A DNA stretch of 63,847 nucleotides, the filler included, from Rhabdomonas costata (Eukaryota), in NCBI GenBank assembly GCA_019059605.1. It is 39 parts of 39 records of this genome, joined end to end, with 100 filler letters (N's around TTAATTAATTAA, not from the genome) between each part and the next. Parts side by side here need not be neighbours in the genome. Positions count along the whole stretch, not along the records: positions 16,416 to 17,955 come from JAHMHO010013482.1; positions 18,056 to 19,595 come from JAHMHO010013483.1; 37 more parts are not named here. One strand, given 5' to 3'. Each line of letters starts with the position of its first letter. The first letter of the stretch is position 1. Positions 1-63,847 of this stretch are shown in pieces. The position numbers were made by a program, and so were the translations under genes. The notes under the pieces are model-generated. The model searched no databases. It saw nothing but the letters and a program-made list of their open reading frames with translations, and was not told the DNA's origin.

Positions 1-855
1 GTTGGTGTGGTAGCAGAACCTCGATGCCGAGGTTGCTCTTGTGCCGCCATTGGCCCCCAAAGGTTTCCGTATCAAGTTCGTTCTCCACACTGGGTTAGGG
101 ATGTTTGCCATAATGCGTCGGGGTTAGTTTGGAACCCGTTGGCTTTCGATTGTTCAATGATGCGTGCGTGTATGTCTGTGCGTTTAAGGGGTTTTAGCCT
201 CGAGTTTTTCCCCCGTGCTTTTGAAGTGCGAGTTTGCTGAGTGGTTTGATCTTTCTTCTTCAACTTCCTGACTGTGATACCCCCTGAACCTCAGGGGGCC
301 AGTGTGGAAAGTGTGCAACGGAGTGCCTTTGAATCGTGGCCTCCTGAGCTGGCATCTTTTGGAATTCACGGGCTGAGGGCTGGTAAATTGGGAAGCGTCA
401 ATGCCCTCTTGCTCCATGCTGTTGCTCGTTTGGTGGAAAATGAAATGAATACAGATATATTGACCCCTGTCTTGTCCTGGTACATCACTAGCACTGCCTG
501 TCAAGGTGAGTGAGAGTCGTTTTTACGCCGAATGTTTGAACCCTAACTGCCACGACTATGCCCCCCCCGGTCCGGTGCATCTTTTGCGGGGGGGGGGGCT
601 TACACGTTTTAATGTTGTTAAACGGTGTGTTACAATATTGGAAATTTTGTATTGGGGTACCTTTCCTCGGTTGTTCTGGAGTGTTAGAGGCTAACTTCGG
701 TGAATTTGCCCGCGAACGGCAAGGATCGGTTCCCAGGAGTTATCTAGATTGTTAGATTTCCTAACCCTACCGCTTTGTGTTGCTGGGTGACCTTTGACGG
801 GCTACATGGCAGCCTCCGCTTTCCTTTGGATTCTTTTGTTGTTCCGTATCGCAAG

Positions 856-880
856 CACACACACACACACACACACACAC
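856..880. repeat. (CA)n microsatellite
   Basis: Dinucleotide run read directly; similar runs near 29179-29201, 38403-38432 and 54129-54147. Confidence 0.9.
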
Positions 881-1541
881 TGGGCTTGCACAAACACCGC
901 TCCCGCTCCGGCTCCGGCCCAACTCGCCTCGGTCTGGGGACGGACCTGCCGTCCTCGTACTTCTCATCTTCCATGGAGGGCATGCCCGCCTCTGCTCAGG
1001 CGGATACAGCGGAAGCTGCTGCAAAACAGTTGTTGAGATAGTGAGGCCCGTAGCCTGATGATTACCAATCACCAATAGCGGAATCTGCATCAAGAACGGG
1101 GGGGGCACTGCCCGGTATCAGAAAAAACCTAGTATCCACCACTAAAGACGGTGCAAACCTTCTCTGAATCTGAGTTTTGAGCAGTATATATGCAGGAGCC
1201 CGAGGGCGATGCACCCATCTAAATTGCACCCCTGTGGCCCCCTCTCGATTTCGACTTATTTGTGGGGCAGTATGGATTCGCACAGTACTGTGGATGGGCA
1301 CCAAATGCGGTCACGAACCTCTGAAGACAGTGTTGCGCACTTGCAGCTATCTTTCCGTTCTCACTTGCCAATCCTCGCCCAGACGTTTGCTTTTGCCCTT
1401 CATCTCGGCATTATCCCTTCCCTTTCCTTCCACCCGCACCCGGTCCCCACATGTATCCCATCACACCGACTTTCTGTTGCTGTTCTGTTTCCTCTCTCAC
1501 TCGCCCACCCCCTCCCTTTCTTCTTTCTTCTACCACAAAAC

Positions 1542-1641
1542 NNNNNNNNNNNNNNNNNNNNNNNNNNNNNNNNNNNNNNNNNNNNTTAATTAATTAANNN
1601 NNNNNNNNNNNNNNNNNNNNNNNNNNNNNNNNNNNNNNNNN
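1542..1641. other. Artificial contig spacer N44-TTAATTAATTAA-N44 (first of 38, about every 1.64 kb)
   Basis: An identical 100-nt spacer with stops in all six frames separates near-equal-length contigs (about 1538-1553 bp), as in a length-sorted concatenation. Confidence 0.98.
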
Positions 1642-1701
1642 GGTGGGGTGGGGGGTGAGGGGTACGTTTTGGCTGGTATGAGTTTAACTCTGTGTCCACG
1701 A

Positions 1702-1944
1702 CTACTGGAGCACAGAGGTGTGGGCTGAGTTGGGCAAAGTGGAGGAGGCCTCCCCAGGGGCCCGCAGGAAGCGGAAGTTCGCCTTGAGATAGTCCCGATC
1801 AGTGAGAGGGTGCGTCAATGCGTCGGGACGCTGCCGCTCGGCGGAGAGCCGCGGGTGGTGGTAGAGGCTGTGGGCTAGGAGCTGCTGCTGACGAGCATTG
1901 TGGGCAGAGGAGGGGGTGCCGCGCTGCAGAGGCATCGACGTCAT
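1702..1944 (-). CDS. FRA10AC1: FRA10AC1-like protein, first exon (3' boundary uncertain)
   Basis: ATG follows a pyrimidine tract; LTDRDYLKANFRFLR resembles the FRA10AC1 motif KTDxDVIRENHRFLW. Confidence 0.55.
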   Translation of the reverse strand: MTSMPLQRGTPSSAHNARQQQLLAHSLYHHPRLSAERQRPDALTHPLTDRDYLKANFRFLRAPGEASSTLPNSAHTSVLQ

Positions 1945-3281
1945 TTTGAAAAATGAGACAGAAAAAGGAAAGGACAATGCGTGGAGGTACTGAACAAGGG
2001 AGTTGGAAGAAAAGTGGAACAGAAAAGCGTCTCAAGACGAAGCAGAATAGCCAGCAGTTAATAAAAAGGAGGTCTCAACAACAAGCGAGAAAGGCCATCA
2101 GCAAAGCGGGAAAAGGTGACACAGTGTGAGACAGAGTGCAGTTAGATAACTTATAACGCGGTACTCAAGCAAGGCAAGCCGAGGCAGGGGGTTAGCCAAG
2201 GAGCAATGGTCACCTGAATCCCTCCAACTGCGTGCAAAGGTAAGTGTGCTGATGGGAACGACAACCTAGCTTACTCTTGCGAAAGAAAAACAAAGATCAC
2301 GCCGAGACTGGTCTCTGCCACACACTCGGCGATGTTGCTGAGCCATGACATGTGGGTGATAGCGAAGAGCTTGCGTATTCGAAAGGAAACAATCTTCGGC
2401 CAAAAACATGAGGCCGGCAGACTCTGAGTTTACGGTGTAGGTGCATTTTCCAAATAGCTCCAGTACCCTCATTCCGATTCCCATCTGATGACACAAGGAC
2501 TGTACCAAATACCAAGTCGTGGTTAGGTAGGACGTAAGGGGTAAGTCGAGGTTTGTGTTACTTCAACACAATCCACGAAGTTCGAGCATCGCCCCATCAC
2601 CGCATGTCCAAAAGCCCGGCGACAAATCTCACAGACAAGCCTTTCGTGGGCAGTAGGGTCTGTTTGTGAGAGACACCGCCACCCCTCACACCCAGAGAGG
2701 CTAAATACCGTGTCCATATAGGTACACATTACAGAAGAAATGCCCGTGTCCGCTGATCCGATGGGGAGACCTTCTTCCATCGCTCTTGCCGGCTGAAGTT
2801 TTGGGGAAGCGGCGCCCACCAAAGGGATTTGCCCAGAATGCCAGCCAAAAGCGAAAGCAGCAGCGCTCCTTTCCACTTCTGCCCCTGACACGAACAGGGC
2901 TCATTACGACACAGGCCCTGGGCTTTTTGTTCCGTGGATGGATGGCGTTAATGGAATCTACAAGTCCGACAGGGGTATGCTCTGCCGTAGTCCCATTGCG
3001 GCCCGGGGGTTGGCCTTCGCCACCACACAGGCCCGAAGCGCCCCCAGCTGTTTTCCGCACAGCTCCTCCCCGTGCTTCTGGACACACCTCACCACGGACT
3101 GCTGCAGGTCCCCGCACAGCCGCTGCACCGCAACGTACTGGTACACGACTGCAAAGAAAGAAAGGGTTATCACAACAACAANNNNNNNNNNNNNNNNNNN
3201 NNNNNNNNNNNNNNNNNNNNNNNNNTTAATTAATTAANNNNNNNNNNNNNNNNNNNNNNNNNNNNNNNNNNNNNNNNNNNN

Positions 3282-4810
3282 GGAGGCCGTCCGGTGAGGA
3301 GTCGGGATGGGCTCCGGGTGTGGACCCTCCTCAGGGGCCTCCTGCGCCCTCCCGAGCCCCACGGAATTCCCGGTGCTCAGCGGTGTGGAACTTGGCGGCG
3401 GAGCGAGCAGGAGGAACCGCTGCAGCTCCAGCTCCAGCTCCTTTTGCCGGGCCCTCTCATGCTCCTTGGAACCTGACCGCATAGGGACCACAGGAAGCAT
3501 GGGAAGCCCTTCCCCGGGAGGGGTGCCGCCCGCCTTGGAGGAGGACGATGAGCGCAGCATGCCCTTCTTTTTGCTGGGGCGCAGCGTGCGGTGCCCCAGA
3601 GGGAACGCCAGCTGTGGGGTAAGGCCGACGACGGGCCGCCGCATTAGGGCCAGGGCACTGGGGTCGGGATCCGTGGGGGTGATCTCTAATGTCTCATGGG
3701 TCGCAGCCTGAGGGGAGGCTGCCACAGAGTTTCCCGGAGAAGCCCCTGAGCCCACGGTAGTTGATCGCGGCGAGCTCCCGGAGGGAGTCTGCGTAGCCCG
3801 CGAGGTGGGCTCCTGGGGTCGAGAGCTCCCGCGTGTGACCCCGTCCTCCTTCAGCGAAGCGGCGGTTAGAGTAGAGATCAGGCACAGGTCCTGTAAAAGG
3901 AGAGTGCGAGTATAATTAAAAGCGTGGTTATAATATTTTCTGTATTTCTGTACAATTTTCTGGAATGCGCTCCCTTGTTAAGCGAACACTATTCATGGGT
4001 AACTCGACGATTAGTTTGGGCAACTCGACGATTACCAAAGATGCGAAGGAAGGGTTATTTGGAGGAGAGTGAGTGAGGGTCCAGACTCCTGTGGGAAAGA
4101 AATCGTCGAAATAGGGGCAGCTACAAACCTGGACTTGCTGGCAGTGACCCACAGTTGCAAGACGAAAAATTCACTGGACACGCTGCGCAATAACAGATTG
4201 CGTTGGGCAAAGCAAAGAGACGTGCCATCACATGAGGAGTCCTTCCCAGAAACCTCAATGAAAACGGCAGCTCGGGCATCGGGCTTCTTCAGGCGGGTGA
4301 TCACGGCCAGCCAAGTCCGCACCAGAGCCTTGATCTCGCCCTGCCAGGCGTCCAGCACGCGGGCGTCCGAGGCGGCCGGAGTGGCAGGATACACCACCTT
4401 ATGCCCGGGGTCCAGCGCGTGAAGAATGCTGCTGCAGATCAGGGCAATCGTCTTGCTGATGATCGACGGGATCCCGGATCCCGAGGAAACCTCGGCCTTG
4501 GGGCCATCTGAGAACGGACACACCACAAGCTGCCAATCTTAATGCAGTGAAAATCGGGCGGATGGTGAGTAGGGGTGCTCAACAGCTATAGAAAAACTGA
4601 GAGAAGACAAGGGGTGCAAAACTCTGCTTATAATTTTAAGGGCGCAAAATGTTTGAGAGGCACCCTTGCAAAGCAACAGCCCCAGCTGGGAAGGTGTGAT
4701 TGGCATGAGGCACTAACCTTGGGATTGCAGTCCACGGTATGACTCCATCGCTGCCGAGATGTGCTTTAACCACTCGGCAAACTCGGGGAAGCAGCGGGCA
4801 TACAGCGATA
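3282..4810 (-). CDS. Hypothetical multi-exon protein (exons about 4718-4810, 4254-4507, 3282-3890)
   Basis: Phase-compatible GT-AG joins give a continuous frame ending in a Ser/Pro-rich low-complexity exon; no family recognised. Confidence 0.5.
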
Positions 4811-4943
4811 TCACACCCACANNNNNNNNNNNNNNNNNNNNNNNNNNNNNNNNNNNNNNNNNNNNTTAATTAATTAANNNNNNNNNNNNNNNNNNNNNNN
4901 NNNNNNNNNNNNNNNNNNNNNGGGTGGGGTGTGTTTGGGTTGG

Positions 4944-5476
4944 ACATACGTCTCCAAGTTGACCGGAATGATCAACGACTTGCAGCAATCTGCGGAGCTT
5001 CAGGTGGACTTTGAGGAGGACTGCTGCAGTAGAAAGGTCCCACCTCTCTTAAAGGGCTGCTGGGAGCCGCTATATTTGACTGCTTCTGCTCACCAAATAG
5101 AGCTGGTTCAAAAGTTAGGTCCTGAAGCTCTGCTGAAAAAGCACCTGGATGCCCACTTGGGCGCACTTATTTGACGCTTTTTTTTCCCGCTGTCAGAGCA
5201 GAAAAGGTGTCCTGCCGAGAAAATCTGCGCGGCATTGTTGTACGCCATTATGTCTCTGAAAGGGCACTGGCAGAGCAACAGCAAAAAAATACCTCCTCCG
5301 GTTTGCTTGCGTTCTTGCTTGCCCCCACAGGTTGCACTGGGGCTGGACTTATCAGTGCAGGTGTTGCGGCAGGGCTGCTGGCCCTCTTTCAAAGTGGAGG
5401 CCATGAACCTCCCCGTGGCGCTCGCGACGGCGTACGAGTGCTTCCGGCAGTTTCACAGCCGCAAGCACCCCAAGCG
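4944..5476 (+). CDS. Cullin, cullin-homology domain (exons 4944-5036, 5331-5476)
   Basis: YVSKLTGMINDLQQS and LDLSVQVLRQGCWPS...LPVALATAYECFRQFHSRKHPKR match cullin CH-domain motifs; in-frame GT-AG intron. Confidence 0.9.
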
Positions 5477-6582
5477 GTAGATGTTCAGAAAGGGAGTGTG
5501 AGTGAGTGAGTGAGACAGAGAAGTGGAAAGCTTCGAAGGTGGGCGAGCTTGGGAAGTAACAAGCGGGCAGCCAGCCCCACAGTGGGAGGTTGTGGGCTTG
5601 AAACCCTAAATGCCTAACTTTGGTCCATTTCGTGGACGTCATGGACGATTTGAACCGATTTTGGTACTTAGGGTGCGTGGAGGCCTGCATTCACTAAGCA
5701 TTCACGAAGCCGCTGACTTCTGCCTGCCGAGGGTGTTTGCCTAAGAATGTCGTAACACGGTGGCGGGATCGCCATTGGTGTTGTTTGTGCCGTGAGAAAT
5801 GCGTTAGCCCAGACGTGCACATTGTTTCTCCAGGACTCGTTTTGTGACTGATTTTCTCTGGCTTCTAACCGCAGCCTTGCACGCTTGTGCCTGGAGCGCC
5901 CGTGGACAGCAGATTGGACATGGACATGACACACAGCGGTTGGGCAGCAACAGGCTGATGAAGTCACCCACAGAAGCCTGCGCGAACGAATGGGCCAAAA
6001 TTATGATGGAAGAAGGGCCCCCGTTCCATAGTCGGTGCCCGAGCGCATTGAGTACAGCCCTCCAGTGCCACACCGGAAAGTGCCGCATCCACAAGGAACT
6101 GCGCACAGAGTTTTCAAATTGCTGACGAAGCGAAAGTGCGGCGGACTGGATCAATAAGAATGTGAGCTGGACGTAGCACTGCAGCGGCCCAACGCTGCCT
6201 CCAACAAGGCGGCATCCCTGTGCATGCTATGAGCCGACATTGTGGCGGAGACGTGGGCCCTTGAACAAGAATAATGTGGATCAGGCAGAGTAAAACTGGA
6301 TAAATTAATCTCGAGCTGCCGAGCGACATTTCTAGCCCGACACATCGTGCGGAGACGCCTTTTTGCAGCTGGAAATCGACATCATAGCGATCAGTCTTCC
6401 CCTGAACGGAAGATTATTAGGCATAGGTCTACTTGACCGGCCAAAGGCAAAGGCAGCAAGGAGGAACCAAAACANNNNNNNNNNNNNNNNNNNNNNNNNN
6501 NNNNNNNNNNNNNNNNNNTTAATTAATTAANNNNNNNNNNNNNNNNNNNNNNNNNNNNNNNNNNNNNNNNNNNNTTTTGCAG

Positions 6583-7737
6583 GTTTAAGTTTCACTACAA
6601 AAGTGAAGGCGAGCGCGTCTTCATATGTGTAGCTCACAAAGAAGTACAAATGAGGGTTGCCTTCGCCTTCCTCGACAGCGTGTCTCGTCAGCTGAGCCAA
6701 GCCTTCAACAGCCCCAAGAAACTCTTGAAAGACCGGGTGGTTTGTTAAGAATAAGTTACCTTGACTGTATATTTGAAGCCTCAAGTGAAAGATCATTCGA
6801 AAAATTAACAGCAATTAACAGGCATTTCGCCTTCTTGGGTTTTTGGGGGCCTTTCCTCCGCTATTGGATTTCGTCTTGCGTTTCACCGATGTTTGGTTTT
6901 AGCAAGAACTTCTGGAGGATGATAGATGAGGATGATAGTGTCCTTCCAGTCAGACCCACCAGAATCGACGAGAATTTTGTTGACTCCTTTGCAACCCTTT
7001 TTTCGAGTTGAGTACAGTGAAGATCTTATTGTTTTCCTTTGCCCTTCATGGTTTCCAGGAGTATCACAACAACCCCGCCAACGACAAGATCAGCAATCTC
7101 ACAAATGAGATCGCCGAGGTTAAGGACGTCATGATGGAAAACATTGGTGCCGTTTTTGGTGTTTGTTTGTTGGTTGAAGCATGGCTGCAGCACAGAAGCT
7201 GCTCGGAACCCGCTGCTGACTCAAACTTCCTTCGGACTTCTTTCGCTTGCCTGTAAAACGATTTGGTGTAGACACATGGAACCGGGGCAAAAAAAAAATC
7301 CCTTCAAATACACCCCCCCCCTTCTTGGCGTAGCATTTTTGGTCTCGTCAATTTGCATTTTTTCCAGACCTGCTGATCCATGATTGTTGTTTGCAGATCG
7401 CGTTCTGCAGAGAGGCGAGAAACTGGATGCGATGCAAGAGAAGTCTACCCAGCTCGCGGAGAACGCGCGAGTGTGCACGTTTCCTTCCTATCGCTGAGAA
7501 GTTGGTTTTTAATGGGTCAGCCACCGCTCTGCCGTATGACTTCAGGACTTCCACTCTTCGGCGGTCACGTTGAAGCGCAACTACTGCCTCAAGCACGCCA
7601 AGATAGTGGCCCTCATTGTGCTGATTGTCGTGGTGTGTATGACGCACACGACCGTTTGTTGTGCACAAGAACCGATGTTCGAGTTTTAGTATACTGTGCT
7701 CACTTTTTTCAGATCATCCTGATCGTTGTGCTGCTGA
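6583..7737 (+). CDS. VAMP7: Longin R-SNARE, VAMP7 family (exons 6583-6739, 7059-7146, 7397-7470, 7546-7632, 7713-7737)
   Basis: Longin motif FKFHY...FICVA...RVAFAFL; SNARE motif EIAEVKDVMMENIDRVLQRGEKLD; C-terminal TM helix; all introns GT-AG and phase-compatible. Confidence 0.93.
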
Positions 7738-9886
7738 GTATGTGCCGCCATCTGGCGTTTTGTGCGCTTTTTGCCAAATGTGACCTCTTCAAAATTGCCG
7801 TGCTGACTTGGTCCTTTTCGCCATTTACACTTTTCTGCTTGTGAATTTTTCACTTTTCCAATTTTTGCCCCTTGCCCCTTGCGCCGAAGCAAAAAAGCAT
7901 GCCTTCAGTGAGGTTAGACTTCGTTTTTTGTGGGGGTTACGCTTCGAGGAAGAAGGCTAGGTGGGTGATCTGGATTTGTGAAGCGGTTTGACTCTTGGGG
8001 GGGTTTGATTCAGTCGTGCCTCAAGCGGGGAGTGGCTTTTTTAGGTCAGGTGTCCTGTACCTGTGTGAGCGTTTTTTATGCCGTTGGCTGAATCTTTCCT
8101 GTGGAACCTAAAACNNNNNNNNNNNNNNNNNNNNNNNNNNNNNNNNNNNNNNNNNNNNTTAATTAATTAANNNNNNNNNNNNNNNNNNNNNNNNNNNNNN
8201 NNNNNNNNNNNNNNAATGTGCAAGATGGCAATCACCGCCCTGAGCCGCAATGTTTCCCAGTCCTAGGGGCTGCAATTCTGGAAGCGGATGAGCATTTGGT
8301 TTTCTTGCTTGATGAAAGGGCTCTTCATGGCATGGTGGTAGGTCCTGCACATCCCTAACCGGAAAACACGAACCCCAATGTATTTAATCACTTTAGCACT
8401 ACGCTCCTTGCCTTTTTACTGTTCCATCTTCACTTACTTTGTCTGCCGTGCCCCTTCACTTTTTCGTTCTTTTCACATTAATTTCTTGACTAACGTTATA
8501 GGGGTCTTCTTCCTTCTCTATCTCTCTCCTGTTGTCACTTTTTAACCTTTTACCAGATTATCTGCGTTTGTTCATGACCGATGTTGTGGGTTGTTACGCT
8601 GACTTTATTGCCTTGGTTCTACTTCTAAATATATGCCTGGGTCATTTATCATTCCACCTGAATCTATGGCCCCACGAGACACCACGCAGTTACACCAACC
8701 GCTTCATCTCCCATGCCAATCCGGTGGAGACTCCCAGTTGCCACTGCGCATCACTCCGAACATGGGACCCTCCAGCCTTGAGCGCGCCCACGCCTACACA
8801 CTGGGCACATCCAGGCGCTGCGTCACCAGCGGGGCTTTCAAATCCTGGAGGGAACTATGACCGATGCACAAGTTCCCGCGCCAGTAGTCGTGACCACCAA
8901 AGCGATCCAATATAATGGCACACACACACACAGCCTCCAAAACTGGAGCATACACTAAGCGAGTGAGGCGACAGCCCCGCAGCATTGCACGCAGAAGTGG
9001 CAACGCGCAGCGCTCTCACAACCACACACCACATATGCCTGGATTCACCCTTCCACAATTCAGTACCGCAGTCTTTTGCGCAACACCACAACCCAGGCAT
9101 CTTCTGGATTGTTTTTGTTTTGCCTCCGACCAAATTGCGCTTTTTTTCCGTATGGATCCTACATTGCGAAAGCTGGTGCACTCTCTTGGCGTGCCAGTGT
9201 TTTGTTCATCGTCGTTTTTGATTGTGTTTGGTGTTCTCCCCGTGCGTTGCCGTGGTGGGATTTGGTTTTTTCTTGCGCTAGACTTGCGGCTTACATCCCT
9301 TTTTGCCGGCGCCACGCGCCAGTTTTTTGTCCTTCACTTTGCCTCCGGCCGCTTTATTCGTACCATGTGCCAACTATTTGTTTCCACACCTTCTTCCAAT
9401 CCATCCTCGTTTTTCATTTGTTTGCCCACGCGAGTCTCATAGAATTTTTTGGGAAGTTTTATCTCTTGTAACTAGCTTTGTCAACAACCTTTGTTTGCGG
9501 AAGAAAATTAAGGCCTGCTTTATTTGATCCGTTCTCATGCACCCGGTATGTTCACAGGACCTCCAGCGTCGCTGCTTGCCATTGTGCGCCGAGGAGGAGC
9601 TACTGTGGACCTTCCTCCGCTTCTCATTGTTCCAGCTGAGAAAGAGCCTCGCTAGGTTCCTGGGCAAAGAGACTTTGTAAAACTCGTACTCGTATATACA
9701 ACTAGGGATACTGGTTGTCGAAAGCGTAGCTAAGAGCCATGACCACCCAACCCCNNNNNNNNNNNNNNNNNNNNNNNNNNNNNNNNNNNNNNNNNNNNTT
9801 AATTAATTAANNNNNNNNNNNNNNNNNNNNNNNNNNNNNNNNNNNNNNNNNNNNGGTGGGGTGGATCAGTTTCCCTGACCTGATGC

Positions 9887-11388
9887 ATCTCAACCATTAG
9901 CAGCATCAGGTCAGGGAAACTGATCCACCACGTCCTTTGCGTGTCCAGCGCGGACCAGAGCTTCTGGAAGGCCTCCAGGCACTTTCCACGGGCCTTTATC
10001 TGCCGCTGCTCGGTGAGGGTTGTCATGAACGACTGGATGATGATAGCCGCCAGCATCGGCACAATAATCAGAGAGACGAAGAAGTGGAGTCCAAAGGCGA
10101 ACACGGGGGCCCAGGCGTGCCCGCAATTGCCGAGGCTCGGGTCGCACCTCGGAGGCCCGTCCATCATCATGTCTCGCATGATGCCTGGCCTAAAGCAACA
10201 CGCAATGCTTGTTGGTTGGTAATGAGTACGATGGTCTGCGGAAAAATTCTTTTTATTTTGCCTTTCCAAACTAAGGAAACGTGAAGGACACTCGAACGGC
10301 GGGCCTTCCCGAATTGGAAGGCAACTAAGTGTACTTAAAACCTGTGGAACCAACACTATTTCGCAGAGGAGAGAAGGTGGGAAAATCAAAGCCTCCGTTT
10401 TTCGGTGCCCCCTCCCCCAATATCCAGGTTGGATAGTGATCACTATCCAACTACAGTTCGTTTAAAAGGACCGTCCAAAGGGTCGGGAAGGGGTCTGCAT
10501 CGGGTTGAAACACACGCCCTTTTTTCCCGCCCTTTCCCCGTTCACTGGATTTCAGTAGAAGACTTGGGTGTTAGAGGGCGACGTGCGCTCCTTGGAACAG
10601 CGTCCAGGATGTCTTGGGACGCGGAGCATAGCGGACCTCCGTGCCTCAGAAAGGCGATGAAAGGTTCCCCAGAGATTGCAACACAAAACACAAAAGAAAA
10701 TGAATTATTGTAGGTGCGAAGACCAGTCGCCGCCGCGGCCAAAGAAAGGGAAGGCACACAATCGGGGCATGCCCGTACAAACGAAGTGCCAGTTTCCACC
10801 GCGGAGATTAAACCAAAATCAAAGCGGTACTAAGGGATCTAAATCGAGGGTCTCTTCCATCATTACCGATAGTGCTTTCCAAAGAACTATTCAAGTTCGC
10901 TGAAAACTGCAACGCCGACTGAGTCAAAGCAAAAGGCAAAAGGCAGCGAACCAATTCTCTCCTGTGCTCATCACATAGCAGAGCAGTAGAGATGTCGGGA
11001 AATTCTCAAAATTGATGTGCTCCGTGAAGCTGTCCGTCCCAGCAGCATTCATGTTACCAAAGTAAAACATTGCCACAACCGCGAACATGCACAGCACCAC
11101 GAGCATCAGCACGAGAGTATTGAAGATCTGGGTCACAGCGGTTACCACGGCATGACACAGAGCAAGCACCCCGGTCAAGAAGGGAAGAGCTCTGAGGAGC
11201 CGTAGCACACGAAAGAAGGCAAACACGGAGCTCTGAAACGGGAATCCGGGGCCGCGGCCGTACGCGCAAAGGCACTGCTCGGCGATTCCAGAGACCACAA
11301 CGGAAAACGAAAGGAAGTTCCAGCGGTCTCTCCAGTACCCTTTCCACCCCATTCCAACAAAGATGGTCACCATCTCTAGAGTGTACAA
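9887..11388 (-). CDS. Four-domain voltage-gated cation (Cav-like) channel, repeat IV plus start of EF-hand tail (exons 10952-11388, about 9887-10189)
   Basis: GYWRDRWN (S2-S3), FRVLRLLR (S4), NFENFPTSLLLCYVMSTGENWPGIM (pore, Glu filter), NCG..S6 MLAAIIIQSF, LEAFQKLWSALD. Confidence 0.9.
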
Positions 11389-11983
11389 AAAAAANNNNNN
11401 NNNNNNNNNNNNNNNNNNNNNNNNNNNNNNNNNNNNNNTTAATTAATTAANNNNNNNNNNNNNNNNNNNNNNNNNNNNNNNNNNNNNNNNNNNNGTGGGT
11501 GTGGCACCAGTGCCCTGGACAACGAGGCCGAGCTGGAAGTCGTCACGGTATGGCGATTCTTCCCTGGGAGTGTCCAACTGTTTTCCTTGTTGCTGGTGGG
11601 TGAAAGGCGCCTGTTTTTGTCCTGTAGTCTGTTGTGTTTTGATATTGGGTGTCACTGCGGGAGTTTTTGGAGAGCAGGACCAAGACCAGGAGACCAGGAC
11701 AGCATTGCTGTGGGTTGTGCGCAATTTCGGTTCCTTGTGTTGGGCCTCTGGTTCCTCTGAGTTCCAGACACACGCAGTGATCACTGTGTACCATGAAATG
11801 GGGTGCGTTGAGGTAATGACGTCTGGTGAGAAGACTCCTACGTACTGCCAGCGCAGGGACACAGACACCTTTTGATACGCTGAACACCCTGTGCATTACA
11901 GTTAGTCATCCATTTTTGCTGGCTGAACCATCCGTTTCTCTTGGGACGCAAGCGCCCCGTCCAATGGCTTCTTTGCTGTGTAG

Positions 11984-12517
11984 GCGTTGAAGGCCCTTAT
12001 GCATGGCCGGACCACGATCGCCGTGGCTCACCGCCTCAACTCCATTCAAAGCCTTGCCGATCGGATTGTCGTTTTTCGGGTTCGCTGCCCTTCCTTCCTC
12101 GAGATCCCTCCCTCCGATTCCCTCCGATAAATTCCATCCATTCTGAACACCACGCATGCGTCCGCTAAAGTTCGAAGCGGCATTGGTCCTTTCAGTGAGC
12201 TTATCAGCCTATAAAGGAGTGGTTGGTTAGAAATTTGAGTGCTTCGCTTCGTGTTAAGGACCGGGAACCGCCCGTACTTGTGCCCGTTGATGTTGTGGTT
12301 CTGAAGGCCTCTTTGTGTTTTATTTTGGTGAGTACATGTTCGCACCTCAACTACACCGTCACAATGTTAGAAAGTTCGTCTGGGGCTGCTTTGTTTTCAG
12401 TGCACCGCACCCCTCCCCCCGTTGTGGTGGTTGGGGCATTTCAGGGAGGTGTTCTGGCCGAAGAGGGCTCCGCGGAGGAGCTACTTCGCAGCGGAGGCTT
12501 GTTCGCAACCCTCGCAG
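11984..12517 (+). CDS. ABC transporter (ABCB-like) C-terminal NBD exons (11984-12079, 12445 to about 12517)
   Basis: ALKALMHGRTTIAVAHRLNSI..ADRIVVF (H-loop) and GVLAEEGSAEELLRSGGLFATL. Confidence 0.9.
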
Positions 12518-13233
12518 GTTCCCCACATCCACACAGTGACTCACTTTTATTAAGGAGTCAGCAGCACTTGTTGAGTAGTATCCGCTCCAGAGTGACAAAA
12601 TGCACTGAGGCACTTTAACACGTGGGAAGCATCACCATAATCTGTCGGGAACAGTTCGGGCGGCTCAACCCCCAGGAGGGCTGCAGAGTGGAAAGGACTT
12701 TCGCCACCACCACCACCACAAGATTCTTCTTCATATCTCAATACGCCTCACTCAGAGTAGGCAGCAGGAAAGCAGGCAGGCATGGAGTCAGGCTGTACCA
12801 CCGAAGGTTGGGCGGGCAATCACACAACTTTGCCGTTTACTGTTTCTTTCGCCCTGTGGGCTTCGTGCTCGGCAGGTCTGACAAGCCCCATGCGGTCCAC
12901 ACCCACAGTGGCCTTCCCGCTCGAGCCCGAGGAGCAGGTTTATAGAATGTCCCGCCCCACCTCTGCACGCATTGCGCTTCTTTTCCTCGAGGCAAGGGTG
13001 CTGTCGCAGTTCAAAAGGTTCTCCTTGTCATGTANNNNNNNNNNNNNNNNNNNNNNNNNNNNNNNNNNNNNNNNNNNNTTAATTAATTAANNNNNNNNNN
13101 NNNNNNNNNNNNNNNNNNNNNNNNNNNNNNNNNNGTTGTTTTGGGCCTGACGCCGGAGGCGCGGGGACCGAGTCGGGTCACACCCGGGGTACCAGGGGAC
13201 CGAGTCACCAACCGCCAGGGAGTGGGGATAGAA

Positions 13234-13646
13234 GGAGGAGCGCAGCGACGACGTCAAGGAATAGGAACGAAGGAGCGGAGCGACTGAGTGACAGAATACA
13301 AGCAGAATACCCTGGTCTTGTGAACGAACGTACCGACTTATGTCGGGGAGTGAGTGAACAACGCATTTAGGGAGATGCGAACGCAGTGAGCATCGACCAG
13401 CTGAGTATTCCACTGTCGGGATTCTCACGTCCTCTCGAATCCCTCCCACCCAAAGACACGAGCGTAGCGAGTAGGATAGGTGAATGCATGCAAGCGCCTT
13501 ATGGCGGTGGAATGCATGAACCATCACATTTAGGAGGAATGATGCGAAGGCACTGAGCATCATGACGACCAGCTGAATACCCCACTTGTCTCTCCTCTCC
13601 ACTCCCCGCCATAAGGCGGTACGTGGAGATCCGACCAGGCGTAGCC
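13234..13646 (+). repeat. Cluster of structured DNA hairpins, including two diverged modules of about 100 bp (13318-13417, 13479-13590) and an inverted third hairpin (13596-13629)
   Basis: Shared blocks CATTTAGG, GATGCGAA.GCA.TGAGCATC and CGACCAGCTGA.TA..CCACT; TTAT-loop hairpins with compensatory stem changes. Confidence 0.85.
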
Positions 13647-13860
13647 ACAGCGAAGAACATACCCTTACGCTTAGACTTGGGTTGAAGGGTACGAAGCATG
13701 GGTGCGTCAGCGAGCCATGCGTAGTAGAGGGTTAGTGTCTGCGAGTTGAGGAGCGTTGGGAATCGGAGTCTTGCATCAGGGTAAGGTCACGTCTTGGTCC
13801 CTCGAGGCATCCCTTAGCCTTAGACACAGCTGGTTGGATGTTACGCCTTACACCCTAACT

Positions 13861-14674
13861 CACCACGACACCCCACAGACCCCTCGACCCCTCAACCCAA
13901 CACACAGAACCAGCACACAGACACCATGACACCAAGCTACAGCCATGACACCCACACCCAACATCCCGACATCCTGACCCCAACACCACGAACCCCAAAA
14001 CACGAACCTCAGAACCCAAACACACCCTACGCTACGAAACACAAGAAGCAACAGACTCAGCTTGACATCGCACAACACCTACCCTCAGACTCCGACGCAC
14101 TGACCCTCACCCTCCAACAACACGAAGCCCTGAACCCCACACAACCCCATGCATAACACCATGAACCCCTGACAGCCTGACACACTCCGACACACAAACC
14201 ATGAGACAACACAACAGGAAGGCCTTGAGACAGAGACAGAGTGAGCGTGGTAGCAGTGAGCATGGTAAGAGTGAGCATGGTAGCAGAGGCAGAGACCGTG
14301 ACACCGTAACACCATGACAGCCAGCAACCCAACGACAACGTGACACCGTAACCCCATGACCCACTGACACAACCAACGCCAACACCACCAACGCTACCAG
14401 TAACGCATCGCACCAACACACCCTCCGACACAACAACAGTGAGCATGGTTGAGACTAACACTACGCAAAGCACAAACAGTAACACCGATACCTACTACAC
14501 TACACTACACTACTACACTACACTACACAATACATACATACATAATATAATACACGCGCGTAAGGAACCCCAGGCACACACTACGAATAGAACCAGAGAG
14601 CATGGTTGAGGCATGGTTGACGGACACAGAGAGCATGGTTGCTACAGACCGCTGAACTGACACTACGACCCCCA
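13861..14674 (+). repeat. A+C-skewed repetitive tract with GAGCATGGT motifs, a 15-bp tandem repeat (14238-14286) and (TACAC)n (about 14496-14528)
   Basis: Strong depletion of T and G on the + strand; motif copies near 14258, 14273, 14451, 14598 and 14631. Confidence 0.8.
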
Positions 14675-16079
14675 NNNNNNNNNNNNNNNNNNNNNNNNNN
14701 NNNNNNNNNNNNNNNNNNTTAATTAATTAANNNNNNNNNNNNNNNNNNNNNNNNNNNNNNNNNNNNNNNNNNNNGGTTGTGTTGCCCTGCGCTGTCTGTG
14801 GTTTGAAGAAAAGGGGGACTTCGTCAGCGAACAAATGATTACTCTCGCTTGCTGTTGTCCACACGTCTTTCAAACAAACCATTTCTTTCCCACTTTTCTT
14901 CAAACCACAGACAGCGCAGGGCAACAGCACATGTCTGCCACGGCCTGGCACCTTTAGATGACTGCGTGGTGCCCCCGTGCAGTCATACAAAAAGAATCGC
15001 TTGTGTGATTCACTTCTATTGCCCAACCGGGAAGCGGAAGTTTCCGAAGGAATCATCATCCCGATTACTTACAGAATTATCACTTTTATTTCATTGGTGG
15101 AGCTGCTACCCGCCAAAAAAAAATCCGCGAGATTCCTATCCTCTGCGTGGGTGCGCGGATGTTTTAGCGTACAGCATCTCCCTCGCTTGAAGGAACACTA
15201 CTGAGAAAGGTATCCGCACAGTACACGTGGCCACTCTGTGCGCACCTCTGTTCTCCAGAGAATTCACAAAATGCAGCAGAAGTGGGCCACCTGCCCCCGC
15301 GGTGTGGAACAGTGGAGGCAAGGAAGCAAACGTCCAGCGCAACAGCAAAGACAAAATAAGTCTTCAGTAGAACTTTGCGATCAAAGGATTGTCCTTCAAA
15401 AAGCAGCCGCTCAAGAGGAGGAGTTCACCGACCCCGACCCCCTACCGCAAAATAAAAGCAGGTTTCTGCTGGAGGGAAAGATCAAAAGGACAATTCGGAA
15501 AACAGCAAAACCACATCTCCACTCCCAACTAGGCTACTCTATTGGCAAAAAGAAAAGCGTCAAAAAGCACTAAGCGCGAGGATTCACTCCTGGCTTGGGG
15601 CAGCCCAGCCCACAAGGCTAAGCCGAGGAAGCGGCGTCCCCATGAGAGGCAAGTCTCGCAGGAAAGAGCCGAGGCAGAACTTGGGTGCTCCAAGAAACTG
15701 AAGCAGGGAGACTTGCTCAACTACAGCACCGCTGCAAAGAAAAGGAAAAAAGCATGTCTGAGGGCCTGTTGACAGAAACCATTGCCGTCTGTGCGAGAAT
15801 GCTGTGTTTCTTTGTGAGTCATGAAAAATTGGCGAGCGTCGAAATTCAATTGTCCGATGTGGACACGCGCGAATCAATGCATCCCATTCCAATACTGCTG
15901 GTGTCACATTAACCTTAAGCAGCGTCTGAAGCTTAAATGTCGTCAAAAAATGCAGCTTCCGCACCCAGCAAATTCCGATCCATCAATCTATGAGATACTT
16001 GAACCTGTGGAACACAGGGCGGACTCAAACAAAGAGGTCATGCAGAAAACGGAAAAACCTGAGCAGCCTGCTCCGCAAG

Positions 16080-16315
16080 TCAGGACCCGCCCTTCACTTC
16101 GTCCAGACCTATCCCGAAGCGCACCCGCGAGGAGCCCTCCGGACTAAGCGGACAACCCCCTCCACCTCCTCCACTGCCCTCTTGGGTGCCGTGGCAAAGC
16201 AGCAGTCCAACAACCTCGTCCCGGCCCTTGGCCAGCTCCAACGCACTCTGCCCGTGCTTCGTACGAGCCCCACCACAGGCTCGAGCCGCCAGCAGGAGCC
16301 GCACGACCCCCGCTC
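16080..16315 (-). CDS. Ankyrin-repeat protein, terminal exon fragment
   Basis: VVRLLLAARACGGARTKHGQSALELA...EVVGLLL fits the ankyrin consensus. Confidence 0.7.
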
Positions 16316-16415
16316 NNNNNNNNNNNNNNNNNNNNNNNNNNNNNNNNNNNNNNNNNNNNTTAATTAATTAANNNNNNNNNNNNNNNNNNNNNNNNNNNNN
16401 NNNNNNNNNNNNNNN

Positions 16416-17396
16416 TTTTTTGAAAAAATCAACAAGATTTTCTTTAAAATAATAGTGAAGTTTCCAAATTTGTACTTCAAATAATCGTATGTATATAACA
16501 AAAATAATAAAATTAATAAAAAATTTAATTACAGGTTCCGTAAAATCCGTAATCTTTATCTCCAAGAAATGATGAACCCAATACTCTAATTTTTGTGTAT
16601 TGTACAGTTGTAATTTATTTGATTTTAGTATTGTAACTAAATATGGAATATCATATACATCATCAACATATCGTTCCAAATTGTTACAATAATCTACTAC
16701 TTTTGTATGATCTTCTTCTGTAATTGTAATTGGAGATTCAAATTTTTCAATAACATTAATTTCTATATCATGTTGCAAAATAATATTCTCTTCTTTATGA
16801 ATAATTACAAGATCAATGATCTCGTTGTCATCAACTAAAATTAATATTTTAACAAGTTCATTTTTATTGTCAATGAAATTAATTTTCATTTTATCATCAA
16901 TAATAGAAGTGTCAATAATAAATTCATTGAGACCATTCTTAAGTTCTGTCTGATAAAATTTTTGTGAAAAGAATATTTCATCAATTTGTTTATGTTTATT
17001 TACAATGAATTCATATGGTTTTCCTTTTTTGAAAAATTGTAATACATCATACATAATCAATTGAAAACCGACGTAATCATTATATGTAACATCTTCTTTT
17101 TTTTCAACATCATATTTACAGAATTTGTATTGTGTATTGTAATGAACACATGTACAATTATAAACAGATGTAATTTTCTCTGGATACATATAAAATTCGT
17201 ATATTGGTGATGTAAGTTCAAGAAAAGAATCTTGAAACATCTTAATGACAGATGGAATCGGTTTTGTTAAACAATCCTGAATAAGATGTATATCCTTTTC
17301 AAATTCCTGTTTGTTTTGACAAATGAATTCAATTGTTTCTTTGTACAACGAAGAATTATAATAAGATTCATTCTCATTCACAATTTGAATCGCCAT
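16416..17396 (-). CDS. Hypothetical protein, intronless AT-rich ORF (3'-truncated), giant-virus-like
   Basis: More than 320 open codons in very AT-rich DNA; rich in I/K/N/Y/E; AAAATTGA upstream. Confidence 0.85.
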
Positions 17397-17454
17397 TGTT
17401 TATTTTATATTTTTGAAGTTTTTAATTATATATTTACTGTAATATAAATAAAAT

Positions 17455-17462
17455 TCAATTTT
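17455..17462 (-). promoter_or_regulatory. Mimiviridae-type early promoter AAAATTGA
   Basis: Exact octamer on the coding strand, about 59 nt upstream of the ATG at 17396, in a 65-bp intergenic gap. Confidence 0.65.
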
Positions 17463-17941
17463 TATTGTAATGCTTTTGATATTGTTTTTACTATTTTATT
17501 TATGGCCGGTTTATCTTTTTTATTAAATATACTAATCGAAAACATAATACATTCATATAACATTTGACCAATACTTGAACATGTCCAATGTATTATACCT
17601 ACATCTTCATATGCAGTGATCATACATTCATATACTATTTTTGGTATGAACGTTGAAACCCAACTTACAGTTTTGTCATTTTGCATATATATTTTTTTCC
17701 TATACCATATTTTATTTATATTTTCATCAATTACACGTCCATTTATTCTCTTTTTTATCGTAAAATTGTATTTTCTAAAAATATCATTAAGTTCAATATC
17801 ATCATTATTACTTATTTTTATAATTTCTATATCATCTTCATATTGAAGAACATAATATCTATAATTTTCTTTGTCATTAATATCTTTTATGTTAAGTATA
17901 TCACGTTTTCTAAAAATTTTATTTGATTGTATGTTTATCAT
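17462..17941 (-). CDS. Hypothetical protein (159 aa), intronless AT-rich ORF, giant-virus-like
   Basis: Complete ATG-TAA ORF in tandem with the next ORF; no Shine-Dalgarno sequence seen. Confidence 0.8.
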   Translation of the reverse strand: MINIQSNKIFRKRDILNIKDINDKENYRYYVLQYEDDIEIIKISNNDDIELNDIFRKYNFTIKKRINGRVIDENINKIWYRKKIYMQNDKTVSWVSTFIPKIVYECMITAYEDVGIIHWTCSSIGQMLYECIMFSISIFNKKDKPAINKIVKTISKALQ

Positions 17942-18387
17942 TTATAATATATATANNNNNNNNNNNNNNNNNNNNNNNNNNNNNNNNNNNNNNNNNNNNT
18001 TAATTAATTAANNNNNNNNNNNNNNNNNNNNNNNNNNNNNNNNNNNNNNNNNNNNGGTTGGGTGGGCGCAGAGAGAAAAGGAAAGGCTTGCGAGTGGAAG
18101 TTAGGCGTTACTGTGCGGAGAGGATTGGTTGAGACAAATTTGGGATTCACGTTAAACTTGGGCTTCGACACACACAAGAAGCAGGGCAGAGTCAGGCGGA
18201 AACGGTGTCACTTGATACCGGGCGATTCATAAAAGTGAGCCACTAAAGACAGCCGTATGCTACGAAGGGCTGTCTGAAAGCCTGTAAGTTGTAATACCAC
18301 TCTGAGCAAGTGGGATTGGGGGTCGATGTTCTTTTGACCCTGTTGACTCAATATCCGTCCACCCAACAACACTCACCAACCCCACAC

Positions 18388-19176
18388 CTCGCAGGGCTTG
18401 TTTTCCTGCGGGCGGAAGGTAATCTCCAGGGCAACGCTCTGCTTCGGCTCCAGCCCGAAGTTGGTCGGGGTGACGGTGAAGGGCCCCACCCGCAGCTCCT
18501 CCCCGCCCGCGGAGAGGCCCTCGGTGGGGTCCGTGGGAGAAGAGCTCAACCGACACTTCGAAGCTCCGCCCGAGTTGGAGATCTGTTTCGGTTTTAGCAC
18601 AGCAGAGGATTCACGTAAATAATCAAGGTGTGAACGGTCACACACACACACTATTTGCACAAAGAGTGGTTTTGGTGAAGGGTACTCTTTGGCTGCCTGG
18701 CAACTTCTCGGGGTACGGAACACCCCTTTGCTGCTGGGCGGAGGTTCTTGGGAACCTCACTGGCGCATTAAACCACAGTTCTAGGGAGCTCCAACCCGCG
18801 CGCTCGACCAGTGTGCTTGTCCCTCAGTGGCCACCTTCTCAGTCTTTTAATCGGTATGTCACCCTTTCATTCCAGCTTTTCTGCCACCAATGCACCAATG
18901 CTATTCCACAATGGGACACCAACAAAAAAAGGCAAGCCCGACCCACCAAGGGGTCAAGGGGTGAAACGCCACGCACCAACAAGAATTTGTTCTAACAAAT
19001 CCCGAAACGTTGACATTCCAACGGGTGCGGATGGGCGGTGCAGAGGGGAGGGGAGAGAGTTGAATCTCGGCGACCTTCACGGCGGTGGTGGAGTAGCCTC
19101 CGACGGCAGCGGGACCGCACCGGAAGCGCGGGGGCAGTCGCAGAAGCGGTCTCCGCCGTGTTGCCCCGAGAGGAAC
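18388..19176 (-). CDS. DLEC1: DLEC1/CFAP81-like ASH-domain ciliary protein (exons 19075-19176, 18388-18582)
   Basis: Spliced VPLGATRRRPLLRLPPRFRCGPAAVGG...ISNSGG...GPFTVTPTNFGLEPKQSVALEITFRP parallels DLEC1 IPLQARRPPPVLTL...CGYCLIGG...PFGILPSVFELAPG. Confidence 0.7.
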
Positions 19177-20863
19177 CTGTGGGCAGGCCGAGAAAGAGAA
19201 AACATAAGGGCTTGTGAATTGCAGGGGAGGTAAAACGTTAAACATCGTCGTCCCAACCTCATCCGTCCGCTCCGGCCGCCCCCGCGCCTGACTTCCGCAG
19301 CCTCCTCACCTGTCCCAATTGGCCAACAAAGTCCCAAAACGTTGACTCCCTTAAACAGTGCCCTCTCCCCAAAATAACATTGTACCAAAAAAGAAGAAAG
19401 ACCTGGTTCATGCTTCAGTCTATTTCGCCCTCTCTCCTTCCGGTCAACCTTCCCCATTTTCCCAATAGACCTTGAAAATTGCTATTGCGCCGAAGGCCAC
19501 TGCTCGACTGGCGCCCAAACAATCTGTCTGATGGGTGCAAGATGGGAGGGGGAAGGGAGGGGGACCTCGATGCTGCCCCACTCGCTGCAAACTACNNNNN
19601 NNNNNNNNNNNNNNNNNNNNNNNNNNNNNNNNNNNNNNNTTAATTAATTAANNNNNNNNNNNNNNNNNNNNNNNNNNNNNNNNNNNNNNNNNNNNGGTGG
19701 GTTGGGGTGTCCACGCGCCTTCTCTGCAAAGCCCTGCCGTCGGGGAGGGGCGGGGGGGTATCGGCGAGAATAGGCTCATCGCTGGGCAGCGGCTGCGACG
19801 CACCCTGCAGACCCTGGGTCCCCCCCCCCACATGAAAAATGTATTTCAAGAGTGGAAAACTCATTCAAGCCAGAAAAAAAATAGCGAATGGGCTGATAGC
19901 CCAGTAAAAATGCACACCTCTTTTTCCATCATGGACCTTGTTCTTCTGCGCAACAACTCATTTTCTGCGAAACATTATAAAAGGGATAAGACCACTCCAG
20001 TCAATTCGAGTGGTATTCTCTGCATGTTTCAAAGGAGGCACTGGCAAAACAGGATTCTTCTCGCACCCTTCTCCCAAACACTTCCCTTCTCTGGCCGATT
20101 ATCCCTCACACCTTCGCCCACACTCTCTTCAACCTTTTCCGAACGCCCCATCCTATTCGTTGGTCGCCAGATCCCCCTCCACTCCGCAGTGTCATATCTC
20201 CTCCATATCAAAAGTTCTTTCCGTTTTGTCAAGGCCACTCTTTTTTCTTCCCTCCTGGAATACTCCCTCCCTTTCTTTGCTTTTAGTTTGCTGCTTGCTA
20301 TTTGCTGCTTGCTGTTTGCTGCTTGATGTCTGCAAGTGGATATCGCACATCGTTGGGACCTTAAAAAGTGCATCGCAAATAGAGGGACAAAATCAACGTT
20401 TTCACATCGCCAGGCAGTGTGGGCAGTGTGCACAAACGACGCTGGCCGAAGAGGACAAGCCGAATCGGGCCCGCGGTCTTTTCTATTTACGTTGGGCCTC
20501 CCAAAACGCTACGAGGCCGGTATTACCCGTGTCCTTGGCGGCTCTTCCTTTTTTATTTTGTGCCGCTTCTTTCCTCATATAATGACGACACCCACAACAT
20601 GTACAAAAAACCCGTGCCTCTATCCCCGCGAAAGGGGGCCCAGACAAATGGCTCTACACCAGTAGTACTTCGCGTCCTTGCCACCACCTGTCCGCGCACA
20701 GGGGCGTCCTGATGTGGTTGACCCGGGGTTTTGGGGTAACAGGCTGTTTCCATTGCACAAGTGTCGAGACAGGTCTCTGTCCCAGAAATACATATGAGAG
20801 TGAAAGGAAAACCTCCGCAGGAAGTGAGAAGAGAGTAGCAATAGAAGGAAAGAGCACACACAC

Positions 20864-20932
20864 TTCTGGAGCGGCAGCGCTCTTCGGTGTGCCCAAACCC
20901 TCCGCAGTACGAGCAGATAACAGGCTCCCCCA
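20864..20932 (-). CDS. CCHC zinc-knuckle exon
   Basis: CSYCGGFGHTEERC (C-x2-C-x4-H-x4-C) bounded by AG and GTGTGT. Confidence 0.7.
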
Positions 20933-21722
20933 CTGAAAATATAACACAACATAATACATAGTACATGTATACATTCGAAAGCATTCTTCGAAGCACCGAT
21001 ACGTAATGGCGAAGAACTTGGCTTCACCAACGGTCTATTAATCACCCCGCCCCCTTCATACAACTGCCCCAATGAGCACCGAACACAACATGGAGCAAAG
21101 CAAAACGACGACCAGAACCCTTGCCATCCACATCCACACCCACATCAAGTCTCTTTCACCCTCCTTCTCGCGCATGGTCCGCGACATGTCTGGCCAGTTT
21201 CGTTCACAACCACATAACTTCTTTCCACAACACCCNNNNNNNNNNNNNNNNNNNNNNNNNNNNNNNNNNNNNNNNNNNNTTAATTAATTAANNNNNNNNN
21301 NNNNNNNNNNNNNNNNNNNNNNNNNNNNNNNNNNNCCTAAAAAAAAAAGAACGGGGGGGGGGTAGAACACGGGCACCGACCACAACAGAAGTAACGGTAC
21401 TCCTGCTTTATCAAACCAACACTGCAACTTCCAGCCAAGCAACATCGGTTGCGAGCATGGCTCGTTGGCAACTGAAGCACAGCACCAACAAAAGAAACTT
21501 TGAATAATTTTGACATTCCATTTCAAGGGGGGGGGGAACGAGCATGTTTGAAGTGAAAATTACAATAAAAACAAAACAATGAAACGAAAAGTGATGAAAA
21601 AAATCAAAGAGGTTGATGAAAATGTTCCAGAATCCAGTGTTCCAGAGAGATACCCAAACGGGAAAACCCTTATACAAACTTTGTGAATCCGTTCGGCCTC
21701 CGGCGCAACCACCCGCGCACAC

Positions 21723-22378
21723 TTTACATACAAACCGCTGGTGATCCACGGATTGGTCGACCATAAGAAAGTACACGGACGCGGCGGTGGAGGCACTTGC
21801 CCCGCCATCGCTCATTGGAGAAGACACAACAGAACCACCGCAGATGCTTTTCCTTTGGCATTCTTGCTGGGCGTGCACCTCAGTGAGATAGACCTGTTTG
21901 ACACGCCACGCCATATGATAATACAAAACCTCCACAAGTGCAAGAAAGCAATTTTTAGAACCGAATCTCTCTTCAACGTTCTTTCAAAATTGGTTATATC
22001 TCCATTGCAATCTTAGTAGAGAATGAGTGGGCTCCATGGATTCGAATCCCACCCCGGACAATCCCATGACAAGGCGGTATGGGGAGCCTCGGAGTTGAAT
22101 CTGACACTGCGACTCTTGGCACGGGTGCGATGGTGTATCCCCCTCCTGATCACAATCTTTGTAGAGACTAAGCTGGGCTCCCTCGATTCGGATACATCAG
22201 CAAGTGGCCGCACGTGAAGATAAATGTGAACGAAACCCCGATAAAATCGACAGTGAATTACAACCACACCTCGACTTCCCGGACAAAGCCCAGGTGGACG
22301 TCGTACAGCACAATGTGCTGAGGGCGAACCGCCTCCAAGACGCCATGCGAGGCCTCGTAAGTGCACAAAAAGATCCCT
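21723..22378 (-). CDS. ERCC4: DNA repair endonuclease XPF/Rad1 exons (22270 to about 22378, 21723-21893)
   Basis: VLEAVRPQHIVLYDVHLGFVREVEVY...VYFLMVDQSVDHQRF matches XPF LHEVEPRYVVLYD..LTFVRQLEIY...VYFLIYGGSTEEQRY. Confidence 0.85.
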
Positions 22379-22980
22379 CTGGTGGGTAAATGCAAAATGA
22401 GGCAGTGCAAGGGCGTATGCGAGGAGGAAAAGGCAGCGAGCAAGAGTCAGAACGAAGAGTTTTCGGATCTTCTTGCGGCTCGCCCTCGCCCTGCCCGCCA
22501 CTTCCGGCATCATTAAAGAGGACAAACCTCTTTTGCAAGCTCAGCTGCAGTGGGTTTTCGGCGCCCGCCGTGTCTTGCAATGCGGTCGTGCCGACAGTTG
22601 AGAAACCCGCCGTGACGGAAGGCACGGGCACCGCAGTCTCGGTGGAAGCCACCTCACGTGGGCCGCGGACAGCACGCACCCGTACCCTCCCGCACGCATC
22701 CGTCACCGTTGTGGTGAGCCGCGGGGCAGAAGGCAGTTGCTTTCCGCTGAAATCCCCACACCCACCAGAAATAGTTGTAGTTGCACAGATAGTCCCCGCA
22801 CCCCACCGTTTCAAAAACAACCAGCCCCCCCCTCCAATGGTCTAAAAAAACCCTCCGTAAATTTATTGGCAAGGNNNNNNNNNNNNNNNNNNNNNNNNNN
22901 NNNNNNNNNNNNNNNNNNTTAATTAATTAANNNNNNNNNNNNNNNNNNNNNNNNNNNNNNNNNNNNNNNNNNNNGGGTTT

Positions 22981-23028
22981 GGGTGTGGGTGTGGGTGTGG
23001 GTGTGGGTGTGGGTGTGGGTGTGGGTGT
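22981..23028 (+). repeat. (GGGTGT)8 hexamer repeat at contig start
   Basis: Read directly; either a microsatellite or a primer-derived concatemer. Confidence 0.8.
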
Positions 23029-23210
23029 GCTTGTGGTGAGAGTGAACGAGGTAAACTCCTCTGAACTCAGCAGCTAAATGATCTCATGCCTCACTGGAGT
23101 GACTGGCGTTTCGACCCCCGGCGGAGTTGTGGGCAATGTGCCATCTCCGCCTGCCTTGGACGCTCTTCAAGAGAGAGAGGGGGGGGGGGAGAAGACCACA
23201 AAAGAGACAC

Positions 23211-23991
23211 CGGAAGCGCACTGCGGTCACCGCGGTGTGGTCAAGGTTAGCCGAGAAGCGGTAGTCCAAGTTCCCGCTGAGCAAGCTGTACGCCGCGACC
23301 TCCCCGTTGTAGTACCCCGCCAACAGGTGGGTGCCGTTGCAATGCAGCGAGAAAACCGCAGAGGAAATCATCTGAATGCATGGGAGGGGGGGACCCACTC
23401 GCCCTGTCCTCAATATTTCGTTGTCCTTCCAGGAGCGCTCAGTCGAATCCACTGTGAAGACTCAGCCGCTCCCGACACACACGCACACATGCTCGCTCAC
23501 TCACTCACTAACTGGCGTGGCGTGGCGGTGAGATGCACAGTAGGAAGAGGAAGGCCCGAAACGAAAGCCAAACGCAAAACAGTCAACGCACACAAAGACG
23601 TCACCAAGTGTGGCTGGCTTCAGTTCACTGGCAGGAGTGAGGGGTGATGTCCCTCGTTATAACAAGCCGCTAAAGTCCAATCCAACGACATATGCCACCC
23701 AGAGTGGCCTACTACCGCCAGGCGAGACCCCCCAACGCCCGCCACCTGCGCAGTGCCAAAGATCTGAGGGCTCAGCCAGGGCTTCATGCTGACGGCCAAC
23801 GTGGGCACGGACCCCTCCGTGCCTCGGGCACTGCCCCCACCGCCAGGCGTGGCAGTGGGCACCCCCACAGAGCCCACAATGGAGTCCAGCAGCGCGGTCT
23901 CGTCAGGGGCCTCGGGCTCCACAGCGGCGCCCCGCGCCGCGGAGGCCCCCACGCCTCCCGTCCGACCACTCCAACTCAGAAAGTCCACCAT
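23211..23991 (-). CDS. Probable WD40-repeat protein, first exons (23746-23991, 23211-23371)
   Basis: AVFSLHCNGTHLLAGYYNGEVAAYSL...TAVTAVRF fits a beta-propeller blade pattern; phase-0 GT-AG join. Confidence 0.65.
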
Positions 23992-25700
23992 GGGGGCGGC
24001 CGAGCAAGGAAAGCGTCAGAGAGGAGCCCAACTTCCAAAAGGGGGCGAGAACCGGGGCCTTACTTCTTCTTGCCCCTCACGATAATCATCACAGGGATAC
24101 TGCGGATGACCAAAAGAGTCACAAAAAAACAAGGGAAAACAACGTCTTTGTCAAAAAGAGCCTGTGCTGAGTAAGGAAAAGTCAAACAAAGCATCGCCAT
24201 CATAAAAAGAAACATAGGAGGAGAAACATAGGAAAAGAAACATAGGAGCCACCCTAAACTTTAACCCATGACTTTTGTCGGAGCAGTTAGATCACACGTT
24301 CTAGGGCTGTTAGTGCGCCGCCTGATGTTTGGGGTTGAAGTGCACCGCGTGGACTAGAAACATGACCCTGCCACCTTTAAAATAGCCCTCCTTTATCTCC
24401 TTTACTTTGGTTTGCACGGTGTACCTAAAGATCTGGAAGGACCGGACTTATACTCCAAAAAAACCGCCGCGCCTTCGACGTGCAAAGCTCAATTGCATAC
24501 CGTAAACCACCAANNNNNNNNNNNNNNNNNNNNNNNNNNNNNNNNNNNNNNNNNNNNTTAATTAATTAANNNNNNNNNNNNNNNNNNNNNNNNNNNNNNN
24601 NNNNNNNNNNNNNAGCGAACTCCACCCACGGTTCGCTACCATATATAGCGTTCGCCGCAGCGGCGCTGGCTTTCGCGCGAAAATAAGCTGTCCCAGGGGT
24701 TCCATTACCGCGTGGAAGCGTTTTGCGCCTTGCGCGGAGTGCATTTTCTCGTGCACTGCTATCAAGTTGCACTCATTTGAGTGATGTTTCGACTGCGAAA
24801 GGGTTTTGTGAGATGGTTGAAGAGAAAGATAATGGAAAACTTTTTATGTGCGCCGTTGAGTAGCGCGAAAATATCACGGCGTGAATAGGGGCGCTACGTA
24901 AAAGTGAATAGCGGTGGGACCAAACAGTCCATTGCCAAACCCACACTGGCATCCTCCTAACACATAACGCACTTATTCCTTCTTCCCCTCTTCCCTCTTC
25001 CTTCACACTGGCAATCCTAAAGGATTTTCACCGACGTTTTCCGTGCCCAGCGGGTCGCTTTCTTCGCCATCGGGCACTGCTGTGATGTACACCTCGCGCC
25101 ACGTGGTGGACGCCTCGAACCCTCAGGGCAGCTACAGCCGCACCACAATCACTCAAGTGCGGCCAGGCGGGCATGCTCCCACCCCCGCCTCCATTCCCAC
25201 ACTCCCGTGAAGCGACAACAAGGAGGCGAAGCACTGGTTTTGACCCGCTTGTGGGCGCATCTAACAAACCCTCATTAACGCTCAGGCGCAGAAGCGCAAA
25301 AGATTCATTCGATGGCCTTCCCATTGCTTCTGTTGCCTGAAATTTTTCATAGTTTTTTTTTTCCACACTTCCTGTCACGTTGTTTTTATTTCACGGGCGC
25401 ACAACCGCGCCTTTCAGCTGCCTTTCACCTGCGTCTACCCGCATAAAATGGCGCAATATAACAAATGCTTTTTGATTAAAAAGTGCTTGCCTTTGCTCGT
25501 GTGCGGGGTGTTTGTAAGGTGGCATGGCACCCATGCCATTTTGTTTGCTCGGACAGACTCGGTTGTGCCGTTGGTTGAGCACTCAAGAAAACATTCCAGA
25601 ATACCAAGAACCATTCTGCCGAAACGTTGTTGGGGATTGCTCAGCACAAACACGATTAACTTTCGCACGCTCTGATGAGGGGAATGGCGCCTCCACTCAG

Positions 25701-26140
25701 GGTTTTGGAGTCGCGCACCGCTGTGGAGGATGGACGCATGGGGAAGCAGAGCGTGTGCCTGCGGAGACAGCTGAGCGATCGCTTCTGTGAGGTCCACCGC
25801 AGCCGGGACTTGGGCAGTGGGGAGGAGACCACCCGGCGCGTGCTGCACAACGTGGAGAATGATGTATGCGCGGCCTGCCCTGTCTCCACGTGCGTGCGAG
25901 CGGGATGTGTCTGCTGAGAAGCTCCATCTGCGTCGTTTCTCATCGCGCATGCACACATACACACATCACGTTCGGTGCGTTTCACCACCACCACTTCAAT
26001 GGAAAGAGTGAATTGCCCCTCGCCAGGCTCGCCTAAATTAAGGCGGTTTGTGTCCCCACAGGACATGGATGCGTTTGACCAGCAGTGGCAACGAGCTGCG
26101 GCGCGTGGTGCGGATCCTCACCACGCGCCGCAGCTCGTTG
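25701..26140 (+). CDS. MLF: Myeloid leukemia factor (MLF) family protein (exons 25701-25863, 26062 onward)
   Basis: VLESRTAVEDGRMGKQSV..RRQLSDR...HRSRDLGSGEE...HNVEND-DMDAFDQQWQ parallels MLF ETRKTVRDS.SG.E.M.IGHHI.DR...RSRN..TGD.EE....N......FD.EW. Confidence 0.75.
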
Positions 26141-27501
26141 CCACACACAAAANNNNNNNNNNNNNNNNNNNNNNNNNNNNNNNNNNNNNNNNNNNNTTAA
26201 TTAATTAANNNNNNNNNNNNNNNNNNNNNNNNNNNNNNNNNNNNNNNNNNNNGTTTTGGTGGGTGTGTTGTGTTGTGGGAGGGACGGGAGGGCTCGCTCG
26301 GGAGGGCCCGAAGTTTGTTTGAGTTTTTGTTGCGGCCAAAAATATGTGACAAAGCTCAAAAGAAAAAGGTCCCTGAAAAGGAAAATAATTGTGCATCTTT
26401 GTTCCATCTTGGTCAATGTTGGGACAAAAACTGCGGTAGACCTCTCTCACCGTTGACTTTTCGGCGGATGGGGGGGGGGCGATATTGAGGACGCAGATGC
26501 TATTTAAGCGCAATATTTGCCTATTTTTGGTTGGTCCCCGTGGTCACCAGATAGGTGTTGTGTGGCTGGACATGGCTCGCTTTACGTGGTACGCGCTTGA
26601 ACACTTTCAGGCAAATTGCGTTGCTTTTCTCGCTGCCTGCTAGAGAACTATCGAAAACCAAGCCCAAAAACAGCACGCCACCACACCAACCTGCACAAAT
26701 GTCCGAAAAGCAATGAATGGCCGTAAAAATTCCTCAAGGTGCACCATGAAACGGACTTCACGTCTTCTTTTCCGGAAAAACAGCAGACGTATTTTTTGGC
26801 CGGAACCCAAAACCTCAGAACTTGACGTGTTCCGGGACAACGTGAACCAGCGTTGGACCAGAAGCAGCGACAGGTAGGGTTATGCTAATACTGCGCCACC
26901 GGCTAACTGGATTGATACGACATGTGATGTCAGCTTTGGGTCAGAGATGACGAAGCCCAGTTCACACCGCGACATGGCAACACTAATAGCCCCAAGAGGG
27001 GAGGGAAGTGAGGACTGTTTGAGGTGAGGGCTGGAAGGATGGAACACAATGAGATATGGCGAAGTCCAAAAAGGGACTCAGGTGAAGCCAGTGTCCGAGC
27101 CTCGCGAGTGGGCCAGCAATGTGGTCTGAGGGGCGTTTTTGACTCGGAACAGAAGAAGAAAAGAGGATGAATGGATCAAGCGGGAATGAAAAAGAAGGAA
27201 CTTGCCTCCTTGCCGATGAAGTCCTCAACCCCCTCCATCCCTCCCCGCCGCCGACGAATGTCCGACAAACCCCCTGCCTTGGGCCACTTGATGGACCCCC
27301 GCTGTATGGAGGCTGTACAGCCCTGAGGCATGGGCACACTGTGGCCGGTGGCTAAAAAGCAGTACATCAGTGTGGGCAATGGTGAGCGCGTGTGCTGTGG
27401 TAGGGTCCTTCCTAGGCTCTATTCCGCTGCTTCTCCTTCCCTTCCCCTGACCCCAAAACAAATCTCAAGCCGTGGTTCCACGCTTCTCTCCCTTCCTTCA
27501 G

Positions 27502-27687
27502 GCCCTGCACTCGGAGCTCTACTCAGGCCTCCCCGTGGTGCTGGTGCGGAACTGGAGCGCTTTGCGGCCTCCCGTGCTGGCCCCGCTGTGGGCAGAGCTG
27601 CGGCACCGCGCCGCCTACGACCGTGCCGTGCTTCGGGCGGAGTGGTGGGTCACTCACATTCTCCGGGAGATCCTCCGCACTCCCTGA
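27502..27687 (+). CDS. Exostosin/GT47-like glycosyltransferase, terminal exon
   Basis: ELYSGLPVVLVRNWS...LRAEWW resembles the LYxxLPVLxVxDW...YW tail of exostosin-like proteins; AG acceptor and TGA stop. Confidence 0.55.
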   Translation, partial: ALHSELYSGLPVVLVRNWSALRPPVLAPLWAELRHRAAYDRAVLRAEWWVTHILREILRTP

Positions 27688-28105
27688 CCATCCGTCAGCC
27701 TTCCACTCAAATTTCTTGACTTCCACTGGGCCGCAGCCCATGTCATTTGGATGGTTCCGCAGAACAGGGAGTGAACGACGCAGGGTGGAACNNNNNNNNN
27801 NNNNNNNNNNNNNNNNNNNNNNNNNNNNNNNNNNNTTAATTAATTAANNNNNNNNNNNNNNNNNNNNNNNNNNNNNNNNNNNNNNNNNNNNGTGGTGTGT
27901 GATTTTTTTATGTGAGTGGTGGTGGTGGGGGCAAAAGACTAATCTTGCATTGGTCCTTCTGCTGCTGTGATTTCAGCGCTTCACTGCGCCTTGCTGCTAG
28001 CACTTGCCACATTGGCAAACCGAGGCGAGCAACCTCTTTATTATAACTATAATTGCGTCAGCCAGCGCACTGCAATGTGAGTGCAGGGTGCAGGGGAGCG
28101 TTGAT

Positions 28106-28340
28106 ACCTCCCGTAACCTCTCCGAGGCCAGACCCTCGCTGCGGCCGAGATCCTCGCGGGTGCGCGCCAGCACTTCCGACTGCCGGCCGTGCTCCTCCCG
28201 CTGCTGCTCCAGAGCCGCCGTCAGCTCCGCCACCCGCCGCTCCAGCTCGCCCCCCTTCGCCCGCGCCTCGGCCCACCCACGAGCGCACTCATAGTAGCCT
28301 CCCTTGTAGGTGTAGTCGTAGGGTTGATGATGGATGGCTG
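28106..28340 (-). CDS. Coiled-coil protein exon
   Basis: ELERRVAELTAALEQQREEH...LARTREDL heptad pattern; GC3-rich codons. Confidence 0.5.
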
Positions 28341-29577
28341 CATGCAGGCTGTGGATGAAGCAAGCTAATAGTTTTTGCACCACTCAAGTGAGAAAAGTTC
28401 TTGTCATAATACTGCACCCCTTCCCCAGGAGTTTCGACACTGTACCCCCAGTGGCGATACCCGAATTACGAAGCAATGTACGTACCGTTTCGGGGTCTGT
28501 AATTTGTCTCGAGTCTCGGGCGAGCGTGTGTGATGGAGGGGGAGTGCAGTTTCGTTTGCAACCCAATACTCTGCAGCACTAATCCTGTGTGAAGCGAGCG
28601 GAAAACTACTTGAGTACGGAGTTTGGGCGGGGACGCAGGGGTGGAGGCGAACTTGGAAAAACTATCCCTCACCCTCTCCTCTCCTGGGACACCTGCAAAA
28701 GGCGAATGTAGCTAACCTGCCACTGCTGCGCTGCGATGAACTGTGGGCATCTCTTTGGCTGAAGTCCAATCGGTCAGTGTGGCGACTTGAGGCTGATTTC
28801 TTCTGTGCTGCTCATTTCAATGCCGTCAATTGACCGTTTCAAACCTTGACCTGGAACCTCTCAAAATGCGGCCATTTGGTTGGTGGTGGTTGCAAGTCCC
28901 CACATGGTGGGTCTGCCGAAATGCATGCACCACACCCCTACAAGGGTTTCTCGCCCCAGTGTTGGGCGCCGAGTTGGGGAGGACACGGAGTTTCTTACAT
29001 TTTTGTACACGCGTTTTTGTACATTAGCCTGGGACGCGTGGGGCAGGCGGAGGGTCTTGGCCTGTTGTCTGGTCAGCCGGCACCCCACTTCTGACAAGAG
29101 CCATAGGACTCTCCGTGCGAGCACTCAGGCTGCGCACGTCTTAGGTTAGGGGCAGCCGTTCTTTCCATGATCGCTCATGCGTGTGTGTGTGTGTGTGTGT
29201 GTTTCTTTTCCGTCTTTTCATGTCACAAACATACACAAACGCGAACAAACAGACACAACTGTCCCTAGGTCAAAGAAACAAACACTCCCTTAGAGAACGT
29301 GGGAAGCAATAACTTCTCAGATCGTACAGTTGCGATACTCAATCCACGGGCTTCAACAAAGAAGATAAGCCCATTAATGTTGGGAAGGGAGGGGCAACCG
29401 CGGACCCAAAACCCCAACCACACCCAACACNNNNNNNNNNNNNNNNNNNNNNNNNNNNNNNNNNNNNNNNNNNNTTAATTAATTAANNNNNNNNNNNNNN
29501 NNNNNNNNNNNNNNNNNNNNNNNNNNNNNNGTGGTGGGGGTCTTCTAACGAAAACAAGCTGTGGGAAGGGAGCATGC

Positions 29578-30651
29578 CTCATCCAGAGTTAGCCTCCAGC
29601 CCTTTGGATGCTGCGGCACACCCAAAGTCTTGGAGACTAGGATGCACGGGGGAAGGGCCCCAGGCTCTGGGCCACTGCCAATGACAAAGACCACCTGAGG
29701 GGCGTCCTCCTCGTAGGAATCGTCCCCAGGCGCCCCGCCCGCGCACCCACCTGCAAAGGCAGCAAGCAGCGGAGAGACAGCCAACACGGTCAGACTGGTT
29801 TTGTTTGCAGCACACGAGCACTATTGCTAAAAATACCTTCTTCTTCCATTCTCGTTTGTCTTGTCAAATTTCGGCCTTTTTTTGTCCTATTGATCTGTTT
29901 TTGTGCTATAGATGACAAATTCCCATCTTGCCATGCTTCGATTTTGCTTTTCAAGGCATGCTCATGCTTCTGTTCAAAGAGACATGTCTTCTTCTTTTTC
30001 ATTCATGTCCGCTGATAAAGTGTGTGATTGCCTGTGCTGAACCTATTCACTCTGCCTTCGGTTCCAAGTCGATGGAAAGACCAACCTCATCCCCCACAAA
30101 ACAGAGGAAGTGAGCGAGCTGTGGCGAACAAGAAGTGTGCCCAAAAATGATAGAAATAATGCTTTTATATGCTAACTAGTGCTTTTATGGGCCCCTTCCT
30201 AAAAGCGCAGTAGGTCAGGAGGTGATGCATAGGTCCCCTGGGATTCTAATAGAGGTCCACTGGGACTCGTTCCAGGGTGCCTTGGACCGCGGAGCGCAGC
30301 GTAGAAGCCCAAGATCCTAGGAGATTTCATTTGTTGGATATGGATGTGCGTGCTAAGCGTTTTTTTTTGGGGGGGGGCACTTAAACGCACTTATGCCCAG
30401 GAATGAACAGGAAGAGCAGGACCTTTGCTGCTGGGGAATGACGGGAAGCCCGAGCGCAGGGCTTCCTTCCCATGGGCAGCAGCCGCACTGCCACGGAACA
30501 CGACGCGAGCATAGGACGCCCTCTCCTGGAGACGCTTTCCGCTGACTACGACAAATGGGACCCCAGTCCATGGGGACTCCCCAGGAGGGCTTCCCGTGCC
30601 CTCCCCAATCGTCAACACGGCGGCGGCATAAGTGGCGGTCGACCAGCATCC
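29578..30651 (-). CDS. H6PD: Hexose-6-phosphate dehydrogenase-type G6PD C-terminal domain (exons 30423-30651, about 29578-29750)
   Basis: STATYAAAVLTI...WTGVPFVVVSGKRLQERASYARVVFR and PQVVFVIGSG....PCILVSKTL match H6PD TPTFAAVLV..WEGVPFILMSGKALDERVGYARILFK and RQLVFHIGHG..PAVLVSRNL. Confidence 0.8.
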
Positions 30652-31382
30652 CTTGCAAAAGGGACCCAGAAAAAAGCGGATTGTTTGTTTATGTGAAGGT
30701 TGAGGGTTCCTTTGGAGGACATGGCGGCGATGAGTGGTGCGCAGTTGCTGATTCTCCTGGCAGGAAACAACCCTTCAGCCTTTTCGAATGTACCCGGGGT
30801 CTCGTGGCAGGCGCGAAGCCCATTCTTCGCTACTGTTGTTAGAAGGCAACAGCGCTAGTGCATTTACGCCCCCCCCCTGCCCTGGCAGGGTGGGCCCACC
30901 CCTTGTGAGCTACAAAATTTTGTGGGCACCTTTCCTTAGGGACAAGACAAGAAAAAAGCCTTACACAGGATTTCCATAGAAGATTTTGTATGGGGTTAAG
31001 TTTGCGATGCAAACGTCCCGAATACAGCTACTGTTTTGTAGGAGGTTAAGTTTGGGATGACCCAACCAANNNNNNNNNNNNNNNNNNNNNNNNNNNNNNN
31101 NNNNNNNNNNNNNTTAATTAATTAANNNNNNNNNNNNNNNNNNNNNNNNNNNNNNNNNNNNNNNNNNNNTCTCCGGTCTGTGGGTGGATGCTTCTTCTGA
31201 AATTGATCGAAATGATCTGAACGCTCGGATATTGTGTGATCAGGTGTCACAAATGAGCACTGCAAAGGAAGGGTACGTTCAACCTTTGGTTATCCGTGGC
31301 CTCCCTCTCCCTTGGGAATCCACAGGAAAAGGGTTTCGACTCCGCCGCTGAGCCTGCCATCCTCTTGCAATGCGTTGGTCAG

Positions 31383-32121
31383 CACCACGGCTCCGGGCAC
31401 CACTGCGCGGGCATCTGTGCGGGCCTTTGACCTGCTGTGCCTGAACGGTAACCCCGTGCTGGACCAGCCGCTGGAGGCTCGGCGAGATCTCCTGGAACGG
31501 TTTCAGCGCTTCCGACTTTTGTTTGCCTCGTTGTGTGTTTCTTCTCTTCCTGTGTCGCTGTGATGGTTCTCGCTCCTCTCTCCCAGGAACTTCTTTGAGG
31601 GCAGCCTGTTTCGTCTCACGGAGCAGGGCGCCCTGCAAGATATCTGCCCAGAGCAGTTCTTTCGGAATGCATTGAAGCTGCAGGTGGGTGAAATGTGTGT
31701 GTGCTCGCGCGCAAGTCACCTTGAAAGCAGGAAGGGTGCTCATGTGTGATGTTGCTTCCCGTGCGGACGTGGAAGGGTTAGGTGTGCATCACAGGGGAAG
31801 ACGCCCCTGCCTGAATCAAGGCAGGCGTGAAATTGTGGTGTGACACACATTTGCTCACAGCGAAAAATCAACGCTTGCCACACTGCGCTTGAGTAGTTCC
31901 CTTTTTTCGGAAGCCAAACATGGTTACACACGACAAAACCTGGCAGAACAGTTTAGTAGCACCATAGCGCACAGGCCGGCTCGCAAAAAACCACGGCAGA
32001 GGTTTTAACCGCACCTGTGTCTCTGATCACCACGCAGTGCGACGGGGTGGTGTACAAGAGGAAGGGCAGTGTGTACGAGGTGGGCAAGCGCCCCGGGACC
32101 TGGGTGAAGCGCAAGGAGATG
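31383..32121 (+). CDS. ATP-dependent DNA ligase, adenylation domain (exons 31383-31499, 31587-31683, 32038-32121)
   Basis: Motif IIIa AFDLLCLNG...PLEARRDLL, motif IV CDGVVYK and motif V YEVGKRPGTWVKRK; phase-compatible introns. Confidence 0.88.
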
Positions 32122-33214
32122 GTGTGCTGCCTTGCCCCCCCCCCCATAACTTTTATGGCTCAAAAAATGCTTCCTTCGATGCTGGTGGGTGCAAGAATTA
32201 TTGCAATGCGGTGGTTTTAAGGTCGATAAAGCAGGAGTATGTGAGGCAAGTTAGTTGTGGACTAGCCTGCGTTCACCTCATGCACGTCACACATTCGCGC
32301 ACTTCCGTCCGCTCGGCTGTCTCTCTCTTCCAGAGGGTTTTTGTTGCCAGGCAGGTGGCTTTGACACAACCTAAAAGAATCAAGCTGGTGCTGTTCACAC
32401 TCCAATCCTGAGGTTATGCACTGAGGTTATAGATGTTGTAGGAAAGACATAAGGCTGTCTGTTGGCATTCCTCTCCAAAAAGATCGGGAACGTTCTCATC
32501 CTCAAGCATGAACCCGAGTTGGGCGCTCTCATCATCTTCTCTGGACGGTTCTCTGGTTTCGCTAAGTACTTTGTAAACGGGTTGTGCCCCTCAAAGAGTA
32601 GCGAAATGTTGTCCATTTGAAGAGGAGAATTTCCGTGGTGGGACATCTCGCAGCAAACCCTCGACCTTGTGCCCGTGGGGGCCTTTGCTGGGAGATGTCC
32701 CACCACACNNNNNNNNNNNNNNNNNNNNNNNNNNNNNNNNNNNNNNNNNNNNTTAATTAATTAANNNNNNNNNNNNNNNNNNNNNNNNNNNNNNNNNNNN
32801 NNNNNNNNGGGGGGTGTGTTTGGTGGTGGGGGTTAAATAGTACAGCGTTGTTATGGTGGTAGGAGTGGTAGGTTTATTTTAGGAACGGCCACCGCGTGTC
32901 GTGCCGCGGGTCCAGAGTGTGCGGGGACGTTGCATGGAAAGATAATGTCCGTCTTACGTGAAAGGAAACGACAAAAACCTAAAATCTAGGACTTGGGATG
33001 GCAGTTGAAATAACAGTTTTGTGGAGGACGGCGACGACCCTGCCCTCATTCACTGTGCACTATGGGAGGCTGCGGTTTTTGCACCTTGTCCAGTGAAACT
33101 TTGCAGGTTTTTTTTTTGCAGATCGCTTGGACACTCCCCTTCTCCTGTGCAGCAGCTCAACGGACCCTCCACCTTTCAGCCGATCAAAAAAAGAAGTCAA
33201 AAAATGGTCACAAC

Positions 33215-34334
33215 CAAAACGGACAGTCAAGTCGCCGGTGTTGCAACCCACATCCAATACTCGACTGTGAACGAAGCAATCCTGCAAAAGAGCAATGACC
33301 AACTGGTGAAAAACGGGGCAGATGCGAAGAAGCACCGAAGAAATGATAAAATAGCGTAATGAGTAGCAGCTCACAAAGTAAATCAATGGCCCACAAGCCC
33401 GTCAGTCAGGTTGTCAAAGTCATGCCTTTGTGCAATTCTTGGTCACCCAGCAGTCGGAGTGCGCAGAACAAGTGCAGCATCACTTGAAATTCGAATTTAC
33501 AAGAATTTGAACTTACGAGAAAAAATACACAGAAACGTGAAAGACACAGACCCTTTTAAGACGCAGAGCAGGAAGGCGAGTTTCCTCTCGCCTTTCATAA
33601 TAGGATTGGTAATTGCCATGTCTTTCGGTGCCATACTGGATGGGCCGTCCTGCGCGAACGGGAAGCAAACCCAAACGCGGGCAATTCAAGAGCAAACCTT
33701 CCAAAGAGGGGACTGTGCACCTGTTGCTTTTGGCAAGACATCATCGCGCTGCAAAAAACCAATGACACAAAAAACACTGAAGATCAAATGAACGACACGG
33801 AGTCTGCGCGAGTGCTCCAACATGAGAATACAGCGGTCAGACTCAAACGCCAAAAATAAGGCAACAAGCAGGGCGCAAAAGACAAGGGGACAGAGTTTGA
33901 CCCCACTCAAAAAGAAACATACCGCAATCAGCGAAAACGGGACTTATTGGCGTTTATTTTTATGCACAAATAACAAATGATAACAATATTAAATAACAGC
34001 GGTGCAAGAAAAAAAACACCAGCTCTGTGCAAGTATATATGACGTCGGTAGCGCTGCAGCAGTTCCCCATTTTGCTGTCCAAGTCTGCAGGCTCCTATAA
34101 GAGAGAACACGGGAAAGACAGCATAAAACAAACGAAGCAAGAAGAAATGCGCGCAAAAGCAAAGCTAACTATCGAGCGAGGAGAAAGGACACTGCATACC
34201 GCATGACTGAAGGCGCATCCAGCTCCTTTCTTGCACCGTCCTTTCAAATAGAAAATGCATGCTGTTTTGGGATAGTTCCAATATCGACACTTTTCGCCAA
34301 AACGGCAAGGCCCCAGGTTCAAGCAGGGATGTTT
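33215..34334 (-). CDS. MEPCE: Bin3/MEPCE-type RNA methyltransferase with an upstream CCCH zinc-finger exon (34200-34334, 33552-33649, about 33215-33281, plus probable small exons)
   Basis: HGNYQSYYERR..TRL...DCFVHSRVLDVGCNTGDLT matches Bin3 YGNY..YY..R...RL.....F....VLD.GCN.G.LT; CIFYLKGRCKKGAGCAFSH is C-x7-C-x5-C-x3-H. Confidence 0.8.
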
Positions 34335-34786
34335 CTGTGAAAATAAANNNNNNNNNNNNNNNNNNNNNNNNNNNNNNNNNNNNNNNNNNNNTTAATTAAT
34401 TAANNNNNNNNNNNNNNNNNNNNNNNNNNNNNNNNNNNNNNNNNNNNTTGGGCATTCATCATTCTGTTCTCATGTTCTCCTTTTAATACTTACCTTCATT
34501 CAAAGGAAGGTAAGTATTAAAAGGAGAACATGAGAACAGAATGATGAATGTCCATCCAGGACCGAGCAGACACATAGGGCCGATATTTGCATAGAACACA
34601 TCAAATGACAACAAACTCGACAAATGGGAAGTGTGCCACCGACCATTTGTGCATCGTTTTACATCGTTCGATGTCAATACAGACTCTGGAGGTCATCTTT
34701 GGGTTAATGGGAAGGAGGCGCTGTTCTTCCGCAGTTTCTCAGCCATGTGCCAAGGGCGCTCCATCACGAGCAAAGGAAATGGGAAC

Positions 34787-35436
34787 CTTGAGCTCATCCA
34801 AAAACTCGTTGGGCAGCAGGTTCAGCGGGGTGCCAATGTGCGGGCACCAGTTAAGGTACCCGTGCGCCGCCCCCTCGTGCCGCACTACAAACCCAGTACG
34901 GTCGCCAAGAGACTCGTGCTCCAACTCTACCGTGGCACCATCCACCAGAGCGGAGCCCTCACACACCATCTTCACCCCGTGAGCCTGCCGGGGGGCGGGG
35001 AGCCACCAGCGTGAACGCAGGCCGAACAGCTAAAACCATCTGTGTTGGAGCGAAGCACTTGATTCGCCACGCCGAATCAAAGCACGTTCTCTCGTCGAGA
35101 ATTCTGGAAGAGCCGGAAGACCCATCCGTCGATACGTGATCACTTTCCTGAATATCTTGGATTGGCAGAGGTCAGTTCCCTAAGGCACACGCGATGATAC
35201 AGCTGTGAACAAGTACGACGTAACAGACACTCAAACGTTAAAGAATGGGGAGGACCTGCTGCAGCTCGTCTGAGAGCTTTTCCAGAAGCTGCGGGGAGAG
35301 CAGCAACCCCAGAACCAGCTGGCGAAGGCCCAAGCAGGACAGCACAACCCTGAGGCTGTGCACGGCGGTGCGGAGGAGGTCCTCAGGCATCTCCACCGCG
35401 TCCACGCAGAGCAGGAGGGTTTGAGTAGAGGTTCCT
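34787..35436 (-). CDS. Rieske [2Fe-2S] domain protein with N-terminal extension (exons 35256-35436, 34787-34984)
   Basis: GFVVRHEGAAHGYLNWCPHIGTPL..LPNEFLD is Rieske box 1 (CxH); box 2 was not found in the contig. Confidence 0.8.
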
Positions 35437-36429
35437 CTGTGCCAGGAAGGAGAGTAGAAAGGATGCACAGTCACGTCACAACATTCAGCTCTGGCCTCGG
35501 GGGAGGGGGGAAGGCAAGGAAGTACCATTTGGTGTGAGGTTATGCATTACTCTTTGCAGCGGCTCCTCTAGGGAAAATACTGCGATGTTTCGCGACTTAA
35601 AGCAGTGCAAGATAACGATAAGTAACGATAAGTAATAAATTTCACCCAAGCTCGTGAGACCAACGGAACACATTCTTGAGGGAGAACCTCAAAACTCAGA
35701 GGAGGACTTTTCAGTCAGAGAGACTCGCCCCCTCACTGTTGCGTTTGATGTGTGTAAATCGCTTTCTTCAGGCCCTAAACCCTCAATTCGCCACATCCTT
35801 GCGTTGTCCGTTGAGAAAGCTGAAAGTCTAGATCATGTCGCATTGCCGCCATCCCTCCCCTCTCCTCCCACCATTATATAATTTTGTGCCGCCCCGCTAA
35901 ATCCAAAACCTCACGCGTCGCCTCCAATCCAGCGCACCTCAGGGCTCGCCGCACGAGGTCCCCAGGTGAGGCCTTCCCCCCCAACNNNNNNNNNNNNNNN
36001 NNNNNNNNNNNNNNNNNNNNNNNNNNNNNTTAATTAATTAANNNNNNNNNNNNNNNNNNNNNNNNNNNNNNNNNNNNNNNNNNNNTGTGGTGGGTGTGGT
36101 TGGGGTTTTTTTGAGACATAGCGAGAAGACGAGAAGGGAACTTTTGGAAACACAAGGTTTCGTCTAGATGCAAACAAGGATGCGATGCAATGCTGCATGC
36201 TGGCACTTCCTGGCGCTCGTGCTGCCACTGCACCCTCTACCTGCCCTAACTGCAGGGCTTTTCGACTTGGAACCACCGACCCACCTGGAGTCCCGTTTTT
36301 TTGCCTGGATCTCAGCATTGATTCTGGCGAATATGCTTCCCCCCACAACGTTAGCTTTGGGGTCACTCTCCATTTTGTTTTCCATGGTGAGTTCAGCGGT
36401 GTCTTTTTTTCTCGTGAACGACTCTCCAG

Positions 36430-37171
36430 ATCGCCTTCCCGAGCGCCATACAAGCGGTGTGCTGCTGCACCAGCATCCAGCAACAGCTTCTTCTGTTGGA
36501 CTGGCCGGAGGCCATTCTCAACACAGAGTCGGGCACTGCTGTATTTACCGATGACCACACGCTGTTGTGGAGAGGTACGTGTTGTCATATGAGAAACAAA
36601 GTCACACACACAGACACACTTCTTGCCGTTTTGCTTTTTGAACCTGGGTTCTGTACGGCCATTTTCGATGTCGGGAGATTTTCCCCCAGAATGGATTTCT
36701 GGCCAGAGATTTAGCATCGGTTGCGGGGATTGAGTTTTTGCGGTTTCGGATGACGTGTCCCTTCCGTGATTTTGTTTCAGAGAATATCCTTGAATTGGCT
36801 CGTCTCGCAGTTTGACTCCCCTTCGCCTGATCATATCCTGCCGTGTGCGTCGGCTTTGGTGCCGAGGGGGCATCGCGGGTTGATCCGCGATAAAGGAAGC
36901 AGGACTCCTTCGCCAGCTCCATGGCTTGTTGGGGTGTCTTGCAGGGCTGCGGGTCCGAATGGGGTTGCAAATCGGGGAGCCCGAGGTGGTGGTTGACTTC
37001 GCCACCCGCAGAGTGGACTATCTGGGCCACGTGGTGAACCAGGCCGCCCGAGTGGAGTCCAAGGCCCATGGCGGAGAGATCTGCTTGACCAAGGACGTCA
37101 TGGAGGTCATCCGTCACGCACCCCAGTTCGACGACTGGGTCATCGACTTCATCGGTGAGCACTCCTTTAAG
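36430..37171 (+). CDS. Class III adenylate cyclase catalytic domain (exons 36430-36574, 36945-37171)
   Basis: IAF...IQQQLL..DWPEAIL...LLWRGLRVRMG...DYLGHVVNQAARVESKAHGGEI. Confidence 0.92.
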
Positions 37172-37408
37172 GTCTGCTGTGGCCGCCCAACGCGCTGCGC
37201 TCCGTTTCGCTTCACTTTTCTTTAAACAGTGCTTCGGAGTGGGTCGCCATTGCCGGCATCCAGCATCTGGTCTGCAACACTCAGTCGATCCTCTTGTTCT
37301 TTATCGCCACTACTATGCCGTCGACACTAATTGAAAATAACAATGGTCGATCCTTATTCGCTGAATTGTAGTCCATGTTTTGATCATGACCGCGGGGGTT
37401 CGGAGTGA

Positions 37409-37622
37409 TGGAAGGTATTTTCCCATCGATTACCAGCAATCGGGATGTTCTCAGATCGTACCCCATGGAGGTTCTGAAGAACCCCTCAGAAAAGTTAGCA
37501 CCGTAGCCCATGCTACTATTAAACGTTTAATTGGCATTTTTCTGAGGGGTTCTTCAGAACCTCCATGGGGTACGATCTGAGAACATCCCGATTGCTGGTA
37601 ATCGATGGGAAAATACCTTCCA
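37409..37622. repeat. Perfect 85-bp inverted repeat (37409-37493 / 37538-37622) at contig end
   Basis: Arms are exact reverse complements around a 44-nt loop. Confidence 0.9.
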
Positions 37623-38401
37623 ACNNNNNNNNNNNNNNNNNNNNNNNNNNNNNNNNNNNNNNNNNNNNTTAATTAATTAANNNNNNNNNNNNNNNNNNNN
37701 NNNNNNNNNNNNNNNNNNNNNNNNGGTGTTGGTGGCAAAGAGGCAGGAGACGGTTCTTGAAGCCGAGCTTGATCTGATTTGGTCCATATGCGTAGAGGAC
37801 GTGCGCATTCTGTCTTCAAGTATCACGCACACATCCAACAATCCTCAAACTACGCCCCCTCCTCTTGCTCCAGTCTTCAAACTAGGCACGAAAATAGCCC
37901 TCAAAGCCAGACAAGGCACGACAGAGACATTGGTATGTGAGGGCAGGGGAGGTGCAGAGGAGAGTGGCCAGGACCACCATTCCCATAGCTATCACAATCA
38001 TCGCTTTCGAAGAGTTTTCCTGAAGACGACGCCCCAAAAGGGTGAAAACAGAGAAGCAAAGGAGAGCAAGACAATCGCCAAAAATAATGCAGCACCCCGC
38101 GGTGTTGAAATGGGAAGTAGAGAAAGCCACGCAGAAACAAAGAGAGAAAGAGAGTGGCCAGAGAAGAGGCGAGAGCAGAGGAGCCTGAAAAAAGTCCATG
38201 AGGAAAGACTCAGATGGGCCGGTTCTGGTCTTCAAAGGCATCGTCGTCATCATCCACGGCATGCCGCAGGGGGTGGTAATCAGCACTGAACGCTACGAAG
38301 AAGGGAGAATAATAAAATAAACTAGGAGTGCGTCCCTTTGCGGATGTACAACTCGGTAGGAAATGGGAACTCGGAATGTCCCCAGTGAAGAACTTCCTCA
38401 C

Positions 38402-38436
<35 letters not shown>

Positions 38437-38724
38437 GGCACTCCCTCTTTTCTGGCGGGAAGTATGATTCGAAAGAGCGCCATATCACACCTTCAGTCGA
38501 ATAGAACCCAGATTAACCTAAAACTTCTTCGGATGCTATGGAGCACACTGTACGCCGTTTTCCAGACGCACAATTAACAATGCTTTGCAGACTAGAGGCG
38601 AGTTCCTGCAAGCAGGCCGGCCGGTCCACATGCAAACCTTTTCTCGGGGGCAAGGGAGGCCTGTGAAGCCATGCAGGGTTTGCGTGAGGGAAGCAGAGAG
38701 AGAATGTGAATGAAAATGAACACC

Positions 38725-38940
38725 GCCCGTGATCCGGCTCCAGAACGGGGGGATCGTGGGCAGCGGCACGACGTAACCCTGGCGCTTCAGCAGCATCACT
38801 GCCGTGGCGCCTAGACCGCCCAGCAGAACCGCGGTGAACAGCACAAGCATCACCGTTCGCAGCCATCTCCCGCCGGACCCGCGGGAGGGGTGAAGGTCTG
38901 CGTGGCCATGCACCAACACCCACAAGCACACACCGGCGCC
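38725..38940 (-). CDS. Single-pass membrane protein exon
   Basis: TVMLVLFTAVLLGGLGATAVMLL followed by KR (TM helix plus stop-transfer). Confidence 0.4.
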
Positions 38941-39442
38941 CTGGAATATGGTGGCCAACATGGCTATGATAAGACACGTAGGGGGGGCGGGGGTAGAATG
39001 CTCCCTTTTCCAACGCAGGATTTTGTCTTAGAAGTAATGCAGCGACGAGCTCGGGACACAAGAAATATAGAGTCAGCAGAACCGACGCCAGCTACGCCGA
39101 CAAAAAGGAAACAGCATTTGACATTAATTGGTTGGTGCTGAAGAGTGCCAGTAGAGAAGGAAGAAAAATGAGAATGTGACTGACGTGAGCACCCCCCAAA
39201 TAACTTTGAAGCAAAACGAAAACAGGCACAGCAAAAATTCTCCAACGGAAGCAACCGAGTCAAGANNNNNNNNNNNNNNNNNNNNNNNNNNNNNNNNNNN
39301 NNNNNNNNNTTAATTAATTAANNNNNNNNNNNNNNNNNNNNNNNNNNNNNNNNNNNNNNNNNNNNGGTGGTGTGTGATGGCAACGCTGTGCTGTTTTTGT
39401 TTCCTTCCCTTTCTGACTTTGTTTGCTTACATTTGCTTCCAG

Positions 39443-39543
39443 GAACACACAAGCCAGCACGTGCCACTTACGCTGTGGCTGCTCTCCCACGTGGTGCAAA
39501 AGTGGAAATCGAGGCCATTGCTGCTGTTTCCAAAGCGGCGTGA
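39443..39543 (+). CDS. RIDA: RidA/YjgF family enamine deaminase, terminal exon
   Basis: HKPARATYAVAALPRGAKVEIEAIA followed by a stop. Confidence 0.92.
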
Positions 39544-39966
39544 ACGGAATTGTGGTGGTCTTGTTCCCCGCAAGCGGTGACCGCTTGCGGCACATTTTGA
39601 ACCGGAGACTTTTTTGTGTTCCGCGGTGACGTGCTGTCATCACGATGCGCGTGGTGGGTCAGTTATTTTCTTTTCGTTTTGCACTTTGATGTCTGCGGAA
39701 TACCCCACTGCATATGGCCCTCACTGGGCGTGTTGCGTCGCAGCCAAAAAGTCTGTCACGCACGTGAAATACCCTTCCAGCCACAAGCCGGGGATTTCTT
39801 GAGTTGAGGATGTGGAAGGTCGCCGACATAATATTTGGAAAAGGGCTGCCTGCTACTGAGAGAGTGTTATTCGGCCATCCTCTCGCTGCTGGAACGTTTT
39901 TTTCTTCTTCTTCCTCTCTGTGGTTTCTTTTGCAGTACCTTTGACGTTAGCTCATGCCGTCCCAAA

Positions 39967-40441
39967 ATGGAACCTTCCCTTTCCGCCCTGCTTGTTTTGT
40001 CCCTGATTTTGCTATTGGAAAGAGGCTGCTGCCAAGAAGCGGATCTCCGATTTAACTTTGCCTCCGCTGATTTGGGTGCGAGGGTAAGCCTTTTTTATTT
40101 CTTTTTTGTGATTGTAAGGATTGAAGTCTTGCACTCGCGGTTGCAATGTGCGGAAGAGCTTGTCCAGTGAAATGAGAGACAAAAACGAAAGTTAGATAAA
40201 GGCTCCATGGTTTACCTGGTCACGGCGGAGGCTGACCCTCGCGTTTTTTTGTCCAATTTCTTCAAATTGTCTGTGTTCAAAGCACTTAGCTTGAATCCAC
40301 ACATTTTTGAATCTTCTTTCTGAATTGGTGGTATCCATGATCCATGGATGATGACATCGTTTTCTGGTGCCCCGCCAGGTGTTATCCGCGAATCCCGAGG
40401 CCAAAGGTGCACATCAAGTGCTCTTCTCGGACAGAGACAAG
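39967..40441 (+). CDS. Mid-SUN domain protein (Slp1/SUCO/SUN3-like), first exons (39967-40083, 40379-40441)
   Basis: Signal peptide, then RFNFASADLGARVLSANPEAKGAHQVLFSDRDK, matching YNYASASKGAKVLSANKEAKGA..IL..D.DK. Confidence 0.85.
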
Positions 40442-41591
40442 GTGTTGCAGGGTGCTCTCTCTGTGTCCGCCGGCCTCAAAGTGGTGCTCACGGCCCTCCC
40501 TTTTCTATCCTGTCGCAAGTGCTAATTACTAATTGCACATCGTCCACGGAACGCACTCCACTTTACACAAACGCGCTTTCGCCTGCCTTGAACAGCGGTC
40601 ATGACTCTGGGGTGACCACAATTTGGCGATATAATGACAGTGGAGTGTGTTTTATCACTCTTGCTCCTGCCGAAGCAGGCCTGCATTTTATTCTCTAGAA
40701 TTTTTTTCAGCCAAAAAAGAAGAGTATGAGGTCATTATTATGGACGGATATAAGAGAGCCCAAACTCTCAGCCCTCTGTCCCCCAATTCCAACTGAGCTG
40801 AACTGTGCGTCAACGTATTTTGACCTTGCTTGTTTTTTTTGTAGTATCTTCTCATTCCCTGCATCGCGGCGCGAAAGTGGAATGAGAAGATACTACAAAA
40901 AAACNNNNNNNNNNNNNNNNNNNNNNNNNNNNNNNNNNNNNNNNNNNNTTAATTAATTAANNNNNNNNNNNNNNNNNNNNNNNNNNNNNNNNNNNNNNNN
41001 NNNNGGGGGGTTGTGATCCCCGGCTCTTTGTGCAATCGCATCTGCTGAACTGCAGCTGTCTCCATTGTCCCATTTGTGGCCTGAATATCTCGCACGGTAC
41101 CCCGTGCATCGGCGTTGCTGGGGTGTCGCCGTGCTCAGTGCTCATGGCCGTTACAAGTTGCTTGTGAAATGTACCGAAGCGCTTTCTCACCTTCTTGCTC
41201 TAAAAAACGGAAAAGCCTGAGGTTAATATGACAAAAACGGTGAACCCGACTTCAGTTCAGTCACACTGTGATTTTGTCCTCAGCATGTAAGCGTAGTCAA
41301 TTATGTTTGGGATAATTGTTATCCCTTACCTCCGTCGACAGGTTAAGCTCTTTTCAATTTCATGGGCCCTCTCTTCTGTGGACCTCCTTAGGCTTCTCCG
41401 CCTTCGCATTGGATGTGGTGGCCAACAAACGTGCTTTTCTATCATTTGCCCAATTCCGGCGCTTCACAAGCACAAAACACAGAATAGTCGGCAAACACGG
41501 TCCCGGGAAGTCTGCCTTATATGACACACAAATGAGGCTGTCTGGCAAGATCTTCTTCTTCGCTCACTGTGCCCTCACCTCAGCACTGCAG

Positions 41592-42079
41592 GCTTTGCCG
41601 CAGCAACCTTACCTCTGCAGACGAGAATGGGAGGACCCTCTTCGCTCACCTTTGCCAGTCAAAGGGTGGTGGCCATGAGGATGTGGCCTCTTTTGGGAAG
41701 CGTCTTGAATTCGCCCCATCCAAATCTTCTGCGCTGTGCATTATATCGTTTGCTCCATTCGATAACAAGACTTGCAGCACAGATGTCTCTGAACCCAGGG
41801 GAAAACCACATTCCAGTCACAACCACGACAATACCTTCGCTCCTCCGTGAAGAGGCCTTCCCTTTCCACTGATGCAGATCGACTGACCGACAGTTAATCT
41901 ACTTACGCTGCAGCCCCCTGCAACCTTCAGGAGTAACGTGTTCCCGTGACAATACTTTGCGATGCTTTCCCGCACCAACCTCACCGCCGCAGACGAGAAT
42001 GGGAGGACCCGCTTCGCTCACTTGGCCCAGTGGGAGACCGGATGGCCGTGAGAATGCGGGCTCTTTGGGAAGCATCTTG
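41592..42079 (+). pseudogene. Two degenerate ankyrin-like direct repeats (41592-41707, 41964-42079)
   Basis: Shared 22-nt core GCAGACGAGAATGGGAGGACCC; translates to NLT.ADENGRT...HL...GH.DV with frame disruptions. Confidence 0.5.
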
Positions 42080-43536
42080 TTCCGCATTTCGCTGGCCATT
42101 TAGCTGTTACTGCTCTCTTTGGCGCGAGCCCCCTCTAAGTCGTCATTCAATTTCTTTCCATGCATGCCGCCTGGTCAATGGCGCCCCATCATTTCTTCCG
42201 CGAGCCCGATCTCAATGTCATGTTGCTGTGGAGGCATCCGTAGTGTTTCTGTATCTTGCAGGTGTAGCTTTCTGTTCATTTCTATTCACTCCATACCACA
42301 CAACAGTACCTCATACAGCAGAATTACCAAAATGGTCTCATCTAGTCGTCCGCAACGGCAACGGGTTTTTGAACGTTCGAATTCTTCGCTTCACAAACGA
42401 AAGAACCTTTATCCTTCAGGCGGAGCTGAAGATCGCTGGGCTCAGCCAGGTGGACCTCTCCCCCCTCACCACATGCTTCCTGAAGGGCCTGCTGGACACG
42501 TACCAGCCCCCTGGTCTGCCCTCCTAACGCACCCCCACAAAACNNNNNNNNNNNNNNNNNNNNNNNNNNNNNNNNNNNNNNNNNNNNTTAATTAATTAAN
42601 NNNNNNNNNNNNNNNNNNNNNNNNNNNNNNNNNNNNNNNNNNNAAGCCAAAGGGGTGGAAATTTTGGGTAATTCTTTTCGGCCCGTGAAGGTGAGAAAAG
42701 GCGAAAATCGGCTGTGGGGACAAAGGAGAAGCAATGGAATACAAGATCAGCATTCGTGCAAAGGTAATCCGTAGAGTTTCGAAAGGCGCTCGCCAAAAAA
42801 ACCAAATCATTGGAATCGGGTGATGGTTTGAATTGTTTCACTTGCAGCTATGTAACAGCGGATATATCGTTCGTGTTCGTAATTATATATATGACATGCA
42901 AAAAGCGGCGGTAACGTTCGCAAATCTTGGATTTCCCTCTCATGTGTAAAGTGTAACGGGCAGGGCGTGCCGTAATTCCTCATGTCCTTTGTTGTTGGGA
43001 TGGGATGGTTCCAGATATTTTTTTAAAATCGTAAGCCCATCATTGGTGACTCCCGGAGCCTTTTGGGCCTTTTGTTTTTGCCACCAGGACTTAGCCGGAA
43101 GAGAGAGAGGCACTGCTCCGGCCGAGGCCACACTGGGAACCTCCCGTACTTGCCGTCTCCATGTTCTGTAAAACAAAACAATGCAAGATGGGGATGGGGA
43201 CTCACCCCGATATCAATGCCCTTCTTTCATGAATGGAGAATTTGTGTTAAATTGAGATTTGAAACTCACAGCAATCTCCCACCCCCATCCACACCCGCCC
43301 CGAAAACAATCAACTGAGGACGAAGGCTTGTACCAGGCGTGTATGTCGGGTGTGCGCCGCAGAGGCTGAGTCAAGGCCACATAAACATCTCAAAGGCAGA
43401 CAACTCGAAGCCACTATTGCCCCGATGCCGCTATGCACACCACGGGAGAAGCAGGACCGGAGGCAAGATAAAAAACGAGCGAGCAACTGGGAAGCGCGTC
43501 CAAAGGCATCTGAAAGATGCCACCCAAGAAACTCCC

Positions 43537-43920
43537 TCAGCGCGACTTCTTGCGCTTGCCCTGGGACGGCTTCTCCCCAGTGTTCTTCCAGTACAGCAGG
43601 AACTGCAGCACAATTACTGCGTTCAGGAAGCCATTCAGCAGGAACCCTGCCAGGATGGAGACATCCCGGGAGCCCACCCAGGTCGTCAGCACCCTGGCCG
43701 CACACCCGCCCCCGCTCAGAACAAAGGTGATCAGCGCAAGCTGGCCCGTGCTCTTAGCGCGGTAGTTCGCGAGGATCTGTGGCACCCGGCTGAACGCGGC
43801 CACGGGGATCTGCACCGCATTCATGAGGAAGGTGGTCAGGGGAAGGGGCATGGTGCCCGTCAGGACGCACCCAACCCAAGCAGCGTACGCCACGGGCAGG
43901 ACGACCATCACAGGCCCCAG
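43537..43920 (-). CDS. MPDU1: Mannose-P-dolichol utilization defect 1 (PQ-loop) protein, terminal exon
   Basis: SRVPQILANYRAKSTGQLALITFVLSGGGCAARVLTT...LNAVIVLQFLLYW and a basic C-terminus. Confidence 0.93.
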   Translation of the reverse strand: MGPVMVVLPVAYAAWVGCVLTGTMPLPLTTFLMNAVQIPVAAFSRVPQILANYRAKSTGQLALITFVLSGGGCAARVLTTWVGSRDVSILAGFLLNGFLNAVIVLQFLLYWKNTGEKPSQGKRKKSR

Positions 43921-44118
43921 CTGCAAAGCACGGGAAAGAGGAAAGAAACAAGCATGCCGACTTTTGGAATCGAACAATCCGAACAAGTGTACCACTTTCC
44001 AGTAAAGACAATAGCCGAGAAGTTTTCCTCAACAGCTGTTTCAGGGCCAAATGCTCCTTTCTCCTCATTGCATTTGGATAGTTCAGCAAACTGAAACCCG
44101 CCAACTGCTGGGAGACAA

Positions 44119-44126
44119 GCATCATT

Positions 44127-44160
<34 letters not shown>
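44119..44160. repeat. (TCA)n trinucleotide repeat
   Basis: Read directly. Confidence 0.9.
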
Positions 44161-44162
<2 letters not shown>

Positions 44163-44282
44163 GTCTGAAGAACCACACAAACNNNNNNNNNNNNNNNNNN
44201 NNNNNNNNNNNNNNNNNNNNNNNNNNTTAATTAATTAANNNNNNNNNNNNNNNNNNNNNNNNNNNNNNNNNNNNNNNNNNNN

Positions 44283-45821
44283 CACAGTCATCTCCGCCGC
44301 GTACGATGGAGCACTGTCTAAAGCCGCGTCGGTGCTGATCTCTGCGCAGCCTCCTTTGGCTGATCCCAAAGAAGCTGAGCCTGCCCTACGTGCTCTCCAC
44401 CCCTCAAGACCGGAGTCGGCCTATACCCGAGCCGTCTGCAATGTACTCCTCTGGTGATCATCTGGATTGTGAATTCGAACCGGCTGAAATCTTGAAAGCC
44501 GCACGCTCTTTCCCACCAGGCTCCACGGGGGGCCCCTCGGGATTGCGTCCGTCCCACATTGCAGAGGCGCTTAAGACGGACGATTCGGGTGAACTTGCAC
44601 AAGCTCTTGCCTCGTTGGCGACAGATCTTATCAATGGCCGTTTGCCAGAGGCGGCACGAGGGTGGTTTTGCGGGGCACGCTTAATCGGAATTCCCAAAAA
44701 GCCGAGTGGTGTCCGACCGATAGCAGTCGGCGAGACCCTTCGTCGCCTCTCAGCGAAGTGCCTTGTAGCACAAGCTCAGGGGTCCGCTGCAGAAGCTCTA
44801 CGTCCACAGCAGATGGGGGTGGATGTGCCTCAGGCAGCAGAAGTCCTCGCGCACGGAATCAGAGCTTGGGCACAGTCTGCTCGCGCTGATGAAGTTGCGC
44901 TGTTTGTGGATTTTTCTAATGCCTACAACTCCCTCGACCGCCAGCGCATGTTGGACGCAATCGCGACCTTTGCGCCACGCTTCTGGAAGTATGCATGGTA
45001 CTGCTACGGGGCCCCCTGCCCACTGATAGGTCGAGGCTTCACGCTTGAGTCTTCGGAAGGCACGCAGCAGGGAGATGTATGTGGCCCTCTTTTCTTCGCA
45101 CTCACACTCAAGCTGCTTCTTGATAAGCACCTCAAGGATAGCCCCACAGGCTGGTCTCGATGGTACTTGGACGACGGCACCCTGTGCGGCCACCGGGACA
45201 CTGTGGCAGCCATGTTCCGAGCCATTTGCGAGCATGCACCTGAAATTGGGTTGCATGTGAATCCTGCCAAGTGCAAGGTGTGGGGCCCTCACGCTGTGGC
45301 TGCCGATTGGCCGGTCCCTGTGGTTCCCTGGGACTCTGGGGTCAACGTGCTGGGCATTCCTGTGGGTTCTCGTGCATTTGTAGCAGGCGAGTGCGCTTCA
45401 GTGGTTTCTAAACTGTCCGAAGCGCTGAGACGGCTTCCACTGCTCGCGGATTCGTTTGTGGCATTTCATTTGCTCCGTAGCTGCCTGTCTGCCTGCCGTG
45501 TGACCCATCTTCTTCGAGCCCTTTCGTTCGACAGTGGAGCCTCTCTGGCAGACCAGGCGAGGCGGGCCATCAAAGATGCCCTGAATGGCGTGGTCGGGGC
45601 ACCTCTGTCGGAACAGCAGTGGGCACTCGCCAGTCTTCCTACCCGCTTGGGTGGCCTGGGCGTATTGGACCCTTCTTCTGTGCAGCCGGCTGCGCATCTT
45701 TCCTCTTTCCTGTCGACGTCGTTGGAGGCAATCACATTCCGCCTTCCTCAGCTGGACGTCAGTCACGGTCAGTTAATAGCCCTTGCTCAGTTGACACCTT
45801 CGGCACGCGCGTGGACCGAAG
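44283..45821 (+). mobile_element. Non-LTR retrotransposon, CRE/SLACS/Cnl1-like reverse transcriptase (internal fragment, one frameshift)
   Basis: GPSGLRPSHI, GARLIGIPKK..GVRPIAVGE.LRRL, DFSNAYNSLDR, GTQQGDVCGPLFF, WYLDDG, LGIPVGS, ASLPTRLGGLG; intronless. Confidence 0.92.
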
Positions 45822-45928
45822 NNNNNNNNNNNNNNNNNNNNNNNNNNNNNNNNNNNNNNNNNNNNTTAATTAATTAANNNNNNNNNNNNNNNNNNNNNNN
45901 NNNNNNNNNNNNNNNNNNNNNGTTTTTG

Positions 45929-46215
45929 TGTAACGACCGCTCCACGCCTCCAAGCTAGAGAATGCCTAAACGGAAGTGAGGGGGTCCTGGGGGGAATCAC
46001 CCTACAGCAGCCCGAGTGCCGGCCCCTCTAGTAGGTGAGGAAACAACACCCCAACGAGGGGCCTGGTGTTCAAAGGCAAACGAGGCGAAAAGCAGTGAGG
46101 GGCGACAGAAGAATGCCCCGCGTATGAGAGAGAGATAGACCTTTCTCAGCAATCATATTAACTTATATTAAGTCTCGCGACTGCTTGAGGCACCTGCTGG
46201 CCCCCTTGTTCCACA
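45929..46215 (-). mobile_element. Possible solo LTR
   Basis: TGT...ACA-bounded segment of about 287 bp with a TATA-like TAATATAAG; no target-site duplication or primer-binding site can be verified. Confidence 0.2.
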
Positions 46216-47722
46216 AGGAAGTCCTGGTTGGGGTGGGGCCAGAGTTGCCGTAATACTAACGCCTAATCGAGACCATGATATGGATTGGAGCCGATTTCGG
46301 TGCCTGAAAGTATCCATACCAGTGTTCTCCCTTCACACCCAGCTCTCTCTCTCTCTCGTGTGTGTGTGTGTGTGTTGTGTGCGTGCTGGGGACTTGTGCT
46401 GACTCCTCTTCGGTCATGCTGTCTTTTTATCTTCACTTTTGGTCCTTCCCTGTGTACTCGGGTACTCGCACACCCGCAACATTCATTGTTGAGGGTCATC
46501 CAACAGCTCACTTTCTCTGCTTCCCGGCCCCCTCCCTTCGTCCCTCTCACTCCCCCTTTTCTGTTTCGATCTGTATTAGTTTGTTTGTGTTCCACATGAA
46601 CTCTCCGATGTTTTCCACCGCAGTTACCTTTCTCTGACTTCCCGTTCTCCTTCGTATCCTTCCTCCAATTTCCGTTTCTTGTTTCGGACATTCTCTATTG
46701 TTTGCAATCCATCGGTCTTTTTTTGTTCCTTGTTGTAAAATTGTCACTTGTGGTGCTGCTCCAGCGGTTGGCAGAACCTCTGCTCGTCGCGTTTCCACAA
46801 ATTGCGTGCTGAGGGGGCTGTGCTCTTTTCCGAGAAAATAGTCTCTGTTGCTAAAGTTTGTGAGCTGTTTTTGGAATTAATTGTGATCCGAAGGCCTTCT
46901 CCCTATCCGAGCCCCTGGTGGCTGTGAAGTCTGCGAGACCTGCCGCCAAACGTGCAGCCGTTGTGCCGAGATACTAATATGTGTGCATTTTGATTTGGCG
47001 TTCAAGTTTGGCACACAAGGCGTCCAAGCAGCGGAGCCGGAAGAGAGAGAGAGACCTCCAAGAGAATCAAGGGCTCCAGGGCGTGAACGCCACGCACTAA
47101 GTTGACCAAGGCCAGCAGCGCAAAGTTGATCACAGCCACCTCCTCGGAAACACCAAGCCAGTGTTGGTCTGGACCAAAACACAGATGAAAAGACATCACT
47201 GGCAGGGCTTTGTGCAAAGCGGGAGCAAAAAATCTTGCGCAGAAAACACACAACACAAATCAGCTGTTGAGACACTGAGGCGCCGACCCTATGTCATTCC
47301 TCTAGGCCTAAACAATCCAGAAAAGACCTAAGGCATCCCGGAGAAATTCCGGTGCCAGCATGGAATTTTTCTATTTATCTCATGCTGAGCTGGGGTTCTG
47401 TATGCAGACCAAAGGTTAAAAAGGTCCCCAACACTCTTGGAGACGGCGGATTCCAAACACNNNNNNNNNNNNNNNNNNNNNNNNNNNNNNNNNNNNNNNN
47501 NNNNTTAATTAATTAANNNNNNNNNNNNNNNNNNNNNNNNNNNNNNNNNNNNNNNNNNNNGTTGGGTGTGGTGTCACAGGGCAAAAATTACCTCATTGTT
47601 CAGGTGGCCACCGGCCTCAAAATGTGATCCACGACGGGCGCTGAATTGAACATGGCATGCGTGTGCGGGTCCACCCAGCTCAGCCCCGCCCAGAGGTTCT
47701 TTTTGTCAGAAAGGGAGTCAAC

Positions 47723-48694
47723 CTGGGAGGCCAGCAGGCCCACAAAGAGCCCCACCCCAGCCAAGGAGTGGGAGGTGGAAGCGGAGGCGGCGCCGTGGTG
47801 CACGGCCAGGCTCGCAAGGATGCCCGCGGCCAGCCCCACTGCCACCCCAACGGCGCGCAGGGAGATCCACTTCTTCACCGGTGGGGGGCGGTGCTGGAAG
47901 TGCAGCAGGCCCTCATAGAAGTTGCTCACCGCAAACACCGCGTCGCACGGCCATCGGTGGGGGTGCCGCAGGTCCTCAGCACAGACCTTTTCGGGGTTGG
48001 GCCAAAGAAAGAAGACAATACTGTTGGCGTGACTGTATGGGATCAGGTTATGCCAATTCAGGGCAATGCCAAATGCCAAATCAATGCCAAAAGCTCACAC
48101 AAGTCCAGTCATTCCCCCAAAAAACTCATTACAAACCGGTGCGAGGAATGCCAAAACTGCAATAGCATGAAGGGTGAACCGGGGGAGGGGACTTTCTTGA
48201 GAGGTCTCGACCGTCTCTGTAAGCTGATGTTGCGGATGAAACTTTTGCAGCGGAACTCATGCGGTAGAAATGGAGGTGGAGGCGTGGAGACGTGCAGATT
48301 TCGTTTCCTAGTTTTATGAGCAACCACCCGCCCCCAACATACGTGATTGCGGATGCTGTACCACTGCACATCCTGGTAGGGCTCGACGAACAGATCCCTC
48401 CGCAGCTCGCTCACCAAAGGGGTCAGCGGGGCCTGGTATCGGGACCCCGAGAGCAGGCTCATGGGGAGGTACACCGTGCGGGCGTAGGACCACATCCGGG
48501 AGGGGTGAAAGGGCAGCCACCGCGGCAGCAGCCAGGACTCCACCAGGAGGGAGTTGAAGGCCTCCCACTGGAACACCCCCAGCACAGCGAGCCAAAACTT
48601 CCCCCACTGGGGAATCCCCACCACTCCCCCGCGGCTGCGGATCCAGTTCCGCGCCAGAACGGCCGCGGGGTGGCCGTGGGGAAGACCCATGATG
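47723..48694 (-). CDS. Oxidosqualene cyclase family protein (exons 48343-48694, about 47723-47986)
   Basis: ARNWIRSRGG...IPQWGKFWLAVLGVFQW...WLLPRWLPFHPSRMWSYARTVYLPMS...LRRDLFVEPY...W...RNHVCAEDL.HPH. Confidence 0.93.
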
Positions 48695-50478
48695 CTGCGC
48701 ACGAACAAAAAGGTCTACTAAACCCTTTGTCGCAACCGTCGTTTTTTGAGTCAGCACCTCACCGCATCCTAATTAACGCGAGAAAATACATGTACAATAG
48801 AAATGGTTACGCGTGGTTACCCTCCCCTGAGCTCGTCCAGAACTCCTTGGAACTGGAAGTGACCATGTCAGTGGAGAATCGGCCCGAGTCCCGCCCATTT
48901 CCACCCTTTGGAACCTGCACACCGTGATGTGCTCGGTATCGCTTGACGCGTTTCCTAACTTCTCAGCCCAGAACCCCCGAGGCGCATCACTGTATTGCAG
49001 AAGAACAGGTATAATGTTCGTGGATAAATTAAAAACAGGCTTGTGTCGACGAGGTATGCATTCTTGGACACAAGCCTGTTTTTAATTTACCCACAAACCN
49101 NNNNNNNNNNNNNNNNNNNNNNNNNNNNNNNNNNNNNNNNNNNTTAATTAATTAANNNNNNNNNNNNNNNNNNNNNNNNNNNNNNNNNNNNNNNNNNNNG
49201 TGCCCTTGCTGAATTCATTTCCCTTTTCCCAATTACCTTTTTCGCACATACGTTTCAGTCAAATCAAACCCCATTTACAACCGAAACACAGCTCAAAGCA
49301 CAAAAAAGGCATTGGGTGAAACAATAAAACCTGCGCTCGCGTAGGACCTGAGAACAGCCATGGCTCGGTAGCTCACGGATCCAAACAGCAAAAGTTGCAG
49401 GGAAACAGAAAAAGCAACCTGTGCGTCCAGAAAACTGCTAAAGGCAGAGTGAAGCCAAAAAGGGGTGAGGGTGGAATGAAAAAACCTCTTAGGTAAACTT
49501 CACACCGAGTCCCACAAATGCATTGAAGAAAACCAAGTACATTTAGCTCAAGACAGCAGGAAAATGGCCCGCATCACACGATAACTGCATTGAAAAGCAC
49601 CAACGCACCGTCAGGTGTCGGTAATTTCAGCCCAGAACAAAAGCCCATTCCAATGCAAACAACCACAGGTTCCCAGCATCAAGTTTTGATTTCTCGGAAA
49701 TCTTGATGAAGAACAGCTAGGATGAGGAAAACGCTGGGTGAACGGTGAAATACAGCACCCGTAAAGCCTGGTCAATACAAAATCATTCAAGGGCAATATA
49801 GACAGCAAGACGAAAAGTACAGCAAGGGACCCGAAACACACGAAAACAACAAGAAAACACCATCCATTCTGGACGGTGATTTTCCGGCACAAAGGCACCA
49901 ACGAAAAACGGACGGGCATGTAAGCAGGAAAGTCAATGCCCGGGGGAGGACCTGCAGCGTTTCGGTGTCCGGGAGGTCCTTTTGGGTGAAGGGTCTGAAA
50001 TCCGACAACCTGAGCAAGCGATTTTATCATGAAATTACAAGTAGAATCTGCAGCAGGTTGGTTGCGCAGGCTGAGAAGTACCAATGGATGCGAGCGACAC
50101 CACGGGTGCGGGCAGTCTTTGCACCAGCGTTGTGTCATATATCCCACTCCAGGCACTCCACGCAACGCCCAATGCGCTTCTAATTTCCATGGGCCATAAA
50201 ACGATGAGTCAGCGATATGCCATCAACTCTCGCCGGACATTGGGGCATCACCGGTCAGTCTCATCAAGAGTCGGTTTTTCTTCCTGAGAGTACGATGGTC
50301 ATTCTCAGGCAGAAGCAAAAGAGCAAAAGAACGACTTCCAAAAGGCTTCAGCTGAAAATAAAACAGCCGAAAATGAAACGGACGTTTGGGAAACAGGTGA
50401 CATCTAACGGCGGCTGAGAGCGGCACACAGCATAGCACCCACCGAACCTCGCGCAGGAAAAGCCAACACAGAACCAAC

Positions 50479-50728
50479 CTTCATCGTCCGAGGCAGCGAT
50501 TAGCACCTCCTCCGCGGCACGGTGCTCCACGCCTTGCGAGCCAAGCTCCATAAGGTCTTGGGAGGTTCCTTTAGAAGGACTTCGCACCGAACCCGTGATA
50601 ACTTGCTTGGATCTCGGCCTCCCTGGCGGAGCAACAACGCTTGCCTCCGTATCCGCCTTTAGAAGGAACGAATGTTGTAAAGCTTGTTCCGCGGTCAGCC
50701 GTTCGCCAGGGGCAGGAGCAAGCAGCCA
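50479..50728 (-). CDS. Protein kinase, subdomain XI and tail exon
   Basis: LLAPAPGERLTAEQALQHSFL. Confidence 0.75.
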
Positions 50729-50838
50729 CACCCAAACCNNNNNNNNNNNNNNNNNNNNNNNNNNNNNNNNNNNNNNNNNNNNTTAATTAATTAANNNNNN
50801 NNNNNNNNNNNNNNNNNNNNNNNNNNNNNNNNNNNNNN

Positions 50839-52377
50839 GGGTGTGTGGCGGTCCCGGTGGATGGACGCCATAATCTTCGGCAAGGCCTTCGTACATCCCC
50901 GTCATCACGATGCGGCAGATGGCGAGACACAGCGGCCAGGACGCCATGCAGCGACCGACGGCATAAGGGTGTTCACTGCAAACATGTTCCAACGCGGCGC
51001 AGTTTCACCACAGGTGCTGCGGGTCTTTGGGCACCCAGTGGGCGCAATGGGGGTAACTTGGAGAGAGAGGTGTCCTGGGCTCAGAGCGGTGCCACCTGTC
51101 CTGCGTCCAGACATTGCCCGCGAGACTGGACCTTATGAACCCCGCCAACAAGGAGGAGCTGGCCCGCCAGAACGCGCAATAGACGGTGTGGTCATTCAAC
51201 AGATTGATGCACGCCATGTTGTTGTGCCGGCGCAAGCTGGAAAATTTCCACTTTCGGAGGCGTAAAGCATTCTGTAAAGCATGGTCCCACTCAGTTGGAG
51301 CAGTGGTATGCAGGTCTAAGGATGTGTAGGAGGTAGTCACCGTCCAGCCCTATGCACAGGTTCAGTCCAAGGATTGAAAATATTCCAGGATGAGTCACAC
51401 AGGCCAATGAGCACCGCCGCAGTTTCGAGTGCTAACACGAAGGATTAGCTGCCGTAGGTCATGGCGAGAGGAAGACGTGCGCTGGAAGGCCAGAAAACGC
51501 CTGTAGACACCGCTTGCTGAGGATCAACGTAATGGCAGGGTGCAAAAAGCGTCAGCACAACCTCCTTGCACTTTCGCCTCTTCGAGGAACACCAGAGTCC
51601 AAACAACACGGCGTATGTGAGGTTGGTTATGTGCAAACTAGTGGGGTTGGTGTACCCAGGCCGTAAAAGGTGACGTAAAAGGCCAGCAAGCAGCTGGTGC
51701 CGCGCAGCAAGTGAAAGAATGATCTCCCACAGCAAAGCGGGAGCTCTTATTGACATTCAGCTGCTGGCCGGTGAGCAAGACGTAGTCCATGGTGACCAGC
51801 CAAGCGTCTCAAACAGCGTCCCTGGTCGGCGTAGGCAGAGGGACTGCCATCGGTAGTGACGAAGGTGGCACGGTCCCACACGGATACCAGAATGTTCAGC
51901 AGCACCACGCTGAGATGGACGATCACTTTTGTAGCCGTGAAGACGGCGCCAACTCCACCGCGGAAACTGAAGCTGCTGCGCAGTTGGCAGTACATGCGGC
52001 AGATGTAGTCCATTAGCCTGCTCGAGGTGCACGACTACGAGGCCAACAGCGTAGTAGAGGATTATGCCCGCAAGCTCAGTGTTGTAGAGCGGGGCGTTCT
52101 AGATCCGCAAGGCAAGCGCCCAGTAGATGTCCAGCGTGCCGTGCTTGGCGCTGAAGCCGTGTTGGCAGAAATGAGCAAAGCCTTCCTCACAGCGCCTCGC
52201 ATCGCGTAGTCTTGTAGCATCCCGGAGGCGGTAAACAGAACTGAAGACTGAAATAGGACGCATAGCCAGAGGTTACCCGCCTTCGCCATTATGCACCAGC
52301 TTCACAAAGGCTCTTTTCTACCTTGTTCCAATCTTGTCCATAAGGAGTTGCGGTAACGCTTTCAGCTCCTCCACACA
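50839..52377 (-). mobile_element. Degenerate non-LTR retrotransposon (Ambal-like RT plus C-terminal Cys/His region)
   Basis: EELKALP, GEGG*PLAMRPISVFSSVYRL, QHGF, DIYWALAL, LSVVLLNILVSVW.RA, AYAD(Q), LAGNVWTQDR, PHC...HLW*NC; many stops and frameshifts. Confidence 0.85.
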
Positions 52378-53442
52378 NNNNNNNNNNNNNNNNNNNNNNN
52401 NNNNNNNNNNNNNNNNNNNNNTTAATTAATTAANNNNNNNNNNNNNNNNNNNNNNNNNNNNNNNNNNNNNNNNNNNNGTGGTGGGTGTGTTTGGTGGGGG
52501 GTTGTTTAATTCCACTCCTGGGTTGTTTGAATTTGGTTTATGTATGAGCGTGGCTGTGGCTTCGCCCACGTTTTTGTATGGTTAGATTTGCTTTGATGGT
52601 AGAAATGCGATTGGGTTCCAATTTTCTCTCGTCTCAGTTTTCAAATACCGTCCGCAGACGGGGTGTGCGCCACTCGCTGGCCTGGGGTGAGTGACACCCT
52701 CACACCCATAAACGCACAGGGCTTGGCCCTGAAACGAATCCCGCCCATTCCAGTCCACAACTTTGACGCCATGTTCAAAGAAGAAGGGTTTACAAACGCA
52801 GCCGTGCTAAATGCATTTCCAACTAATTTCAGAACAGAGGAAATGCGTCGCTTCCACCGCTCTCAGCCTTCATGCACAGAAGAGGGGGGCATGAATGCCG
52901 TACCTTCGGCGGACGCTGCACAGGCCTCTGCTCTTCTTGGTCAGCGTGGGGCCGAAGTCATAGTCGTACAACCACCCATCCGCGCCGGTGTCCGAACCCT
53001 CGTAGACCGTCCTTTGAGGATTTGAGCACGACACTCATAAGTCCCGCAAGACACCCTTCGTCACCACTGTTCACAACTAGTGCAGAGATGTGGTTAAAAT
53101 ACCAAGTGAAGTGAAAGTCGAAGTCAAGCACTGGGAATGACAGCGATAACACTTCGACAAGCCCTCAAATTTGAACCTTATAAGCAAAAGATGTCCCAAA
53201 CAAAAACGTACTGATAGCCCTGGGCCTGTGAGAGGCGCGACACCCTCCTTCACCTCCTTCCCAACACCTTGTGGTGGACGATTTCTCTGCACGTTCCAGT
53301 GCCTTATGGGATGCACAAGGCAGGTCCGTTGTTGCGTTAATGATGTCACCCTATTTTGTTCTCTCCTCGAATTGTGAGCTTGGATGGGGCGCCAGTGCAC
53401 CCAATACAAAAACTAGAATAGGATGGGTAGTGCCCAGCGAAC

Positions 53443-53701
53443 AAGCTCCTCCACGTACCATGGCGACGCCCATGAGCAGCCCTCGGGCAGCTCGAAGGAG
53501 TCCGGGGGGGCGAACCCCCGGCCCCGGGCGTCGGTCCAGGGTTTGGGATCCAGGGGAAGCAGCCGAGAGCCCCAGCCCAAAACTGGGAAGTACCTCTGGT
53601 TCTCAAAGGTCGCCACGCTGCACACCGCCTCCCCAGCACCAGTGACGTCCCACTGGTAGGCTGTCACCAAAGGGCACTGCGCCTGGATCGTGTCGACCAC
53701 T
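53443..53701 (-). CDS. Dysferlin (DysF-N) domain exon
   Basis: FENQRYFPVLGWGSRLLPLDPKPWTD..G....FELPEGCSW..PW.V. Confidence 0.85.
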
Positions 53702-54297
53702 CTGCAAACAGGCAACAGGGAGCCTTTACTCGACACACACAGACACACCTCATCCCGGACAAAAGTGCAATGGCAGCCTCTGCGCAGAAAAAACAGAAGA
53801 AAAAAAGGGCAGCAAAAGAGAGACAGACTCGGCAACGAGAAAGCACCGCAAAGTATTTCCCCCTCCAAATGCACACAGCTGTCATATGTTGCGTTTCCCA
53901 CCCGCCCATCGCGGGTCGGAAACGGATCCAAAGGATCCAACCAAAAATCCAGAAAACGTGATATCACAAACGCCAAATAAAGTGCTCATCTTGAACGGAC
54001 ACTGTTACCACCCAACNNNNNNNNNNNNNNNNNNNNNNNNNNNNNNNNNNNNNNNNNNNNTTAATTAATTAANNNNNNNNNNNNNNNNNNNNNNNNNNNN
54101 NNNNNNNNNNNNNNNNGGTGGTTGTGTATGTGTGTGTGTGTGTGTGTTTTGGATTTGGGGATCCCCGGTATCAGTGTCCCCACCCGGGGTTCGCCTATTA
54201 TGCACGTCACCTCAAAACGTCGCGATTGACAATTCACACAACACACACAATTCAGTGTGCACTGAATCAGGCGTTTTCGGACTTTGAAAAGAGTGTG

Positions 54298-55655
54298 GGG
54301 GGGGCAGTCGGCTTCACGGCATATCGGTCGCGCTGGTCCCTCCAGCTGTCTTTTTTCCTTCCACTGTCACCTCTTACTTTTGAGGAAGTGGGCCGTATAA
54401 AGCTGTAAATGTTCCTCCTGTGGTATGGGAGATTGACCGGGATGAGAAAGGGTGTCGTCGGTGTCTTTTTGCTTCGACCGGAATTGATCCAACGCACACA
54501 GCCTTTTCCGGTGTGTCCTTGTCTCCATTCTCATTCTTGTCTTGTCTTGCGGGCCTTCTTTCTAAGGTTGTGCACAACCACCGACACCCTTTTATCGAAC
54601 AGACCCAGTGCTGTAATGACCACTCATCTGAGCCTGTCAGTGTGGGGTGCGGCCCTTGTTTCCGTCGGGCTGCTGCTGTGCTGCAACCCGGTATGCGGGG
54701 GTGGGGCTGGCCGGCGCCACGCCCGCGCATCCCCGATCTTAAGAAGCCCGACCCAGCTCCCGCAAGCAACCACGACAGACCCCAACACTGTGGTGGCCCT
54801 GCACAAGCTGTTCGATTACTTGTCGCTGATCAACTACGACGCTTTTCGTCCCGGTGTGGGTGTAAGGCCCTCCATCCCCACTCCTTTGTCCGTTCAGGGC
54901 GTCAATGTCATGTGATGCCGACTTTTGGATTTTGGTGCAGAGTTTTTTGGTTACAGTTGCGAAAATGGCGCTAGTGCATTTATGCCCTGCGACAGAGACC
55001 CGGGACCAGTGGAACACAAGGGAGGCCACCCACGCGAAACGTTCGGCGGTTAGACGCTACCCCACGGCACCGTTCCCTCCGAGGCATACCTCTCGTGAGT
55101 ACCTGTATGGTCAACGCCCGTCAGTCAACGTAGTGTTCGCCAACAGTCAATCAAGCAATTGCCTGGGGTCTGTCGTGGTTGCTTGCGGGAGCTGGGTCGG
55201 GCTTCTTAAGATCGGGGATGCGCGGGCGTGGCGCCGGCCAGCCCCATCCCCGCATACCGGGTTGCAGCACAGCAGCAGCCCGACGGAAACAAGGGCCGCA
55301 CCCCACACTGACAGGCTCAGATGAGTGGTCATTAAAGCATTCGGTCTGTTCGATAAAAGGGTGTCGGTGGTTGTGTACAACCTTAGAAAGAAGGCCCGCA
55401 AGACAAGACAAGAACGAGAATGGAGACAAGGACACACCGGAAAAGGCTGTGTGCGTTGGATCTATTCCGGTCGAAGCGAAAAGACACCGACGACACCCTT
55501 TCTCATCCCGGTCAAATCTCCCACATCAACCACAGGAGGAACATTTACAGCTTTATACGGCCCACTTCCTCAAAAGTAAGAGGTGACAGTGGAAGGAAAA
55601 AAGACAGCTGGAGGGACCAGCGCGACCGATATGCCGTGAAGCCGACTGCCCCCCC
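54298..55655. repeat. Diverged inverted repeat of about 490 bp (54298-54784 / 55164-55655) with a 379-bp spacer
   Basis: By manual alignment the arms differ by about 8 substitutions and about 5 nt of indels. Confidence 0.92.
54616..54853 (+). CDS. Putative first exon of a secreted protein
   Basis: MTTHLSLSVWGAALVSVGLLLCCNPVCG is signal-peptide-like; the frame is open to a GTGTGG donor at 54854. Confidence 0.4.
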
Positions 55656-57636
55656 NNNNNNNNNNNNNNNNNNNNNNNNNNNNNNNNNNNNNNNNNNNNT
55701 TAATTAATTAANNNNNNNNNNNNNNNNNNNNNNNNNNNNNNNNNNNNNNNNNNNNGTGGTGGGTGTGTTTGGGGTGGTGTTGTTAATGGTTCTCTCTCCA
55801 ACAATTTGAGAAGAGGGATTCATATCGCCAGCAGTATGAGCTGTGAGGTTATCACGTTTGCAATTGTCAGCTGGGTCCTGCCACAACCCACTCTGTCACA
55901 ACATGAATGTTGGGGAATCTTGGAGATTCGCGTGGATATACGCTGAAAGATTTTTTTTGAAAGGATGAGTCGATTCGAACATTTGAGAGATTACGATATG
56001 TTCTAGGAGGGCAGTTGTGTGCCGATTGTAACCCCTCTTGTGCACTCTTGTGCGGTGTTGTACGTTTTTCGGTAAGCCTGGGCAAGTTTTTTTGGTCGTT
56101 CTTCACTTCCCATTCACTCTCTGCTCTGCAGCCGGGGCAGCGGGACGCGACCTAGGAGTTGTGGATCCTGCTATCCTTCTCTTCGGTGTCTTCGTGGACT
56201 GTGATGCTGTGTAAATTGTACTTGCTGCTCTTGTTCCTGCTGTAGAAAATGTGTGTGTGCTCCTGTCAATGCCCCTGGCGCTGGGTTTCGCACACAGTTT
56301 GTTCTGCATTTGCGAGGGAAGCAGTGCTGTCACCGAGGTTGGTGTGGATGAAGACTCTGCACTTTTTTTTTTACCTTAAGGCGTGATGACCGCAGCCACG
56401 TGAATGTGGTGCAGGTTCGCTCGTGCCAAGTTTGGGTTTCTCGGGGTGTGGAATTCGGTATATCTCTTACGAGCTTCATAATCGAACTGACGGTGAAGAG
56501 GGTGTGAGAGTGTGGTGGGGCATTGCTCATTGTTTTCGAGGTTTCGTGTGGAAACCCCTTCACCGGATACAGGTTATTTTGTGCTCTCCTTTTGTTTAAT
56601 GATGAGCATTTCCTCGCTCAGTCCCGCCGATGTCAACTGCAATGAATTCCTATTTGCCAGGTCAGCAAGACCTTTAGTTTTGGGGTCTCCCTTAGGTGCG
56701 TCTAGCACTCCCGGCTGACTTAGGCTCAAAATGCATGTCTGTAAAGGTCCAAAAAGGGCATCCCAGGCCCTTAAAAGTAACGGTTTAGTCGATAAAAGGG
56801 ATTCTTTAAGATGTCAGAGCTGGGCGTAGAGATGCAGCTGGGAAGCTGCCGATAAACGCAACCCAGGAGTGCTACCATCCCACCAAGTATGAGTCGTGTC
56901 GGACCAGTGTATCTCAAGTTATGATACCCGTGCCTGGTCTCCCCTCTGGCTCCGGCTCCGGTCCCAGGTCCGAGGACCTATGTGATAATCAGCGAAGCGA
57001 ATCGGATGAAGGTAAGAAAGTGGTGCTGGTCCCATTACCGGTGTGACTCCTGACGATTGGCGCAGGTCCGAAGGCCCGCACACGAAGATGGAAGGGTACT
57101 ACTGGAAGATCCCCACAACGACCTGCGACTCACACAGGAAATCAGATTCAAAGCAAATCTACAAACATGGTGACGAAGCTGTGCCACAGAGCGGCTTCGA
57201 GGAGCTTTCCAACCCCCACCACAACGAGCTCCGAATGCAGGACGCTGCATTATTTAGCTTTTCTCTTCGCCAAATATAGCACCCAAGCACAACCNNNNNN
57301 NNNNNNNNNNNNNNNNNNNNNNNNNNNNNNNNNNNNNNTTAATTAATTAANNNNNNNNNNNNNNNNNNNNNNNNNNNNNNNNNNNNNNNNNNNNGTTGGG
57401 TGTGCAAAGGGTTTCTTCCTCAGGGCTCTCGCTTGCGAAAGACAATGAAGTGAAAAGTAACAGCAATGGTGGGCTGGGTCCTGTGCGGCTCTCTTCTTGG
57501 GAAAAACATCTGTGGAAAGATTTGCAGCCTGTCGTCAGAGTTAGGCCTTTGGGAATGGATTTCTTCCCTTCTTGGTTGGACAACGAAATGCAGAATCACA
57601 AGTGTTGCCGATGTCGCTCGCTCGGCCTTTGCTCAG

Positions 57637-58736
57637 TGCTTCAAATGTGACAAATGTGGAAATCCCATCGAGGACAGGGTGGAGTGGGTGGACGGGAAGA
57701 AGTTGCACCCTCGCTGCGTAAAAAGTTCGAATCGCGAAGCTCTCTTTTATCTGTTCTCCCATTTGCCCCATTTATATGCATATGCTATGGTTTGCGACTG
57801 CTTTTTTTTGGCGGGAGTGGGGGGGGGTCAGCATGTGCTATTGGAGTGCAGTGAGTTGCTATGATGCCAGACCTCGGACGGCATCATCCTGAACTGAATC
57901 TCGATCCTCCCATCTTGGCGATGACATTCCCATTATTTTGGACACTCGGTACTGTCATGCAGAAACCAACTGTCACTGTCGTTCAGGTCATACCTGGTAT
58001 CGGATTGCTGAAGTAACAGTCTTGATGGTTGTGGTTCATGTTTAAAACCGAAGATGCCTGTCCTGTGAAAAGCTCGAGGGCCTCACAGAAGGGTGTGTGT
58101 GGATTCATGATTTGTCGAGGGTGGGGCGCAGAGTGTGCTTTTTTAGCTTGCGTATTTCGCTGTTCGGTTATAACTGTTGTAGACTGGCGTACGTCTTTTT
58201 ATTTTCTTGAAGAGACATGCGAGCATTGCGGGTTGGAGATCGCGGATTCCGTCGTTGTGAATGGCAAGACTTACCACCCCGAGGTGCAAATCTTCGAAAA
58301 TGGGCGTTTATTTCGGTGACATTTAAGCTGACACGTTTTTCTTGCTTGAAGCAAGAAGGTGTGAAAATGGCTCGTCGGCTGATGCAATGTATATTGCTTT
58401 TTACGCCGTGGAAGTCATTTGATCCACCCTAAATTTTTGAACAGGGTAGTAGTTCGTGCTTGTCTGTAACTGCTGGAGGTCTTTATGGGCATTTTTATGG
58501 CTTTTATAGACCTTTCAGAGTCTTTGTCGCTTGAAATTGAAGTTGAAACTGAAATTGGTTGTTAGTTGTCTCACTGAAAGTCTCGTCGTGCATACAGCTG
58601 ATTTCACTGAGCATATGTGTTTGTGTGTTTGCACGTGCTTGCGCAGCACTTTTTGTGCAAGACGTGCAAGATGCCGATCTTCGGGCGCTACTACACCCAC
58701 CAGAACAACTACTACTGCGGGAAGGCTTGCGCGAAG
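57637..58736 (+). CDS. LIM-domain protein (exons 57637 to about 57717, 58213-58283, 58647-58736)
   Basis: CFKCDKCGNPI...LHPRC and CEHC...GKTYHPEHFLCKTC...YYC...C. Confidence 0.88.
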
Positions 58737-59092
58737 GTGGGCTCTCCTGTCCTTGTCCTTAATTTTGTGATTCCGCAGCCACTGCAAAAAAAATCACCCG
58801 GTCCGCCCCTTTTCATTCTTTTCGCGTTTTTTGAGAAACGCTACTTCTTTTTTCAGAAACACATTTTTTCCATTCGGGTTGGTTGGTTTCAAAGAACTCC
58901 TCCCGCAGGCATTCCATTTTTCCACAACCCCAANNNNNNNNNNNNNNNNNNNNNNNNNNNNNNNNNNNNNNNNNNNNTTAATTAATTAANNNNNNNNNNN
59001 NNNNNNNNNNNNNNNNNNNNNNNNNNNNNNNNNGTGGTGTGGTGGAAATATCATTACTCTTCCGCAAAAACAGTTTTTGCAAAACTGCTAAC

Positions 59093-59533
59093 CAATTGCG
59101 GAAAGGAGTGGCATCAATCGCCACAATGTTGCCCTTCACCAGGGTCTTGGTTCGCACCATTTCACTGTTTGCCGGGCTGTACACGACATCCAGGATCCGA
59201 GTAACCCTTGCCATGCATTCCGAAGGCCAAGAAAAAACGCCGGAATCCAGACGAAGGGCACGGCGCTTCTGGTTTCCTGCGAAGGGGGGTTGAAGAGAAG
59301 AGAAGAGGGGGAATGGAGGAATGGAACAGGCGGGTGGGTTTATTAATCAAAGTTGAAATCAGGAGGGGAAGGGTACAAACCTCCTCGCGTCCGAACAGTT
59401 CGAATTCGACGCTCGCCAGCCACAAGCTTCGTGTTCGCAGGAGGCCTACCAACGTAGAATTTCCTCTTCTTCTGGTGAACATGGCGCTTTCGGCCAGTCA
59501 AAGTCCTCTTGTAAATCCCACTTCGTGTGATCC
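59093..59533 (-). CDS. RPS8: 40S ribosomal protein eS8 (exons 59381-59533, 59093-59276; tentative ATG-G micro-exon at 60030-60033)
   Basis: GITRS..YKR..TG...[14 protein letters not shown]...VRTRGGN.K.RALRLD.G.FSW..E...TRILDVVY...[12 protein letters not shown]. Confidence 0.96.
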
Positions 59534-61065
59534 CTGAATAGATATTACACACAAAGAATTCAAACACTTGCTGTCGAACGTGAGGCTGATGACTGACATC
59601 AGTGGCGCATCGAATTGTGAATTTTGAAGACGATCACTTCGAACTTCACCCTCCAAATCCTCCAATTACATCAAATCCCCAAAAATCCAAAAATGAGAAT
59701 GATTTTGAATCGTCTCAAACAATAAAAAAAACCGTTCTAATTCCCACAAGAAAATTCGGAAGCGAGAATAGGGCGACCGTTATCCACCTTGCCGAGGGAG
59801 GGGGGGGATAGCAGAGGATTGATGGGAAACTTCTAATAGTGCGAGTGGACGAAAGCGTTCTCCTTTAGATGTTCGACATTCCCCCTCCCGGAAAAGGAGT
59901 GGACTCAAGTATACGCCATGTTGCTCATAGACTTCTCAATTACCTTCAGTCGTTTGGATCGGTCAGACATGCTGCACACCATGGCTAATCGCTCACCTCA
60001 ATTTCTACCCAACGCGGCAATTTGCCAACCCATTGTTTGGACCAGATGAATGCCTTCAATCCCAATCAGGCACCTAGGCCCACTCTTTTTCACAGTCAAT
60101 CATTCCGTCGCTTTCGACGCTGCACGAGCTCCCGGAATCTCTTGGGCGTAGAATGGTAGTGGTCCCTACGAGCAGCGCTGGAATGTTCGGAGCCTGCTGC
60201 CGCTGGAATTGGTCTGAACCTAGCCAAGTGCATCTACTTGGCCCCCCCCCCGAACCCTGGTCTCTGTCGACTCTGTCGATTGGACCATACCCCGGGCAGC
60301 AGGGTTCCGTGTACCTGCGGAGTTAAGCTGCGTCGGGCGAACACCTTTAGTAAAAACTCAATAAGGTTTCATGTTTCATCTCCTTCACTTCTTCCTGCAC
60401 TTCTTCCTGTACATGCAGCCTTGATTTCAATACTCCATGAACTACAGGAAAGATCCCTTGTCCCCTGCGCGCCTTTAGCGTCTGGTCCCTCGGTTCTCAC
60501 AAGTATTCGTGCGCCTTCTGTCCCCTGGGACGAAGTGCTATCCGCCGAGCCATGGCCCACCACTCGCTAGTNNNNNNNNNNNNNNNNNNNNNNNNNNNNN
60601 NNNNNNNNNNNNNNNTTAATTAATTAANNNNNNNNNNNNNNNNNNNNNNNNNNNNNNNNNNNNNNNNNNNNTTGTTGGTTGGCATTTTTTTCCTTTCCTT
60701 TCGTGTTAGTTCTTGCTCGCCCTCTTTTATTGCTTTGTTCCTCTGCCTTCCCGTGCCTTCCGTTCAACGTCCGTTTTTTCTTTCGCTTGTCCTGGTGGGT
60801 CCTCATCAAGTGTAAGCTCAAAAGAACCATATTACGCAAGGGGACTTGCGTCCATTTGTCACCCTAGGCTTGCCCTTTGCTATTGTTGCTTGGAAGTTTA
60901 CTCACCTTCTTATGAAGCAGAGATTTTTTTTTTGAGGTTTTGAGGTTTTGAGATTTAGTTCACCTGTGCCTCCTCTCCTGGCAGGTGCAGGTCTCGCTGT
61001 GTTTTTGCACCTCAATTCTCTCACCCACGAAACCTGGTTGTGTTTTCGATGTCCTTGCTTTTCAG

Positions 61066-62039
61066 GGCGCGCTGCAAGCTGCTCAGGACGCCGCCGGGTT
61101 GCAAAAGAAATATCTCCTGAAGGCTGCTATCGTTCGTGTCATGAAGGCCCGGAAGACCCTCGAGCTGAACTCGGTTGCTATACTCGTTTTCTGTTCGTAT
61201 CACCCCGCTGCAAATCTGTAAGTTTCAGCTGTTGGCGGGGGGGGGAGGTCATATCTTTCGAAAAGGAATGTTACCTGGAGATGACGACGGTACCGCTAAA
61301 GTAGCGCTGGGTCCCGCGCTGTGAAATGGCTGCTACCCTCACCCCATGATCGGAGGATGACCGCGCTATTACCAGGGATAGCTCGCTATGAACACCTTCA
61401 CACACCCAGAAAACTCTCTCTGGAATGAACGTAAATAACTGTGCCGTTTTCGGTGCTGTGGGTACCCTGTTGTGTTGCTCTTGATTATGTTTACCCTGAA
61501 ATAAAAATTTGGAAGACTTCTCTCGCCAATGAGTTTCCATGAAGTGAGCTTGGGACCATTGCAAATGTCGCTGCCCGCCTGCTGACTCAGCAGATGGTGA
61601 GGCAGGTGTAGCCCCACATACCCGCTCGCTTTATAACGAATGCTTGAGGAAGTGAGCTTATCGCTACCCTCGACCGGCTGGGGACGAGTGTTGTTTTGTG
61701 GTACTACGGGATTACAACCCAAGAAAAGCTGGAAATGGAGGGCCTGTGCATAGATGTTGCCTTTATCTGTGCACGTTGTTCCTTGGCCGGCGTTCTGAGA
61801 GTAACCCTAACTAACCCTATGATTCCCTGGGCTGTGCTAGTGGTGATATTCCCAGTGCAGTGCCCCACCTGCCCGTCTTCCGTTCATTTTGAATTCGGCT
61901 CTTCAGCAATGGAGGCTGCTTTGCACCTTTTTTTTTCGCCCTTGTCTCAGCTTCAGGTAGAGGTGACGTGGCAGGTGTCGAGGCGGTTCGCCCCGGACTT
62001 CAGGCTGGTGAAGACGCTGGTTGAGGACCTCATACAGAG
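61066..62039 (+). CDS. Cullin C-terminal neddylation domain (exons 61066-61173, 61951-62039)
   Basis: AAIVRVMKARKTL...LQVEV..QVSRRFAPD...VK..VEDLIQR. Confidence 0.9.
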
Positions 62040-62513
62040 GTCGCTCTTCTTTACCCCCCGGCACGGAGTTTTGGGGCGCAAGTGCATGCTTAGAAGTTAC
62101 GTCCCAGTTTGAAAGATTTTCGAGTAAAGCTATTGGAACTCTTTGAAATAAATCGAATTTTCTCGACATTTTTTTTTCGGGGGTAAGAATCGATTCTTAC
62201 CCCCAACAANNNNNNNNNNNNNNNNNNNNNNNNNNNNNNNNNNNNNNNNNNNNTTAATTAATTAANNNNNNNNNNNNNNNNNNNNNNNNNNNNNNNNNNN
62301 NNNNNNNNNGAGTGCCGCCAACAATAAATCACAAAAATAAGTACAACCGTATGGGCTCGAAGATTAAAAGGCCTTTGAGTGAGGCAATCGGGCCTTTGGG
62401 TGAAACCCGACCAACCGGGAACAGGATCGACATCCATGCAAAACAGAACGCTCTCATCTGCCCCTGGAATTTTTGTGAAAACGATGGGTTTGGGTGGGAA
62501 GGCGGGGGTACAC

Positions 62514-63403
62514 CGCTTGCCAACTCAGCTCTCCCAGCGAGACATAGGGAAAGCAGCGGGTGTCCAGGATGCCCGTGAGAGGAGGCGAGACAAGCAGCAC
62601 AGCGGCGAGGACAAAGCGGCACAGACCCCCTGCAGGCATTTCCAAAAAGACAATTGCATTTTTTGAGTGGTGAGATGGTGGGGATGTCAAAAAGTTAACA
62701 CCGTTGACCGTTTTAGGACTTTAGGAATCGATTAAAATGAGGGAAAAAAAGCCTGCGCCGAATGAAAGCACACACCGTATCCTCTCAATAATCGGCAATC
62801 ACAGCTCACAGAAGCGAGGGAACTCAACGGCAGCAAATAGCTGCCAAAGATGAGTTGTGAGTAATAGAGTAAAGCAGTCGGCATTCGTGCGTAGAGCACA
62901 TCATCACATTCCTTCGAAAGTGCTTCAAGCAGTGGAATCTGTGTGAGTAGATGAGGGCCCGAAGAGCGCATGCTGCATACCTGGGCCGTGGGTTCGCCCA
63001 AAGAACAGCACGCGCTTCTCTGCCATAATTGCGTTCACAAGGGTCATCACCCCACCCCCAAGCAGAGAAACCTGTGAAGTGAGGCATGGCATCTTCTCCA
63101 TGATAGAACCACAAAGATTCAAGCCTCACCGCACAGGCCACCGTTCATGACTGAGCGCTCGCCAACAGTGGGGAGATGAGAGTTGGCACGTGCAAGAGGA
63201 GGCGGTTGTGTACCACCACCAAAGGAGAGGAGGGCGGGCAAAAGAGGGAAACGGGCGGACCAGGGAGGCCGTGGAGATCCCTTGCAGCCCAAGGTCGTCT
63301 GGGGCAAGGCCCAAAGGACAGCGCAGCAGAAGTCCCTGACCTTCGAGCATGGCTGGAACCTCCTTCACAGAGCTGAAAGTACCGTAGGGCACAGGAACAC
63401 GGA
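62514..63403 (-). CDS. Afi1/MesA-like DENN-superfamily protein (exons 63261-63403, 62981-63071, 62514-62629)
   Basis: LVNAIMAEKRVLFFG...LCRFVLAAVLLVS....RCFPYVSL resembles the Afi1/MesA SPA domain. Confidence 0.7.
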
Positions 63404-63847
63404 CTGAAGTAACCATAACAACACACGCGGAAACCTGCTGCCGAGATCTGTAGCGTGCAACCGCTTTCAGAATCGACCTAGAAATTAAGTCTGCGATGTC
63501 CACAGGCAGGCGACCTGAACTGCTTAACTTTACAGGGAACTTGAGCAAAAAGGTTAAATTCCATCCGCTGTCACAGATATGGTGCACTGGAATGGGAGTG
63601 AGTTTCCTACCCTCTCTTTTCTTCTCTCTCAACCTCAATCTCAATCTGAACCTCAACCTCTCCCTCTCACCCCGGATGTTTCCCCACTGCAATGAAAACA
63701 TGTCAACTTTATTGTCGAACTTCAATATCCACAAAGAGAATTGACCTGAAGGTGAGCCTGAGGGTGGACGTGTGGCAAAACCACCAATTTTATGACCCAC
63801 GACATGCACCAAAACAGACCTTTCCAGCAGGCAAGAACGGCACACAC

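What the first reader, a model, noticed from the sequence alone, without database searches (positions are those of the whole stretch)
13234..13646. Non-coding cassette of covarying ssDNA-type hairpins: three TTAT-loop GNA/GGA hairpins plus GA-zipper mini-hairpins
Seen: three hairpins share one architecture with different stem sequences. They are TTGT-GA-AC-GA-AC-GTA-CCGAC-TTAT-GTCGG-GGA-GT-GA-GT-GA-ACAA (13318-13361), GGT-GA-ATGCAT-GCA-AGCGCC-TTAT-GGCGGT-GGA-ATGCAT-GA-ACC (13479-13522) and, on the minus strand, TCTCCAC-GTA-CCGCC-TTAT-GGCGG-GGA-GTGGAGA (13596-13629). The first two are each followed by CATTTAGG, a second hairpin with a compensatory swap (GATGC-GA-AC-GCA-GT-GA-GCATC versus GATGC-GA-AG-GCA-CT-GA-GCATC), and CGACCAGCTGA. 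More GA-zipper/GNA-triloop hairpins lie at 13234-13252, 13264-13292 (G-GA-AC-GA-AG-GA-GC-GGA-GC-GA-CT-GA-GT-GA-C) and 13458-13472. Known: tandem sheared GA pairs, GNA triloops and paired GGA motifs stabilise DNA hairpins. Related motifs occur in single-strand initiation/primosome assembly signals, REP-like elements and mitochondrial double-hairpin elements. Inference: structure has been selected in single-stranded DNA. This is a candidate replication or processing signal of an extrachromosomal circle, organellar minichromosome or non-autonomous HUH-type element. I do not recognise it as a described family.
Basis: partly seen in the sequence, partly recalled or inferred. Interest (0 to 1): 0.82.

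Follow-up and report, generated by a model that had tools for sequence, protein, structure and literature searches.

The report
Orphan cassette of G·A-zippered DNA hairpins
A 400-base non-coding stretch holds eight small hairpins that keep one unusual architecture while their stem sequences differ, so folding of a single strand has been preserved, but what uses the hairpins cannot be told from this isolated 1.5-kb fragment.

Summary
All three TTAT-loop hairpins are exactly 44 nt. Pairwise they show 7, 4 and 7 double compensatory changes and no one-sided change. Five GNA-triloop hairpins with tandem G·A pairs lie in 413 nt; the other 38 contigs hold two small ones, and shuffles average 0.013. 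The stretch is non-coding. It matches no Rfam family and no plasmid, phage, E. coli or viral-contig sequence.

The context is poor. The window is a chain of about 1.54-kb amplicon-like contigs whose ends carry primer-derived G/T and A/C runs. Copy number, read depth, circularity and expression could not be tested.

One hairpin, a 21-24-nt cap, recurs letter for letter in at least 10 prokaryotic or metagenomic contexts. Most are REP-like intergenic hairpins and some lie just downstream of tRNA genes.

My best reading, at confidence 0.35, is a cluster of strand-specific hairpin repeats recognised by shape, like REP/BIME elements or single-strand initiation signals. The rivals are structured RNA, an ssDNA replicon origin, a neutral complex repeat and a prokaryotic contaminant. 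The finding is real and unusual, but it is an orphan.

The parts
13234..13252 (+). Mini-hairpin G-GA-G-GA-GC-GCA-GC-GA-C-GA-C, with core word GCGCAGC
   Evidence: 4 Watson-Crick pairs, 2 GA tandems; GCGCAGC at 13240-13246. The standard DNA energy model gives no fold.
13264..13292 (+). GA-zipper hairpin with a GGA triloop and core word GCGGAGC
   Evidence: 7 Watson-Crick pairs, 3 GA tandems. The standard DNA energy model gives no fold.
13311..13317 (+). CCTGGTC box, complementary to the GACCAG(G) boxes at 13395, 13567 and 13633. It may be a closing stem or a terminal inverted repeat.
   Evidence: Read. The whole-region folds pair this stretch with 13630-13643.
13318..13361 (+). H1: 44-nt TTAT-loop hairpin with 13 Watson-Crick pairs, 2 GA tandems and one GTA/GGA 3x3 loop
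   Evidence: -6.0 kcal/mol as DNA, z -1.5
13364..13371 (+). Conserved single-stranded linker CATTTAGG, unit 1
13370..13398 (+). Second hairpin of unit 1: GG-GA-GATGC-GA-AC-GCA-GT-GA-GCATC-GA-CC. Its core 21-24 nt recur in prokaryotic loci.
   Evidence: 9 Watson-Crick pairs, 2 GA tandems
13394..13414 (+). Conserved tail CGACCAGCTGAGTATTCCACT, unit 1
   Evidence: family D12, 86% identical to the unit 2 copy
13418..13443 (+). Plain 7-bp hairpin GGGATTC/GAATCCC in the spacer between the units
   Evidence: Read; present in the folds
13458..13472 (+). Mini-hairpin A-C-GA-GC-GTA-GC-GA-G-T, with core word GCGTAGC
   Evidence: 17 of 18 nt match a hairpin in L043.
13479..13522 (+). H2: 44-nt TTAT-loop hairpin with a GA tandem, a GCA/GGA loop and one G-G mismatch
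   Evidence: -11.9 kcal/mol as DNA, z -4.4
13527..13534 (+). Conserved linker CATTTAGG, unit 2
13533..13569 (+). Second hairpin of unit 2: 11 Watson-Crick pairs and 3 GA tandems. It has a compensatory AC/GT to AG/CT swap and symmetric AT/AT and GA-G/C-GA insertions relative to unit 1.
   Evidence: z -2.55
13566..13586 (+). Conserved tail CGACCAGCTGAATACCCCACT, unit 2
13591..13634 (-). H3: 44-nt TTAT-loop hairpin in inverted orientation, with 14 Watson-Crick pairs and two 3x3 G-N-A loops. Its core forms a 25-nt, 92% inverted repeat with H1.
   Evidence: pair I1; -13.3 kcal/mol, z -4.9
13632..13646 (+). Third CGACCAG box, followed by the mini-hairpin GGCGTAGCC
   Evidence: Read (GCGTAGC at 13639-13645)

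Best explanation
I read the stretch as a cluster of paralogous, non-coding hairpin modules whose shape is maintained on one strand.

Anatomy. There are two direct units of about 165 nt and a third, inverted, shorter one. A full unit has four parts: a 44-nt TTAT-capped hairpin; a conserved single-stranded linker (CATTTAGG); a GNA-capped hairpin stiffened by tandem G·A pairs; and a conserved tail (CGACCAG..GAATAC-like).

Proposed mechanism (inferred). The modules belong to a family of shape-recognised repeats that act when the DNA is single-stranded. They would work like bacterial REP/BIME elements or single-strand initiation signals. The very stable GCGNAGC-type mini-hairpins nucleate folding and exclude single-strand-binding protein. 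The conserved unpaired boxes beside the hairpins would be the sequence a strand-specific enzyme reads, such as an HUH-type nuclease/transposase or a primase. The local cluster grew by tandem and inverted duplication.

Shown: the architecture, the covariation, the strand bias, and the absence of coding or of any known RNA family.

Inferred: that the folded molecule is DNA rather than RNA, that a protein recognises it, and that other copies exist.
For: - Covariation. The three 44-nt hairpins are only 16/44, 26/44 and 21/44 identical. Where both members of a pair are Watson-Crick, the changes are double (7, 4 and 7) and never one-sided (0, 0 and 0).
- Symmetric insertions lengthen the second hairpin of unit 2 on both arms.
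- The linkers and tails are about 86-100% conserved while the stems differ.
- Strand specificity. All GA tandems and GNA loops of seven hairpins read on the plus strand. The complement would put TC opposite TC.
- Enrichment over the other 38 contigs and over shuffles.
- Four GCGNAGC words on the plus strand within about 410 nt. Such words are described as extraordinarily stable DNA mini-hairpins at the G4 origin, RSF1010 ssiA and N4 promoters (passages of PMC13037366).
- All loops are 3-nt GNA or TTAT. None is a GNRA or UNCG loop typical of RNA (read).
- Each GNA-capped hairpin is followed within 2-9 nt by GAATA or a one-letter variant. GAATA occurs 4 times here against 0.25 expected.
- The same 21-24-nt cap sits at the tip of REP-like intergenic hairpins in prokaryotes, in 45 places and 10 flank contexts.
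- Non-coding: no Pfam match and only one spurious phmmer hit. No Rfam match at E up to 10.
Against: - Only one locus is known. No second copy was found in the other 38 contigs or in viral contigs.
- The family character is assumed, because the assembly could not be searched.
- No Rep, HUH or primase gene is in reach, since the contig is 1.5 kb.
- REP elements and RAYT transposases are prokaryotic, while the neighbouring contigs look eukaryotic.
- No GTAG or CGTC tag sits at the hairpin ends.
- The standard energy model does not fold three of the mini-hairpins, and z-scores over the region are modest at -3 to -3.7.
- Sheared G·A tandems and 3x3 GNA/GGA loops are also stable in RNA, so a transcript could be the folded species.
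- In 4 prokaryotic loci the cap lies downstream of a tRNA gene on the same strand. That fits a transcript-level role as well as a DNA-level one.
- The descriptors were designed after seeing the sequence.
Confidence: 0.35

Rival explanations
1. It is a structured non-coding RNA, or a structured part of a transcript. The hairpins would fold in RNA, and the tandem sheared G·A pairs and GNA/GGA loops would be protein-binding platforms. The conserved linkers would be single-stranded recognition or processing sites.
For: - Covariation with conserved unpaired linkers is the classic signature of a structured RNA.
- The whole region folded as RNA gives z -3.68.
- Tandem G·A motifs are common in RNA (recalled).
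- In L006, L023, L010 and L038 the identical cap lies 34-136 nt downstream of a tRNA gene on the same strand, as a 3' trailer element would.
Against: - No Rfam family matches, even at E up to 10.
- The loops are GNA triloops and TTAT, not GNRA or UNCG.
- The G·A tandems have no 3-nt bulge, so they are not k-turns (read).
- H3 has its purine-rich internal loops on the opposite strand.
- No expression data could be obtained.
Confidence: 0.2
2. It is the origin or control region of a small single-stranded or hairpin-type replicon that was co-amplified from the sample. Candidates are an ssDNA virus or satellite, a plasmid, or an organellar minichromosome such as the GC-rich hairpin plasmids of Cladophorales chloroplasts. 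The hairpins would serve as priming or nicking signals.
For: - Mini-hairpin words of the GCGNAGC type are described at ssDNA initiation sites.
- Hairpins lie on both strands (H1 and H2 on plus, H3 on minus), as with paired initiation signals.
- The contig is gene-free, strand-asymmetric (A31 C31 G23 T15) and full of short iterated words such as AGTGAGCAT(GG).
- A eukaryotic precedent exists: 1-7 kb ssDNA hairpin plasmids of 51-60% GC, with abundant non-coding molecules (passages of bioRxiv 10.1101/145037).
- The sample was amplified and may be a mixture.
Against: - There is no Rep, capsid or organellar gene.
- There is no terminal overlap and no long inverted repeat in the 1540 bases; the longest inverted pair is 25 nt.
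- No viral-contig, phage or plasmid match.
- No canonical nonanucleotide in a loop was seen by eye; this was not tested formally.
- The GC content equals that of the neighbouring nuclear-looking contigs.
Confidence: 0.12
3. It is a neutral complex repeat, such as a spacer, subtelomeric or minisatellite-rich region. The palindromic units would arise and spread by slippage and duplication, and the structure would have no function.
For: - The rest of the contig is a patchwork of short degenerate tandem repeats: a CA-rich tract with an 8-mer-like period at 13850-14436, a 15-mer repeated 3 times at 14240-14286, and an 18-mer repeated twice.
- The units are local duplicates.
- Nearest-neighbour z-scores are modest.
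Against: - Fold-back or slippage makes Watson-Crick palindromes, not arms that put GA opposite GA at 14 tandems on one strand.
- One-sided changes are absent (0 of 18 changed pairs).
- The linkers are conserved while the stems are replaced.
- The shuffle and between-contig controls argue against it.
Confidence: 0.15
4. It is a prokaryotic contaminant: a BIME-like intergenic cluster of REP-type hairpins from a bacterium or archaeon in the amplified sample.
For: - 24 nt of the unit 1 second hairpin are identical to 9 loci of a Bradyrhizobium-type intergenic element. 17 of 18 nt of the 13455-13472 hairpin match L043.
- Similar GA-zipper hairpins occur in prokaryotic loci: 17 further ones in 223 kb.
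- Long hairpin-rich non-coding stretches exist there, for example L031.
- The sample was amplified, and a 22% GC contig in the window shows heterogeneity.
Against: - Similarity stops at the hairpin; no flank matches.
- None of the 8 genome-contig loci, from one genome for each of 185,579 species, shares the linkers.
- 1.5 kb without a gene and a 580-nt tract of 80% A+C are unlike prokaryotic DNA.
- No E. coli or plasmid match.
Confidence: 0.1
5. It is an artefact of whole-genome amplification or assembly, that is, chimeric or template-switch products.
For: - The contigs are amplicon-like, with primer-derived ends.
- A 12-nt primer-like word lies inside this contig at 14016-14027.
- Strand-displacing amplification is known to make inverted chimeras (recalled).
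Against: - Artefactual inverted or direct copies would be identical. Here the copies are diverged (16-26 of 44 identical) with compensated stems.
- Non-Watson-Crick G·A symmetry cannot come from copying.
- The internal primer-like word lies 370 nt away from the cassette.
Confidence: 0.05

Closest known systems
GCGNAGC / GCGNNAGC DNA mini-hairpins at single-strand initiation and promoter sites (phage G4 complementary-strand origin, RSF1010 ssiA, phage N4 virion RNA polymerase promoters)
   Same: The cassette holds GCGCAGC, GCGGAGC and GCGTAGC (twice) on one strand. These are the words the review describes as extraordinarily stable mini-hairpins that bind SSB poorly and lie where primases or a polymerase start on ssDNA (passages of PMC13037366). 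GCGGAGC with a GGA loop is the N4 type. A ColE1-type vector backbone primer printed in PMC6125127 also carries the C-GA-GC-GCA-GC-GA-G word. That this backbone stretch is a primosome assembly site is recalled, not checked.
   Different: The known cases are single hairpins in phage or plasmid replicons with known enzymes. Here there are eight or nine hairpins in tandem units, with 44-nt TTAT hairpins that have no described counterpart. No replicon genes are present, and the neighbourhood is probably eukaryotic. No sequence match to plasmids or phages.
REP / BIME (REPIN) elements of bacteria and their RAYT transposases
   Same: Both are short imperfect palindromes of 20-40 bp, clustered in direct and inverted orientation and separated by conserved linkers. 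Both have strand-specific mismatches and are thought to be recognised as folded single strands. The identical 21-24-nt cap sits at the tip of a REP-like three-hairpin element of Bradyrhizobium-type genomes.
   Different: No GTAG or CGTC tag sits at the hairpin ends; that criterion comes from the search listing and abstract of PMC3733652. The host looks eukaryotic. Copy number and an associated transposase could not be tested. In five prokaryotic genomes the cap core is present only 1-3 times.
Helitron 3'-terminal hairpins (recalled)
   Same: Both have a short GC-rich hairpin whose sequence varies between families while its position before a conserved short terminal word is kept. Both are used by an HUH Rep on single-stranded DNA. 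Here each second hairpin is followed by ..CAGCTGA.., which contains a CTRR-type word.
   Different: CTGA is followed by G or A, not by the T of an A|T target. No 5' TC end, Rep/helicase gene or element boundary could be defined. Tandem G·A pairs are not a described Helitron feature.
Organellar hairpin elements: mitochondrial double-hairpin elements, sponge repetitive hairpin-forming elements, and Cladophorales chloroplast hairpin plasmids
   Same: They are small mobile or repeated hairpins in eukaryotes, in the last case on 1-7 kb GC-rich ssDNA molecules with conserved non-coding motifs (the listing only for PMC2800124 and the DHE papers, passages for 10.1101/145037).
   Different: No organellar gene or long inverted repeat is on the contig. 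As far as I recall, those elements have Watson-Crick stems without G·A zippers. Their motif logos are in figures that are not held, so no comparison was possible.
K-turn / box C/D type RNA motifs (recalled)
   Same: Both have tandem sheared G·A pairs between two helices. Unit 2 has an ATGATGC...CTGA arrangement.
   Different: There is no 3-nt bulge. The box spacing is 8-30 nt, not 60 nt or more. No Rfam hit.

Membership tests
REP/BIME (REPIN) elements | Imperfect palindromes of about 20-40 bp, clustered with conserved linkers in direct and inverted orientation | tested here: met
   Hairpins of 15-44 nt; two direct units and one inverted; conserved linkers
REP/BIME (REPIN) elements | GTAG or CGTC tag at one end of the palindrome (PMC3733652, listing and abstract only) | tested here: not met
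   H1, H2 and H3 begin with TTGT, GGTG and TCGG and end with ACAA, AACC and GAGA. GTAG occurs only inside or beside mini-hairpins.
REP/BIME (REPIN) elements | Tens to hundreds of copies per genome and a RAYT gene; prokaryotic host | not testable with these tools
   No genome is held for the window. The other 38 contigs have no copy. The neighbouring contigs look eukaryotic.
Single-strand initiation signals / mini-hairpin DNA | GCGNAGC or GCGNNAGC word able to form the mini-hairpin | tested here: met
   Four GCGNAGC words on the plus strand between 13240 and 13645; the definition is
Single-strand initiation signals / mini-hairpin DNA | Location in the origin of a replicon that passes through an ssDNA stage; priming by a primase or polymerase | not testable with these tools
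   No replicon genes on the 1540-bp contig; no match to plasmids, phages or viral contigs
Helitron terminus | Hairpin about 10-12 nt before a 3' CTRR end that abuts a host T; 5' TC end (recalled) | tested here: inconclusive
   CTGA lies 6-9 nt after the second hairpins but is followed by G (unit 1) or A (unit 2). No element boundaries can be defined.
Circular or hairpin minichromosome (dinoflagellate minicircle, Cladophorales hairpin plasmid) | Terminal overlap (circle) or a long inverted repeat spanning the molecule; organellar gene or shared core | tested here: not met
   No terminal direct repeat and no inverted repeat longer than 25 nt; no gene. The contig is an amplicon, so the whole molecule is not seen.
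K-turn / box C/D RNA | Three-nucleotide bulge followed by tandem G·A pairs; C and D boxes at the two ends of a 60-100 nt RNA | tested here: not met
   The G·A tandems are symmetric 2x2 loops without a bulge; no Rfam match at E up to 10
Any Rfam family (including self-cleaving ribozymes, snRNA, snoRNA) | Covariance-model match | tested here: not met
   0 matches at gathering score in the window and 0 at E up to 10 on the contig

The most novel reading that the evidence does not exclude
The cassette is a member of an undescribed class of strand-specific DNA signals that spans domains of life. The class would be built from a small kit of hyper-stable parts: GNA triloops, tandem sheared G·A pairs and paired GNA/GGA loops. 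One part, the 21-24-nt cap GATGC-GA-AC-GCA-GT-GA-GCATC, recurs letter for letter in a eukaryote-associated contig, in alphaproteobacterial REP-like elements, in candidate-phyla bacteria and in archaeon-like contigs, often just downstream of tRNA genes. The modules would mark DNA that is handled as a single strand, for example the ends of small mobile elements that integrate at tRNA genes, or priming sites. The eukaryotic cassette would be the first such element outside prokaryotes.
Probability: 0.15. Interest if true: 0.8.

Novelty: new variant of a known kind. Interest (0 to 1): 0.55.

Why it matters
Hairpins held together by sheared G·A pairs and GNA loops are well studied in the test tube. 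Known natural cases are a handful of phage and plasmid initiation sites. A natural cassette in which this architecture is kept through complete replacement of the stems would be direct evolutionary evidence that cells or mobile elements read such non-canonical DNA or RNA shapes.

If the element is multi-copy in a eukaryote, it would point to a REP-like system recognised by shape, or to an ssDNA replicon, in a lineage with no sequenced close relative. The letter-for-letter recurrence of one cap in many prokaryotic contexts suggests a reusable structural part that has not been catalogued.

If instead it is a single orphan locus, it remains a curiosity.

Tried and rejected
- Own-genome search: no genome is held.

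**Searches that found nothing**
- Rfam at gathering score on the window and at E up to 10 on the contig.
- tRNA scan of the window.
- blastn of the contig against plasmids and phages, and of 13145-13860 against E. coli genomes.
- Viral-contig scans with the H1/H3 core, the 21-mer cap and the conserved tail.
- Similarity to the other 38 contigs: only short primer-like CA or GT runs.
- Dinoflagellate spliced-leader motif in the window: 0 matches.

**Coding potential**
- The 199-codon open frame on the minus strand over the cassette has no Pfam match. In one search, 100 of the 148 open frames of at least 110 codons were scanned.
- One phmmer hit among 1.84 billion proteins was a 20-residue match to a repeated motif of a bacterial lipoprotein. 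I rejected it as spurious.

**Organism**
- The best relatives of an oxidosqualene cyclase fragment and of a reverse transcriptase are only about 50-55% identical. No lineage could be named.

**Literature**
- Literal searches for the cap core found 0 papers.
- Searches for GAGCGNAGCGAG words found 46 papers; the one I opened (PMC6125127) prints the word in a plasmid-backbone primer.
- Word searches for G·A hairpin repeats gave only background papers.
- I found no description of this cassette in these five searches. Supplements were not opened.

**Readings considered and dropped**
- Hammerhead or other ribozyme (no Rfam hit).
- Integron attC sites (prokaryotic; spacing too short; no R' or R'' words seen by eye).
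- CRESS-type nonanucleotide. GAGTATTCC in unit 1 resembles it, but unit 2 does not keep it or a stem around it.
- H/ACA snoRNA (no H or ACA boxes in register).
Full report
**1. What the window is.**
The 63,847 bases are not one locus. They are 39 pieces of 1538-1553 bases, sorted by length and joined by a fixed linker of 44 N, a 12-base all-frame stop word and 44 N. The finding lies in the piece 13135-14674 (1540 bases; A 31%, C 31%, G 23%, T 15%).

The pieces look like single amplification products.
- 27 of 39 begin with a G/T-only run of at least 10 bases.
- 21 of 39 end with an A/C-only run of at least 10 bases.
- Four begin with ..GGGTGTGTTTGG followed by such a run.
- An 18-base primer-like word that I recalled matches contig ends, with up to 3 mismatches, in 5 of its 6 matches.

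From this I infer that the DNA was whole-genome amplified with primers carrying degenerate G/T tails. The kit name is only a recollection.

This has three consequences:
- The flanks of the cassette cannot be extended.
- Read depth would be distorted.
- The sample may hold more than one organism. One piece has 22% GC.

Other pieces encode fragments of a reverse transcriptase, an oxidosqualene cyclase, an ion channel and a PQ-loop protein (on 100 of the 148 open frames of at least 110 codons). Their best relatives are only about 50-55% identical. The bulk is therefore a eukaryote without sequenced close relatives.

**2. The observation.**
H3 extends to 13591-13634, so all three TTAT hairpins are exactly 44 nt with the loop at positions 21-24.

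Laid on one another, the three hairpins are only 16/44, 26/44 and 21/44 identical. Where both members of a pair are Watson-Crick, the differences are always on both sides (7, 4 and 7 positions) and never on one side (0, 0 and 0). Of the 24 non-Watson-Crick positions, 20 are G·A type, 2 are T·G and 2 are G·G.

The second hairpins are longer than first described:
- Unit 1: GG-GA-GATGC-GA-AC-GCA-GT-GA-GCATC-GA-CC (13370-13398).
- Unit 2: G-GA-G-GA-ATGATGC-GA-AG-GCA-CT-GA-GCATCAT-GA-C-GA-C (13533-13569).

In addition, an AT/AT pair of base pairs and a further G-GA/GA-C step were inserted symmetrically on both arms.

Between the hairpins, the unpaired CATTTAGG and the tail CGACCAGCTGA(R)TA..CCACT are conserved. 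CGACCAG occurs a third time right after H3. CCTGGTC before H1 is its complement.

Each GNA-capped hairpin is followed within 2-9 nt by GAATA or a one-letter variant. GAATA occurs 4 times here against 0.25 expected (I noticed this pattern after the fact).

**3. Is it more than chance?**
- A strict descriptor (GNA triloop, at least 3 Watson-Crick pairs, at least one GA/GA tandem flanked by pairs) finds 5 hairpins in the 413 bases, all on the plus strand.
- The same descriptor finds 2 minimal ones in the other 38 pieces over both strands.
- 2000 dinucleotide shuffles of the region give a mean of 0.013 and never more than 1.
- With at least 8 pairs and at least one non-canonical motif, the only 4 hits in the whole window are in the finding.
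- GCGNAGC occurs 44 times in the window against 27 expected, four of them on the plus strand of the cassette.

Two caveats apply. The descriptors were written after seeing the sequence. Ordinary nearest-neighbour folding is unimpressed: the whole region scores z about -3 as DNA on either strand and -3.7 as RNA, and sliding windows score mostly -1 to -3.7. Three mini-hairpins do not fold at all in the DNA model. Their reality therefore rests on published chemistry of GCGNAGC mini-hairpins and on the exact Watson-Crick complementarity of the dinucleotides between the GA steps.

**4. What it is not.**
- It is not coding. The longest open frame, 199 codons on the minus strand, has no Pfam match and only a spurious phmmer hit.
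- It is not a known RNA family and not a tRNA.
- It is not a plasmid, phage, E. coli or viral-contig sequence.
- It is not repeated in the other 38 pieces.
- It is not an amplification artefact. The copies are diverged and compensated, and copying cannot create G·A symmetry.
- The contig shows no terminal overlap and no inverted repeat longer than 25 nt. Nothing indicates a circle or a hairpin chromosome, although only an amplicon is seen.

**5. An unexpected relative.**
The one metagenome scan and the one genome scan, both with the 21-mer cap, returned 35 and 8 loci. That makes 45 occurrences in 10 flank contexts.
- 31 occurrences are one alphaproteobacterial (Bradyrhizobium-type) three-hairpin intergenic element, in which the cap is the tip of the middle hairpin. 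Nine of these loci share 24 nt with the window.
- The other contexts are unrelated to each other.
- In L006, L023, L010 and L038 the cap lies 34-136 nt downstream of a tRNA gene on the same strand.
- In L031, GA-zipper hairpins of the same build alternate with repeated 3' fragments of a tRNA-Lys gene.
- Seventeen further hairpins of the C-GA-GC-GNA-GC-GA-G kind occur in the 223 kb of these loci.
- The cap core occurs only 1-3 times in each of five genomes.

I could not compute an exact chance expectation for the collections. By rough arithmetic, about one chance hit is expected, so ten contexts look like real recurrence of a favoured part. At least one context (L014/L042) may be coding and accidental. 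Similarity to the window never extends beyond the hairpin. This is shared design, not shared descent of the locus.

**6. How it most likely works.**
Shown: a single strand has been under selection to keep a set of hairpins whose stability depends on purine-purine pairs, next to conserved unpaired words.

Inferred: the folded molecule is DNA. The loops are GNA and TTAT rather than RNA-type tetraloops. Four canonical mini-hairpin words are present. By my reading, 7 of the 14 GA tandems sit in the pyrimidine-GA-purine context on both strands; I recall that context as the stable one for DNA. On this reading the modules are shape-recognised repeats of the REP/BIME or initiation-signal kind. The hairpins would act as fold nuclei that exclude SSB, and the CGACCAG/GAATAC words would be the read-out for a strand-specific enzyme. 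I put this at 0.35.

The rivals:
- A structured RNA (0.2) explains the covariation and conserved linkers equally well, and fits the position of the cap downstream of tRNA genes.
- An ssDNA replicon or organellar minichromosome origin (0.12) has a eukaryotic precedent in the Cladophorales hairpin plasmids, but no positive evidence here.
- A neutral complex repeat (0.15) fits the repeat-rich rest of the contig but not the G·A symmetry.
- A prokaryotic contaminant (0.1) and an artefact (0.05) are less likely.

**7. Comparison and novelty.**
The parts are known: mini-hairpins, sheared G·A tandems and paired GNA/GGA loops. Shape-recognised hairpin repeats are also known. The following I could not find in Rfam or in five literature searches (supplements not seen):
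- the 44-nt TTAT hairpin;
- the two-hairpin unit with its conserved boxes;
- the occurrence in a probably eukaryotic setting.

I rate it a new variant of a known kind. It fails the REP tag test and the k-turn test, and the Helitron test is inconclusive.

Noticed in passing
window 1-63847 (linkers at, for example, 13035-13134): The window is a chain of 39 contigs of 1538-1553 bases, sorted by length. They are joined by 44 N, a 12-base all-frame stop word and 44 N. Features spanning a linker are not real neighbours.
   Followed up: yes
contig ends throughout, e.g. 4922-4943, 32809-32834, 52478-52507, 55756-55784, 29404-29430: 27 of 39 contigs start with a G/T-only run of at least 10 bases, and 21 of 39 end with an A/C-only run of at least 10. 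Four start with ..GGGTGTGTTTGG. These are remnants of degenerate amplification primers, so the assembly comes from whole-genome-amplified DNA.
   Followed up: yes
window 13850-14436 and 14229-14674: The rest of the finding's contig is gene-free repeat DNA. It has a tract of 80% A+C with an 8-mer-like period (CACCRTGA). It has a 15-mer, AGTGAGCATGGTAGC, repeated 3 times (14240-14286), with further GAGCATGGTTG copies. It also has an 18-mer repeated twice (14492-14527). The word AGTGAGCAT also sits in the unit 1 second hairpin. A 12-base primer-like word lies internally at 14016-14027, which may mark a chimeric junction.
   Followed up: partly
window 13435-13452: TCGAATCCCTCCCACCCA resembles the T-loop-to-3'-end part of a tRNA, without the 5' half. 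Such fragments mark integration sites beside tRNA genes in L031. Here it may be chance.
   Followed up: no
window 16416-17955: This contig has 22% GC and two long open frames in the standard code (328 and 159 codons, rich in N, K, I, E and D) without a Pfam match. It probably comes from a different genome in the sample, or from an AT-rich mobile or viral element.
   Followed up: partly
window 22975-23029: A 55-base G/T-only run, GGGTTT followed by (GGGTGT) about 9 times, lies at a contig start. It looks telomere-like but has the polarity and position of the primer-derived runs, so it is probably an amplification product.
   Followed up: partly
window 44339-45820 (+), 48112-48714 (-), 10927-11394 (-), 43540-44028 (-): These are fragments of a reverse transcriptase (RVT_1), an oxidosqualene/squalene cyclase, an ion-transport protein and a PQ-loop protein. 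The best database relatives of the first two are only about 50-55% identical, mostly from marine metagenome assemblies.
   Followed up: partly
window 6667-6691 (-): This is the only other hairpin in the window with two GA/GA tandems (CTGACGAGACACGCTGTCGAGGAAG, 7 pairs). It is isolated and unlike the cassette.
   Followed up: no
L006 6224-6350, L023 1715-1943, L010 706-887, L038 2702-2888: In four prokaryotic or metagenomic loci the identical 21-mer cap lies 34-136 nt downstream of a tRNA gene (Arg, Arg, Gly, Thr) on the same strand. There it forms the tip of a longer hairpin.
   Followed up: partly
L031 1677-2200: A tRNA-Lys gene is followed by repeated copies of its own 3' end. These alternate with GA-zipper hairpins such as GTGAGCGAGCGRAGCGAGCGAAC and CTGC-GA-AC-GATA-GT-GA-GCAG. 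It looks like serial integration scars of small hairpin-bearing elements.
   Followed up: no
L007 1-1292: An AT-rich metagenome contig holds a 299-bp tandem repeat that carries the 21-mer cap twice. It also has a shortened compensated variant, GATGC-GA-C-GCA-G-GA-GCATC, at 1020-1038. The organism is unknown.
   Followed up: no

Follow-up and report, generated by a model that had tools for sequence, protein, structure and literature searches.

The AT-rich contig at positions 16416..17955 is probably a genome fragment of an AT-rich nucleocytoplasmic large DNA virus (NCLDV, giant virus) that carries two lineage-specific orphan genes. The most likely kind of giant virus is an Imitervirales/Mimiviridae-like one, but the contig cannot be placed in an order. 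An NCLDV fragment had already been proposed in a sequence-only reading of the same DNA. Composition, compact genes, the standard genetic code and the context of a promoter motif speak for this proposal, but neither a hallmark gene nor a protein relative was found to back it.

The window, i.e., the whole stretch of 63,847 nt that was analysed, consists of 39 contigs of ~1540 bp that are separated by N/TTAATTAATTAA spacers. The features of the AT-rich contig are listed in Table 1. As stated in the earlier reading, it is the most AT-rich contig of the window, with a GC content of 22.2% compared to 47.0-58.8% in the other 38 contigs. A host-like end was sought on the contig in 200-nt windows and none was found, the GC content being 20.5-27.5% throughout. 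These values support that the contig is foreign in composition to the rest of the window, where eukaryotic fragments are found on other contigs (RVT_1, Ion_trans, SQHop_cyclase_N, PQ-loop, Guanylate_cyc). The difference in GC content is of the kind reported for Bodo saltans virus (BsV), with 25.3% GC versus ~50% in Bodo (PMC5871332), and is one reason for the giant-virus reading. Neither a tRNA nor an Rfam match is present on the AT-rich contig. Kinetoplastid and diplonemid mitochondria use a code in which TGA specifies tryptophan. In the two ORFs of the contig, tryptophan is encoded by TGG in five of five codons and the number of in-frame TGA codons is 0. This standard code rules out a TGA=Trp source, be it an organelle such as a kinetoplastid/diplonemid mitochondrion or a Mycoplasma-like mollicute.

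Table 1 Features of the AT-rich contig, with positions counted along the window
Feature	Position	Strand	Description
AT-rich contig	16416..17955	.	1540 bp, 22.2% GC; assembly spacers on both sides, without host-like flank
ORF1 upstream 14 nt + ATG	17939..17955	-	TATATA repeats, TAAATG; contig edge
ORF1 (protein P0002)	17462..17941	-	complete, 159 aa, TAA stop, orphan by the searches run
Early-promoter-like core	17448..17463	-	16-mer AAAAATTGAATTTTAT, ends 51 nt before ORF2 ATG
Intergenic spacer	17397..17461	-	65 nt; sense strand 57% A, 3% G
ORF2 (protein P0001)	16416..17396	-	≥327 aa, 3' end cut by contig end, orphan by the searches run
ORF2 C-terminal part, aa 287-326	16419..16538	-	predicted single long helix with hydrophobic stretch

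ORF1 and ORF2 are genuine genes. Stop codons account for 219 of the 3077 codons across the six frames of the contig, so that the 327-codon open frame of ORF2 is not due to chance, and the GC content of the two ORFs is 14-18% at third codon positions (GC3) versus 29-38% at first positions (GC1). The arrangement described from the sequence alone, two tandem intronless ORFs 65 nt apart without Shine-Dalgarno sequence, was recovered with both ORFs on the minus strand and the spacer at 17461..17397. An in-frame TAA is located immediately 5' of the ORF1 ATG. G is absent from the 18 nt 5' of the ORF2 ATG and from the 14 nt 5' of the ORF1 ATG, hence no Shine-Dalgarno sequence precedes either ORF. The spacer contains neither a sigma-70-type promoter nor an intrinsic terminator, and sigma-70-like sites are not enriched on the contig (18 vs. 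18.8 in shuffles; 0 in the spacer). Tandem intronless genes, an A-rich spacer, the missing Shine-Dalgarno sequence and the standard code together argue for a giant virus. The region 3' of ORF1 may argue against it, as no significant hairpin follows the gene: the best RNA fold has -5.7 kcal/mol (z = -1.44, not significant), and the 11-bp perfect inverted repeat that spans the ORF1 stop is equalled in 23% of simulations. This would be a difference from Mimiviridae, since the ORFs of BsV and Mimivirus are reportedly followed by palindromes (PMC5871332).

The exact octamer that had been noted about 59 nt before the downstream ATG is present. The 8-mer AAAATTGA is located at 17462..17455 on the minus strand, with 58 nt between it and the ORF2 ATG, and lies within the 9-mer AAAAATTGA at 17463..17455; the final two bases of the ORF1 stop are part of this 9-mer. 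The accompanying caution that the octamer may arise by chance in AT-rich DNA was justified for the contig as a whole: a first-order Markov model (Markov-1) expects 0.95 copies over both strands, and at least one copy occurs in 62% of simulations. On the sense strand, the 8-mer is found ≤70 nt before a start in 2.9-3.3% of simulations and ≤100 nt before a start in 4.3-4.6%; for the 9-mer, the ≤70 nt value is 1.2-1.6%. Three bacterial plasmids, AT-rich at 27% GC, together contain 96 ORFs, and the 8-mer is present ≤100 nt upstream of 3 of these. The chance of the 8-mer in such an upstream region is about 3-5%. The exact 9-mer in the sole testable upstream region, at the chance given above, favors a giant virus. 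That this region is the only complete one on the contig (n = 1), with the case resting on one motif occurrence, counts against. Neither of the late motifs TGCG and TCTA occurs upstream of the two ORFs, which is another difference from Mimiviridae; TGCG occurs nowhere on the sense strand and TCTA once, within ORF2. The megamimivirus late-motif pattern (PMC11464507) has no sense-strand match at ≤1 mismatch.

IMG/VR, which holds viruses only, was scanned with the 16-mer of the contig and with two composition-matched 16-mers of the same contig as controls. Among the matches listed, the target 16-mer is in promoter position in 35 of 121 cases, compared to 8/118 and 7/119 for the controls. For loci with <30% GC, the corresponding counts among the matches listed are 22/38 for the target and 2/50 and 0/41 for the controls (2/91 together). 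Fourteen of these 22 AT-rich loci listed are in GVMAG-named contigs; of the other eight, at least five have giant-virus genes or come from contigs >1 Mb, and three are without assignment. Judged by contig names, gene content and length, at least 19 of the 22 loci listed with the 16-mer in promoter position can thus be classed as giant-virus contigs. Phage hallmarks were found in none of the 22 (eight Pfam-scanned, 14 taken as giant-virus from their GVMAG names). The GVMAG-named share among the matches listed is 24/119 for the 16-mer and 16/118 for control 1, which is no clear excess. The 16-mer differs from the controls in where its matches are placed and not in the type of contig they come from. 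Its placement as a promoter in the AT-rich IMG/VR loci listed, unlike the controls, supports the giant-virus reading.

In 39 GVMAG-named loci, the 8-mer is found upstream of 79 of 325 ORFs, a count somewhat inflated because the loci were picked by the 16-mer itself, versus 20/325 for the antisense motif. The consensus AAAAAATTGAATTTTT was obtained from 64 independent sites of the motif in GVMAG loci, and the flanks of the contig's motif score +2.7 bits against it. The distance between motif and ATG in these loci has a median of 41 nt (quartiles 34-51) and is ≥58 nt in 16% of cases. The 58 nt of the contig are inside this range but in its upper tail, which is a point against the giant-virus reading; that the flanks and the distance nevertheless fit the 64 sites is a point in its favor. 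These comparisons support a likeness of motif flanks and spacing to giant-virus MAG loci. IMG/VR also contains giant-virus MAG contigs (e.g., L042, L075 and L019) with the identical 16-mer 13-59 nt before an ATG; these loci have 17-30% GC and contain several further ORFs with AAAATTGA upstream. They differ from the contig in their ORFs, which are without similarity to P0001 or P0002 (best E 0.21 in a tblastn search of both proteins against 236 IMG/VR loci).

None of the searches run gave a relative for either protein, and both are orphans by sequence comparison. With phmmer, P0001 had 0 matches among 1.84 billion representatives; beyond the family libraries, the large-scale searches of P0002 were word-based. 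A word-based search of 5.8 billion proteins, covering near lengths for both proteins and longer lengths for P0002, found no relative. Nothing significant was obtained for P0001 and P0002 from Pfam, PHROGs (best E 0.035), NCBIfam, PDB sequences and the ESM Atlas, nor from IMG/VR, JGI metagenomes and GTDB genome contigs. Tblastn of both proteins against phage records gave no significant match, and blastn of the contig against phages (50,697 records) and plasmids (72,556) gave no match. That neither ORF is a recognisable hallmark gene, as the earlier reading had stated, was borne out: no Pfam family was matched above the cut-off in the HMM search of both proteins. MCP, PolB, A32 ATPase, VLTF3 and D5 are absent from the contig in the Pfam search of both ORFs, and the other 38 contigs of the window, with 146 ORFs of ≥110 aa, likewise show no viral hallmark. 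The absence of a hallmark gene and of relatives, including those among giant-virus MAG proteins and in IMG/VR, argues against the giant-virus reading. Orphan genes are frequent in such viruses, with 40% ORFans reported for BsV (PMC5871332), which argues for it. Two candidate assignments were rejected, namely DcpS_C/HIT for P0002 (E 0.016, 16 bits vs. a cut-off of 24, no histidine triad) and paralogy of P0001 and P0002 (best E 0.093). AlphaFold single-sequence models have a mean pLDDT of 39 and, for ORF2, 34, which is too poor for a fold search. In either model, pLDDT exceeds 55 only at the C-terminus of ORF2 (aa 287-326; end blocks 57-71).

Among known systems, BsV and other Klosneuvirinae/Mimiviridae (Imitervirales), including CroV and ChlorV, resemble the contig in their reported GC content of ~25% versus ~50% in the host (PMC5871332). 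What the sequence-only reading had said about BsV agrees with the literature. For the Klosneuvirinae/Mimiviridae, the likeness extends to dense intronless genes, many ORFans and the early motif, which is given as AAAAATTGA for BsV (PMC5871332, PMC13196603); the difference is that their proteins have no similarity to the products of the contig. The octamer had been called the early promoter of Mimiviridae. This holds insofar as the motif is reported upstream of 45% of Mimivirus genes (PMC5294985), but it is not exclusive to this family: AAAATTGA is reported before 44% of pacmanvirus genes and also in ASFV and some iridoviruses (PMC11788076). As the motif is common to Mimiviridae and pacmanvirus/ASFV and occurs in related form in poxviruses, no family can be assigned to the contig by it. 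Pacmanvirus and the extended Asfarviridae share the early AAAATTGA with the contig, and their reported late motif TATATA (PMC11788076) precedes ORF1. A further likeness to pacmanvirus is the description of small accessory DNAs (transpoviron, 2-kb episome) with orphan genes behind the early motif (PMC11788076). In contrast to these likenesses, no sequence similarity to pacmanvirus was found, and TATATA is expected by chance at 22% GC.

The contig could instead belong to an AT-rich eukaryotic compartment or contaminant, with the motif as a chance match. It might come from a nucleomorph, from a mitochondrion or plastid with the standard code (or a plasmid thereof), or from a very compact AT-rich eukaryote taken up as food or sorted together with the cell. 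A GC content of ~22-28% and a very compact layout with many fast-evolving orphan ORFs are features of nucleomorphs and some organelle genomes. A contig of such GC content with orphan ORFs would fit, the lack of relatives would be expected, the other 38 contigs carry eukaryotic fragments, and a single motif occurrence has the chance of a few percent estimated above. Nevertheless, this origin is unlikely, because TGA=Trp organelles are ruled out by the tryptophan codons and because a 1.5-kb organelle piece with orphan genes only, no tRNA and no Rfam match would be unusual. In addition, the motif has matching flanks and spacing, and in giant-virus contigs rich in AT the 16-mer, unlike the controls, is positioned like a promoter element.

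Less probable still as a source is a bacterium of high AT content, present as symbiont, prey or contaminant, or its phage or plasmid. AT-rich symbionts occur in protists and would fit the composition, tandem orphan genes with short spacers are typical of phages, and the motif holds a -35-like TTGA behind an A-tract. These points are opposed by the missing Shine-Dalgarno sequence, with no G before either ATG, by a spacer without sigma-70-type promoter or terminator, and by the empty searches of NCBIfam, PHROGs, the phage and plasmid records and the GTDB species genomes. The listed AT-rich IMG/VR loci with the 16-mer in promoter position likewise showed no phage hallmark, and 22% GC would be extreme for a free-living bacterium. 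Very unlikely is a small giant-virus satellite (transpoviron, virophage, polinton-like virus or viral episome) that uses giant-virus promoters. Such elements are small and AT-rich, and transpovirons as well as the 2-kb pacmanvirus episome are reported to consist mostly of orphan genes preceded by AAAATTGA (PMC11788076). Transpovirons typically have terminal or tandem repeats; such repeats were sought on the contig and not found, and its Pfam search gave no virophage or polinton hallmark; 1.5 kb of sequence holds nothing that separates such an element from a fragment of the giant-virus genome itself.

The viral origin is inferred, and so is the following account of when and how the genes of a giant-virus fragment would be transcribed and what their products would do. 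ORF2 would be an early-class gene. VETF-like early transcription factors are virus-encoded; such a factor would bind the AAAAATTGA core and recruit the viral RNA polymerase in a cytoplasmic factory. Transcription would start slightly downstream of the core, so that the ORF2 ATG would be preceded by a 5' leader some tens of nt long. ORF1 would have a separate promoter located at the edge of the contig or outside it, where only TATATA...TAAATG is visible. Both proteins would be non-core accessory products, and the predicted C-terminal hydrophobic helix of ORF2 may anchor the protein in a membrane.

Metagenomes are the only source for most giant viruses, whose hosts are not known, so a giant-virus sequence in the assembly of a single organism can link a host. 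That the contig represents an unsampled giant-virus lineage that replicates in, or is integrated into, the sequenced protist, and thus a new virus-host pair, is doubtful. If it is true, and if the assembly holds more such contigs with hallmark genes and a matching depth, a lineage missing from the databases would gain a named host. Protist assemblies commonly contain giant-virus DNA, and a 1.5-kb orphan fragment alone, with no gene of readable function, adds little.

Resemblances to poxvirus signals were also observed. TTTTTNT is the poxvirus early terminator. It occurs inside ORF2 at 16522 and 16504, ≥88 nt before the earliest possible stop, which argues against early termination of the pox type. 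TAAATG is a late-promoter element and the form of the poxvirus late initiator, and ORF1 starts with it. The TATATA/TAAATG of ORF1 resembles late-promoter elements of ASFV/pacmanvirus and poxviruses; such strings are common in AT-rich DNA. Poxviruses are not known from protists. The synthetic vaccinia early/late promoter PrS (PMC3741161), a designed consensus and not a natural relative of the contig, is identical to the contig core in the first 10 bases of the latter and, after a one-base gap, in the next 8.

The window consists of 39 contigs of 1538-1553 bp each, arranged in descending order of length and separated by runs of N around TTAATTAATTAA. Since separate contigs are thus joined, neighborhood in the window is uninformative on linkage. 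The contig at 16416-17955 had been noticed from the sequence as more AT-rich than all others, and indeed has a GC content of 22.2% versus 47.0-58.8% in the other 38. In 200-nt windows, its GC content stays at 20.5-27.5% throughout, so that no junction with host-like DNA is seen on it.

The AT-rich contig carries two tandem ORFs on the minus strand, as previously described, separated by a spacer of 65 nt. ORF1 encodes protein P0002 and ORF2 encodes protein P0001. The ATG of ORF1 directly follows an in-frame TAA. Both ORFs are genuine genes rather than open frames arising by chance, given the stop codon frequency in the six frames (219/3077) and a GC3 (14-18%) far below GC1 (29-38%). On the sense strand, A makes up 57% of the spacer and G 3%. 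The only terminator-like site of the contig, a stem-loop, is located within the coding region of ORF2 (shuffle mean 0.0). Neither a tRNA nor an Rfam family was found in the window.

Features of the window and of one IMG/VR locus (E-values from Pfam)
Feature	Position	Strand	Remarks
ORF1	17941..17462	-	complete, 159 aa, TAA stop
ORF2	17396..16416	-	at least 327 aa, open at contig end
AAAATTGA (8-mer)	17462..17455	-	exact match, 58 nt before ORF2 ATG
16-mer promoter string	17463..17448	-	
TTTTTNT	16522 and 16504		inside ORF2
Stem-loop	16807-16825	-	8 pairs, 3 G-C
AAAATTGA, other copy	11008-11015	+	52% GC contig, opposite Ion_trans open frame
Ion_trans	10927-11394	-	E 3e-26
Guanylate_cyc	36884-37222	+	E 5.5e-8
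PQ-loop	43540-44028	-	E 3e-10
RVT_1, reverse transcriptase domain	44339-45820	+	E 1e-13; 494-aa open frame, nearly whole contig
SQHop_cyclase_N	48112-48714	-	E 6.5e-24
16-mer copies in L019	6242-6257 and 7149-7164	-	each before ORF

That neither ORF is a recognizable hallmark gene was borne out, as searches of Pfam, PHROGs and NCBIfam gave no significant match to P0001 or P0002. The same applies to PDB sequences and the ESM Atlas, to a word-based search of 5.8 billion clusters (longer proteins included for P0002), to IMG/VR, JGI metagenomes and GTDB species genomes, and to tblastn against phage records. An exhaustive phmmer search of 1.84 billion representatives, performed for P0001 alone, gave 0 matches at E ≤0.001, and a blastn comparison of the contig with phages and plasmids gave none. 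The two proteins are not paralogues, and show no likeness to ORFs of 236 IMG/VR loci (best E 0.21). Single-sequence AlphaFold models were unusable (mean pLDDT 39 and 34); in the latter, the ORF2 product is tentatively predicted to have a C-terminal long helix including a hydrophobic stretch.

The exact early-promoter motif AAAATTGA reported ahead of the downstream ATG is present, extends to the 9-mer AAAAATTGA and overlaps the ORF1 stop codon. Excerpts of two papers report this 9-mer form in BsV, CroV and ChlorV (PMC5871332; PMC13196603). The caution that the octamer can arise by chance in AT-rich DNA is justified: a Markov-1 model expects 0.95 copies on the contig over both strands, and 62% of simulations contain at least one, so mere presence at any place or strand is unremarkable. 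With the search confined to the sense strand and the last 70 nt ahead of a start, 2.9-3.3% of simulations contain the 8-mer (4.3-4.6% for 100 nt) and 1.2-1.6% contain the 9-mer. The only other copy of AAAATTGA in the window is a chance match, as the total of two is below the shuffle mean of 3.8.

For calibration, IMG/VR was scanned with the exact 16-mer and with two control 16-mers of the same composition from elsewhere on the contig, yielding at least 119, 118 and 119 loci, respectively, of which positions but not totals are comparable. A promoter position was defined as outside sense ORFs ≥60 aa and no more than 100 nt ahead of a sense ATG-ORF. Among the matches listed, 35/121 were in promoter position for the target versus 8/118 and 7/119 for the controls; the gap was small in loci ≥30% GC (13/83 versus 6/68 and 7/78) and pronounced in loci <30% GC (22/38 versus 2/50 and 0/41; Fisher p ~1e-12 against pooled controls), and in loci named GVMAG, which we take to mean giant-virus MAG, it was 18/25 versus 0/16 for control 1. 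Of the 22 AT-rich promoter-position matches listed, 14 sit in GVMAG-named contigs. A Pfam scan of 66 ORFs from the remaining eight loci revealed the NCLDV major capsid protein (L105), a P8 minor capsid region with DUF5832 (L067), ArgRS and Pox_G9-A16 (L060, a 1.02-Mb contig), HisRS (L118, 1.15 Mb) and a Herpes_ori_bp-type helicase (L047); L100, L023 and L091 were left unassigned, and phage hallmarks were found by Pfam in none of the eight. In 39 GVMAG-named loci, the sense 8-mer lies ≤100 nt upstream of 79/325 ORFs ≥100 aa, a rate somewhat inflated by 25 sites that were themselves the selection criterion, versus 20/325 for the antisense motif. The motif-to-ATG distance in these loci has a median of 41 (quartiles 34-51; ≥58 in 16%), which places the 58-nt spacing within their range, in the upper tail. 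From 64 independent sites, the consensus AAAAAATTGAATTTTT was derived; the flanks of the contig's motif score +2.7 bits against background. The identical 16-mer occurs twice each in L019 and L110, every copy ahead of an ORF; L110 (36% GC, no giant-virus MAG label) has AAAATTGA upstream of 10/14 ORFs.

The common AT-rich giant viruses of protists are Imitervirales-like, which is the sole reason for ranking such a virus as the most likely source. The promoter element itself fits giant viruses in general. Its assignment to Mimiviridae in the sequence-only reading agrees with its place ahead of 45% of Mimivirus genes in a review excerpt (PMC5294985) but is too narrow, as parts of PMC11788076 describe it before 44% of pacmanvirus genes and in ASFV and some iridoviruses. 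Excerpts elsewhere mention about 410 intergenic copies in tupanvirus (tupanvirus paper) and an early motif of pox/mimivirus-like type shared by many metagenomic giant viruses (PMC6401483). The contig core is close to identical with the beginning of PrS, a synthetic early/late promoter of vaccinia (PMC3741161), the alignment showing 10 identical bases, a one-base gap and 8 identical bases. TTTTTNT within ORF2 does not match early termination of the poxvirus type. TATATA lies ahead of ORF1, whose start reads TAAATG, and the contig ends 14 nt upstream; both strings resemble late elements of ASFV/pacmanvirus and poxviruses, yet are frequent in 22%-GC DNA. In part of PMC5871332, ORFs of BsV and Mimivirus are described as being followed by palindromes, whereas no significant hairpin was found 3' of ORF1.

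For orphan-only contigs of 22% GC in a eukaryote assembly that use the standard code and have no Shine-Dalgarno sequence, the prior probability of a giant virus was set at ~1 in 4. With a motif likelihood ratio of ~5-15 (from 24-45% versus 3-5%) and a slight addition from the matching flanks, this gives 75-90% before discount. Owing to the single site, the spacing in the tail, the absent hairpin and controls without nucleomorphs or AT-rich eukaryotes, the value was lowered, and the contig is probably a giant-virus genome fragment. The proposed NCLDV origin keeps the motif and flanks that fit giant-virus loci but lacks a hallmark gene, and the virus-host link also raised in the sequence-only reading is putative at most. 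A satellite element borrowing giant-virus promoters, inseparable from this reading on 1.5 kb, is very improbable; according to an excerpt of PMC11788076, the motif also precedes orphan genes in a transpoviron and in a 2-kb episome.

An AT-rich eukaryotic compartment or contaminant is unlikely. All 5/5 Trp codons of both ORFs are TGG, with no in-frame TGA, whereas TGA is expected to dominate in a 22%-GC genome where it encodes Trp; kinetoplastid and diplonemid mitochondria and mollicutes are therefore excluded, unlike standard-code organelles. As to a bacterium or phage, which we judge quite unlikely, the reported lack of a Shine-Dalgarno sequence was confirmed by the lack of any G near both ATGs, sigma-70-like sites are not enriched (18 versus 18.8 in shuffles; none in the spacer), and no terminator was found between ORF1 and ORF2. 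Three Borreliella plasmids (27% GC, ORFs ≥100 aa), serving purely as an AT-rich cellular control for the chance of the motif, have the 8-mer ≤100 nt upstream of 3/96 ORFs and the antisense motif at 2/96.

In the other 38 contigs, all 146 stop-to-stop ORFs ≥110 aa (20 + 126) were scanned with Pfam, and no viral hallmark genes were found. Matches in 7/146 (those in the table plus weak ones to G6PD_C and Pex24p) are eukaryote-type fragments. The short ORFs and sparse matches suggest a nuclear genome that is intron-bearing or gene-poor, and the short open frames of the Ion_trans, SQHop_cyclase_N, PQ-loop and Guanylate_cyc fragments suggest exons of an intron-bearing one. The RVT_1 frame is a retroelement of the presumed host genome.
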